Source: Octopus sinensis
Taxonomy: Eukaryota
Direction of reading: 5' to 3'
Assembly (NCBI RefSeq): GCF_006345805.1
Contig: NW_021832229.1
Location: 62,001-126,000, forward strand
Length of the DNA stretch: 64,000 nucleotides
Shown here: piece after piece, positions 1 through 64,000 of the stretch
Numbering within the stretch: the first letter of the stretch is position 1
How the letters are laid out: each line of letters opens with the position of its first letter
Position numbers and translations under genes: made by a program
Notes under the pieces: generated by a model
Database searches by the model: none
Told to the model about the DNA's origin: nothing
Seen by the model: only the letters and a program-made list of their open reading frames with translations

Positions 1-81
1 ATAAAAGAGTCCATATTTTATGCATATATATAAATATTTGGATGTATTCTCATAACCATATACCTACATACACATATAGAT

Positions 82-115
<34 letters not shown>

Positions 116-331
116 TATGTGAAATAGAAAGATGAATAATCTTGTAGTAGATTAATCAAAAGTTTAACCGATACCTTAGTAGCAAAAATCACAGCAGTAA
201 ACAGCACGGTTGGAGGTACAACCATCTGGCGTTGCAACCGTGCGTTGGTGCGGATAATTGAAATTAAAACATTATTGGTGAATTGAAGAAATGGAGCTGA
301 ACGCAGATTGAACAGAAATCGTTTTATTTCA

Positions 332-411
332 TTCTACATGTGTTTCGAAAGGCACAAATTACCAAAATCCGATTGAATAATGGGACCATATTGTGTCTTT
401 CTCTTCAGGAA
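332..411 (-). ncRNA. Mirror copy of the hammerhead; stem III altered to ACACATGT
   Basis: Reverse complement of 593-672 with one change at 339 that breaks the stem III palindrome. Confidence 0.6.
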
Positions 412-592
412 GAAAAAAGGAAATCCGTTGGAAAAACAAAAACAGAACAGAGGCGGAGCAAAAACAAATCGAACTATGCTCCTAAGAGCCCATGGCGAAA
501 CTGTTTCGCCATGGGCTCTTAGGAGCATAGTTCGATTTGTTTTTGCTCCGCCTCTGTTCTGTTTTTGTTTTTCCAACGGACTTCCTTTTTTC

Positions 593-672
593 TTCCTGAA
601 GAGAAAGACACAATATGGTCCCATTATTCAATCGGATTTTGGTAATTTGTGCCTTTCGAAACACGTGTAGAA
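593..672 (+). ncRNA. Type I hammerhead ribozyme motif (Penelope pLTR type)
   Basis: TTC(593-595) | CTGAAGA(596-602) | stem II GAAAGACACAA/TTGTGCCTTTC | GAAA(658-661) | palindromic stem III ACACGTGT | GUA cleavage after 669 | GAA(670-672) pairs with TTC. Confidence 0.8.
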
Positions 673-730
673 TGAAATAAAACGATTTCTGTTCAATCTG
701 CGTTCAGCTCCATTTCTTCAATTCACCAAT

Positions 731-763
<33 letters not shown>

Positions 764-797
764 CGTGCGTCTAAGCGTTGTTTGTGTGTCTACATAG

Positions 798-854
798 CAA
801 CCTGCAGGAGGCAAGAAAGTTGATTGGGGATGAAGACTCATTTGTGTGTAACAG
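798..854 (+). CDS. Candidate small host exon (NLQEARKLIGDEDSFVCN)
   Basis: Acceptor ctacatAG, 57 nt open, weak donor AG|GTTTAT. Protein not recognised. Confidence 0.2.
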
Positions 855-1133
855 GTTTATCGCCTCATTCTGTGTGTTAAATTGTTTTTATTTGTAATTG
901 ACTTTTTAGTCCATAAATTGGAATAATTGTAAAATGTAAGAGTTAATACCTCATTCAGTGCTTTTTAAAAAAGAACAATGTTTTAGAGAAGCAAAAGTCA
1001 GTGGGCACTTTTTGTCTTCTCCCATCCTTATCATCCTTCTATCATTAGCATTCATCTCATTAATGTCCGTGTCCAGCCCGCAAGCTATTTTACTCTATGT
1101 ACTGCCTTTATGGCAACTTTAATAAAATAAAGT

Positions 1134-1480
1134 AGCTTGCTTACCAACCACACGGTTCCGGCTTCAGACCCACTGCATGGTACCTTGGGCAAGTGTCTTC
1201 TACTATAGCCTTGGGCCGACCAAAGCCTTGTAAATGGATTTGGTAGATGGAAACTGAAAGAAGCCCGTTATATATATGTATATGTGTGTGTGTTTGTCCC
1301 ACCACCAGACCTTGGCAATAAATGTTGGTGTGTTTACTCACCGCAGCTAAGTGGTTCAGCGAAAGATGCCAATGGAATAAGTACTAGGCTTACAAACAAT
1401 AAGTCATGGGGTCAATTCGTCTGACTAAAAGGCAGTGCTCCAGCATCGCCGCAGTCAAACAGCTGCAACAAATAAAAGAA
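1134..1480 (+). mobile_element. tRNA-derived cephalopod-type SINE
   Basis: Head agcttgcttaccaaccacacggttccggcttcag matches the head at 32731-32786. Central (TA/TG)n. Tail actaggcttacaaacaataagtc...ctccagcat...gcagtcaaa recurs at 4660, 11075, 11460, 47300 and 63330. Confidence 0.8.
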
Positions 1481-1529
1481 ATATATTTGACAGGCTTGGA
1501 AGGACTGGAAGAACGGTGGTAGCAGGGAA

Positions 1530-3502
1530 TTGTATCAGACAGCCAGAAGGGAAGCTAGGAGACAGGTTTATTTAGCCAGAGGGGAAGTGGATAAGAAAAA
1601 ATTTGCCAATGTTCTGCGCCGTGAGGATGAAAGACTTGAGGTATTTCGTGTTGCAAGACAGTGTGTGAGAGAGAATCGTGATGTGGTAGGAGAGAAGTGT
1701 GTTCGCATGGATGATGGTTCACTTGCGCTAAATGAGGATGCAAAGAGAGAGGTTTGGAGACGTCACTATGAAAGGTTGCTGAATAAAGAAAATGAATGGG
1801 ATAAAGAGAGTCTGCCGAATGTTGACCCAACAGAGGGACCAGCTATCCGAGTTGATAGTTCCGTGGTAGCCAAGGCAATTAGAAGCATGAAGACAGGGAA
1901 AGCCCCAGGCCCATCAGGAATTACTGCAGAGATGCTCAAAATATCTGGCAGTGTCGGCTATAACCTAGTCACCCGTATAGTCAACCAGATGATACACGAA
2001 GGAGTCATACCCAATGACTGGTGTAGCAGCGTACTAGTCAACTGCTACAAAGGTAAAGGTGATGCCCTAGATACAAATAATTACAGAGGTATCAAGCTGT
2101 TGGATCAGGTAATGAAGGTTACGGAGAGGGTCATAGCCCAACTAATTAGAGAGAGAGTTAGTTTAGATGAGATGCAGTTTGGGTTTGTGCCAGGGAAAAG
2201 CACCACTGATGCTATATTCCTGGTAAGGCAGCTGCAGGAGAAATACCTAGCCAAAGATAAGCCCCTGTACCTGGCTTTCGTTGACATGGAGAAAGCCTTT
2301 GATAGGGTCCCCCGATCCCTCATCTGGTGGTCAATGAGGAAACTAGGGATAGATGAATGGCTGGTGAGGGCTGTGCAAGCCATGTACAGAGATGCCGTAA
2401 GCAAGGTTAGGGTTGGCAACATGTACACAGAAGAATTCAAAGTAGAGGTTGGGGTCCACCAGGGTTCAGTACTCAGCCCCCTCCTATTTATCATAGTCCT
2501 CCAGGCAATAACAGAGGAATTCAAGACAGGTTGCCCCTGGGAGCTCCTCTATGCTGACGACCTCGCTCTAATTGCTGAGTCACTATCAGAACTGGAGGAG
2601 AAGTTCCAGGTGTGGAAGGAAGGTTTAGAATCGAGGGGCCTTAGAGTCAACCTAGCTAAAACCAAAGTACTAATAAGTAGAAAGGTAGGCAATCCACAAA
2701 TGTCCTCAGGAAGATGGCCCTGCTCGATCTGTAGAAAAGGTGTAGGTAGAAACTCTATAAGATGTACCCAGTGTAAGCTATGGACACATAAGAGGGCAGC
2801 AATGTCAAAGGTAGGCTAACTGGGAAGATAGTTTTTATATGTGGCAGATGCTCGGGAGCATTGACCTCCGAAAATCTGCAGAAAACAACTTCCGTCACTT
2901 TCCAGGGGGAAAAATTAGAAGTAGTTGATAGCTTCCGTTATCTAGGTGACCAAGTCAATAGTGGGGGTGGGTGCGCTGAGAGTGTAACTGCTAGAATAAG
3001 AATAGCCTGGGCAAAGTTTAGGGAGCTCTTACCTCTGCTGGTGACTAAAGGCCTCTCGCTCAGAGTAAAGGGCAGACTGTATGATGCATGTGTTCGAACT
3101 GCCATGCTACATTGCAGTGAAACATGGGCCATGACTGCTGAGGACATGCGTAAGCTCATGAGGAATGAAGCCAGTATGCTCCGATGGATGTGTAATGTCA
3201 GTGTACTTACTCGACAGAGCGTTAGTTCCCTGAGAGAAATGTTGTACCTAAGAAGCATCAGTTGTTGCGTGCAAGAGAGACGATTGCGCTGGTATGGTCA
3301 TGTGGCGAGAATGGATGAAGATAGGTGTGTGAAAAAGTGCCAATCCCTAGCAGTTGAGGGAACCCATGGAAGAGGTAGACCCAGGAAAACCTGGGATGAG
3401 GTGGTGAAGCACGACCTTCGAACGTTAGGTCACACCATTGAAATGACTAGAGACCGAGACCTATGGAAGTATGCTGTGCGTGAGAAGACCCGGCAAGACT
3501 AG
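1530..3502 (+). pseudogene. RTE ORF2 remnant: reverse transcriptase plus PHD-type zinc finger, frameshift near 2795
   Basis: Motifs NYRGIKLL, QFGF, FVDMEKAFD, GVHQGSVLSPLLF, YADDL and ERRLRWYGHV. No endonuclease (5' truncated). Confidence 0.9.
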
Positions 3503-3837
3503 TGAAGCCATAACCCATGGCCCCTACCTGGGACATAGTCAGTCCACCTGTGCATACCTTCCTGCTTGTGACACTTGTGAAGACCTGTTGAGGCAAATCA
3601 AATCAAAGTCAAATCGAATCAAGTCAAACCAAATCAAAATAGATGAACATCAATGGAATTTGTATCCTTGTGGTACCAGTGCCGGTGGCACATAAGAAAA
3701 CCATCCGAACGGGACCGTAGCCAGTGCCGCATCGACTGGCCTCCGTGCCGTGGGCACGTAACAGACACCATCCGATCGTAGCCGTTCGCCAGCCTCGTCT
3801 GGCACCTGTGTCGGTGGCACATAAGAAAAACACCGAA

Positions 3838-4467
3838 AACACCATATCCGAGCGTGGCCGTCTGCCAGCCTCGTCTGGCACCTGTGTCGGTGGCACATAA
3901 AAAACACCATCTGAGCGTGGCCGTCTGCCAGCCTCGTCTGGCACCTGTGTCGGTGGCACATAAAAAACACCATCCGAGCATGGCCGTCTGCCAGCCTCGT
4001 CTGGCACCTGTGTCGGTGGCACATAAAAAACACCATCTGAGCGTGGCCGTCTGCCAGCCTCGTCTGGCACCTGTGTCGGTGGCACATAAAAAACACCATC
4101 CGAGCGTGGCCGTCTGCCAGCCTCGTCTGGCACCTGTGTCGGTGGCACATAAAAAACACCATCTGAGCGTGGCCGTCTGCCAGCCTCGTCTGGCACCTGT
4201 GTCGGTGGCACATAAAAAACACCATCCGAGCGTGGCCGTCTGCCAGCCTCGTCTGGCACCTGTGTCGGTGGCACATAAAAAACACCATCTGAGCGTGACC
4301 GTCTGCCAGCCTCGTCTGGCACCTGTGTCGGTGGCACATAAAAAACACCATCCGAGCGTGGCCGTCTGCCAGCCTCGTCTGGCACCTGTGTCGGTGGCAC
4401 ATAAAAAACACCATCCGAGCGTGGCCGTCTGCCAGCCTCGTCTGGCACCTGTGTCGGTGGCACATAA
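3838..4467 (+). repeat. Ten-copy 63-bp tandem array in the RTE 3' UTR
   Basis: Unit caccatc(c/t)gagcgtggccgtctgccagcctcgtctggcacctgtgtcggtggcacataaaaaa. It produces the 21-aa repeats in the ORF track. Confidence 0.97.
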
Positions 4468-4659
4468 AATCACCCACTACACTCTCGGAGTGGTTGGCGT
4501 TAGGAAGGGCATCCAGCTGTAGAAACACTGCCAGATCTGACTGGCCTGGTGTAGCCTTCGGGCTTGCCAGACCCCAGTTGAACCGTCCAACCCATGCTAG
4601 CATGGAAAGCGGACGTTAAACGATGATGATGATGATGATGATATGCATATATTTGTCTG

Positions 4660-4849
4660 TGTGTCTGCTTGTCCTATCACCATCACTTCACAACCGACGT
4701 TAGTGTGTTTATGTCTCCGAAACTTAGTGGTTTTGCAAAACGCACTGATAGAAATAAGAACTAGGCTTACAAACAATAAGTCCTGGATCAAATTGTTCAA
4801 CTAAACGTGGTGCTCCAGCATGGCTGCAGTCAAATGACTGAAACAAGTA
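4660..4849 (+). mobile_element. SINE 3' half
   Basis: Same tail as 1290-1480. Confidence 0.75.
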
Positions 4850-4980
4850 TATATGTATATATATACACATGCATATATTTGTATATATATATATATGTAT
4901 TTATATATATACACATGCATATATTTGTATATATATATATATTTCTATATATCTATATATATGCAAATATGTGTGTATAT

Positions 4981-7358
4981 ATCATCATCATTTTTTAATG
5001 TCCGCTTTCCATGCTAGCATGGGTTGGACGATTTGAGTGAGGGCTGGCAAACCAGATGATTGCACCAGGCTTCAATCTTGATCTGGCAATGTTTCTACAG
5101 CTGGATGCTCTTCCTAATGCCAACCACTCCGAGAGTGTAGTAGGTGCTTTTACGTGCCAGTCAGGCGGTACTGGCAATGACATCGCTTGAATCTTTTACA
5201 CATGCTACCAGCACAAGTGCCAGTAAGGCGATGCTGGTAACAATCATGCTCGAATGGTGTCTTTTACATGCCACCGGCATGGAGGTCAGATAGCTGCTCT
5301 GGCAATGATCACACTCAGATGGTGCTCTTAACACCCTACTACTTGGGGCTCGAGTGCCAGTGAGGCGACGCTGGTAACGATCACGCTCGAATGGTGCCTT
5401 TTATGTGCCACTGGCTTGGAAGGTGGTTAGCCGCTCTGTCAGCGATCACACTCGTATGGTGCTTTCTGCACCCCGCTAGCACGGACGCCAGTCATCGAAT
5501 TTGATTTCGAATTCACTTGCCTCAACAGGTTTTCGCAAGCAGAGTTCAGTGTCCAAAGAAGGAAAAGGTACGCATAAGTGGGCTGGTTACGCCCCTGGCA
5601 TAGACCACTTTATCCCAGGTCTTCCTGGGTCTACCTCTTCCACAGGTTCCCTCAGCCGCTAGGGTGTGGAACTTTTTGATACAGCTATCCTCAACCATTC
5701 TTGCCACATGACCATACCAGTGCAGTTGTCTCTCTTGCACACCACATCTGATGCTTCTTAGGTCCAACTATTTTCTCAAGGTACTTACACTCTGTCGAGT
5801 ATGCACACTGACATTACACATCCATCAGATCATACTGGCTTCATTCCTCGCAAGCTTACGCATGTCCTCAGCAGTCACGGCCCATGTTTCACTGCCATGT
5901 AGCATGGCTGTTCATACACATGCGTCATACAGTTTACCTTTTACTCTAAGCAAGAGGCCCTTTGTCACCAGCAGAGGTAAAGCTCTCTGAACTTTGCCCA
6001 AGCTATTCTTATTCTAGCAGCTACACTTTCAGCACACCCACCTCTGCTACTGACTTGGTCCTCTAGGTAATGGAAGTTATCGACTACTTCTAGTTTTTCT
6101 CCCTGGAATGAGGCGGAAGTTGGTCTCTGCGCATTTTCAGTGTTTATTGCTCCTGAGCATCTGCCACATACAAAAACCATCTTCCTAGTTAGCCTTCCTT
6201 TGATATTGCTGCATCTCTTATGTGTCCATAGCTTACACTGGGTACATCTTATAGAGTTTCTACCTATGCCTTTTCTACAGATCGAGCAGGGCCATTTACC
6301 TGAGGGATTTGTGGTTTGCCTGCCTTCCTACTTATTATGACTTTGGTTTTAGCGACGTTGACTCTAAGGCCCTTCGATTCTAATCCTTCTTTCCACACTT
6401 GAGACTTCTCCTCTAGTTCTGATAGTGACTCAGCAATTAGAGCAAGGTCATCAGCATAGAGGAGCTCCCAGGGGCAACCTGTCTTGAATTCCTCCGTTAA
6501 TTGCCTGGAGGACTATGATAAATAGGATGGGGCTGAGGACTGAACCCTGGTGGACCCCTACCTCTACCCTGAATTCTTCAGTATACCTGTTGCCTCACTT
6601 TGCTGACAGCGTCCGTGTACATGGCTTGCACATCTCTCACTAACCATTCATCTATCCTTAGTGTCCTCAATGACCACCAGATAAGGGATCAGGGGACCCT
6701 GTCGAAGGCTTTCTCAATGTCAACAAAAGCCAGGTATAGGGGGCTTATCTTTGGCTAGGTATTTCTCCTGCAACTGTCTTACCAGGAATATAGCATCAGT
6801 GGTGCTTTTCCCTGGCCCGAAACCAAACTGCATCTCATTCAAACCGACTCTCTCCCTAATTAGTTGGGCTATGACCCACTCCGTGACCTTCATTACCTGA
6901 TCCAACAGTTTGATACCTCTGTAATTATTTGTATCTAAAGCATCACCTTTACCTTTGTAGCAGTTGACTATTATGCTGCTACACCAGTCATTGGGTATGA
7001 CTCCTTCGTGCATCACCTGGTTAACTATACGGGTGACTAGGCTATAGGCGACACTGCCAGATATTTTGAGCATCTCTGCAGTGATTCCTGATGGGCTGGG
7101 GGCTTTCCCTGTCTTCATACTCTTAATTGCTTTATTTACCAAGGTACTGTCAACTCGGATAGCTGGTCTCTCTGTTGGGTTGACATTCAGCAGACTCTTT
7201 CTCCTATTCATTTTCTTTATTCAGCAACCTTTCATAGTGGCATCTCCAAACCTCTCTCTTTGCAGCCTCATTTAGCGCAAGTGAGGCATCATCCATGCGA
7301 ACACATTTCTCTTCTACAACATCACAATTCTCTCTCACACACTGTCTTGCAACATGAA
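4981..7358 (-). mobile_element. RTE LINE copy 2, decayed and 5'-truncated
   Basis: (atc)n tail at 4981. Diverged ~62-bp modules at 5140-5490. ORF fragments 5546..5767, 5965..6180 and 6720..7211 are homologous to copy 1. Confidence 0.92.
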
Positions 7359-7419
7359 ATATACACATACAAATATGTATATATATACATAAATATATGT
7401 ATATACACACACATGCATT

Positions 7420-7459
<40 letters not shown>

Positions 7460-7537
7460 ACTATATATATTTCTGTATATCTATATATATGTATATATAA
7501 ACATGTATATATATACACATACAAATATATGTGTGTG

Positions 7538-7579
<42 letters not shown>

Positions 7580-7625
7580 TTATAATATTGTGTGTGTGTA
7601 TGTATATATGTATATACAAATATAG

Positions 7626-7667
<42 letters not shown>

Positions 7668-7700
7668 GTATATACAAATATATGTGTATATGTGTATGTT
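7359..7700. repeat. (TA)n/(TG)n microsatellite (similar tracts at 11200-11430, 13580-13930, 58990-59120, 60061-60330, 62235-62330)
   Basis: Direct inspection. Confidence 0.95.
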
Positions 7701-7707
7701 TATACGG

Positions 7708-8308
7708 TTTGAATTTCTATTAACAACGACCACCTGCATGATTAGCAATAAAATAATTCGTTATTTTTTTTGGTGGCTGGGTGTCAGAAACTTTGAACTG
7801 GTCTTCTGGGTTTAACTTTTAGATTAGTCATGCGTTGCTAAAGAGGAGGGTAATTTAGATAAATTTTATAAAGGCAGTACAGTAGGCATAGGGCCCACAT
7901 GAATTTGTTTTCGAATGAAAAATACTTTAATTCTACTACACTTGCCTCTTATATACATGTTTAAAGAGTAATAAGAAAAGATATTCTCTGGAATGGTCGG
8001 TTATTTCGAGGGACCCTTACTTCAGAGTAAATATAAATAAGTATAAGCTATGTGTCAAGGAATCCCTTCCATCCTTAAGTTTTTTGGGCCCAAAACTTTA
8101 AATTTGCTGAGGTGATCCCTTTCTGCAACCATAGGTTTTCATCTACTCTTTGAAAGTATATAGAAATAAAAATGGTTGCAATAAAATTGTATAGGCTTAC
8201 GGGAATTTGAAACCAGTGCATTTGAATTTCTATTAACAACAACCACTTGCATGTTTAAGTAATGAAATAATATGTTGTTTTTCTTTTGTGGGTGTTAGAA
8301 AATTTGAA
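7708..8308 (+). repeat. Diverged ~90-bp direct repeat pair (7708-7797, 8221-8308)
   Basis: Both start tttgaatttctattaacaac(g/a)accac(c/t)tgcatg and end gtgt(c/t)agaaa(c/a)tttgaa. Confidence 0.85.
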
Positions 8309-8419
8309 TAGCATTGTCGATGCGAGTTGTGCATTGTTGTACTTTGGATACTGTTGTATTTTTGAGATTTGTTAATTGTTGTTAATGTTGTTTCTTTTTC
8401 TTCCTCATTTTTGGGTGAA

Positions 8420-9336
8420 ATGGAGGAACAACGAATAGGCAGTTACACTGCGGTGGCAGGCAAAAGCCTGGCAGCTGACATTCTGTGATTGAAAGAATTG
8501 GTGTTGGAGCAGAAGGATTTCGGAAAGTACAAGGATTATTTAAAAAAGAGGGAGACTGCCTTAGGCTGATACCCCCAGGAGAAGCGATGGAAAGAGCAGA
8601 GAGGAAAATAATAATATACAGAATGCTGGATGTAGAAACAAAAAGAGTGGAAGTAGCAGAGGAATGCCTGAGCGAAGTGAAGGGAGTAACGACGTTTTAT
8701 ACTCGTGGAAGGAAGTACGGCACGGTGGAGGTTCACTTCGTGAACGAGGAGGAAATGAAAAAGTACTCCACGATGCTGTTGAGATTAGCCGGGTGGGCAC
8801 TTTTGCCAACCTAATGTGGTAAAAGAGTGGCAAGAGTACAGATTGGGAGAGTGCCGCCCAAAATAGATGAGGAATGGCTGTTGGACGCTATCCTGTACAA
8901 CTGTGAGGAGGAGACCAAGATTATCAAGGTGGCAAAATTGGCTGAGATAAACTGATGGGGATTTAGACTGGAAATCTTGGTCCATATAAGCCTGCCTGAT
9001 TTGCACAAGATGGCAGAGGAGTTGGTGCTCCCCGATGACACCCGGCTGAGAATTGTGATGGAGAGGAAGCCTCCAATATGTTATAATTGTGGTACAAGAG
9101 GACACATGAAGACAAGGTGTCCCCAGAGACGAGGAAAGAATGGAGAATTAAGCAGAGGTGGAGGAAAAGAAGGAGGAGGAAATAGGAGGCAGAAAAAGAA
9201 CAAGTGCGGAGTCACCGCCGAAAAACCTGAAAAAGAAGAGAAAAGCAGTAAAAGTACAAGAGAAAAAATTAGTAGAGAAAAGAGACGAGTGAAAATCAAA
9301 CACCAGAGCCAACAAAAAGAAGGAGAGAAGAAATAG
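8420..9336 (+). pseudogene. Non-LTR ORF1/gag-like remnant with one CCHC zinc knuckle
   Basis: ATG at 8420 with an SYTAVAG motif, a frameshift, stops at 8812 and 8953, CYNCGTRGHMKTRC at ~9079-9120 and a basic tail. Confidence 0.8.
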
Positions 9337-9679
9337 ACAAAGAGGAGAAATATGAGGAGTGGAAAGGGGAAGTAAGGAGGAGAATGGAATATGTGAGGCA
9401 AAGAAAGCAGCCGACCGAATGACACTTAAGAACAATGATAATTTACGATAAGAATGTGAGAATTGAGGAAAAGACTGCAAAGGTGAAGAATTTAATAAGA
9501 GTAAGACTGGATGAAGAGGTGTTTGGTAGCGAGGAAAGAGCAATACTGTTGGAGAGAGAGAGTCGAGAAATTGACGGAATTTTTTGGAACAAGAATAAGG
9601 AAAACTGGACTGTACATTTCAAAGAAAGCAACTAGAATGAAATTCTTTGAAAAACCAAAAAAGAAAAAACAAAGAAGAA

Positions 9680-10463
9680 AGTTTTTTTTCTAGAATATTG
9701 CTTACTTTAATATTTGTGTCTTTGTGAAATAGATTTTGGCTGGATTATGTTCTTCATTATTTTTGTATTAATGGCGGTGTCTTGTTTATTTTAACTCATA
9801 AAATTATGTGTAATTAAAATTACTTCATCAGCAAACAAAGGATTTAAAAATATTCTTCCTTCTCCCCATCCCCATCCACTCTAATACTCCAATATAAATA
9901 TGTTTAATAGGTAATTCCAGCCTGAAGAATTTAATGTTATATAATAATGATAAGTCATTAAAGGCATCATTATGAAAACATATTCAAAATTTGGTTATTA
10001 ATAACCAAATAGTAGAAACCGATTGACAAGATGAGACATTTCAAATAGTTTTTTTTATAATGAACTGCTGTCAAAAGTAAATAAAGGAAATGTAAACACA
10101 GAAGATAATGAATGTGAACGATCTGCTAATTAAAGTGCAATTAGCAACATGCGTGATTGTTTAATTAGCAACATTCACTGGTAAAGAAAAAAAGGGATTA
10201 TCTCCCCTTGCCTTTCAACCACATCCAAGCATGTTCCATGCATTAAATACCTGCCAGTTGTTACTTGGGGATTCGACAGGATTGTTAGCGCATTGCTTAG
10301 AATGTATTGAAGTAGTCATTCTTGCATTCTGTGCCCTGAGTTCAAATCCCGTCAACGTCAACTTTGCTTTTTCATTCTTTCAATACAACATCAGGTACTG
10401 AAAGGAATACATCATTATATTTTGCACTCTCTCATTCTCTCTCTCTCTTTCTCTTTCTCTCTT

Positions 10464-10524
<61 letters not shown>

Positions 10525-11032
10525 TTGAAAGATTTCCACTGTGGTTTGACAGAGAGAGGGGTTAGCTACATCAAGTTTAAAATACCCAAATATGAGTGTG
10601 AGGAAGGCGTCCTTATGATTCTGACAACATATGATGACTGAGACAGGGAATGGATATGAATAGACCCCCTCATCAATAGATATACCAATACTCAATCCTA
10701 TTGAACAACCACAGTTATCTGTGGTAGTAGTAAGAACATCAGATAAAAATGCTATTGATGCGTCTACTGAAAATCTAAGCATGGTCCTGTCAAACTGTTC
10801 TGTCTATTTATTTGCACAAGCTAATAATGAACCAATGAGAGATCGTGTATGTGGTGGTTCGGTCTGTTAGATGTAGCAGCCACATCTGCCTCGTATCTTA
10901 AAACAAGGACATGTGAACTTACATGGTTATATGGTCATTGCAAATAGGAAAAAGACAAGATGGTCACAGCTAGAATGCTTTTGATCTCAGGCCTGCACAG
11001 TCAGGGTTGACCAAGGGCTAAACAGCAAATTT
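9680..11032 (+). repeat. Copy A of a ~1.35-kb local direct duplication
   Basis: Collinear with 13948-15304 from tttttttc(t/a)agaatattg to ggctaaacagcaaattt, including a (CT)n tract. Confidence 0.95.
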
Positions 11033-11069
11033 GTTCACAAGGGATGTATGTATGCTTATCCCTCCAACA

Positions 11070-11251
11070 CCGATTGACAACCGGTGCTATTGTGTTCATG
11101 TCCCCGTAACTTCGTCGAAAGAGAAAGATAGATTAAATACTAGGCCTACAAAGAATAAGTCCTGGGTTCGATTTTCTCGAATAAAGGCGCTGCTGCGGCA
11201 TGGAATGTATATACATATATATATATATATATATCTATATATATATATATA

Positions 11252-11317
<66 letters not shown>

Positions 11318-11622
11318 ATATATTATATATATATATTATATATATTATATATTATATATATATATATATTATATATATATATTATATATATATATATTAA
11401 TATATATATATATATATTATATATATGTGTGTGTGTGGTGTGTGTGTATGTGTGTGTGTTTATTTCTTGGACGTCGTTGGAAACGGGTGCTAGTGTGTAC
11501 AGGTCCGCGAACTTAGCGGTTCGGGAAAAGGAGCCGATAGTTTAAATACTAGGCCTACAAAGTATAAGTCCTGGTGTCGATTTACACGAATAAAGGCATT
11601 GCTCCACCATGGCCGCAGTCAA
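11070..11622 (+). mobile_element. Two tandem SINE 3' halves separated by (TA)n
   Basis: Both contain taaatactaggcctacaaag(a/t)ataagtcctgg and cgaataaaggc. Confidence 0.7.
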
Positions 11623-12033
11623 ATGATTGAAAAATTAAGTGTACAAAACAGAAAATAACCAGAAAAGTTTATATTCTCTTAACTACATAATTAAGGGAGA
11701 TAACTGAAAATCAACTTTTAGAGTTACTTCCCTTGACATATTAATAAAAGACATGACAGTTTAAGAAGTAGGTGCGTTTGTTTTTCGCAGGCGAATGGCA
11801 CACTTGCATTCCTGCAAGAAGAGACAAACATACACATGCAAATTTTCTGCTGTTAACTTTAACAAATAAACATTGGCTAGCTTATAATTTACATTTAATT
11901 ACAGCCGAAAACTATGTAAAGTACTCACCATATCTACTAATACCCTTTGGACATGATCAGGTTTTCTTTTGTTTTAGATAGTATATATGCGTATGTGGGT
12001 ATATACACGTGTATATGTATGAATGCATGCATT

Positions 12034-12102
<69 letters not shown>

Positions 12103-12109
12103 GTGTATG

Positions 12110-13580
12110 AAACAAATCGCTTGCCGTGAATTACCGTCCAATCTCACTCACCTCTCATATCATTAAAGTATTTGAGAGAGTGCTGAGATCGCGTATGACT
12201 CACTTCCTCGAAAGTCATAATATGCTGAACTCGAAGCAGCATGGATTCCGTAATGGAAGAGATTGTCTGACGCAGCTACTGCATCATTTTGATGACATTT
12301 TGAGAGCCTTGGGAGAGGGCTCCGACACTGATGTCATCTATCTTGATTTCAGCAGGGACTTTGACAGGGTTGATCATAAGATCCTTTTGAGAAAGCTGTC
12401 CAATATTGGTGTCACTGGAAAGCTGCTGCAGTGGATCAAGTGCTTCCTGTCTAACAGAACCCAACATGTTGTAGTCGAAGGAGTCAAATCCAGCCCAGCC
12501 AAAGTCAGCAGTGGTGTCCCACAAGGCACTGTGTTCGGCCCACTTCTCTTCATCATCTACCTAAATGATATTACTGACACCATCAAACACAGTAACATCA
12601 GAACCTTCGCTGATGATTCCAAGCTCCAGAAGGTCATCAATAGCGTGGATGACCGAATAAACCTTCAGTCAGACCTACTGGCTGTTGTCCAATGAGCGGA
12701 AAAGAATAACATGTTGCTAAACGAAGACAAATTCGAACTGATCCACTTTGGAAGGGAGGACGCTCTGAAACTCCCATGCTCCCTTCATTCTGGAGATATT
12801 CTTACAGCGTCCAACAACATCAGAGACTTGGGAGTAACAGTGGACAACAACATAAGCTGGGCTACACATATAAGCAGCAAAGTTGATATGGCCCGCAGAA
12901 TGTGTTCCTAGATTCTCAGAACCTTCCAGTCGAGAGATTCCCACACCATTATCCTTCTCTTCTCCACTTTTGCCCGACCCCACCTTGAATACTGCTGTCC
13001 ACTGTGGTCTCCCTACACAAAACAAAATATTATGAGAATTGAAGCTCCCCAAAGGTCAATCACAAAAAGGTAGATGGCATGTCAGACCTTGACTACTGGG
13101 GTAGACTAGAGAAACTGAAATTGTATTCACTTCAACGACGCCGTGAACGCTACATTGTCTGTATGATGTGGAAAATATTCCATCAGCACTGTCCGAATGA
13201 TGTTGGCATCACCTTCAAAATACATCCAGGCCTTGGACCACGTGCCATCCGTCCACAACAAAAATCTAAATCGCATCACATAACGACAATAAGGCACAAT
13301 TATTTCACCTCAATTGGACTCGCTCTCTTCAACATTACACCAGGACACGTCAAAGCAGAAACTGACCACACAAAATTCAAGAAGTCTTTGGACAAATTCC
13401 TTCAAACAGTCCCGGACAAACCACCCACACCCAGATATGTCTCTGCAAACAATAACTCTCTGCTCGAATGGGCCTTGGTGCCCAAATCCTGAATTGAAAG
13501 ACTTCGCCAGGTGGTGCTATTAAGTTAGACATGGCCTGGGCCAATACTGGCCAAAACCTTTCTAAGTTATTCTAAGTTAT
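12110..13580 (+). mobile_element. 5'-truncated CR1-clade LINE (RT remnant with stops and a frameshift)
   Basis: NYRPISLTS, QHGF, YLDFSRDFD, GVPQGTVFGPLLF and FADD in 12126..12695. C-terminal ORF 13079..13492. 3' end (ttctaagtta)2 then (TA)n. Confidence 0.92.
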
Positions 13581-13769
13581 ATATATATATACATGTATGT
13601 ATATATTTATGTATATATGTATGTATATATATATATATCTATATATATCTATATATATATACATGCATATAACTATGTATATATGTATGTATATATATAT
13701 ATTTATATATATATACCTATATATATATACATGCATATAACTATGTATATATGTATGTATATATATATA

Positions 13770-13827
<58 letters not shown>

Positions 13828-13947
13828 CATACATGTATATATTTATGTATATATGTATGTATGCATATATATATATATATATATATACATGTATATATAT
13901 ATTTGTATGTATGAGTATAAGAGTATGTATGAGTATGTATGAGGAGA

Positions 13948-14710
13948 AATTTTTTTTCAAGAATATTGTTTACTTTAATATTTGTGTCTTTGTGAAATAG
14001 ATTTTGGCTGGATTATGTTCTTCATTATCTTTGTATTAATGGCGGTGGAGAAGGATGGCATTCCAGTGTCTTGTTTATTTTAACTCATAAAATTATGTGT
14101 AATTAAAATTACTTCATCAGTAAATGAAGAATTTAAAAATATTCTTCCTTCCCCCCATCCCCATCCACTCTAATACTTCAATATAAATATGTTTAATAGG
14201 TAATTCCAGCCTGAAGAATTTAATGTTATATAATAATGATAAGTCATTAAAGGCATCATTATGAAAACATATTCAAAATTTTGTTATTAATAACCAAATA
14301 GTAGAAACCGATTGACAAGATGAGACATTTCAAATAGATTTTTTATAATGAACTGCTGTCAAATGTAAATAAAGGAAATGTAAACACAGGAGATAATGGC
14401 TGCGAACGATCTGCAATTAGCAACGTGGGTGATGGTTTAATTAGCAACATTCACTGGTAAAGAAAAAAAGGGATTACCTCCCCTTGCCTTTCAACTCCAT
14501 CCAAGCATGTTCCATGCATTAAATACCTGCCAGTTGTTACTTGGGGATTCGACAGGATTGTTAGCGCATTGCTTAGAATGTATTGAAGTAGTAATTCTGG
14601 CATTCTGTGCTCTGAGTTCAAATCCCATCAACGTCAACTTTGCTTTTTCATTCTTTCAATACAACATCAGGTACTGAAAGGAATACATCATTATATTTTG
14701 CACTCTCTCA

Positions 14711-14788
<78 letters not shown>

Positions 14789-15304
14789 TTCCTTGAAAGA
14801 TTTCCACTGTGGTTTGACAGAGAGAGGGGTTAGCTACATCATGTTTAAAATACCCAAATATGAGTGTAAGGAAGGCGTCCTTATGATTCTGACAACATAT
14901 GATGACTGAAGACAGGGAATGGATATGAATAGACCCCCTCATCAATAGATATACCCAATACTCAATCCTATTGAACAACCACAGTTATCTGTGGTAGTAG
15001 TAAGAACATCAGATAAAAATGCTATCTGATGCGTCTACTGAAAATCTAAGCATGGTCCTGTCAAACTGTTCCTGTCTATTTATTTGCACAAGCTAATAAT
15101 GAACCAATGAGAGATCGTGTATGTGGTGGTTCGGTCTGTTAGATGTAGCAGCCACATCTGCCTCGTATCTTAAAACAAGGACATGTGAACTCACATGGTT
15201 ATATGGTCATTGCAAATAGGAAAAAGACAGGATGGTCACAGCTAGAATGCTTTTGATCTCAGGCCTGCACAGTCAGGGTTGACCAAGGGCTAAACAGCAA
15301 ATTT
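13948..15304 (+). repeat. Copy B of the ~1.35-kb duplication
   Basis: See copy A. Carries an extra 22 bp at ~14047-14068. Confidence 0.95.
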
Positions 15305-15334
15305 TATTATTAGTATTGTTGTTGTTATTGTTGT

Positions 15335-15805
15335 TAAGGTGATGGAAATATGAGCACATCAGGCAAAACGCTTAGTGGCATTTCTTCTGATTTTACATTC
15401 CAAATTCTGATTACCATGAAGCTGACTTTGCCTTTCATCCTGTTAGGGTCAGTAAAATAGGTACCAGTTGAGTACTGGGGTTGATTAATGGACTATATAT
15501 TCCACTTTACCAAAATTGTTGGCACTTGTGCCAACAATTTGAAATTGTTTTTATCTTCATCATCATCATCATCATCATCATCATTATCATTATGGCGGCA
15601 AGTTGGCAGAAACATTAGCACATTGCACAAAATGCTTAGCAGCATTTTATTCACCTTTATGTTCGGAGTTAAAATTCCACCAAGGTAGACTTTGACTTTC
15701 ATCCTTTCAGGGTCAATAAATTAACTATCGGTGAAACACTGGGGCCAGTGTAATTGACTAATCATTCTTCCCCAAATTTCAGGCCTTCTGCCTTTAGTAG
15801 AAGTT
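15335..15805 (+). mobile_element. Two decayed SINEs with Nin/Deu-like central domain (15335-15500, 15592-15805)
   Basis: gactttg(c/a)ctttcatcct...gggtc..taaa...ac(c/t)a motif. The same family occurs at 22371, 25157 and 28180. Confidence 0.65.
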
Positions 15806-15809
15806 ATTA

Positions 15810-15859
<50 letters not shown>

Positions 15860-15862
<3 letters not shown>

Positions 15863-16020
15863 TAGTTTTATTTTTATAGCGTGCTTTCACTTCACTACCG
15901 AGCGCAGCTCTGTGTGCCTTGGGTATGTGCTGTGATTTGTTGTGATGCTCTGATGGTTATTGTATGGAAAGTGTTCTGCGTAGGAAGTGTGCAGTGCCTA
16001 GTAGTGCAATTTTCTGTATG

Positions 16021-16066
<46 letters not shown>

Positions 16067-16097
16067 TTATCATCATTATTATTATTATTATTATTAC

Positions 16098-16137
<40 letters not shown>

Positions 16138-16311
16138 TAGTTTTATTTTTATAGCGTGCTTTCACTTCACTACCGAGCACAGCTCTATGTGCCTTGGGTA
16201 TGTGCTGTGATTTGTTGTGATGCTCTGATGGTTATTGTATGGAAAGTGTTCTGCGTAGGATGTGTGCAGTGCCTAGTAGTGCAATTTTCTGTATGTTATA
16301 TGTGTTTGTAT
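15860..16311 (-). mobile_element. Two 3'-end stubs of an R4/Dong-type element (15860-16022, 16135-16311) in (ATT)n
   Basis: Minus strand encodes the terminal peptide NIQKIALLGTAHILRRTLSIQ*, then a ~100-bp UTR ending aataaaactactg(aat)n. Confidence 0.85.
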
Positions 16312-16324
16312 ATTATTATTATTA

Positions 16325-17700
16325 TCTGCCGGTATTGATACATCAATTAGAAAGCATTTTTTTTCTTCATGATCTCTGACAACTATATCTGGTCTGTTGG
16401 CCTTAATTTCTCTATCTGTGTGTATCGGCATATCCCAGAGTATGGTTGCTTTCTCGTTTTCTGTGACCTTTTCTGGTGTGTGCCTATACCATCTTTTTTC
16501 TGTTGTTATTCCATAATGTTGGCATAGCTTCCAATGTATGTAGGTTCCAACTCTGTCATGTCTGTGAATATATTCCTTCTTAGCCAGGACTGGGCAGCTA
16601 GAGATAATATGATTTATTGTTTCTTGTCCATCTCCACATATTCTGCAGTTACTTGTAATATTTCTTTTCATTACATGTTTTTGGTAATTTCTGGTGGGGA
16701 GGCTTTGGTCTTGTGCTGCAATTAAAAATCCCTCTGTTTCTGCTTTGAGTCCTGAGCTTCTCAACCATTGCTGGGATTTTTCTTTGTCTATTTCTTTTGC
16801 GTTTAGTTTAGTGCAGTATTTACCATGAAGGGGCTTTTCTTGCCATCGTTTTATCATGGCTCATTGCTGTTCTATTTTTAGTTTGGATTTCATTTGTTTT
16901 ATAGCTTTTGTTGTTTCTTCATCATCTTCTTCTTCTTCTTTGTGTTTATTAGGTGGTATGATTTCTTGTTTGTATTTGTCAGCTTCCTTAAATACTGAGA
17001 ATAGTTTTTTGTTTTGCTCGTGTTTTTCCGCTATCTGGATCAGTTTTCCTTCCTTCTGAAGTAGGTATTTTTGCAGTCCTATGGTGGTTATTTTATAGTA
17101 GTTTTCCAGCTGTATAAGGCCTCTACCACCTTCTATACGTTGTATATATAGTCTTTCTATGTCAGATTTTGGGTGATGCATCCTAGATCCTGTCAGTATT
17201 TTTCTTGTTTTCCTATCTATTTTGGACAGTTCATTTCGTGTCCAGTTAAGGATATTGTAGCTGTAACTTATAACTGGGACAGCTAAAGTGTTGATACCTA
17301 TTATCTTGTTTTTAGCTTTGAGTTCTGTTTTTCGTATCGATCTAACTCGTCTATAATATTCTTTTTTTATTTTCTCTTTCATTTGTGTGTGTTGTGTCTT
17401 ATCTAGTTCATAGATTCCTAAGTATTTGTAAGTTTGGCTTTGGTCTAATTCTTTTATTTCATTGGTTTTATCTAGTGTGATGTTGTTACTCTTAACTAGT
17501 TTTCCTCTTTTCATGGTTACTTTGGCGCATTTTTCTAATCCAAATTTCATATCTATTTCTTTGGTAAATCCATGAACTGTCTTTAATAGTGTTTCCAGCT
17601 GTTTGTCATTTGCAGCGTATAGTTTTAGGTCATCCATATATAAAAGGTGGCTGATCGTTTTGGCGTAACATTTATATCCGCATCCAGTTCTATTTAGCAT
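16325..17700 (-). mobile_element. R4/Dong family A fragment (partial RT, CCHC, REL endonuclease)
   Basis: HLLYMDDLKLY, CRICG...ETINHIISSC and KANRPDIVV...IDVSIP in ORFs 16861..17700 and 16273..16857. Confidence 0.9.
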
Positions 17701-17704
17701 ATCA

Positions 17705-17743
<39 letters not shown>

Positions 17744-17757
17744 TATTATTATTATTA

Positions 17758-17844
<87 letters not shown>

Positions 17845-17849
17845 TTTTT

Positions 17850-20712
17850 TTTTTCTTCTTTCAAATTTTCTTCCATTTCTTGCCGAGTGTCTTCCCGACT
17901 CCTAGGGCAAAGAAACTCATAGTGTATATTGGTAGGCCATTAAACCAAACTCAGTAGTTCGTTCATTTTTTTTTTTTTTTTTTTTTAAAGTTAAATTAAA
18001 ATACATGAGCAGCAACAGTTCTCACATCGACAATGCTCTTCTCAATACATGTGATGTACCAGTTAAGACAATCTTTTGCACTTCTTGCAGGGATGGTAAG
18101 CCAGGGATCATTCTCATATAATTTTCGGTTCCCTTCTTGATCATTCCTAGTGCTCCTACGATCACTGGTATTGTAACCGCCTTGAGATGCCACATTTTCT
18201 CAATTTCAATGAGTAGGTCTTTATATTTTCTGAGCTTGTCAAACTCTTTCACTGAGATATTATGATCACAGGGGATGCTCATGTCGATCAATAAGCAAAC
18301 TTTATTGTTTTGGTCTTTCACAACAATATCTGGTTTATTGGCCTTGATGGTTCGGTCTGTATGTACTGGAAAGTCCCAGAGAATGGTTACGTTTTCTCCT
18401 TCAGTTACAGCCTCAGGGTGGTGATTATACCACTTGTCGGCAGTTTTGATATTGTAATGCCGACTTATTAGCCAGTGGAGATATTGGCCAACTCTGTCAT
18501 GTCTTAATTTATACTCCACTGGTGCTAAGACTTTACATCCAGAGATTAGGTGGTCCACTGTTTCAATCATGTCGTTGCAGAATCTGCTTTTAGCCCTGAG
18601 CTCCGCAGCCACTGATGGGTTTGCTTCTGGTCAACATCAGCTTGTTTGCTGCGGGTTACATATTTGCCGTGCAGAGGTTTCTCCTCCCACCTATCAGCCA
18701 ATTGCTCGTGCGCTTTTTTCATTGCCATCATTTTCACCTTCTTTGCAACAATAGTTGCCGTACTTCCCTCGGGTTGTTCACTTTGGGTATCCTGCACGAG
18801 ATCAATAGCAAATTTTTTGCTTTCCTTGATGATAGAATGAAGCTTCTTTCGTCTCTCGTGATTTTCCACGAGCTTTAGCATCCAGTCATTCGATATTTCG
18901 AGATATTTGGCCAGTCCAATTGTGGTTGTTTTGTAAGCTAGTTCAAATTGGATCAGGCCTCGACCTCCTTGGGCTCTGGGAAGGTAAAGGCGATCTACGT
19001 CTGCCTTTGGGTGGTGCATCCTATTACAACTCAGCAGCTTGCGTATTTTTCTATCTATATTCTTTACTTCACTCATATTCCAGTTCAACACATTGTAGCT
19101 ATAAGTAACAACTGGAACTGCTAAGGAATTTATAGCTAACACCTTGTTACGTGCATTTAGTTCAGATTTCAGGACTGCACGAACTCTCCTATAACATTCC
19201 TTCCTGATTTTCTCTTTCATGCTTGCATGCTGAATACCAGAGCCATCATTTATCCCTAAATATTTGTATGTCTGTTCTTGCTCAAGCTCTCTTATGACTG
19301 TGTCAACATCTAACACGACTGAATTTGTGGTCTTCACTTTCCCTTTCTGGAAAGTGGCCTTGGCACACTTCTCAAGTCCAAACTCCATCCCGATGTCATC
19401 GCTGAATGCTTTCACGGTGCGCAATAGGCCTTCAAGTTCATTATTGTCTTTACCATAAAGTTTTAAGTCATCCATATAAAATAGATGGCTTATTTTTTTA
19501 TTGGCAATTTTATACCCATACCCTGTTCTGTTTAATTCACTTGTAAGGGGTTTTAGGGCCATGCAGAATATTAAAGATGAAAGTGAGTCACCTTGAAAAA
19601 TTCCACAGTTGATGTTTATATTTTCTGAGGCAAGTACTCCATTAGAGTGGTATAATTGGAGATTCGTATTCCACAACGACATATTGTGCTTCAGGAAGTT
19701 TGAAATCACAGGGAAAATTTTAAAGATGTCCAGCGATCTCAAGATCCATGGATGCGGTATACTGTCGAAGGCCTTTTTATAGTCAATCCATGCGGTGCTG
19801 AGATTTCTGCGCTTGTTGTGACAGTTCTCAAGGATCATACGATTGATTAGCAGTTGATCTTTGCATCCGTAAGAGCCTCGGCGGCACCCTTTTTGTTCAA
19901 TGGGGAAAATATCGTTCTTCTCCATGAATGCATATGTTTTCTCCGCCAGGATAGATGTTAGGATTTTATACGTGGTGGATAGACAGGTTATAGGCCGATA
20001 GTTTTTTGGAAGGTTGGTTTCGTTATTCTTTGGGAGTAGGTAAGTAATGCCACTTGCTAACCATTCAGGTGTTTTCTTTGGGTCTCTCAAAATTCCATTG
20101 AGCAGCTGAACTAGGTTACCGTGTGCGCACGGGAGCGATGCGAGCCAGAAATTCGGCACCCTATCTTTACCGGGGGATTTCCAATTATGGGCCTTCGTGA
20201 GTGCCTGTCTTAGGTCTGCTATTGTGATGTCTTCCCATGCTTGTTGTAAATTTTGGTAGGATCCTTCAGTTTGTATAATCCAGTCTGCATTTATGTTGTA
20301 CGTCTTCTTGTCACTCCAAATCCTTTTCCAAAAGTTTTGAACTTCTTCCATGGTTACTTTAACGGTTACTTTCTCCTTCCCTATTTCTCTGTAGAATTTT
20401 TTGGCATTGGATGTGAACAGCTTATTTTGCTTGTAAAACTTGTTTCTCTTCTCAAATCTTCGTATTCTTTGGGCTTTTGCTTGGACTTTTTGTTTCAGCG
20501 TTTCTTTTATTGATATCAGTTCTTCTCTTGGTGAGGATCCAAATTTTCTCTTCATCTTTCTTCCTGTTCTGGATCTTACATCATTTCCACATATTAGTTC
20601 ATTTAATATTGATATTTCCCCTCTCATAAATTCAATATCTTTTCAATTTTACTTCTCCAGGTTTGATTTCTTCCCAGGTTTTGTTTTCTTTGTTTTTTCG
20701 GGGGCATACATA
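17850..20712 (-). mobile_element. R4/Dong family B, 5'-truncated, with intact RT
   Basis: ORFs 18567..20627 and 18022..18612. A-rich 3' UTR abuts (ATT)n. Confidence 0.93.
18022..20627 (-). pseudogene. Dong B polyprotein (RT plus REL endonuclease) broken by a ~98-bp deletion near 18594
   Basis: NYRPITCLST, WIDYKKAFDS, GIFQGDSLS, YMDDLK and KPDIVVKD...IDMSIP. Deleted relative to the sister copy at 26575-26672. Confidence 0.9.
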
Positions 20713-20723
20713 TTATATTATTA

Positions 20724-20768
<45 letters not shown>

Positions 20769-20831
20769 TATTATTATTATTAATATTACTATTTTTTTTA
20801 TTATTATTTATTATTATTATTACTATTATTT

Positions 20832-20862
<31 letters not shown>

Positions 20863-21003
20863 TATTATTATTATTTTTTTTATTATTATATTATTACTAC
20901 ATTATTTTATTATTATTATTATTATTATTATTATATTATTATTATGATTATTATTATATTATTATTATTATTATTATATTACTATTTTTTGTTGTTGTTG
21001 TTG

Positions 21004-21038
<35 letters not shown>

Positions 21039-21096
21039 TATTATTATATTATTATTATTATCATTATTATTATTTATTATTATCATTTTATTATTA

Positions 21097-21161
<65 letters not shown>

Positions 21162-21258
21162 CACTATTATTATTATATATTATTATATATTATTATTATT
21201 ATATATTATTATTATTATATTATTATTATTATTATTCTATTATTATTATTATTATTAC

Positions 21259-21291
<33 letters not shown>

Positions 21292-21372
21292 TATTATTAT
21301 ATATTATTATTATTATATATTATTATTATTATTATTATTTATTATTATTATTATTATTATATTATTGTATTA

Positions 21373-21408
<36 letters not shown>

Positions 21409-21431
21409 TATTATTATTTATTATTATTATT

Positions 21432-21700
21432 CAGTAGTTTTATTTTTATAGCTGCTTTCACTTCACTATCGAGCGCAGCTCTGTGTGCCTTGGGTATGTG
21501 CTGTGATTGTTGTGATGCTCTGATGGTTATTGTATGGAAAGTGTTCTGCGTAGGATGTGTTGCAGTGCCTAGTAGTGCAATTTTTGTATGTATATGTGTT
21601 TGTTCCTGTGATTTGTATATTTGTTATATTTATTATTATTAATATTATTATTATTATTATTATTATCATGTATTATTATTATTATTATTATTACTATATA

Positions 21701-21734
<34 letters not shown>

Positions 21735-21787
21735 TATTATTATTATTATATTTTTTTATTATTATTCATTATATTATTATTATATTA

Positions 21788-21822
<35 letters not shown>

Positions 21823-22188
21823 TTTATTATTATATATCATTTATTATTATTATTATATACGATTATATTATTTTATTATTATTATCATATTAGTATTATT
21901 ATTATTCTTACTATTATATTATTATTATCTATTATTATATTATTATTATTTTTATTATATTATCATGCATTATTATTTTAGATTACTATTAGATATTATT
22001 ATTATATCATTATTAGCAGTAGTTTTATTGTTATAGCATGCTTTCATTTCACTACCGAGCACAGCTCTATGTGCTTGGGTATGTGCTGTGATTGTTGTGA
22101 TGCTTGATGGTTATTGTATGGAAAGTGTTCTGCGTAGGATGTGTGCAGTGCCTAGTAGGGCAATTTCTGTATGTTATTGTGTTTGTAT
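21432..22188 (-). mobile_element. Two more Dong family A 3' stubs (21432-21630, 22017-22188)
   Basis: Same sequence as the stubs at 15860 and 16135, with scattered indels. Confidence 0.8.
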
Positions 22189-22370
22189 ATTATTATTATA
22201 TTATATATTACAGTTGTTGTTATTATTATTATTATAATTATGATTATTATATTACTATATATATTATTTTATTCTATTATTATTATTATTATTTTTATAT
22301 TATTATACTATTATTCTTGTTGGTGTTTTATTTTATATATATTATTATTATTATCATTATATTTTATTTT

Positions 22371-22848
22371 GGGGCAGTGAGCTGGCAGAATTGTTAGCAT
22401 GCTTGGATTGCTTAGCAGTATTTCCGTTTGCTAATTCTGAGTTCAGTTTGCTGAGGTTTTTGCCTTCATACTTTGGGGTCAATATACAGAGTATCATGGA
22501 AAACTGGGGTGATATAATCAACAAACACCCTCCCCCCAAATTTCAGGCATTGGCTTATATAGAAACGATAATCCTTTCACTGCACTATGAGCACAACTCT
22601 TTCTGGTGGTGCTATTTTCTGCATATCATATATATTGCAATTCTGCGCCTTTTGTATTATTGTCTGAATTATTTTTGGGTTTTTTATCATACCTAATGTG
22701 CCTACAATAATAGGAACTGCTTTTATTTTTTAGGCTCCAAATTTCAGTTACTTCTATTTTGATCTTTGTACTTTCAGTTTCGCCATTCTTTTAGAAAACA
22801 TGGTATTACTTGGTGATCTGTATAACTATATTACTATATCTGGCCTAT
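22371..22848. repeat. Indel-rich duplicate of 25157-25675 (SINE plus Dong A fragment)
   Basis: Collinear. Differences are mostly 1-4-nt deletions in this copy. Confidence 0.85.
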
Positions 22849-23222
22849 ATTATGATTATTATTATTATTATTATTATCATTATATTATTATCATTATTAT
22901 TAAATTATTATTATTATTATTATTATTATTATCATCTTATTATTATATTTTATTATTATTATTATTATATCCTATTATTATTATTATTATTATATTATTA
23001 TTATCATTATTATTAATATTATTATTATTATTATTATTATCATTCCTTATTATTATTATTATTATTATTTTATTATTATTATATCATCTTCTTATTATTA
23101 TTATTATATTATTATTATTATTATTATTATTATCATCCTTATTATTATTATTATATTATTATTATTATTATTATTATTATATTATTATTATTATTATTAT
23201 TATTTTATTATTATTATCATCC

Positions 23223-23259
<37 letters not shown>

Positions 23260-23302
23260 CATCCTTATTATTATTAAATTATCATTATTATTATATATTA
23301 TT

Positions 23303-24084
23303 CTATGTTTGACTTTTGCTTTATATTTGTACAAGTTGGCTCCAAGTCTCACCCAGAGACCTCAAGAGACAACAGGGTTGGAAGTTCATGTTGTTGTTAT
23401 GCCTAGTGTGCCATATATTTGGGGGGTGGGGATGTTTTGTACTAATGAATGTCTAAAAAAAAAAAGTTTTTTTTTTTTTTAAACCGAAAATTATGTGTTT
23501 TTAAACCTTGAGATTACATAGAGAGTATTTTGCGTAGGATATGAGCAGTTCCCATGAGCACTATCTTTTGAACTTCTGCCATTTTTGGGTTTCCTGGTAT
23601 CTGAGTTAGGTAGCTATCAGCCCCTTTTGCTATCATTCCAGGGCACCTATGACAACAGGTATTGTTTTAGTCTTCAGCATCCACATTTTGCTGATTTCTA
23701 TTTCAAGATCTTTATATTGCTCAGTTTTGGTAGGTCTTGATAGATACGTTTATATCGATTGGACAGTCATATCAATGAGGAGGCATGTTCTTTGTTTGAA
23801 GTTTTCAATATGATGTCTGGCCTATTTGCATCTATCTTCCTGTCAGTTTGAATGGTGAAGTTCCAGAGGAGTGAGATGTGGTCATTTTCAAGCACTGGGG
23901 GTGGTTTGTGTTCCCACCAGTTTTTTTCATGGGGCAAATCCAGGTTTTTACAGATTACCCAGTGAATATATTGTGCAGCTCTATCGTGCCTGTTGAGATA
24001 CTCTGTAGGCGCTAGAAGACTGCACTTGGAGACCACATGGTCAATGGTTTCATTTTGTTGCTTGCATACATGACACGTTGGACT
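23303..24084 (-). mobile_element. 3' fragment of a third R4/Dong family
   Basis: ORF 23767..24036 YLNRHDRAAQYIHW...LWNFTIQTDRKIDANRPDII. The 3' UTR differs from families A and B. Confidence 0.85.
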
Positions 24085-24090
24085 ATTATT

Positions 24091-24130
<40 letters not shown>

Positions 24131-24135
24131 CATCC

Positions 24136-24181
<46 letters not shown>

Positions 24182-24261
24182 CATTATTTTATTATATTAT
24201 TATTATTATTATCATCCTTATTATTATTATTATATTATTATTATTATTATTATTATCATCC

Positions 24262-24338
<77 letters not shown>

Positions 24339-24546
24339 TATTATCATCCTTATTATTATTATTATTATTATTATATTATTATTATTATCGTCCTTATTAT
24401 TATTATTATCATTATTATTAATATTATTATTATTATTATTATTATTATCATCCTTATTATTATTATTATTATATTATATATTATATTATTATTATTATTA
24501 TCATCCTTATTATTATTATTATATTATTATTATTATTATTATTATT

Positions 24547-25098
24547 GAGTGAGAGAGCAGTTCATGCCATCAAAGTGACACTGGGGTAAAATATACGAAG
24601 CCCAATATACCATCATGACTACCCGTCTGATAAAGGTACACCAGGCACATGCATCACAACCATATGTGCGCGACATGGTGATCTCATATCAAGATAAACA
24701 GCACATGACCTTGCAGGTGGGGCCCAGTTAGAATTTTCTTCAGGTTGAGTAGCCCATCCCGCTCAAACGGTCCCTGAATAAGGGTTGTTTAAGGATGTTG
24801 AAAAAACCACCCATGTTTCCAGAGGTGAATTATTCAAACCCCAAAGAATCCCTCTCAACACATGGCTATGATGCTCCCCACTACTTCTGCTCATGATCAG
24901 AGATGCACATATCGTCAGCCACTAAGGGACATGCTCAACTGGTTAAGGTCAAACAACTGACAAGCAAATCTGTGGTATTGAGCAGAATATTTGCTGTAGC
25001 CCATCTTTTATACCAAGACAAAACAATGTACATGATAACACTTCCAATCAGTTAAGATCAGAAGCCATGAGAGCCACTGCCTGGTACTGCATCAGGGC

Positions 25099-25100
<2 letters not shown>
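24547..25100. mobile_element. 554-bp non-coding insertion inside (ATT)n, unclassified
   Basis: High-complexity sequence flanked directly by (ATT)n on both sides. No ORF of 60 aa or more. Confidence 0.55.
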
Positions 25101-25131
<31 letters not shown>

Positions 25132-25156
25132 CATTATTATTATTATTATTATTATT

Positions 25157-25675
25157 GGGGCAGTGAGCTGGCAGAATTGTTAGCATGCTGGATGAAATGC
25201 TTAGCAGTATTTCCCCGTTTGCTACATTCTGAGTTCAGATTCTGCTGAGGTTGACTTTGCCTTACATACTTTTGGGGTCAATATACAGAGTATCATTGAA
25301 ACACTGGGGTTGGTATAATCAACAAACACCCTCCCCCCAAATTTCAGGCCTTGTGCTTATAATAGAAACGATTATTATTCCTTTCACTGCACTACTGAGC
25401 ACAACTCTGTGTGCCTGGTGGTGCTATTTTCTGCATATCATATATACTTGCAAGTCCTGGCGCTTTTGTTATGTGTTTGTCTGAATTATTTTTGGGTTTT
25501 TTATCATACCTAATGTGCCTACAATAATAGGAACTGCTTTTATTTTTTAGGCTCCAAATTTCAGTTACTTCTATTTTCAGATCTTTGTACTTTCAGTTTC
25601 GCCATTTCTTTTAGAGAAACATGGTCATTTTCACTTGGTGATCTTGTATAACTATATTACTATATCTGGCCTATT
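25157..25675. mobile_element. SINE (+, 25157-25370) followed by decayed Dong A 3' fragment (-, 25380-25675)
   Basis: SINE head ggcagtgagctggcagaattgttagc. Minus strand gives NRPDIV...KYKDLKIEV...VPIIVGTLGMIK-like remnants. Confidence 0.75.
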
Positions 25676-25807
25676 ATTATGATTATTATTATTATTATTA
25701 TTATCATTATTATTATTATCATTATTATTAATATTATTATTATTATTATTATTATTATCATTATTATTATTATTATCATCATCATCATTATTATTATTAT
25801 ATCATCA

Positions 25808-25853
<46 letters not shown>

Positions 25854-25854
25854 C

Positions 25855-27270
25855 TTTTTTTTCTTCTTTCAAATTTGCTTCCATTTCTTGCCAAGTGTCT
25901 TCCCGACTCCTAGGGCAGAGGAACTCATAGTATACATTGGTAGGCCATTAAACTAAACTCACTAGTTCGTTCATTTTTTTAAAGTTAAATTAAAATACAT
26001 GGGTAGTAATAGTTCTCACATCGACAATGCTCTTCTCAATACGTGTGATGTACCAGTTAAGACAATCTTTTGCACTTCTTGCAGGGATGGTAAGCCAGGG
26101 ATCATTCTCATATAATTTTCGGTTCCCTTCTTGATCATTCCTAGTGCTCCTGCAATCACCGGTATTCTAACCGCCTTGAGATGCCACATTTTCTCAATTT
26201 CAATGAGCAGGTCTTTATATTTTCTGAGCTTGTCAAACTCTTTCGCCGAGATATTATGATCACAGGGGATGCTCATGTCGATCAATAAGCAAACTTATTT
26301 TGGTCTTTCACAACAATATCTGGTTTATTGGCTTTGATGGTTCGGTCTGTATGTACTGGAAAGACCCACAGAATGGTTACATTTTCTCCTTCAGTTACAG
26401 CTTCAGGGTGGTGATTATACCACTTGTCGGCAGTTTTGATATTGTAATGCCAACTTATTAGCCAGTGTAGATATTGGCCAACTCTGTCATGTCTTAATTT
26501 ATACTCCACTGGTGCTAAGACTTTACATCCAGAGATTAGGTGGTCCACTGTTTCAATCATGTCGTTGCAGAATCGGCATTTTGGGTCTGCTCCATTTTTT
26601 CATCACATTGGCCCGGTAGTTCCGGGTTAATAGGCTTTGATCTTGAGCAGCCAGGATGAAACCTTCGCTCTCTGCTTTTAGCCCTGAGCTCCATAGCCAC
26701 TGATGGGTTTTCTTCTGGTCAACATCAGCTTGTTTGCTGTGGGCCATATATTTGTCGTGCAGAGGTTTCTCCTCCCACCTATCAGCCAACTGCTCGTGCG
26801 CTTTTTTCGTTGCCATTATTTTCACCTTCTTTGCAACAATAGTTGCCATACTTCCCTCGGGTTGTTTAGTTTGGGTATCCTGCATGAGATCAATAGCAAA
26901 TTTTTTGCTTTCCTTTAGTCTAGGTAGGTACAGATGATCAGCATCTGCTTTTGGGTGGTGCCATGTCCTTAGATGTTAGTAGTTTTCTTGTCTTCCTGTT
27001 CATACATTGGAATTCTGTAAAATTCCAGTTAATGATGCTAAGTCTATATTTGACTACTAGAAGTGCCAGTGTGTTAATGGCTTCATTGCAATTTTTGGAG
27101 TTGAGTTCAGTTTTTAGTATGAGTCTTATTCTACTGTAATATTCCTTTCTTATTTTTTCCTTCATAGTAGCATATTGTATAACATCTCCTTCGTTTATCC
27201 CCAGCTATTTATAGCTTTCTTGTTATTCAAGCTCCTTGATGGTAGTGTCACGCCTCATCTAAATGTTTGC
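25855..27270 (-). mobile_element. Dong family B 3' copy (25855-26912) joined to an older diverged Dong fragment (26913-27270)
   Basis: ORFs 26016..26285, 26282..26560 and 26553..26885 are near-identical to B. 26938..27165 is only distantly similar. Confidence 0.85.
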
Positions 27271-27462
27271 CTTTCCTCACTACTTTAACCTACATCTTTA
27301 GGCAAGCTGTGACATTGAGTCACCTACAGAGGAGAATCTGAGCAGTAAGAGACTGACTCAACCACTATGAAATATATTAGTAATCTCTGCTATGGCATTG
27401 AATACTCTTCTTCTGCCAGTCAACACTAAACAAATACCTATCTATCTATCTATCTACCTGCA

Positions 27463-27496
<34 letters not shown>

Positions 27497-28343
27497 AGCA
27501 AATCTAATTGTATGCATATTTTGTTCTGTAATGAAATATTAAATTTTCGTTTCTAACCAATATTCTGAAATATACTGGTAATATTGATTCAGTTTTCTTT
27601 ATTACTCTTTTGTAGACATGATAGATGGCAAATTATTACTGGAAACTCCCTCAAGTCTATACAACAAAGGGAAATAAATAAACATATTGATAACTGTAAA
27701 TCAGATTGTGAATTGCAAAATATTTCTCTTCCCTTGTCTTTCTCTCTTTCTCTTTCAATCTCAGCTTAAACTCATCCAACTTTAACAAAATATAATTAAT
27801 CATCTTTTTGTCCCTAGCTTTCTCACGGTCAGTCTGTCTTTCTTTCTCTCAGTCTCTCTCTCATTTTCTCTCTCTCTCTCTCTGTCCTAAACATATCTAC
27901 TTTCTCTTTCAAAACATTTGCCTTCTCCCTTTCTCTCTCCTCCTCTGTCTCTTCATCTCTCCTTCTCTTTGTAACTTCCAACTCACTTTATACATGAAAG
28001 CATCACGTCTCCCCTCTCACCTTTTGCCTCCTCTCTCTCGCAACGGCCTGCAAAGCAGGGAACAATTCTTTACCAAGCAACAACCATGAACCTGTCAACT
28101 ATAATCCAATAATACCTTTGGAAATGCAAATCCGGAAAATGCCAACTCGCACACTGAATTCTCTCAATATATTGATACATAAAGGTCGACTTTAATCCTT
28201 TTAGGGTCGATAAATTAAGGACCAGTTGGGTACTACACCCTCTCACAAAATTACGGGCCTTGTGCCTAAAATAGAAAAGAAAATAGGGATACGTAAAGGG
28301 AGATAATTAGACTTTGCTGCTTGGAATATTTCAGGAGAGGAAA

Positions 28344-28527
28344 TACGCATGCGCATTGAAGGTGCTTCTTCCTTGATGTTGTTGACTTCCGGTTAATGTC
28401 CATTGAATGAATTTCTTTTAATCAGCTGGAAGAATAGATTTATTTTTCTTTTAATGTATTTCTGGACTACGACACAGACACACACATATGTAAACAACAC
28501 TATCCTTTACGAGACATTTGCGTAAGT
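28344..28527 (+). promoter_or_regulatory. Candidate promoter with first non-coding exon
   Basis: NRF1-like TACGCATGCGCA (28344-28355), ETS-like ACTTCCGG (28385-28392) and donor GC|GTAAGT (28522). Confidence 0.3.
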
Positions 28528-28689
28528 ATTAAACAATGAAAAGATTCAATGTTTTTTTTTTAATTTTCGGTTTTTGGCGCGTAATTCTTTGCTCCTCTTC
28601 TCTCTTTTGTGAATGCGAGATGTCCATGATTTGTGCAAGATTTGGCTGCTATTTCGGTTAATATCTAGATCCGCACCCGGTGGAAAAAA

Positions 28690-29220
28690 TGGAAACGCAA
28701 ATGTGTAACAGTTGTAAGGCATCGTATATTGACGTAATAAGACGGAAAAAAGGGGCGCTGACGAACGGGGGTGGGGGAGGGGGGGTGTCGGAAGGGGGGG
28801 GTGGAAAATTCCCAGGATCAACCTGGAATCTAAAATGTGTAACAGTTGTAAGGCATCGTATATTGACGGAATAAGACGTAAAAAAAGGGGCGCTGACGAA
28901 CGGGGGTGGGGGGGGGTCGGAAAATTCCCAGGATCAACCGTAGAGGATCCACGCCCAGGTGGCAAAAATGGAAAAAATATGTGTAAGAGGTGTAAGGCAT
29001 CGTATATTGAAGGAATATGACGAAAAAAAAAGCGCGCTGACAAACGGGGGTGGGGGGGAGGGCGCTCGGAAAATTCCCAGGATCAACCGTAGAGGATCCA
29101 CGCCCAAGTGGCAAAAATGGAAAAAAAATGTGTAAGAGGTGTAAGGCATCGTATATTGAAGGAATATGACGAAAAAAAAGCGCGCTGACAAACGGGGGGG
29201 GGGGGGGGCGCTCGGAAAAT
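28690..29220 (+). repeat. Merlin subterminal tandem repeats (4 units left; 3 units right at 31745-32130)
   Basis: aaggcatcgtatattga recurs at ~28717, 28851, 28995 and 29145. Its reverse complement occurs at ~31801, 31951 and 32089. Confidence 0.9.
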
Positions 29221-29303
29221 TGCCTACGATTTAAAGAAAAATTTACCATCAATTTTCACCATTTAAACGCATTGTTGACATAAGGGAAGTAACTCTCTAA
29301 AAA

Positions 29304-29601
29304 TCTCTATATATAAACGGCAGTTTTTCTGTGTGTCTGTCAGGTTGTACCCTCACCCTGACCACGGCTTTCAACCGATTCTGATGAAACTTGACACACA
29401 CATAGCCCAATGTCATAATTCAAAACTAACGCAGCGAAAATTTTGAAAAGTTCCCCCAGTTCTGAAAAAAATCGATAAATTCGACATGGGGTCGAGAATT
29501 TCAATTTTTTTGCTATTTTCAATATTTTTCAATATTTTTGCTAAAAATGCTTTATAGTTATTTCCCTTACAAACTCGAGCAACGCCGGGCGATACTGCTA
29601 G
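29304..29601 (+). mobile_element. 298-bp non-autonomous Helitron-like element in the left Merlin arm
   Basis: A|TC start, CTAG|T end, GC-rich subterminal ctcgagcaacgccggg, no TSD. Confidence 0.75.
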
Positions 29602-30163
29602 TCTATATATATATATTTTTTTATTTTACAAACAAAAAGTGAAAACTGAAGTAATGGAATTTGAATTTTTGAAGTTGCGATTGATAATTATTCTGTGACA
29701 ATCAATAATATTGGGAAAATATAATCTGTACTTACCACATGCGTGGTAGATTTGCTGATTATTTTCAACAAATCTACCACGCTTCTATTTCAAATTCTTT
29801 AACGTTGTCAGTTGTTAGAGCAGCCACGTGGAAATTGGTCGAACATCTTTATTGCCCAGGATACAAATTCGCAGCTTGCAATAAAAATTCATGAATCCTT
29901 TTGGGAGCAGGGCGGAAAGCTTGCATGAATTGGTATGTAGCTACATATTGTTTTAAGTTGGGCTGGCACTTCCGGTTGACCACATTGAGTGACCACATTG
30001 CCGGAAGTGCCAGCCCTAATTGCGTGAAGTGCCAGCCCTAATTGCGTGCGCAGGCAGCGTGGAAAAGCCTTTCAAATTTGTGTATTCGCAGTGACTAGAC
30101 GTACTCTTCCCTTTAACGAAAATATTATTTGAATTTATCTTTAATCTGGTCATTTTAATTTGC

Positions 30164-31116
30164 ATGATGGCATCGTGTGTTATTCCGTGCGAGCTGAGTC
30201 TGTATGACGGGGTTTCGAGATTTCGGCATAACGATGAAACAGCATTAGAATTTTTTCGGGAACATGGGGTGATACCAAGAAATGTGAATTGCCCGACGTG
30301 CAATTCACCGTGTATTCTACGAAATGGAACACATATATTTCGTTGCAGGAAAATGGTTCGCAGAAGAAGACAGAAGGCGACAGAATGTGGTTTTTCTGTT
30401 TCCATATTAAGAACACCTTTTTGAATCGGAGTAGATTAACCCCCTGGAAAATTCTTTTGTATGTAAACCATTTCTTAACAGAAGATTGGTCGCACCAAGC
30501 AGTTATTGAGAATTTAGATATATCGCTTGCTACGTCGGTTGATTGGAGGTCCTTCTGCTCTGAAGTCTGTCTTCATTGGGCCGCAAATTCCCAAACACCA
30601 ATTGGAGGGCCAGGAATAGAAGTAGAAATAGATGAGACAGTCTTGGTTAGGAGGAAATATAACAGGGGGAGACTTGTGAAAACTATTTGGCTATTTGGCG
30701 GAATCGAAAGAGATTCCAAGAAAAATTTTTTGATACCCCTGACATCAGAATGTGGTGAAATTCTAAGGCGAGATTCTTCCACACTAATTCCATTAATTAG
30801 ACGCCACATTAAACCTGGTTCAACTGTATATAGTGATTGTTGGCCCGTATATAATAGGTTAGATACATTAGGCTACACGCATTTTAAGATAAATCACAGC
30901 CAGAATTTTGTAGATCCAACAAACCCATCTATACATACACAGACAATAGAAAGATTTTGGGGGAGCTTAAAAAAAAACGTCATAAGAGCAGGAATTAAAT
31001 CGTGTTACTTAAAACAATATGTAGCTACATACCAATTCATGCAAGCTTTCCACCCTGCTCCCAAAAGGATTCATGAATTTTTATTGCAAGCTGCGAATTT
31101 GTATCCTGGGCAATAA
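30164..31116 (+). pseudogene. Merlin transposase with a single frameshift near 30405-30412
   Basis: N-terminal CPTC...CRK...C in 30164..30424. VEIDET, WLFGGIER, YSDCW, INHS and HTQTIERFW in 30289..31116. Confidence 0.92.
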
Positions 31117-31363
31117 AGATGTTCGACCAATTTCCACGAGGCTGCTGTAACAACTGACAACGTTAAAGAATTTGAAATAGAAGCGTGGTAGATTTGTTGA
31201 AAATAATCAGCAAATCTACCACGCATGTGGTAAGTACAGATTATATTTTCCCAATATTATTGATTGTCACAGAATAATTATCAATCGCAACTTCAAAAAT
31301 TCAAATTCCATTACTTCAGTTTTCACTTTTTGTTTGTAAAATAAAAAAATATATATATATAGA

Positions 31364-31661
31364 CTAGCAGTATCGCCCGGCGTTGCTCGAGTTTGTAAGG
31401 GAAATAACTATAAAGCATTTTTAGCAAAAATATTGAAAAATATTGAAAATAGCAAAAAAATTGAAATTCTCGACCCCATGTCGAATTTATCGATTTTTTT
31501 CAGAACTGGGGGAACTTTTCAAAATTTTCGCTGCGTTAGTTTTGAATTATGACATTGGGCTATGTGTGTGTCAAGTTTCATCAGAATCGGTTGAAAGCCG
31601 TGGTCAGGGTGAGGGTACAACCTGACAGACACACAGAAAAACTGCCGTTTATATATAGAGA
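31364..31661 (-). mobile_element. Mirror copy of the Helitron-like element in the right Merlin arm
   Basis: Reverse complement of 29304-29601 at the equivalent position. Confidence 0.75.
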
Positions 31662-32730
31662 TTTTTAGAGAGTTACTTCCCTTATGTCAACAATGCGTTT
31701 AATGGTGAAAATTGATGGTAAATTTTTCTTTAAATCGTAGGCAATTTTCCGAGCGCCCCCCCCCCGTTGTCAGCGCGCTTTTTTTTCGTCATATTCCTTC
31801 AATATACGATGCCTTACACCTCTTACACATATTTTTTTCCATTTTTGCCACCTGGGCGTGGATCCTCTACGGTTGATCCTGGGAATTTTCCGACCCCCCC
31901 CCCCCCCCCCCCCGTTCGTCAGCGCCCTTTTTTTACGTCTTATTCCGTCAATATACGATGCCTTACAACTGTTACACATTTTAGATTCCAGGTTGATCCT
32001 GGGAATTTTCCACACCACCCCCCCCTTCCGACCCCCCCCTCCCCCACCCCCGTTCGTCAGCGCCCCTTTTTTCCGTCTTATTACGTCAATATACGATGCC
32101 TTACAACTGTTACACATTTGCGTTTCCATTTTTTCCACCGGGTGCGGATCTAGATATTAACCGCTATTTCTAGCTACGAAAGAGATATGTTTATGGTTTC
32201 TGCGAGATTTGGCTGCTAAATCTAGCTATGGAAGTGATCGTAGTTGTTCGTGATTTGGCTGCTATTTCTAGCTATGGAAGCTACCTTCTTCCTTCTCCGT
32301 CGTTGCCTCTTTAGGTTGTTGTGTGTTTTAGTTTGAGAAATATTCTCAAATACTTTCCAACCACTGAAATATTTGGAAACCAATTCTTTATTTTAATTTA
32401 TCCATTGTTTCTCTTTATCTCTCTTATCTCTCTCTCTCTCTTCTCCCATTATATATTAACACTTCACCTTTTGTCTCTTTGTCTCTCAACTCATACTTTC
32501 CCTCTCTACTAAAAACGTGTTGTCCTAATTCTCTCTTTCTCCTTCTCTCTGTCCGTCTCTTACTTTTTCTCCTTTTCAATCTCGCCCCCCTCCTCATCTC
32601 TTCTTTTATTCACTTCGCTTATCTTTCTTTCATTCTCTCTAGTTCTTTCAATATTTCTTTCCGTTTTCCTTATTTTCTTCTTTCTGTTTCTCTCTCTCTC
32701 CCTCTTTCTTTCTTTCTTTTTTTCTTGTTG

Positions 32731-32786
32731 GACTGAACCCGGAACCATGTGGTTAGTAAGCAAGCTACTTACCACACAGCCACTCC
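32731..32786 (-). mobile_element. SINE tRNA-like head only
   Basis: ggagtggctgtgtggtaag...ggttccgggttcagtc, with A-box- and B-box-like motifs. Confidence 0.75.
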
Positions 32787-33045
32787 TGAGGGTCTTTGCA
32801 ACAAGTTGACTGTTATTTCTTTTACCATAAAAATATGTCCCCCCCTATCCAGAAACGTATGCGTCCATAATTGACTGTGGACTGTTTGATTTCGTTATTT
32901 TGCTTCGTTTTTTTTTTTGCCATAAAATGAGTTACAAATACTGTTGTCGATGGGGACATATTTTTGAAGTAAAAGAAATAACAGTCCTCTGGCTGCTATT
33001 TCTAATACTTTCGGTATGTCTAGCAACTTGTTGCAAAGACCCTCA
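32787..33045. mobile_element. MITE-like element with interrupted long TIRs
   Basis: 32788-32808 is the exact reverse complement of 33024-33044. Further pairs: 32808-32825/32968-32985 and ~32828-32842/~32947-32961. Confidence 0.75.
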
Positions 33046-33059
33046 TTGTTATAATTAGT

Positions 33060-33087
<28 letters not shown>

Positions 33088-33090
<3 letters not shown>

Positions 33091-33930
33091 CACTCCTGCC
33101 ACCCATCCCACACAAAAAGAAACATCCCATATAGTATGGCAAGACGAATATGTAGCATAGTTACTGATTCACAAATACGACTAATAAGACTAGATGAACT
33201 CAAAAACTTCCTCCTAGAGCAAAAATACCCCCTTAAACTAATAGAAAATGGAATCACAAGAGCATTAAAACTAGACATCACACAACTCAGGACACACAAA
33301 ACAAAAAACAAAGAAAACACTATCCCTTTTATAAACACACACAACCCTGGAGTTACCAACATCTTCCAAACCATACATTCAAACCTACCAATAGCCTTAC
33401 AAAGCCCCAAAATGAAGAACATATTAAACAAATATAGCATAAAAAACAGTAGACGACAGGACAAAAACCTAAAGAAACACCTAACAAGAGCGAAATTCTC
33501 TTCAGAAACTAAAACGGAATTCTTTGCAAAAGAGTGCGGAGATGGTAGATGTGGGATCTGCAGCAACCCCACCTATAAATACATAGAGGGAAACAGAGAG
33601 ATGAGATTTAAAAATGGTGACATATTCAAAGTAAATGCAGATATGAACTGCAAGACGCAGAACGTTATATACTGCATAACCTGCCCCACGTGCAAGAATT
33701 ACGTAGGTGAAACTGGTAATTCTTTGTGCCAGCGAGCCAGGATTCACCGACACCATATTCGGCAGGAAGAACTACGCAAAATACCACTAAGTACACACCT
33801 AGTTACATGTGGAGAGGGAAAATTTAAGATCTTTCCCTTCTACAAATGTCCAAAGAACGACACCTCTTTCAGGAGAAATATGGAAAAATATTTCATAGCT
33901 AAGTTCTCCCCCAAATTAAATGGCTGAAAC
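33088..33930 (+). mobile_element. Penelope-like element fragment 1 (RT C-terminus plus GIY-YIG endonuclease)
   Basis: HSCHPSHTKRNIPYSMARRI, CGDGRCGIC and NVIYCITCPTCKNYVGET in ORF 33136..33927. Confidence 0.92.
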
Positions 33931-35358
33931 TTTACTCATCATACATTGAAGGACAAATGGATCTTTTCATTTTCGAAGCCAGGACCCCAGATCTTTCTAG
34001 TTAACTAAATAATTTTAAACTTCGTGTGTTGGTAGAGTGTCTCAAAACAAGACACAAGTTGGAACTAGTTTATTTGAGAAAAATCTATTTTATGACTTTA
34101 ATCGTAGATTAAAACTGCGAATTTTAACCAATGAGATTGTTTGTTTTCATATCTAATACGTTACTGCATTCTGTTAGTGTGACGTAGAAAGCTATTTTGT
34201 GACGTAGGCAACTGTGCACAGTTTGGAACTTGAAATAATGTAAACACTGAATTGGTCATACATACATACACACACACACATACATACACACACATACATA
34301 CACACACACATACATAGATACATACACACATGCATTTTCGTATGTGTGTGTTTACGTGTAGTTCTGCGACTTTTTTGTTTTGTTATATTATCGATCGCGA
34401 ACTTCCCGATTCTACATTTTCCGTCAAAGTGACCCTGCACAGGTTTATTACTTAGTCCTAAACCAACCCTTTTCAAAGAGAACAATGACGAAAGGCTTTC
34501 CCAACTCAACCGTGACCATCAATTTTTCGAGTATCTAACACTACATTATCGCACAGTCCCCTTTTTACAAAGGTTAGCAGCGAAGATTTGGCTTCTATTT
34601 CTTGCAGGATAGGCAGTCGCTGTGTCTCGTCTTTCTTCCATTCCTTTTTTAAGGTGGTTTGGGAGTGGTTGGAGCTAAATAGCTACTATTTCAAGCCGAA
34701 CAAACAACCGCTTTGTCGCGTCTTTCACCCCCGTTTTAAAGATAGCTAGAAGTGGTGTAGATTTGACTGCTATTTCTAGCAACTGTGTCTGTCTCATATT
34801 TCTTTCCTTCTCAGCAGTAAGCAGTAATTGATTCTACAACATAGAGGTTACTGGAGTGATTTCTATTGGAACTTTATGTTGTTATTTAACTCAAGGTCAA
34901 CCTGATCGAAGAAAACCCACGATGATAAGACAATCTCACTGTAATCTGCTCATTTTTTTTTTCCTGCAGGCATAAATTTCTGTATAAACGATAGTAGTGT
35001 GACATTTGAGAGAATTAACTGGCTGCTATTTCTATTCTTTGCATTTGCATCACAAATTGTAACATCCTGCTTGCATACATGTATCATGCTTCAAAATGTA
35101 TTACACACCTGTTGTACAATTGCAGTCCTGCCATGGACTCTTCTTCTATTCTTTGCAGGTGAGGGTTAGAGCTATGGTCTAGAATTGGCAACAGATAGCA
35201 TACTAAATTGTAAATGGCCACGTTTACTGTATGCTAAACTGGCACTAGAGATTTAATGAAACCGTTTACCTATCAGAATTTAAGTCATGAAAGGGTTAGT
35301 TAGCATTGTCAACACACTTCACATTTCTCTCTGTTTCTGTGGGCAATGAAATAAAACA

Positions 35359-35880
35359 CTAGATAAGGAGTGGGTCAATATAGTTGACATTATTTCCTCC
35401 TATACAATTTTTGGCTATGTACCTTTCTAAGAAATTCTTATTTGTATTAATATAAAGTGCGAGCAAGAGAACATCTGCAGGCTTTCCTAAACTGTTAATG
35501 TGAATGTAGATGATGTCTTTTTTCAACTTGTGTAAATTAATGTCTGATGAGAATGTGATTGCATGTAGAAGCTGCCATTCTGGAGATAAATGATTGGCGA
35601 AAATATTTAGTAAAAGGGTTCTAGCTGTGAGACATGTTAAAGATGATGATGTGGGCTCAGTTTGATATAGTTTACAGCTTACTAATTCACAGGAATAGTA
35701 GTGGGTGTTAGGGTTTTTTTTTCCCATGTTTTATTTGAACAATTTGGCTGGATAAAGGAGGCTGTATCCTTGCCTTTTGCATTCTTTCTGAGACAAGAGA
35801 TGTGCCTTCAAAACTGGTAAGATTGACGTAGTTGATCTTGAATAAAATTTGTGGATGGCTGCAGAGGAAAAAACATGGAC
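35359..35880 (-). pseudogene. Possible very old RT remnant
   Basis: KRQGYSLLYPAKLF and LLLNIFANHL...FSSDINL...INTNK loosely echo RT motifs. Confidence 0.3.
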
Positions 35881-36479
35881 AAGGGAATTTCAGAAGGCTG
35901 ATAATCTGGTAAGAAAGAATTTAATGCTTAGTTTGCAGGTGAATTACATGCTACGTGATCTTCGAGCCTTTTGTCGCCAGATGCTGTAACATGGTTTGTA
36001 TCCAATATAATAGTACCACCACTATTGCGATAATGGCCTAATATGTGGTACCAGTGTGATAAAATAAGATAATGCAGCAGCAATAACAACATAACTATCT
36101 CTCAAGAACCAACAAATATTCCAAATGAACAAACCAACCCACACTCTCGAACTTCACTATGAAATAACACAAACTATATACACTCTCTCGGTTCAGTCTA
36201 TTCCTCACAAGAGGGTACCTTGGCTCTCATCACAACACTGAGAGTGTAAGGGGTTACTAACTTTGTTCTGCCGACAAATTTCCATTTATTTATTCTTAAG
36301 CTTCTCTTACTGCTGGAAACCACCTCTGCCTGGTACTGGCATTTATGTGAACAATGTAGACAATTGACAAGTATCAAATGCCACAATACATAAATTCATT
36401 ATTTATTAAAATTATCTTCAATTGTAGAAGTATCATAATTACTAAATGGTAATCGATTAGCATATTCAGGGCCATTTAG

Positions 36480-38698
36480 TCACCTACCAATCTGGTAGAC
36501 ATACTAGTCAAATTGACTACATCCTCACTAGGAAACAGGAAGACGACTACTTGTAAATGCCCAAACCTTCCCAGGTGAAGAATGTACCCCACAATATAGA
36601 TTAGTAGTTAGCGACTTCAGGATCAGGGCTAAATGGATGCCCAGAAGACGACCAGAATGGAGGAGAAGGGTCTGGAAGCTTAAGGATCCTGCAAAAAGAG
36701 ATTGAGAGACATATTACTCAAAGCTGTGGAAGACAACTGGAGTTTTCTACAGGACAAACTTTTGAGGGCTAGTGACCAGATCTGTGGATGGTGCAAAGTC
36801 TCCTCTCAACCCAAGGTAACGTGGTGGTGGAACAATGTTGTTGACAGGGCTAGTAAGGAAAAGAAACAGGCTTTAAAGGACTGGAAGACCGGTGATAGCA
36901 GGGAATTGTATCAGACTGCCAAAAGGGAAGCTAGGAGATAGGTTTATTTGGCCAGAGGGGAAGCAGATAAGGAAAATTTTGCCAATGTTCTGCGCCGTGA
37001 TGACCAAAGACTTGAAGTATTTCCCTGTTGCCGGACAGTGTGTGAGAGAGAATCACGATGTCCTAGGAGAGAAATGTGTCCTCATGGGTGACGGTTCACT
37101 TGCTGCAAAGAGACAGGTTTGGAGACGCCATTATGAAAGTTTGCTAAATAAAGTGAATGAATGTGAGAAAGAGAGTCTGCCGAATGCCGGCCCAACAGAG
37201 GGACCAGCTATCTATCTAAACTGACAGTGCCTTGGTAGGTAAAGCAATTAAGGGTATGAAGACAGGGAAAGCCCCCGGACAATCAGGAATCACCACAGAG
37301 ATGCTCAAACTATCTAGCGGTGTCGGCTATAGCCTACTCAACTAGGTGATACATGAAGGAGTCATACCCAATGACTGGTGTAGCAGCACCATAGTCAACT
37401 GCTAACAAAGGTAAAGGTGACGCATTAGATACAAATAATTACAGAGGTATCAAGTTGTTGTATCAGGTAATGAAAGTCACGGAGAGGGGCATAGCCCAAG
37501 TAATTAGGGAGAGAGGCAGTCTAGATGAGATGCAGTTTCGGTTCATGCCAGGGGAAAGCACCACTGATGCTATATTTCTGATAAGACAGATGCAGGAGAA
37601 ATAGCTAGTCCAAGATAAAACTCTGTACCTGGCTTTCATTGACAGGGTCCTCCGATCCCCTATCTGGTGGTCAATGAGGAGACTAGGGATGGATGAATGT
37701 TTGAGAGCTGTACAAGCCATGTACAGTAAGGTGATGGTTGGCAACGAGTACAGCGAAGAATATCGGGTAGGGGTAAGGGTCAACCTAAGATCAGTCCTCA
37801 GCCCCCTCTTATTCATTATAGTCCTCCAGGCAATAACAGAAGAATTCAAGACAGGCTGCTCCTCTATGACCTTGCACTAATAGCAGAGTCACTGCTGGAA
37901 CTGGAGCCAAAGGTTAGGGCGTGGAAGCAAAGTCTAGAATTGAATGGCCTTAGGGTTAACCTAGCCAAAACCAAAGTTTTAGTTAGTGTGCAGGCTGTCA
38001 AATCACAAACTCCTCTGTAGAAAAGGCACTGGTAGAAACTCCATACGATGCACCCGGTGTAAGCTATGGACACATAAAAGGTGCAGCAATATCAAAGGAA
38101 GGTTAACTGGGAAAATTATTTCTTGTGTGTGGCAGATGCAGTGGGGCAATAAACACTGAAGGTGTTCAGAAAACAGCTTCCATTACATGCCTGGGGAAGA
38201 AACTAGAAGTAATAAATACTTTCTACTACCTAGGCGACCAAGTATGTTGTGGGAGTGATTGTTCTGCGAGTGTAGCAACTAGAGTAATAATAGTCCGGGC
38301 AAATTCAGGGAGCTCCTACCTCTGCTGGCAGCTAAATGCCCCTCACTTAGGGGGAAAGGTGGACTGTATGATGCATGTGTGTGAACTGCCATGCTATAGA
38401 GTAGTGAAACATGGGCCATGAATGCCGAGGACATGCGTAAGCTTGCAGTATGCTTGAGTCAAGTAAAACCAATACCGTAGCTGGGGGCCGGTGACCCGCT
38501 AGCTGGCTCCTGTGCTGATGAGACATAAAGAACACCCACTACACTCTCAGAATAGTTGGCGTTAGGAAGGGCATTTAGATGTAGAAATTATGCTAGACTA
38601 GATTGGAGCCTGTTGCAGCAGCTGGCTCTCCAAGACTTCAATCAAACTGTCCAACCCATGCCATCATGGAAAACGGACGTTAATCGATGATGATGATG
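36480..38698 (+). mobile_element. RTE LINE copy 3, decayed, retaining the end of the APE domain
   Basis: TYQSGRHTSQIDYILTR at 36481, RT fragments, and the 3' tail plus (gat)n at 38540-38698. Confidence 0.9.
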
Positions 38699-39229
38699 AC
38701 AACGACGATAATTATATTAGTAATAAAGTTGGGTGCAGACAAGCAATTTGTAGTAGAGAGCAATAGCGTTTGGAGCGAGCAAAGAGTTGGCGACGCGATC
38801 GATCAAAAAGCTGTCATCTCGGCGGCGATATCGCCCGTGAGTGTGTGTCCGGTAGCGTACGTAACACACGGACGCATCACGTTTATGCACGTGGCTAAGG
38901 CAGCTATTACTCTCTAATAATCGCTTGCTTTTTATTTACTTAAGGCATTCTTCACTTCGGCATACTGAGCAGAGATCGCATCGCATTCATGCACGCATTA
39001 GCTGTCTATCACCGCCTTAGCTATCACAAACAAACACAAGTTCATGTATGATATTAATCTTTCTTCTACTTCAATTATTACATGGTTTTCTCTTATAAAA
39101 ATACACACATACAGGAGAAGTAAATTATACATATAATACTTTAAATGTGGCTCTCGATAAGCAGTCAAAGTAATTACCTGATCAACAATGGGTTTTACTG
39201 CTAGTATATATGTATACTAGCAGTATACA

Positions 39230-40837
39230 GGTGACCAAATCTGATTTTCTACCTTGCAGTTAAGCAGATTCACTGTTTTAAAAATATCACTCAAGTATAA
39301 TATTTTTTTTAAACTCAGAAAGTCTTTCCAAAATTTTATTAGCTGTATCAGTTTGTCTTGGAGTTGTAATGAGTCATCTGACTCTTGAACATGAGAAAGT
39401 GGATTAATGGCTCCTACAAATTCACTAGTCTTTCAAGGCTCATGCCTTTTGACCCATCTTACTTCTGTGTGAAGCAAAAGGGTTTTAAAATCTTCATCTT
39501 CACAGAATTGCATAAAAAATCTATTATTCACAGAGTTTGATTTGACAATGTTATTTGTATGTATGGAAGTGTTGAGTGCATTTTCCATGTGTCCTCCAAT
39601 ATTCTTAGCAACCACATGCTGTCTGTGGATAATGCAACATATATTTAAAATGTGAGGAGCAACCGATTTCATTCTAGAAATAAAGCCTTTCACTTTTCCA
39701 GTCATGGCTGCAGCTCCATATGATGCAGTGTTGATCAAATTAGTCGATGGAATATTTTTATCATTAAAATACTGCATTACTTCATTGAATATATCTTCTC
39801 CATTAGTTGTTTCAAAAAAAACTTTTAATGAATAACATTTCTTCCCTTATATCATCTTCATGGTTGAATCTGACATAGACCAGAAGGATAACTTGGTTAT
39901 GAATTGTGCTATCATCAACCTGGATAGAAAAATTGGTCGTTCGGTGAATTTCCACAATCTTCTTTCTCCTCAACAAAATTAGACATTTCATCCTGTCTTC
40001 TTGTAATTGTGTTATTTGAAAGTGGAATTGTACTCAGAGTAGGTTCAGCATCTTTTCCCAGAACCTCATTTGCACAAGCTATCATAGCAGGCTTGACAAG
40101 ATTCTCACCTTAAATCTGAGGTGCTGCAACCTTGGCAATAATTTCAGAAACCAAATAACTTGGTTTGAGTATCTTTACTTTTTCAATATTTATCTTCTTT
40201 ACAAAGTCAGGTAGTTTGATTAGCTGTATTTTCTTTTTATTCTCAAAATATTCCCGGCCTTTACCAACAGATGATGGATGCCTTAATTTCTGGTGCTGCT
40301 CCAGCTTAACTTTCTTCATGGAATAATTTGTCATGATGGCATTATATTCAAGATACATATGTTTTGAGTCAACAGATACAAAACCAAACACGATAAAATC
40401 TTCTTTGCATTTCTTCAGTTTTGCCTTTTTAGCAGTTGGTTCAGTTATTATTACAACTGATCATACAAAAAATAAAAATAATAAATATTTTATTTCTATA
40501 AATTTAAAGTATCAAATTTATTATTAAACAATATTATGTAGTGATCTATTAAAAATATCGAATTTATTATGAAACTGTTGTGATTATAAAATTTAAATTA
40601 TGTAGTTCTTGATTATAATATATCATTGATTATATATTATACATTATTGATTCTTATGGAATAATTATTGAATTTTGTTTTCTTATTATTATTCTGTCTT
40701 CATATAAATTATTATTAACTAACAGTGTCTTTATTATCGAACAATATTGTGTAGATCTGAAATGGCTTCAATTTTTTACGGCTACGAATTCTCTGGGGAC
40801 CACTGGTAGGTTCCAGGGACCACATTGGGAATCACTG
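39230..40837 (-). mobile_element. hAT (Buster/Charlie-type) transposon remnant
   Basis: CIIHRQ, LLLHTEVRW and LYLSDIF motifs. Terminus CAGTGATTCCCAATGTGGTCC at 40837, flanked by cttTAaac. The other end was not found. Confidence 0.85.
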
Positions 40838-41119
40838 CTTTAAACAATACTGGATGAAATGAATATTGAAATTATTTACAAATTTTGTTATTACATGAAA
40901 CATGTTATAATTTACAAGTTCCAGTAGAATATGTGACAAAGATAATATTCCTAGCTGAACTTATCCCCTTTAATTTTCTTGTACCAGAAACTTCCAACCC
41001 CAGCCAATATTAACGCCAGATAACTTACGCAGGACATTTTCATAATAAAGAAGAAAAAATTAAAAGGCTTTCATCTTTTTCTTTTAAACAAAAGAATTTT
41101 TATAAAGATATATATAAAG

Positions 41120-41280
41120 GATAGCTTTGTGGTTGAAAAATTTGCTTCACACCCATGGGTTTCTGGGTTCAATTATGCTGTATGGTATATTGGGTAAGTG
41201 TCTTTTACTGTAGTCTTAGGTTGATCAATGTCATGTGAGTCAAATTGGGAGAATGATTCTATGAAGAAGCCCGCAAGATG
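41120..41280 (+). mobile_element. Decayed SINE 5' half
   Basis: tgggtaagtgtcttttactgtagtc...gaagaagcccg resembles 1185-1268. Confidence 0.55.
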
Positions 41281-42097
41281 TGTTTGTGTGTATGTGTGTG
41301 TGTTCATTTACATGTTTACTACTCTAGTATACTAGGCTATCAAAGGTTACTTTCAATGAACAAGCATCGTTAAAATGGGACCCTGCCCTATGTTTGAAAT
41401 TATCTCTAATATTGATAGGGTCAATGAAAGACACCCAAATACAGTGCCTGAGCATGGTCATAGCACACTGACTGAAATTAATAAAAGAAGAAACAATTCT
41501 AGGTTTCAAAACATTTTTTAATGATAAACATCCAAATGTAAAGACAATGTTAAATGACTTTTCTCGGTGTAAATGTATGCATACATGCATAAATGGAATT
41601 TCCTTCTAAGTAGAAGTTCACCCGAAACAAAAGTCATGGAATTTATTAGGATGAATATTCTTTGGGTGGGAGATCAGAATAAATAAAAGAATGCAAGTGA
41701 ATGTGTCATGTAAAGTGGGATAAGTGGGTTGGTGAGGTGCACAGCTGCCTTCAGAAACAACAGTAAAAAATCTTTGGTTTCATAATGGTTGAATCATTCG
41801 CCCAAAACAATGAGATTTTTGTTTCTTTTTTAAGACATGTAATAGTAGACATGTAGTGGGGGAATATTTATATTGATAGGAATCATTAATTAACAAGAAA
41901 ATAATTATACATACACACACACATATATATATACATATATATACAAAATGAGAAAATGGAGAAATATATCCAAATCAATCATCAACCATCAGATAATACC
42001 GAATCAATACTTTATTAAACCACTACACAATAGCAATGATATTATACATTAATATAGTGCAAATATAACAAGACATAGAAATACATTTACATTGTAG

Positions 42098-42206
42098 CTG
42101 ACAGCTGTTTCGGCCATGAAAACAGGTATGTCCCATTTAACCTATTAGCCATATAAAGCAGGTATAAATGAGACATTAACAAGAATATCTCACGGCCTCT
42201 TCAGAG
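42098..42206 (-). ncRNA. Hammerhead motif with long stem II insertion
   Basis: CTGAAGA (42204-42198), GGCC...GGCC stem II, GAAA, palindromic ACAGCTGT and GUC site. Stem I is only 2 bp. Confidence 0.6.
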
Positions 42207-42279
42207 AATTTAATGCAAGTATGAAAAAAATTTACATATAAATATAAATATGTGTGCATACACACTCATATTCTTACAT

Positions 42280-43370
42280 CATCATCATCATCATCGTTTA
42301 ACGTCCGTTCTCCATGCTAGCATGGGTTGGACGGTTCGACCAGGGTTCTGGGAAGCCAGAAGGCTGCACCAGGCTCCAGTCTAATCTGGCAATGTTTCTA
42401 CAGCTGGATGCCCTTCCTAACGCCAACCACTCCGTGAGTGTAGTGGGTGCTTTTTACGTGCCACCTGCACAGGTGCCAGGCGGGGCTGGCAACGGCCACG
42501 GTCAGATTGGTGTATTTTATGTGCCACCGGCACGGAAGCCAGTCGAGGCGGTGCTGGCATCGGCCACGAGTCGGAGAGTGCTTTTTACGTACCACCAGAC
42601 CAGGGATCCTGGCTGGTTCAATTCGATTTCGATTTCGCTTGCCCCAACATGTCTTCACAAGCAAAGGGGGTTGGCATGGGTGCCTGTCGTACGGTCGCAT
42701 TGGAGTATTTTACGTGCCACGGCCGCGAGTCAGATAGTGCTTTTTACGTACCACCAGACCAGGGATCCTGGCTGGTTTAATTCGATTTCGATTTCGCTTG
42801 CCCCAACATGTCTTCACAAGCAAAGGGGGGTTGGCATGGGTGCCTGTCGTACGGTCGCATTGAAGTATTTTACGTGCCACGGCCACGAGTCGGATAGTGC
42901 TTTTTACGTACCACCAGGCCAGGGATCCTGGCTGGTTCAATTCGGTTTCGATTTCGATTGCCCCAACATGTCTTCGCAAGCATGGGGGGTTGGCATGGGT
43001 GTCTGTCGTCGGGTGAGGTTCTATATCGACTTCGCTTGCCTCAACCGGTCTTTGCGTCCAAGGGAGGAAAGGCATTCATAAGTGGGCTGGGCTCACTTGT
43101 CCTGCCTGGTCTTCTCACGTACAGAATATTTCCAAAGGTCTCGGTCGCTGGTCATTTCCTCAGTGAGGCCTAAAGTTCGAAGGTCGTGCTTCACCACCTC
43201 GTCCCAGGTTTTCCTGGGTCTACCTCTTCCACGGGTTCCCTCAACTGCTAGGGATTGGCACTTTCTCACACACCCATCTTCATCCATTCTCGCCACATGA
43301 CCATACCAGCGCAATCGTCTCTCTTGCACACCACAACTGATGCTTCTTAGGTACAACATTTCTCTCATAT
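42280..43370 (-). mobile_element. RTE 3' fragment with ~160-bp x3 UTR array
   Basis: (atc)n tail and ORF end QERRLRWYGHV...REKTRQDK*. Repeats anchored at 42591, 42750 and 42910. Confidence 0.9.
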
Positions 43371-43934
43371 ATATACACAATAACACAATATAAACAATAT
43401 AGATCAATATACATCAACAAACACAATAATGTTCCATATTGAACTCCACAGTTCCATAACCAACATCAAGAAACCACAACATGTACACTCACACTCAAAG
43501 CAGGCATATATATTGAACAGTCCAATATATTAAAATGTGCCATTTCACAAAAAGTCAATAAAATTAATATCACAACGACTGATACATATATATTTCAATC
43601 ATATATATACATATATCATATGTATATATACATATAAATATCATCAAATGCATGTATGTATCTGAATATGTCTTGTTTGATTTACATGTTTTTCAAGTCA
43701 AGTATGTTTTAAATTAAAAAATGATTGAAGTATTCTTTCACAACCAGATGCCTTTCCTGTCATTAACACTTGACTGTGTTTTAAATAAGGAATCTCTTAA
43801 TTACACATGTCTTGAAAGGCTTGAAGTAAGCAGACAATTTGTCAACCAGAGAAATGACAACAGCAAACCTTGTAGCTTGCAACTTTTATAGAGCACAAAC
43901 ATAAACAGATATACACACATATTATATAGATAGA

Positions 43935-44065
43935 TTTCTTACAGGTTCCATCTATCAAATTCACTCACAAGGATTTGGTCAATCTTGGCTATCATAAGTG
44001 ATACTTGGCGAAGTTGCCATGCACTGGGACTGAACTCAAAACCATATGATTAAGAAGGGAACTAC
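43935..44065 (-). mobile_element. Decayed SINE 5' half
   Basis: Reverse-complement similarity to 1134-1265. Confidence 0.55.
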
Positions 44066-44446
44066 GTGCCTGTGCCTTCTATCAGTCTTTCTGTACATAT
44101 GCATGCGTGCATACATATATATATATATATATACACACACATATAGTATGTAGATAGGGTTGTAATCGAAGCCGTGTCCTCGTGAAGCACACCTGTATAT
44201 TCCAGTATGCCAATATTGTATGTAGATGTTATAATTGTGTGAGGTATGTATAAGAGTAGAAAAATATTGGAAAATAATATTTGCAGAGTAATTACGCATC
44301 AAAACAGTAGACTGGAAAATATTTTTAGCATTATTTATTCACCATTGCACATGTTTCATTTGCTAGTACGAGTTAGAATATTATACATGTAAGAGAAAAT
44401 TATAAAATATCTCTTATTAAAAACTCCTCAGACAGCGAATCAATTA

Positions 44447-45708
44447 TCAGATTGAATAAAAAATAAGCAACGTTTTGAACCATGAAGAATTTGTACCAGA
44501 TTTTTGCAGGGTTTTGAATTTTTGTTAAACATTTTTTTGCAGTTGTCTGATAATACAGATATAAACTTACCCAAATGCATCAATAAATTAACATTTATAT
44601 TTTTTTTCCCCATTCTTACAATCATCTGAAAGGGAACTGTGAAAGTGCGATATTTGAGCAGTTTTGCAATTCAACTTCAAAAAAGGATGTAAAGCAGCTA
44701 AAACTGTTCATGATATCAATGAAACATTTGGTGGGGAAACGACCAGTGAGAGGTCAGCTTGAAAATGGTTTAAATGATTTTGCAAATTGTGAGCATTATG
44801 GACGCCCATCTGTCATCGATGACAGTCAAGTAGAGACTGTCATTGAGAAAGATCCATATAAAACCACTTGAGAACTGGCAAAAGAACTGTTTTAAAAATA
44901 TCACTCAAGTATAATATTTTTTTTAAACTCAGAAAACTGCCTGCAACCATTTTCATGCAATCAGAAAATCAAAAAAGCTCGACAAATTTGAATGAAAATC
45001 AGAAAATGCTTATTGCTTCTTCTCCGCAACCAGACCAATCCATTTCTTGACCATATTGTAACTTGCAATGAAAAGTAGATTCTGTACAATAAAAAACGTT
45101 CTTTGCAGTGGTTGGAGAAAAATGAAGCACCGAAAACCTTCCCTAAACCCAAGCTCTTCAAAAAGAAGGTTATGGTGACTGCTTGGTGGTGTACTTTTTG
45201 AATCATCCATTATAACTTTTTAAAATCTGGAAAAAACATTACTGCAGAAACATTGTCATGAAATTGCCAAAATGAAAGAAAAACCGCTACTCCTCTGTCC
45301 CAGACTGGTCAACAGAAGAGGGCCAATCATTCTTCATAACAATGCTCGACCATAAATTTCACTAATGATGCTCCAAAAGTTGAAGGAACTTGGCTATGAA
45401 TTTCTTCCCCACCCAGCTTATTCCCCAGACCTTTCTCCTACCGACTACCACTTTTTCAAGCACCTTGATGGTTTCCTGAAAGAGAAGGAGTTCCAAAATC
45501 AAACTGATGCTGAAACTGTGTTCAAAGAGTTCATCAGCTCCAGAACTCCAGATTTTTATGCTACCAGAATAAACAAACTTGTAACTCATTGGCACAAATG
45601 TGTTGATTGTAATGGTACTTACTTTGATGAATAAAATTTCCACATTGCTGAAATATATTGTGATGAATTTCATGTTTCAAAACGTTGCTTACTTTTTACT
45701 CAGCATGA
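44447..45708 (+). mobile_element. Full-length decayed mariner
   Basis: Imperfect TIRs (...aaaataagcaacgttttgaa / ttcaaaacgttgcttacttttt...), TA flanks at 44445-46 and 45709-10, and HPAYSPDLSPTDYHFF in ORF 45365..45634. Confidence 0.9.
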
Positions 45709-46058
45709 TAATACTCTCTGATTTTCTGTCTGAAGACTTTCTAACAGAAGATATCTTACATGTTTCTCTGTTAAATACAATTTTGTAACCCCTATTAGTA
45801 AATGAAATATGTGTAATGGTGAATAAATAATACCAAAAATTTTTTCTTATCTCCTGTTTTGATATATGTATATGTTATATTATATACAAGATATACTATA
45901 TTATCATTAATTGATGGATGCAAAGAAATAAGAAACTTGAAGTAGTCAACTCCAAAATATAGTTGGGGTAGGTAGAGTGGGGAAGTAAATGTCAATAAGA
46001 ACTAACTCAGTCTTGCCAAACAGATGCCAGGACCAAAAAGTGATGATGATCATGATCA

Positions 46059-46106
<48 letters not shown>

Positions 46107-46199
46107 GTATATATACATGTGTGTGTGTGTATATATATATGATAATATGGCGTAAAAGAAAGAAAATGGTAAATCTAGTTGAGTTCTTCATAAAGATAA

Positions 46200-46395
46200 C
46201 ATGGATGCCACTCAAGCTCAAAAGATTGGCTGTTATGAAAACCTCCTGGAGGAATGTGAAGTGACTATTGCCATCATTGATTTAATTCATCGTAAAGCAA
46301 ATACCACTAGGAGTAATATCCAAACTACACTGGAGAGGGCAAACCACTGGATTTGGTTAGAAAGCAACAATGAGCAATGGCTAGAAGAATATTGA
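46200..46395 (+). pseudogene. C-terminal remnant of a REL-endonuclease non-LTR element (NeSL/HERO-like)
   Basis: YENLLEEC...TLERANHWIWLES...W resembles the terminal AERASxWLW motif. Confidence 0.45.
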
Positions 46396-46619
46396 GTGAA
46401 ACCTGATGACCAGTTGATCTAGCAAGCAGGGTCTCATTTCAGTGAGGGGTGCCCAATGATGCTGTCAAGAGATAGGTCCCGAAATGGCAGGTATTCTCTC
46501 CTAATGGCCCCATAAACTTGCTATCATCTGGTATGCAGAGCTTTCAACAGGTAACACTTGCATCTGCATGTGTTTGCAAAAAAATATTTAAAAATATATA
46601 TTCGACCCTGTGCTTGAGG

Positions 46620-46995
46620 AAACCTATTGAGTCAAGTACATCAACATCAAAATCAATGGAAATTGTAGTTGTGATCCCTGTGCCGGTGGCATGTCAAAAG
46701 CACTGTCTGGATGTGGCCAATGCCAGCGCCGCCTTCACTGACTTCCATGCTGGTGGCATGTAAAAACCACCAATCCAATCGTGGCCATTGCCAGCCTCGC
46801 CTGGCACCTGTGCCAGTGGCACATAAAATGTACCCACTACACTCACGGAGTGGTTGGCATTATGAAGGGCATCCAGCTGTAGAAACACTGCCAGATCAGA
46901 CTGGAGCCTGGTGCAGCCTTCTGGGATCCCAGATCCCGGTTGAACCGTCCAACCCATGCTAGCATGGAAAACGGACATTAAACGATGATGATGAT
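46620..46995 (+). mobile_element. RTE 3' UTR-only stub with three modules
   Basis: gtgccggtggcatg... modules, conserved tail and (gat)n. Confidence 0.88.
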
Positions 46996-47720
46996 ATTCA
47001 TGATCCGCATTATCATCACTTTTCTATGCTGGCATTAGTTGGGCAGAACTGAGCCAGTACCTCCACCTCCACTCCCAACTGAATTGCAGGACTACATTTT
47101 GTTCATACTTTCTCTTTGCAACATAAGTTTCTGTGTCTGGATTTAACACCAACCACCTTACAAAAAATGTATTTGTGTGTGTGAGGGTGTAGTTAGTATA
47201 ACAAATAGGAGAAAAACTATTCAATAATATAGTAGGGGGTAACATATTTTAGTTGATCCAGTAGCATCATAGACAATGTCTTTGTGTTTGTCCCTATCCC
47301 AAATTAACAATTGGTGTTGTTTTGTTTATGTCCTTGCAACTTCACAGTTTAGCAAACAACACTGATAAATAACAAACTTAAAAATATGTAGTGGGCGCAA
47401 TTAGTTTCACTAAACCTTTTAAGGTGGTGCCACAGTTCAATAACTGAAACAAGTAAAAGAGGTAATGTATGAATGTGTATATATAAGAACTACACATACA
47501 AACCTATCTAGATAGAATAACAAAAAGAGAGGAGAGACACAGGCAGTAATAGAGAAGCTAGTTATATTAGTCAGCAATTGTTAGACTTTTTGAGAAAATC
47601 TAAAATATATAAGTTTAGTTGTATGTCTGTATCCAACAATGTATATTATTCTCAGACTTGCACATTATTTGAAATACAAAAAGGTCACAAATTTCCAGAA
47701 CTTTCACATATATTGCTCAG

Positions 47721-47790
47721 ACAAAACTTGGCTGAGTGACCCAAGTGTCTTATGTTCAGCAATCTTCCATTTATTAGACAAGACAAACAT
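47721..47790 (+). CDS. Candidate host exon (KTWLSDPSVLCSAIFHLLDKTN)
   Basis: ttgctcAG acceptor, 70 nt open, AT|GTAAGC donor, in unique sequence. Protein not recognised. Confidence 0.4.
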
Positions 47791-47980
47791 GTAAGCACTG
47801 AGGTGCGACTGGCGCCTTTATTTATGATACTGAGAATGATGGATTTTGGTTCAAATAAGAATGCAATTATTTTGTTTCACATTGTTACAGTAGTTTGTTT
47901 TAATATTAAAAGTGATGTAATTCAATTTAAAAGATCTCTGATATCACTGTAAAAAACCAGTGTTCAATTCTTGTTTCATC

Positions 47981-48174
47981 TTAACTCCTTAACATTCAGA
48001 TTGTTTATTCACATTGCTTTGAATTAATCATGCATTACCTGTAGCCTTGAGATTTAATTGATCTGATTGCTTATTTTTAGATTGACTTTCTAGAGGCCAG
48101 GCCTGACCGGTTTGAACATAAAACAGGTAGAATATTTGGGCCAGATATGGCCGGTTTAAATGCTAAAAGGAGAA
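47981..48174. mobile_element. Decayed TTAA-type (piggyBac-like) MITE
   Basis: Ends ttaactccttaacatt / aatgctaaaaggagaa are imperfect inverted repeats. Confidence 0.45.
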
Positions 48175-50220
48175 ACATATCAATTAAAATCTTCCTCGCT
48201 ACATGGAGAGGAAGCCACTCTGTCATGTGTTAACATCATTAGATGATCTAGTTCCTATTCCCAATGTTTCAATAATGTGAAGTGTCATCATGTAGTCAAC
48301 ATCATTTAACATCCATGTTTCATGCTGGCATGGGTTGGACAGTTTGACGACGAAGAATTAATTGTTATGTCCAAATATACAATGAAACATCAATGATTCA
48401 TTGCATATATATAAGCAGATAAAAAAATCATAGTGACTGCCTGCAAGCGAGTATGACTTAGTAATGTATATCATGCTTTCACTCATTATTTTAAGTGTCT
48501 ACATAGTTACAAGCAGATAGACACTCTACTGACCTTCTCACCTTTATCTCATAATTTTGTTGATCCAAACACCTGATTAATAATTCAAGAAAGTAGTTAT
48601 TTTACTAAGACTGTTCAAATTGATTATGTTTATTTACTTGGGAACATGACTATAAAAGAATTTAGCATCAAATTTGATTTCAACTTACATTTTCCACAGC
48701 TATTCTAACAACAGTGTAATAATACTTCTGTAACCTCTCAGAGGAAACATGACTCCTCCTTCACTCCTCTCCACCCTTCATTTATGGTTTGAGAATAATT
48801 CTATAATTGTTGTAAACTGGAATGGAACTTACTCTCTTTCTGCTCACATCCATTCTCCATTTAATGCTACTTGGTTTGCATCTTTTAGAGAGATAGATTA
48901 GATAAAATGAACACAAAGACCAACTAGAAAGTGAAAGTAGTATCTAACTTAGGATGTCTCATAGATAGTGGTGGCAATAGTGTTGGAGGTGGTAGATGTG
49001 GTTATCATGGCAGTGGTGGTGGTGGTGGTGTAGTGGTGACAGTGGATGTGTATGATGGCAGCAATTATAGTGTTGGTGTTTTTGCAGAGGTGGTGGTGGT
49101 AGTGGTGGCGGAAGTGGTTGATGATGATAGAATAGTGGCATTGATTATGTTAGGATGTCTCAGTAGTGGTTGTGAAGATGATTCTGATATTGATAGTCTT
49201 TGCATTGAGGTGGTGGCAGAGTCAGAGTAAATAGTAAGAGCCCAGTTAAGATTCTTAAATTTCGGAGATCATAAGATAGAGAGCAAGAAGTTAAAAGTTC
49301 CAATACTGTCCCAATTCCTACACCCCAGATTCTTCAACTATTTTATAAGAAAGGGGTTAATGGCAGGTTGTATACCAAAAAATACATAAATAAATTACTG
49401 TTTTATTCTTTGGCAACACGTGTTTCATGAGGTACATCCTCGGGTTCCTAAACCACACCTTGTTTCCCTGGAACCCCTCTCAAGATGCCACCCCAATCAT
49501 CAAGCCCTGTTAGTGTGTGTGAAGAGACAGAGAGAGTAATAACTGAAATTTTTTACTCGGTGTATCATCATCATCAACATCATCATCGTTTAACGTCCGT
49601 TTTCCATGCTAGCATGGGTTGGACAGTTCAACCGGGATCTGGGAAGCCAGAAGGCTGCACCAGGCTCCAGTCTGATCTGGCAGTGTTTCTACAGCTGGAT
49701 GCCCTTCATAATGCCGACCACTCCGTGAGTGTAGTGGGTACATTTTATGTGCCAGTGGCACAGGTGCCAGAGGGGTCTGGCATCAGGCACGATTGGTTGG
49801 TGCTTTTTATGTGCCACCGGCACAGGTATCACAACTACTGTTTCCATTGATATTTGGTTTGATGTTCATGTACATGCACTTGACTCAACAGGTCTCCTCA
49901 AGCACTGAGATGTTCCGGGATCCAAGGTACTTTGAATGGGCAGGGGGTATGCGGAACTGGTGCCGGAAGCATCACGGGTCTTAGTAGTCACAGCACATCT
50001 CCAGAGATCTCAGTCCTTCGCCATTGCCTCAGTGAGGCCCAACGCTCTGAGGTCATGCTTGCCTACCTCATCCCATGTCTTCCTGGGTCTACCTCTCCCC
50101 CTGATTCCTTCAACTGTTCGGGAGTGGCACTTCTTCACACATCTCTCCTCATCCATCCGCAGTACATGACCATACCATCGCAAGCGTCGCTCTTGCACAC
50201 CGCATCTGATGCTTCTTATA

Positions 50221-53200
50221 ATAATAATGAAATTATTGTATACAGTGCTCAGGTGCACCACAACTTGTCAGAAAGTGCATATAAAGTACATGCAGCAATG
50301 TAGAAATGTCTGGAAAGTGAACATGCTTGTGTGTGTATAGAGGGGAGAAAATCAAGTGTAGTGTTGGCGAATCTCAGGAAGCATGGAAGTTTTGAAGGAT
50401 GCAGTGCTCCGACAACTAACAACCGATGCCGGCAGTTTGTTCCATGCTTCAGCAACTCTCAGCGTGAAAAAATGTTTCCTGAAGTCATGGGAGCTGTGCT
50501 GTTTTCTTACTTTGTAAATATGTCCACGGGTGTTAGATGGGTGGAGTTTGAAGAGGTGCTCAGAGTTATTGTTTGTGCGATGGTTGATAATTTTATGGGT
50601 GTCTGCCAAGTCAGCTGCCAGACGTCGGAGTTTCAATGTGTCCATGCCCAGGGAAGTAAGGCGTTCAGGATATGGCAAATGCCTGATGGAGGGTATTCTT
50701 TTGGTTTGCACGTCGCTGAACAGCTTCCAGACGATTGATGTCCTGGGCAAGATAGGGGTTCCAGACCGGTGATGCAAATTCCAGGTGAGCTCTTACCATA
50801 GCTATATAAAGCCACAGATAGATAGCCGGAGAGTGGCTCACAAAGGATTTGGTGAGTGATGCCAAGACACCCTCAGCCTTCTTGACAATTTTAGTGATGT
50901 GTTTTGTCCAACGCAAATCACTGTCGACAATAACACCCAGGTCACGTTCACTTGAAGACTTTTTGAGACTAGTGTTGTGGAGGGAGTAGGTGGACGCTGG
51001 GTTTCTCCTCCCAAAATGCATGGTGGTACATTTGTCCACAGCCAGCTTGAGTTGCCAGTCCATGATCCACTGCTGCATTGTGTCCAGGTCTGCTTGCAAT
51101 AGAGATCCATAGTGTACAGGATTTGACCTCTTTATTTCGAGGTACAGCTTGATGTCATCTGCATATTTCAGCACTGTGGCATTCTTTAAGTTGGCATCTA
51201 TGTCATTAACATATGCAACAAATAAAAGGGGGCCAAGAACAGATCCCTGCGGCACACCAGATGTCATCTCATAGGGCGAAGAGTGCTGTCCTAGAACTGT
51301 GACAACCTCTTTTCGGCCGAAAATAAAGGACTTTAACCAGTTATAGAGTTCGTCTCTTACACTCAACGCAGAAAGCTTCACCATAAGTCTTTTGTGTGGC
51401 ACAGAGTTGAAAGCCTTAGCAAAGTCCAGGTAAACAACATCCACCCAGGATCCGCGATCAGTGATTTGGGTAACGTCCTCAAGAAACTCGATGAGTTGAT
51501 TACAGCAGCTGGAGTTTGGAATAAATCCGAATTGTGACGGCTGGATGAGGCTGTGAGACTTCCAGAAGTTCCAGAGGGTTTCTCTGATACAGGATTCCAT
51601 CAGTTTGGCGATGCAGCTAGTAAGACTGACGGGGCGATAGTTGACAGGCGATGTGCGGTCGCCTTTTTTGAACAGAAGGATGACACTGGCAGTTTTCCAC
51701 TGTTCTGGAGTAACACCATTGTCGAGACAGAATTGGAAGAATAGAGAAAGTTGGCTTAGAAGAAAGTACCCACCGCGTTTGAGAAGTAGGTATGTAACAC
51801 CATCGAGACCAGGAGAGGCATAATTGCGTTTATTCTTTAGGTGGCGTTGCAGCATTGCTGGTGTAAATTGCATAGAAGATATAGAGTCCGATGTCAGTGG
51901 TGATGATGATGGAACATTTTGGTCTTCGACAGTAAAGATGCCGACATAGCATCCAGCAATGATTTCTGCACATTCTTCGGGATTGCCAGTAATCTGTCCT
52001 GTGTGGGGATTGCGAAGGGGACCAACAGGAGAGTGGGGTCTCTGCTTTGAGTGCACATACTTCCAGAACCCTTTGCTGTCAGGGTTAGCTGCAATGCGTT
52101 GTTCAAATTCAAGCACTGCCTTTTTTGTCACCTGCTTGAGGTGGTTGGCTGACCTATTGCGTTTTTTCCTGTTGCTCTCTGATTTGTGCAATTTGTATTC
52201 CCGTTCAGCATTACGGCGTTCTTTCCTGGCAAGTCGGACTGCTGCAGTCTCCCAAATTGCACTATTGGGTGGTTTTTTGTGCTTGCGTGGTACTGATGCT
52301 GCACATGCTGCCCATATTGAATTCAGAATGTTCTGGAGTATAGTGTTCACATCGCCAGAGGCATAAAATTCGCGCCAGTTTGGGCGTTGCAGCTCAGTAC
52401 AATAAGAGCTCCAGTTTGCTTTATTCCAGTCAAAGCGGGCAATCTGAAGATGGTTGTGTTTTTTGTTACAACCAATCAGAGACAAGTCGGCCATTATCAT
52501 GGAATGATCAGAGTCACCCAAAGGTTCTTCGGTAGCGACACTAATGATTGTTTCAGGAGAAGCGGTTAGTAGCAGATCCAAAGTGTTGTTACCCCTTGTG
52601 GGGGAGGTAACAACTTGGGACCAATTCGAATTCAGCACTAGTTCAAGAAAATCGTCTGCACTTTGTGACCAACGGAAGGCCTCCCAGTCAATCTCAGAGA
52701 AATTGAAGTCCCCCGCAACATACACATATGTGGCTGTTTTCATGGCAGCCGCCTTGAGGAGATCAAAAAGCTGTGCGTCTTGGCGATAATTTGGAGGACG
52801 GTAAACGGCTCCGAGCAGAAGTGTTGACATGGTCATGTGTACATTGCAGAAAAATACCTCCTGCTGAGATTGGTTCAAATCATCACAGGGGATTGCCGAT
52901 AGACTTGATCGAACATAAATCATCACACCCCCTCCACGGCGATTAATGCGGTCTTTGCGGAACAGGTTGTAGCCGGTTATGCTGAAAACTCCATCACAGA
53001 GTGCAGAGTGTGCCCACGTTTCCGTGACTGTGATGAAATCTGGGTTGATACTTTTGACGTAGGAGACAAAAAGATGCACCTTGTTGCATAAACTACGGGC
53101 ATTCAAGGACAGCAGTTTATATCTGGATTTCAGATGATGATATACAGGGGATGGCTGATTGTTCTTGGTTAGTTTCCCAAGATTTTTGCATTGCCAGTTG

Positions 53201-53342
53201 TTGTTGTGTGTGTAGTCTGCTCAGTCCAACTGGCATCCCTTATCCACGACTCACCAGACTTGACGAATGTCCAGATCTGCCCATCATCGCGGAGGCTAAA
53301 ACTCTCCCGTGGCACAGAGTTGCGATTTAGGGAAGCCACGGA
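50221..53342 (-). mobile_element. CR1-clade LINE nested in RTE copy 4
   Basis: TSD TTCTTATA at 50213-50220 and 53343-53350, short ATA-repeat tail. Confidence 0.93.
50352..53106 (-). pseudogene. CR1 ORF2 (APE endonuclease plus RT) with one frameshift near 50706
   Basis: VTETW, YRPP, AGDFN, SDH, NYRPVSLTS, YLDFAKAF, GVPQGSVLGP and YADD. 813-aa and 141-aa frames. Confidence 0.93.
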
Positions 53343-54851
53343 TTCTTATACCTAGCATTTCTCTCAGGGTGCTTACACTCTGTCGTGCATTCACACTGAC
53401 ATTACACATCCAGCGGATCATGCTAGCTTCATTTCTTTCAAGTCTACACATGTCCTCTGCAGTCACGGCCCATGTTTCACTGCCGTGAAGCATGGCACTT
53501 CGCACACATGCATCATACAATCTACATTTCACTCTGAGTGAGAGACCCTTTGTCGCCAGTAGGGGTAGGAGCTTTCTAAACTTTGCCCAGGCTATTCGTG
53601 TTCTAGTGGTGACACTCTCTGAGCATCCACCCCCACTACTAACTTGGTCACCCAGGTAGCGGAAACTATCAACTAGTTCTAGTTTCTCTCCCTGGAGTGT
53701 GATGGAATCTGTTTTCTGAGTGTCTGTGGTGTCTATTGTCCCTGTGCATCTGCCGCACATGAAAGCTATCTTATCTGTTAATTTCCCTTTAATGTTGCTG
53801 CACCTCTTGTGCATCCATAGCTTACATTGGGTGCATCTTATGGAGTTTCTACCTACACCTTTCCTACAGCTCGAGCAGGGCCACCTGTCCGACGGGGTGT
53901 GTGCTGAGTTCACCTTTCTGCATACTATAACTTTGTTCTTCGCTACATTTACTCTAAGGCCCTTTGATTCTAACCCTTGTTTCCACACCCAAAATTTCTT
54001 TTTTAGTTCCGGTAGTGATTCTGCTATGAAGGCCAGGTCATCAGCATAGAGGAGCTCCCAGGGGCAACCTGTTTTGAATTCCTCTGTTATTGCCTGGAGG
54101 ACTATGATGAATAAAAGGGGACTGAGGTCTGAGCCCTGGTGTACACCTACTTCTACCCGGAATTCTTCACTATATCCGTTGCCAATCCTAACCTTGCTGA
54201 CAGCCTCTCTGTATAGAACCTGTACAGCCCTTATTAGCCATTTGTCAATCAACAGTTTCCGCATCGACCACCAGATAAGGGATCGGGGAACCCTGTCAAA
54301 GGCTTTCTCCAAGTCCACAAAAGCTATGTAGAGGGGTTTATCTTTAGCTAGGTATTTCTCCAGCAGTTGTCGGACCAGGAATATAGCATCAGTGGTGCTT
54401 CTACCCGGCACAAAACCGAACTGCATCTCATCTAAGCAAATTCTCTCCCTAATGAGATGGGTTATGACCCTCTCTGTGGCCTATCTAGAGCATCACCCTT
54501 ACACTTGTAGCAGTTGACTATGGTGCTGCTACGCCAGTCATTGGGTATGACTCCATTATGAACTACCTGGTTAACAATACGGGTGACTAGGCCATAGCCC
54601 GCATAACCAGCTGTTTTAAGCATCTCAGCAGTGATACCTGATGGGCCGGGGGCTTTACCTGGTTTCATATCCTTAATTGCCTTAACTACAAGGGAGCTGT
54701 CTATTTGGATAGCTGGTCCCTCTACTGGGTCAACATTTGGCAGGCTCTCCTCCTCCCATTCATTCTCCACATTCAGCAGTCTTTCATAATGGCTTCTCCA
54801 AGCCTCTTTCTTTTCACCAACATTAAAAGCAAGTGCCCCATACATATACAC

Positions 54852-55225
54852 ATACACCGAGTAAAAAATTTCATCGTTTTCACTCGAAAAAACAAAACAC
54901 TGAATCGGCCATACATACATACATACATACACACACACACATACATACACACACATACATAGATACATACACACACACACACATACATACACACACATAC
55001 ATACATAGATACATACACACACACACATACATACATATACACATACACCGAGTAAAAAATTTCATCGTTTTCACTCGAAAAAACTAAACACTGAATCGGC
55101 CATACATACATACACACACACACATACATACACACACATACACACACACACACACACATACATAGATACATACACACACATACATACATATACACATACA
55201 CCGAGTAAAAAATTTCATCGTTTTG
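54852..55225 (+). repeat. Tandem ~60-bp hairpin core separated by CA/TA microsatellite (2.5 copies)
   Basis: caccgagtaaaaaatttcatcgtttt at 54855, 55046 and 55199. Confidence 0.9.
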
Positions 55226-55564
55226 TTTACATTTCACATCCCATGTGTTTAATACGTCACCAAATTGGTGATCAAGTCTATGGAGACGGAGTAAATAATA
55301 TGAAGCCGAAAGACCGAATACCATTGGTTAAAATTCTAATTATTAAACAATGTTAAACTTAGAAGTTACAATTCCGTTTTCATTCTGGTTTACAATTAAG
55401 TTTACTTTTGACACATTCTACCAGTATACGAAGTTTCAAATTGTTTGGTTCAGTAGGAAAAATTTTTTTAAATTGGCTTCGAAAATGAAAAGATCCGGAC
55501 AAATCTTTCGACTTACAATATAATATAGTAGAACATTTAATATGTGTGTGTGTATATATATATA

Positions 55565-55607
<43 letters not shown>

Positions 55608-55799
55608 TGTGTGTATATATATACATTACCTGTTATATACATTATATTGTTTTTGCAATTTACTTGATCTTTACTTGCCAATTGTCATTCTAATTTTAAC
55701 CTTCCTATGATATGCAATTTTCAAGATAGTGTAATTTGATTGTTCATTTTGAATCGATAGAAGGTGGTTTTTTCTAATATTTCATGTGTAAGCATGTAT

Positions 55800-57385
55800 C
55801 AGAGACACACGACTACAAGAACTAAAAGATACCCTAATCACCAGGAACTATCCACCTTCACTTATTGACAAGTGCATTCAACGTGCCCTTCAACTTAACA
55901 TCAAGGAACTGAGACATCCCAAATCAAAGAAAAACTTACAACCAAAAGCCTTACCATACATCTCCACACACAACCTCTCAATAACGAAGCCTTCGACACC
56001 ATCCTCCACAACATACCCCTCCTAAAAAAAGACCACAGAATGAACACAATCCTCCAAACACACACGATCATAAAAAGCAAAAGACAGCCTAGATCCATGA
56101 AAAGTCTCCTTACACAAGCCCGAATTCACTCCTCAACACAGAAGCCGACAGTAAAAAAATGTGGAAGACCCAATTGCGGGATATGCGACTATCTAATTGA
56201 GGGATCAGAGTTCTCCTTCAAGCAGGGACAACGGTTTACAGTGAAAAGCAACTTCACATGTGCTTCGGAGAACCTAATATACTCACTAACCTGCTCCGGG
56301 TGTCAAGAGCAGTACATAGGCCAAACAAAAAATGGTTTGCGTAAACGAATGGCCCTGCACAGATCCCAGATAAAAATTCCCCAAAACAGAAAAATAGCTT
56401 TTAGCCAACACATAGATACTTGCGCCAACAAAAAAACACCAAACTTCAGAATTTTCCCCCTCTACCAATTTAGGGACGATACAACCTCGAGACAACGAAT
56501 AAGTAAAGAAAATCTCTTTATTACAAAATACAAGCCACTTCTAAACGGGTCTACGACAAACAATTAATATACCTCAACTTTAGAATAAAAGAAAAAAATA
56601 TATATACACACAAATATTACACTCCATAGAATCCATTACTAATCAGCCCCTTCATAGCTATACTTACACCCATTCATATTCCCCCTTCTCTGTTTTTTTC
56701 TTCTTCTTCTTCTTCCTCTTCTTCTTCATCATCATCATTATCATCATCATCGTCGTCATCATCATCACCACCATCATCACCACCATCTTCTCCTTCTCCT
56801 CCTTCTTCTTCATCATCATCATTATCATCATCATCGTCGTCATAATCATCACCACCACCACCATCATCGTCATCTTCTCCTCCTTCTCCTTCTCCTTCTT
56901 CTTCTTCTTCTTCTACTTCTCCACCCCTACCCCTTAACTTTGTCACTAATGTTTTTTAGTATAACACCTACGCTAATTCTATAAACCTACGCTAATTCTA
57001 TAAAGAAGCCTGTCAATATAAATATTCTCCTGAATTGAACTGAGACTGCCAGCCGCCACTGACCATTCAAAATACGACCATCAGGGCACTCCCAGATTCT
57101 CCCATCCCCCTTTCCCCACCAGCCTTCTTCCTCTACTACCCTTCCAAGAACTCACAACGACCTCCCACACACAAGTGCAAACAAGGGAGTCAGAGAAAGG
57201 CAGAATGCCACTTAAATCTGAACACTACTATAGAAATATTCTTTTAAAAAAACTTTTCTTCTAATTTTTCTAAATTTAATTATTTAATCGTTACAGTTGA
57301 AAAGGTCTCAAAATGACCGAAACCGGTACTGAAATGTTCACTATAAAATTATTTTAGCATTTTCTATTTTTGACTTGTTTTTTCA

Positions 57386-57388
<3 letters not shown>
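55800..57388 (+). mobile_element. Penelope-like element fragment 2 (GIY-YIG) with 3' pLTR
   Basis: CGRPNCGIC and NLIYSLTCSGCQEQYIGQT in ORF 56040..56567. Hammerhead at 57294. Confidence 0.9.
57294..57331 (+). ncRNA. Minimal hammerhead with U3-A8 core
   Basis: CAG | TTGAAAA | GGTC-tcaaaat-GACC | GAAA | ACCGGT palindromic stem III | GUA site | CTG. Confidence 0.75.
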
Positions 57389-57431
<43 letters not shown>

Positions 57432-58425
57432 GACATTGAAGGACACATCTTTCGATTTACAATCTAATAAAGTAGAACATTTAGTATATGTCTGTATATG
57501 TATATATATGTGTGTGTGTATATATATATATATTGGCTGTTATATACATTATACTATTTTTATAATTTACTTCCATCTTTACTTTTTAATTGTCACTTTA
57601 ATTTTAACTTTCCTATGATATACAATTTTCAAGATGGTGTAATTTAGTTGTTCATTTTGAACTGATAAAAGGTTTTTTTTTCAAATATTTCATGTATAAA
57701 TCTGTGTGTATATATATATGTAGTGGTATAAATACCAGCACAAAAAAATTTTTTTTTTCCCTTCATCCCTTATTTTTATTTTTTATTTTTATTTTTCTTC
57801 CCCCTTTTCTCTTTTTGTCTCTCTCCCCTTCTCCAAACACACAGACACGCACACACGCGCGCACACACACACAAACACACACGGACACACAGACACACAC
57901 ACACAAAGAATTCTTAAACCCCAAATGGCATTTGACCATCCCCACAATGATAAAAGGAGGTGTAATTTATAGCCTGCCTCCCTACCACCACACACTCAGT
58001 GACACTGAAAGTGGTCAAAGCTGAAATTCTTAGAACCCCCCCCCGTCCAGCAGACCAAAGGAAATTCTTTCCTTCTTCTTCCCTCTCCCTTCCCCTCTTT
58101 CTCTTTAGCACTGCCATACAAACGAGCGCGCGCACACACACACACATACACATACACACATGGTCTCTCTCTCACCTTCCCCTCATCCACCTCACCCTCT
58201 TGTGCTGTCTTGTTCCTCCCTCCCCACAAAGGAATTATTTTGATTTGAAACCCCACTAGAATGGGTGAAAGCACTAATGAACTAAGTGATATGATATATA
58301 TGTAAAAAATGTAATATATAAATAAATATCTGTATATATAAACCATCCGATCTTCTGATTACCTCATTTCTTCTAATATATAATACCTGTACATCATCTC
58401 CAAACCTTCCAATATATATATATAT

Positions 58426-58459
<34 letters not shown>

Positions 58460-58470
58460 ATATATATATA

Positions 58471-58955
58471 TCAGTAACAATATAGGGTGAAATTAATTAA
58501 TTTGGAATAATTATTAATTACACCAAGTAGATTTCGGCATGTAAAAGCCTCATTCGAGGAAAATTTAAGTAATACTAAGCAATTCAGGGTTTAGCAACGA
58601 ATTGCCTCACCACACACCGAATTTAGAAATAGCAGTCAAAAAGTTATAGCTATTCTTTCTACTAAAAGGGAGATCTCAGTAAAAACACAGCACTTGAAAG
58701 GCAAACACAGACAGGTAAGAGAGAATGAAATGACGGCAAACACACAAGTACAAACAAGGGAGTCAGATAAAGGCAGAATGCCACTAAAATTTGAAAACTA
58801 TACAAATATTCCTTTAAAAAAACTTTTCTTCTAATTTTTCTAAATTTAATTATTTAATCGTTACAGTTGAAAAGGTCTCAAAATGACCGAAACCGGTACT
58901 GAAATGTTCTTTATAAAATTATTTTAGCATTTTCTATTTTGACTTGTTTTTTCAT
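58471..58955 (+). mobile_element. pLTR-like fragment; 58741-58955 duplicates 57168-57388
   Basis: Direct alignment by eye. Contains the second hammerhead. Confidence 0.75.
58864..58901 (+). ncRNA. Second identical U3-A8 hammerhead
   Basis: Identical to 57294-57331. Confidence 0.75.
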
Positions 58956-59019
58956 ATATATCAACTCGTGTGTTCCTTTTCACCCTTATACATATATATA
59001 TATATATATATATAATATA

Positions 59020-59059
<40 letters not shown>

Positions 59060-59070
59060 CTTTATATATA

Positions 59071-59112
<42 letters not shown>

Positions 59113-59121
59113 CTATATATA

Positions 59122-60057
59122 TAACTTAGAAAGGTTTTGGCCAGTATTGGCCCAGGCCATGTCTAACTTAATAGCACCAGATGGCGAAGTCTTTCAGTTC
59201 AGGATTTGGGCACCAAGGCCCATTCAAGCAGAGAGTTATTGTTTGCGGAGACATATCTGGGTGTGGGTGGTTTGTCCGGTACTGTTTGAAGGAATTTGTC
59301 CAAAGACTTCTTGAATTTTGTGTGGTCAGTTTCTTTTTTGACGTGTCCTGGTGTAATGTTGAAGAGAGCGGGTCCAATTGAGGTGAAATAGTTGTGCCGT
59401 ATTGTCGTTATGTGATGCGATATAGATTTTTGTTGTGGACGGATGGCACGTGGTCCAAGCCTTGGATGCATTTTGAAGGTGATGCCAACATCATTCGGAC
59501 AGTGCTGATGGAATATTTTCCACATCATACAGATAATGTAGCGTTCACGGCGTCGTTGGAGTGAATACAATTTCAGCTTCTCTAGTCTACCCCAGTAGTC
59601 AAGGTCTGACATGCCATCTATCTTTTTTGTGATTGACCTTTGGGGAGCTTCAATTCTCATAATATTTTGTTTTGTGTAGGGAGACCACAGTGGACAGCAG
59701 TATTCAAGGTGGTGTCGGGCAAAAGTGGAGAAGAAGGATAATAGCGTGGAATCTCTCGACTGGAAGGTTCTGAGAATCCAGGAACACATTCTGCGCGGCC
59801 ATGTCAACTTTGCTGCTTATATGTGTAGCCCAGCTTATGTTGTTGTCCAATGTTACTCCCAGGTCTCTGATGTTGTTGGATGCCATGAGAATTTCTCCAG
59901 AAGGAAGAGAGTATGGGAGTTTCAGAGCGTCTTCCCTTCCAAAGTGGATCAGTTCCAATTTGTCTTCATTTAGCAACATGTTATTCTTTTCCGCCCATTG
60001 GACAACAGCCAGTAGGTCTGACTGAAGCTTTATTCGGTCATCCACGCCATTGATGAT

Positions 60058-60060
<3 letters not shown>
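59122..60060 (-). mobile_element. CR1 3' fragment, same family as 12110-13580
   Basis: ORF 59199..59807 nearly matches 13079..13492 and has the same 3' end. Confidence 0.93.
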
Positions 60061-60095
<35 letters not shown>

Positions 60096-60117
60096 TCTAT
60101 ATAGATATATATATACA

Positions 60118-60174
<57 letters not shown>

Positions 60175-60261
60175 TTATATATATATATACATATATATTA
60201 TATATATACATATATATTATATATATACATATATACATATTTATATATATATTTCATATAC

Positions 60262-60306
<45 letters not shown>

Positions 60307-60334
60307 TATACATATACATATATATATCATCACA

Positions 60335-62230
60335 TCATCATCATCATCATCATCATTTAACGTCCGCTTTCCATGCTAGCATGGGTTGGACGGTTCAACT
60401 GGGGTCTGAGGAGCCCGAAGGCTGCACCAGGTCAGTCAGATCTGGCAGTGTTTCTACAGCTGGATGCCCTCCCTAACGCCAACCACTCCGAGAGTGTAGT
60501 GGGTGATTTTATGTGCCACCAACACAGTGCCAGACGAGGCTGGCAGACGGCCACGCTCGGATGGTGTTTTTATGTGCCACCGACACAGGTGCCAGATGAG
60601 GCTGGCGAACGGCCACGATCGGATGGTGTTTGTTACGTGCCCACAGCACGGAGGCCAGTCGATGCTGTACTGGCTACGGCCACGTTCGGATGGTTTTCTT
60701 GTATGCCACCGGCACTGGTACCACAAAGATACAAATTCCATTGATGTTCATCTATTTTGATTTTGATTTTGATTTTGATTTTGATTTTGATTTTGATTTT
60801 GATTTTCACTTGCCTCAACAGGTCTTCACAAGATGTTCATCTATTTTGATTTGTTTTGATTTGATTTGATTTGATTTGATTTTGATTTTGATTTTCACTT
60901 GCCTCAACAGGTCTTCACAAGATGTTCATCTATTTTGATTTGTTTTGATTTGATTTGATTTGATTTTGATTTTGATTTTCACTTGCCTCAACAGGTCTTC
61001 ACGTGTCACAAAAGGAAGTTATGCACAGGTGGACTGACTACGTCCAGGTAGGGGTCACGGGTTATGGCCTGATTATTCTTGCCGGGTCTTCGGATGGCGT
61101 TTTTATGTGCCACCGACACAGGTGCCAGATGAGGCTGGCGAACGGCCACGATCGGATGGTGTTTGTTACGTGCCCACAGCACAGAGGCCAGTCGATGCGG
61201 TACTGGCTACGGCCACGTTCGGATGGTTTTCTTGTGTGCCACAAAGATACAAATTCCATTGATGTTCATCTATTTTGATTTGATTTGATTTTCACTTGCC
61301 TCAACAGGTCTTCACAAGAGTCACAAGAAGGAAGGTATGCACGTCCCAGGTAGGGTCCACGGGTTATGGCCTGACTAGTCTTGCCGGGTCTTCGGATGGT
61401 GTTTTTATGCGCCACCGACACAGGCGCCAGATGAGGCTGGCGAACGATCGGATGGTGTTTGTTACGTGCCCACAGCACGGAGGCCAGTCGATGCGGTACT
61501 GGCTACGGCCACGTTCGGATAGTTTGCTTGTGTGCCACCGGCACTGGTACCACAAAGATACAAATTCCATTGATGTTCATCTATTTTGATTTGTTTTGAT
61601 TTTGATTTTGATTTTCACTTGCCTCAACGGTCTTCACAAGTGTCACAAGAAGGAAGGTATGCACAGGTGGACTGACTACGTCCCTGGTAGGGCCCACGGG
61701 TTATGGCCTGACTCGTCTTGCCGGGTCTTCGGATGGTGTTTTTATGTGTCACCGACACAGGTGCCAGATGAGGCTGGCGAACAGCCACGATCGGATGGTG
61801 CTTGTTACGTGCCCACAGCACGGAGGCCAGTCGATGCGGTACTGGCTACGGCCACGTTCGGATGGTTTTCTTGTGTGCCACAAAGATACAAATTCCATTG
61901 ATGTTCATCTATTTTGATTTGATTTGATTTTCACTTGCCTCAACAGGTCTTCACAAGTGTCACAAGAAGGAAGGTATGCACGTCCCAGGTAGGGTCCACG
62001 GGTTATGGCCTGACTAGTCTTGCCGGGTCTTCGGATGGTGTTTTTATGCGCCACCGACACAGGTGCCAGATGAGGCTGGCGAACGATCGGATGGTGTTGT
62101 TACGTGCCCACAGCACGGAGGCCAGTCGATGCGGTACTGGCTACGGCCACGTTCGGATAGTTTGCTTGTGTGCCACCGGCACTGGTACCACAAAGATACA
62201 AATTCCATTGATGTTCATCTATTTTGATTT
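60335..62230 (-). repeat. RTE 3' tail plus tandem array of ~302/337-bp ORF-end/UTR units
   Basis: Junction gggtcttcggatgg at 61084, 61386, 61723 and 62025, with (gatttt)n tracts. Confidence 0.92.
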
Positions 62231-62259
62231 GTTTTATACATATATATATATATGTACAT

Positions 62260-62328
<69 letters not shown>

Positions 62329-62526
62329 TGTGTGTTGTTGTGTGTGTGTGTGTGTTGTCGTTCATAAAAAAAATGAAGGAAACCGAGAAATACTTTCCCC
62401 ACCCCGCTCATTATATATTAATATATAACTCCATCCTCTTCTAGTTTCTCATACATTAGTCATCCTCTCTGTTTCCATAGACACACGCACACAGCTATCA
62501 TTCAATGACCATCTCTAATTCTCTGT

Positions 62527-62810
62527 CCGTTTATCTGATTCCCCCTCTCTCTCTCTCTCTCTTCTCCCATTATATATTAACACTTCGCCTTTTGTCTCTT
62601 TGTCTCTCAACTCATACTTTCCCTCCCTACTAAAAACGTGTTGTTCTAATTCTCTCTTTCCCCCTCTCTCTGTCCGTCTCTTACTTTTTCTCCTTCTCAA
62701 TCTCGCCCCCCTCCTCATCTCATCTTTTATTCACTTCGCTTATCTTTCTTTCATTCTCTCTTGTTCTTTCAATATTTCTTTTCGTATTCCTTATTTCCTT
62801 CTTTCTGTCT
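62527..62810 (+). repeat. Pyrimidine-rich interspersed repeat (other copies 32420-32690, 63771-63908)
   Basis: cattatatattaacacttc(g/a)ccttttgtctctttgtctctcaactcatactttccc is shared by all three. Confidence 0.9.
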
Positions 62811-63262
62811 TTCTTTGTCCCCTTGTTTCTTTCTGTCTCTCCCTCTTTCTTTCTTTGTCTCTTTCTTTCTTTTTTCTTTCTTGCGAAATTCCTGTATGAT
62901 ACAGAAAACTCTCTCACACACACATACACGAGTACATGCACACACAAACACATACACACACACGGACACATATACAGGTACAAAACCGTACGCACACACA
63001 AACACATACACACACGCAAAGGAAACCACAAACACGCAAACACACTCAGACACACACACACCCACACACAGCCTCGCATCCATTAACTATCTCTGAAGAA
63101 TCTCAAAATATATTCCTTACTAATTTCCGTTTCAAGAGAAAGTAATCTAAAGGTAGATAATTACATTTTGAGAATTATCGACTGCAAAGGTTTGAGAAAT
63201 CTCTTTTGTGGGAATTGAAACCGGCATAGAATGTACGACAAATGCTGGCATACACTCATGTA

Positions 63263-63303
<41 letters not shown>

Positions 63304-63329
63304 GTGTGTGTGTGTTTGCATGTATATAT

Positions 63330-63515
63330 TCTTTTCTTGTTTTAGTCATTGACTGAGGCTATGCTGGAGCAACACCTTTAGTCGAAAAATCGCCCCAACG
63401 ACTTATTCTTTGCAAGCCTAATACTTATTCTATCGGTGTGTTTTGCTAAACCGCTAAGTTACGGGGACGTAAACACACCAACATTGGTTGTCATGCGATG
63501 GTGGGAAGAAAAACA
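63330..63515 (-). mobile_element. SINE 3' half
   Basis: Reverse complement of the tail at 1290-1480. Confidence 0.75.
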
Positions 63516-63566
63516 TAGACACACTAACATACACACACGCACACACACATATATGTATATATGTAT

Positions 63567-63989
63567 ATCACTGTGATCACCGTGACTGACCAGGCTATCA
63601 GATGTTGTTACACATCGCTGGTCACAATGCGCTTCGCATTATTTTAGCCTTCAAATGACGCCACCCCGCTGGCTAAGCGAGCAGGCCAACAGAAGAAAGA
63701 GTGAGAGAAAGTTGTGGCGAAAGAGTACAGCAGGGATCGCCACCACCCCCTGCCGGAGCCTCCTGGAGCTCCGTTTATCTGATTCCCCCTCTCTCTCTTC
63801 TCTTCTCCATTATATATTAACACTTCGCCTTTTGTCTCTTTGTCTCTCAACTCATACTTTCCCTCCCTACTAAAAACGTGTTGTTCTAATTCTCTCTTTC
63901 CCCCTCTCACAACGCCCGGTCTGGGAATCGAAACCGCGATCCTACGACCGCGAGTCCACTGCCCTAACCACTAGGCCATTGCGCCTCCA
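63567..63989 (-). mobile_element. tRNA-derived SINE interrupted by a 138-bp insertion
   Basis: Head tggaggcgcaatggcctagtgg (A box)...ggtttcgattcc (B box) at 63989-63909. The body resumes at 63770. Confidence 0.8.
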
Positions 63990-64000
63990 TATATATGTAT

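What the first reader, a model, noticed from the sequence alone, without database searches (positions are those of the whole stretch)
28656..32162. Foldback Merlin: 1.1-1.3-kb inverted arms that include the end of its own transposase
Seen: perfect termini and 8-bp TSD. The arms 28656-29958 and 31017-32162 are nearly identical and leave only 1058 bp unique. The last 33 codons plus stop are duplicated antisense upstream of the ORF. The intact TSD suggests this form transposed as a unit, or was converted in place. Known: described Merlin TIRs are tens to a few hundred bp, and kb-scale arms are typical of foldback elements such as Galileo. Inference: one end was replaced by a copy of the other. 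Transcripts could form a long hairpin covering coding sequence (self-silencing), and the element could promote rearrangements.
Basis: partly seen in the sequence, partly recalled or inferred. Interest (0 to 1): 0.8.

Follow-up and report, generated by a model that had tools for sequence, protein, structure and literature searches.

The report
Long-armed Merlin transposon, arm reaching its gene
This is a real, young copy of a recently mobile Merlin-type DNA transposon whose inverted ends are over 1 kb long, and in this one copy the left end has also copied the tail of the transposase gene, which has been described in the fly transposon Galileo but, as far as I could find, not in Merlin.

Summary
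The element is 28656-32162 and has an 8-bp target duplication, GCTATTTC. The arms are 28656-29958 and 31007-32162 (not 31017). The unique middle is 1048 bp. 35 full codons plus the stop are repeated antisense in the left arm.

It is a Merlin: IS1595-type DDE domain, GG termini, 8-bp duplications. The window copy carries a private 1-nt deletion that breaks the reading frame.

Long arms are a family trait. A sister insertion with an intact 317-aa ORF and its own target duplication has arms of about 1.06 kb. Gene-less derivatives have perfect 8-bp duplications.

The overlap with coding sequence is private to this copy. Its left arm runs 241 bp further in, and its junction is unique in the 2.72-Gb assembly.

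Five independent elements carry the 5' region. All break within the same 8 nt of a hairpin-forming motif, each with a different left partner and 2-4 nt of microhomology where that partner is an arm. Both arms of an element share lineage-specific substitutions.

Best reading: the arm was extended by a template switch between arms during break or gap repair (inferred). Galileo shows the same recruitment of the ORF end into its repeats. This is a new variant of a known kind, of moderate interest.

The parts
28648..28655 (.). left copy of the 8-bp target-site duplication, GCTATTTC
   Evidence: the reconstituted empty site matches neighbouring host repeat units
28656..29958 (+). left arm (1303 nt), starting GGTTAATATCTAGATCC
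28656..29225 (+). terminal and subterminal part of the left arm: four tandem units of 134-149 bp (starts 28668, 28802, 28946, 29095), each with a poly-G run
   Evidence: D2, D5; period 149, 2.7 copies, 92% matches
29226..29717 (+). inner arm segment that sister copies also carry in both arms; no substitutions against the right arm, one 1-nt indel
29718..29958 (+). private 241-bp extension of the left arm, an inverted copy of 31007-31247. 29849-29958 is the antisense copy of the last 107 coding nt plus the stop. 3 substitutions against the right arm.
   Evidence: the junction is unique in the genome
29955..30048 (+). junction and hairpin motif. The AAGT microhomology lies at 29955-29958. The 17-bp-stem hairpin is GGGCTGGCACTTCCGG...CCGGAAGTGCCAGCCC, with its 9-nt segment in the 'flop' orientation. 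A 22-bp x 2.4 direct repeat lies at 29997-30048.
   Evidence: (DNA fold -24.5 kcal/mol, z -6.5)
30164..31116 (+). transposase gene (Merlin / IS1595-type DDE), broken by a private 1-nt deletion near 30406. Read in two frames: 30164-30421, then on to the stop at 31114-31116. AATAAA overlaps the stop.
31007..32162 (-). right arm (1156 nt). It includes the last 35 codons, the stop and the 3' flank of the gene. Three subterminal units start at 31739, 31888 and 32026.
   Evidence: (I1, D3)
32163..32170 (.). right copy of the target-site duplication, GCTATTTC
32171..32290 (+). host 46-52-bp tandem repeat into which the element inserted (a further part-unit lies at 28611-28655)
   Evidence: (D7, D10, D11)

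Best explanation
The feature is a young copy of a recently active Merlin family, and the copy is probably non-autonomous. The family's normal architecture is foldback-like. Each end carries ~570 nt of 134-149-bp subterminal tandem repeats plus ~490 nt of further inverted repeat.

In this copy the left arm was lengthened by another 241 bp. The added sequence was copied from just inside the right arm: the 3' flank and the last 35 codons. The new strand was joined, through a 4-nt microhomology (AAGT), to a hairpin-forming motif at the start of the 5' leader.

The most likely process is a template switch between the two arms during repair of a break or an excision gap, or at a stalled fork at that hairpin, finished by microhomology-mediated joining.

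Shown: the anatomy, the family context, the private junction, the microhomologies and the arm-to-arm sharing of substitutions.

Inferred: the repair mechanism, and that it happened at this locus.

The copy keeps both termini and could be moved in trans by intact sister copies.
For: Merlin identity.
- PF12762 DDE_Tnp_IS1595.
- D157, D225 and E263 present.
- GG termini.
- 8-bp duplications at five or more independent insertions: GCTATTTC, CTCCCACC, GCATATTC, AATATATC, GTATAAAT.

The family is young and mobile.
- There are 4 substitutions plus one 1-nt indel between the window copy and L002 over ~1.25 kb of aligned leader, gene and 3' flank.
- L002/L003, L007 and L008 have intact ORFs.

Long arms are the family norm.
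- The L002/L003 left arm reaches element position 1062.

The extension is private.
- Only the window has two full-length matches to the inner-arm query.
- Its junction occurs once in 2.72 Gb.

Breaks recur at one site.
- The 49-nt motif exists only in WIN, L002, L003, L004 and L005, plus L006 with a 13-nt deletion.
- Every one has a different left partner within the same 8 nt.
- Where the partner is an arm, the microhomologies are AAGT, GGAA and GT.
- L004, the window copy's closest sister, keeps CCGG upstream of AAGT. So the window junction is derived.

Arms are copied from each other.
- At 29278, 29405, 29575 and 29615 both arms of an element agree with each other but differ between elements.

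Precedent.
- The same two modes of repeat extension are described for Galileo. Template switching in gap repair and recombination between the close inverted repeats are among the mechanisms those authors discuss for its structural variation.
Against: - No read data, so I cannot check the left arm or the 1-nt frameshift directly.
- No copy with an 'ancestral' left side of the motif survives. The direction of change (extension here versus deletions in the sisters) rests on L004's CCGG and on the microhomologies.
- The three arm-to-arm substitutions all lie in the innermost 141 nt, and two of them are on the template (right) arm. A single recent copying event does not predict this. It suggests later homogenisation of the outer ~1160 nt, or an older extension.
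- Four half elements lack any left end within 5-12 kb. The model does not account for them.
Confidence: 0.6

Rival explanations
1. The architecture with the 1303-nt left arm is ancestral. The sister copies (left arm to 1062 in L002/L003, to ~696 in L006) arose from it by deletions that start at the arm/spacer boundary.
For: The L002/L003 and L006 junctions can each be written as a deletion from a window-like parent, with AA or GT microhomology. Long inverted repeats are prone to deletion at the hairpin base (general knowledge).
Against: L004, the window copy's closest sister (it shares the flop orientation and the variants at 29278 and 30228), has CCGG left of AAGT, which a window-like parent lacks. 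The window junction is a singleton. The copies with intact ORFs lack the extension.
Confidence: 0.12
2. Assembly artefact: the left arm or its extension was produced by a chimeric palindromic read, or by mis-threading through repeated arms, on an unplaced 219-kb contig.
For: The window lies on unplaced contig C8700. L004 and L005 show many 1-nt indels, which suggests imperfect polishing. L031 is a palindrome that runs into its flanks, as fold-back chimeric reads would give.
Against: - The flanks are direct, not mirrored, and rebuild a host repeat unit.
- The arms differ by one repeat unit and by substitutions.
- Mis-threading joins sequences inside shared sequence. It does not create a new 4-nt-microhomology junction found nowhere else.
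- The sister insertion L002/L003, at another locus, also has kb-scale arms, though L002 and L003 may themselves be one locus assembled twice.
- A different fold-back (L010/L011) is present in two separately assembled contigs.
Confidence: 0.08
3. The coding overlap is functional. Read-through transcripts fold into a hairpin covering the last 107 coding nt and the 3' flank, which gives small RNAs that silence the family in trans, in the manner of maize Mu killer (recalled from memory).
For: The geometry allows it. The antisense copy (29849-29958) lies upstream of the sense gene on the same strand. In the sister copies the arms stop 132 nt downstream of the stop codon, beyond the AATAAA that overlaps it. 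Only the window copy would therefore give double-stranded RNA that matches the mRNA body.
Against: There are no expression or small-RNA data. It is a single copy with no sign of selection. A by-product of repair explains the structure.
Confidence: 0.05

Closest known systems
Galileo (P superfamily, Drosophila), a foldback-like transposon
   Same: - kb-scale, internally repetitive terminal inverted repeats.
- Tandem repeat units of ~140 bp in the repeats.
- Repeat extension by tandem-repeat copy number and by recruitment of the adjacent internal sequence.
- The end of the transposase ORF is repeated in reverse at the 5' repeat: 69 bp in the near-complete D. willistoni copy and >500 bp in copy 147.
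- Many one-ended and gene-less derivatives.
(PMC4168063, PMC3573991)
   Different: - The transposase here is an IS1595/Merlin-type DDE of 317 aa, not a ~900-aa P-type enzyme.
- Target duplication is 8 bp, not 7.
- The host is not an insect.
- Here the junctions of independent copies all fall in one 8-nt window of a hairpin motif. The Galileo passages I read do not mention this.
Canonical Merlin elements (Feschotte 2004, as summarised in PMC8101967)
   Same: DDE_Tnp_IS1595 domain, 5'-GG termini, 8-bp target duplication, and a single intron-less ORF of about 300 aa without the IS1595 N-terminal zinc-finger Pfam domain.
   Different: The published inverted repeats are 24-462 bp. Here they are 1.06 kb (sister copy) to 1.16/1.30 kb (window), with subterminal tandem repeats. 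A 57%-identical Merlin in Octopus vulgaris has arms of only ~80-100 nt.
Drosophila FB (foldback) elements and Tetris
   Same: Long arms built of tandem repeats. Arm-only palindromic derivatives. Arm sequence amplified as tandem arrays elsewhere in the genome (PMC4079207 listed).
   Different: Here the autonomous partner and its superfamily are evident and are linked to the arms in the same element.
Abortive gap repair / template-switch derivatives of cut-and-paste elements (Ds, P; recalled from memory, and cited in PMC4168063 as a source of defective copies)
   Same: Internal breakpoints with short microhomologies. Copies rebuilt from the sister template after excision.
   Different: Those are mostly deletions with filler DNA. 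Here the outcome is an inward extension of an inverted repeat, and one breakpoint is fixed.

Membership tests
Merlin superfamily (eukaryotic IS1016/IS1595-like DNA transposons) | Transposase with a DDE_Tnp_IS1595 catalytic domain | tested here: met
   PF12762 E = 3e-15 (window piece) and 5e-15 (intact sister protein P0001). 201 homologues, nearly all carrying PF12762.
Merlin superfamily (eukaryotic IS1016/IS1595-like DNA transposons) | Conserved D, D, E catalytic residues | tested here: met
   D157 (EIDET), D225 (YSDCW) and E263 (TIERFW) in P0001. D157 is invariant in the alignment. The other two are held by most homologues. All three codons lie downstream of the window copy's frameshift and are intact.
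Merlin superfamily (eukaryotic IS1016/IS1595-like DNA transposons) | 8- or 9-bp target-site duplication | tested here: met
   GCTATTTC (window), CTCCCACC (L002/L003), GCATATTC (L036), AATATATC (L037), GTATAAAT (L038), CTACCCT[C/T] (L034).
Merlin superfamily (eukaryotic IS1016/IS1595-like DNA transposons) | Terminal inverted repeats that begin 5'-GG | tested here: met
   GGTTAATATCTAGATCC at both ends.
Merlin superfamily (eukaryotic IS1016/IS1595-like DNA transposons) | Inverted-repeat length within the described range (24-462 bp). This is a description, not a definition. | tested here: not met
   1303/1156 nt in the window and ~1062 nt in L002/L003. Range taken from PMC8101967.
Galileo / P superfamily | P-type (THAP plus RNase-H-like) transposase and 7-bp target duplication | tested here: not met
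   The only Pfam hit is the IS1595 DDE domain. The duplication is 8 bp.
Foldback-like architecture (a structural class, not a lineage) | kb-scale arms with internal tandem repeats, plus arm-only derivatives | tested here: met
   gene-less derivatives L034-L038.
Foldback-like architecture (a structural class, not a lineage) | Recruitment of internal or coding sequence into the arms | tested here: met
   29718-29958 mirrors 31007-31247, including 107 coding nt plus the stop. This is private to the window copy.

The most novel reading that the evidence does not exclude
The hairpin motif at the start of the 5' leader is a programmed break or stall site, not an accident. Its 9-nt segment is flipped between copies. 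On this reading the family propagates or repairs itself from the right end only, and the left arm is regenerated each time by folding back and copying the right arm to a variable depth. That would explain three things at once:
- the three independent arm junctions in the same 8 nt;
- the arms that match within, but not between, elements;
- the four half elements that keep an exact right terminus but have no left end for 5-12 kb.
This would be a new, partly replicative route by which a DDE transposon makes foldback arms.
Probability: 0.06. Interest if true: 0.8.

Novelty: new variant of a known kind. Interest (0 to 1): 0.4.

Why it matters
Long, internally repetitive inverted ends have arisen in several transposon superfamilies. 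How they grow is known mainly from Galileo in flies.

This family shows the same two growth modes, tandem-repeat copy number and recruitment of neighbouring internal sequence including the end of the gene. It does so in an unrelated superfamily (Merlin) and in a very different animal genome. That supports the view that the behaviour follows from closely spaced long inverted repeats, not from a particular transposase.

The family is young. It has intact genes, many derivatives with perfect target duplications, and several independent junctions at one hairpin. It could therefore serve as a natural system for testing how repair builds foldback arms. It could also show whether a copy whose arms reach into coding sequence triggers RNA-based silencing.

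For annotation, such copies may be missed or mis-split if a pipeline assumes short Merlin repeats (my expectation, not tested).

Tried and rejected
1. I looked for an allelic empty or filled site with 2.3 kb of each flank. The flanks are other high-copy repeats, and nothing spans the insertion site.

2. I looked for an ancestral left side of the motif.
- Only six places carry the 5' region.
- Extending L004 by 12 kb, L005 by 6.5 kb and L008 by 5 kb upstream found no left arm or terminus.
- There is no copy of the right-flank 8-mer near their left junctions. They are therefore not simple abortive-repair products that retain the left target copy.

3. I tested whether the motif is a cryptic transposon end. 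GGTTGACC only weakly resembles the terminus GGTTAATA (9 of 25 by eye), and the junctions lie 17-25 nt upstream of it. Rejected.

4. Pfam on the ORFs left of the L005 and L007 junctions gave nothing useful. Calling them Penelope-like rests on recalled Cys-rich/GIY-YIG motifs only. The L004 neighbour is a confirmed reverse-transcriptase element.

5. Protein search for the same family in other species: the best hit is 66% identical, on short contigs. No cross-species comparison of arms was possible.

Sampling of copies is therefore limited.

7. Literature searches found no Merlin with kb-scale arms. Repbase and Dfam could not be searched.
Full report
**What is in the window**

The element runs from 28656 (GGTTAATATCTAGATCC...) to 32162 (...GGATCTAGATATTAACC). 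It is flanked by GCTATTTC on both sides.

It sits inside a 46-52-bp host tandem repeat. Removing the element and one GCTATTTC gives GATTTGGCTGCTATTTCTAGCTACGAAAG. This matches the next units of the host repeat, so the window carries its own empty-site control.

The inverted arms are 28656-29958 and 31007-32162.
- The outer ~570 nt consists of tandem units of 134-149 bp, each with a poly-G run. There are four units on the left and three on the right.
- The next 492 nt show no substitutions between the arms, and one 1-nt indel.
- The innermost 241 nt differ at three positions.

The unique middle is 29959-31006, 1048 bp.

The gene runs from 30164 to the stop at 31114-31116. 107 coding nt (35 full codons) plus the stop lie inside the right arm, and they are mirrored antisense at 29849-29958.

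**What kind of element it is**

The gene product matches PF12762, DDE_Tnp_IS1595. In the intact sister protein the D157, D225 and E263 residues align with those of homologues.

With GG termini and 8-bp duplications, this meets the published description of Merlin (PMC8101967) in everything except the length of the inverted repeats.

The nearest named homologues are from molluscs and crustaceans, at 38-58% identity. Nothing above 66% identity is on record.

The genome is 2.72 Gb in 13,516 contigs, with about 30 chromosome-scale pieces. I guess it is a cephalopod, but I did not test this.

The window copy lacks one T near 30406 that all five other copies have. This splits the ORF, so the copy is non-autonomous unless that is an assembly error.

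**Family context**

The unique middle finds about eight close copies.

L002 and L003 lie on C27, 100 kb apart. They share flanks and the target duplication CTCCCACC, so they are one insertion that was later duplicated. They carry an intact 317-aa ORF.
- Their right arm matches the window's left arm over all 1303 nt.
- Their left arm stops at element position 1062, which corresponds to window 29717.
- It therefore does not reach the gene.

Kb-scale arms are thus the family's normal state in a copy that transposed.

Gene-less derivatives with left arms of ~140-170 nt (L037, L038) or 628 nt (L034, L036) have perfect or near-perfect 8-bp duplications at different sites. The arm query had 1943 first-look candidates.

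The window copy and L002 differ by 4 substitutions plus one 1-nt indel over ~1.25 kb of aligned leader, gene and 3' flank. The family is therefore young and recently mobile.

A different Merlin, 57% identical, from Octopus vulgaris has arms of only ~80-100 nt.

**What is private to the window copy**

Only the window has two full-length matches to the inner-arm query. The 36-nt junction GCTACATATTGTTTTAAGT|TGGGCTGGCACTTCCGG occurs once in the assembly, even allowing three mismatches.

The overlap with coding sequence is therefore a singleton. Nothing shows that this form has transposed.

**The junction motif**

Left of the 5' leader lies the motif CCGGAAGT-[9 nt]-ACTTCCGG TTGACCACATTGAGTGACCACATTG CCGGAAGTGCCAGCCC. 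It is followed by a 22-bp direct repeat.

The 9-nt segment is inverted between copies.
- 'Flop' (window and L004) gives a 17-bp-stem DNA hairpin of -24.5 kcal/mol, z = -6.5.
- 'Flip' (L002, L003, L005, L006) gives -14.2 kcal/mol, z = -1.

The 49-nt core occurs only in WIN, L002, L003, L004 and L005, and in L006 with a 13-nt deletion. Every independent element has a different sequence to the left, and the change always falls within the 8 nt CCGGAAGT.

| Element | Sequence to the left of the motif | Microhomology |
|---|---|---|
| WIN | arm to element position 1303 | AAGT |
| L002/L003 | arm to 1062 | GGAA |
| L006 | arm to ~696 | GT |
| L004 | reverse-transcriptase element ending AATAAA + (ATCT)n | - |
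| L005 | 3'-truncated Cys-rich ORF + (TA)n | - |

Table sources.

L004 shares the flop orientation and two variants with the window copy. It retains CCGG, which the window junction lacks. The window junction is therefore derived.

**The arms are copies of each other**

At 29278, 29405, 29575 and 29615 both arms of the window copy carry one state, and both arms of L002/L003 carry the other.

In the extension, the left arm carries the family consensus at 29826 and 29913. The right arm has private changes there (31139 and 31052; the change at 31052 turns Arg into His). The left arm has one private change, at 29818.

All three differences lie in the innermost 141 nt. One recent copying event does not predict that. 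It suggests that the outer ~1160 nt were homogenised later.

**Most likely mechanism (inferred)**

1. A break or stall occurs at the hairpin.
2. A strand primed in the left arm pairs with the identical right arm. It copies inward past the end of the old repeat, into the 3' flank and the end of the gene.
3. The product is joined to the other end at the motif by microhomology.

This matches the second mode of repeat extension described for Galileo, recruitment of the region immediately after the repeat. It also matches processes those authors discuss for Galileo's structural variation: template switching in gap repair, and recombination drawn to two close inverted repeats of 600 bp or more (PMC4168063, PMC3573991).

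In Galileo of D. willistoni the last 69 bp of the ORF are repeated in reverse in the 5' repeat, and in one copy more than 500 bp. The authors called this unique to Galileo. The window shows the same thing in a Merlin.

**Rivals**

- An ancestral form with a 1303-nt left arm, followed by deletions in the sisters, is possible. L004's CCGG and the singleton junction argue against it.
- An assembly artefact is unlikely.
  - The flanks are direct and rebuild a host repeat unit.
  - The arms differ by a repeat unit and by substitutions.
  - Mis-threading cannot create a new microhomology junction.
  - No reads were available, however, and the contig is unplaced.
- A silencing function for the coding overlap is geometrically possible but untested. 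Only in this copy would arm-derived double-stranded RNA match the mRNA upstream of the AATAAA at the stop.

**Left unexplained**

Four half elements (L004, L005, L007, L008) keep an exact right terminus. They have no left end within 5-12 kb and no left target copy.

Other family members carry different inverted duplications: L009, L010/L011 and L015.

**Verdict**

The feature is real. It is a new variant of a known kind: a foldback-like Merlin with Galileo-style recruitment of its ORF end into the arm. Interest is moderate (0.4). The recurrent hairpin junction is the most intriguing part.

Noticed in passing
L031 = G000:C5:39166000-39167700: An arm-only copy of the family forms a palindrome that continues into the flanking DNA. 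The flanks are reverse complements of each other at ~96% over at least 450 nt. It is therefore an inverted duplication of the locus, or an assembly fold-back, and not a transposed foldback element.
   Followed up: partly
G000:C27:12042739-12043569, and identical stretches on C13497, C10297 and C10168 at 13840-14669: A 73-79-nt piece of the inner arm (window ~29640-29718) is amplified as a tandem array of ten or more units. This looks like an arm-derived satellite, as reported for Tetris and FB elements. The three unplaced contigs carry the same array at the same coordinates.
   Followed up: no
G000:C29:13019000-13054000 (L012-L014, L016, L017, L020, L022-L024, L026, L027, L029): A ~35-kb cluster holds many ~80%-identical fragments of the transposase gene in the same orientation. 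The fragments repeat head to tail, so an older relative of the family has been amplified as a tandem array.
   Followed up: no
L002 and L003 = G000:C27:12765179-12769218 and 12665015-12669054: The same insertion, with the same flanks and target duplication CTCCCACC, is present twice 100 kb apart. The two differ by a few indels. This is either a recent segmental duplication or a duplicated assembly of one locus.
   Followed up: partly
L006 = G000:C4:124104132-124108107: The right terminus of another family member abuts position 63 of this copy's left arm, so this is a nested insertion of the family into itself. The copy also lacks element positions ~2320-2997.
   Followed up: partly
L009 (C5:134818093-134821848); L010/L011 (C11458 and C28:2964879-2968593); L015 (C7:30024818-30028535): Older relatives (77-89% identical) carry other inverted duplications. 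L009 has a 314-nt inverted repeat around a 655-nt gene fragment. L010/L011 have a spacer-less fold-back at the truncated 5' end, present in two contigs. L015 has an 820-nt palindrome after the gene.
   Followed up: partly
L004, L005, L007, L008 with their extensions L032, L033, L040-L042: Four copies have an exact right terminus but no left arm for 5-12 kb. In L004 a reverse-transcriptase element with an AATAAA + (ATCT)n tail abuts the hairpin motif directly.
   Followed up: partly
window 3624-4615: A GC-rich tandem repeat is open in several frames on both strands (period about 42 codons by eye). It lies next to reverse-transcriptase-like ORFs at 1491-3502.
   Followed up: no
window 16861-20642, 50665-54480, 33055-33927, 55899-56567: The window is dense in retroelement ORFs. 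Reverse-transcriptase-like ORFs run up to 851 aa. Two Cys-rich/GIY-YIG-like ORFs resemble those next to L005 and L007. Pfam did not recognise the one at 33055-33924.
   Followed up: partly
window 20001-26000: A very AT-rich stretch (GC 0.20-0.28) with long runs of simple sequence.
   Followed up: no
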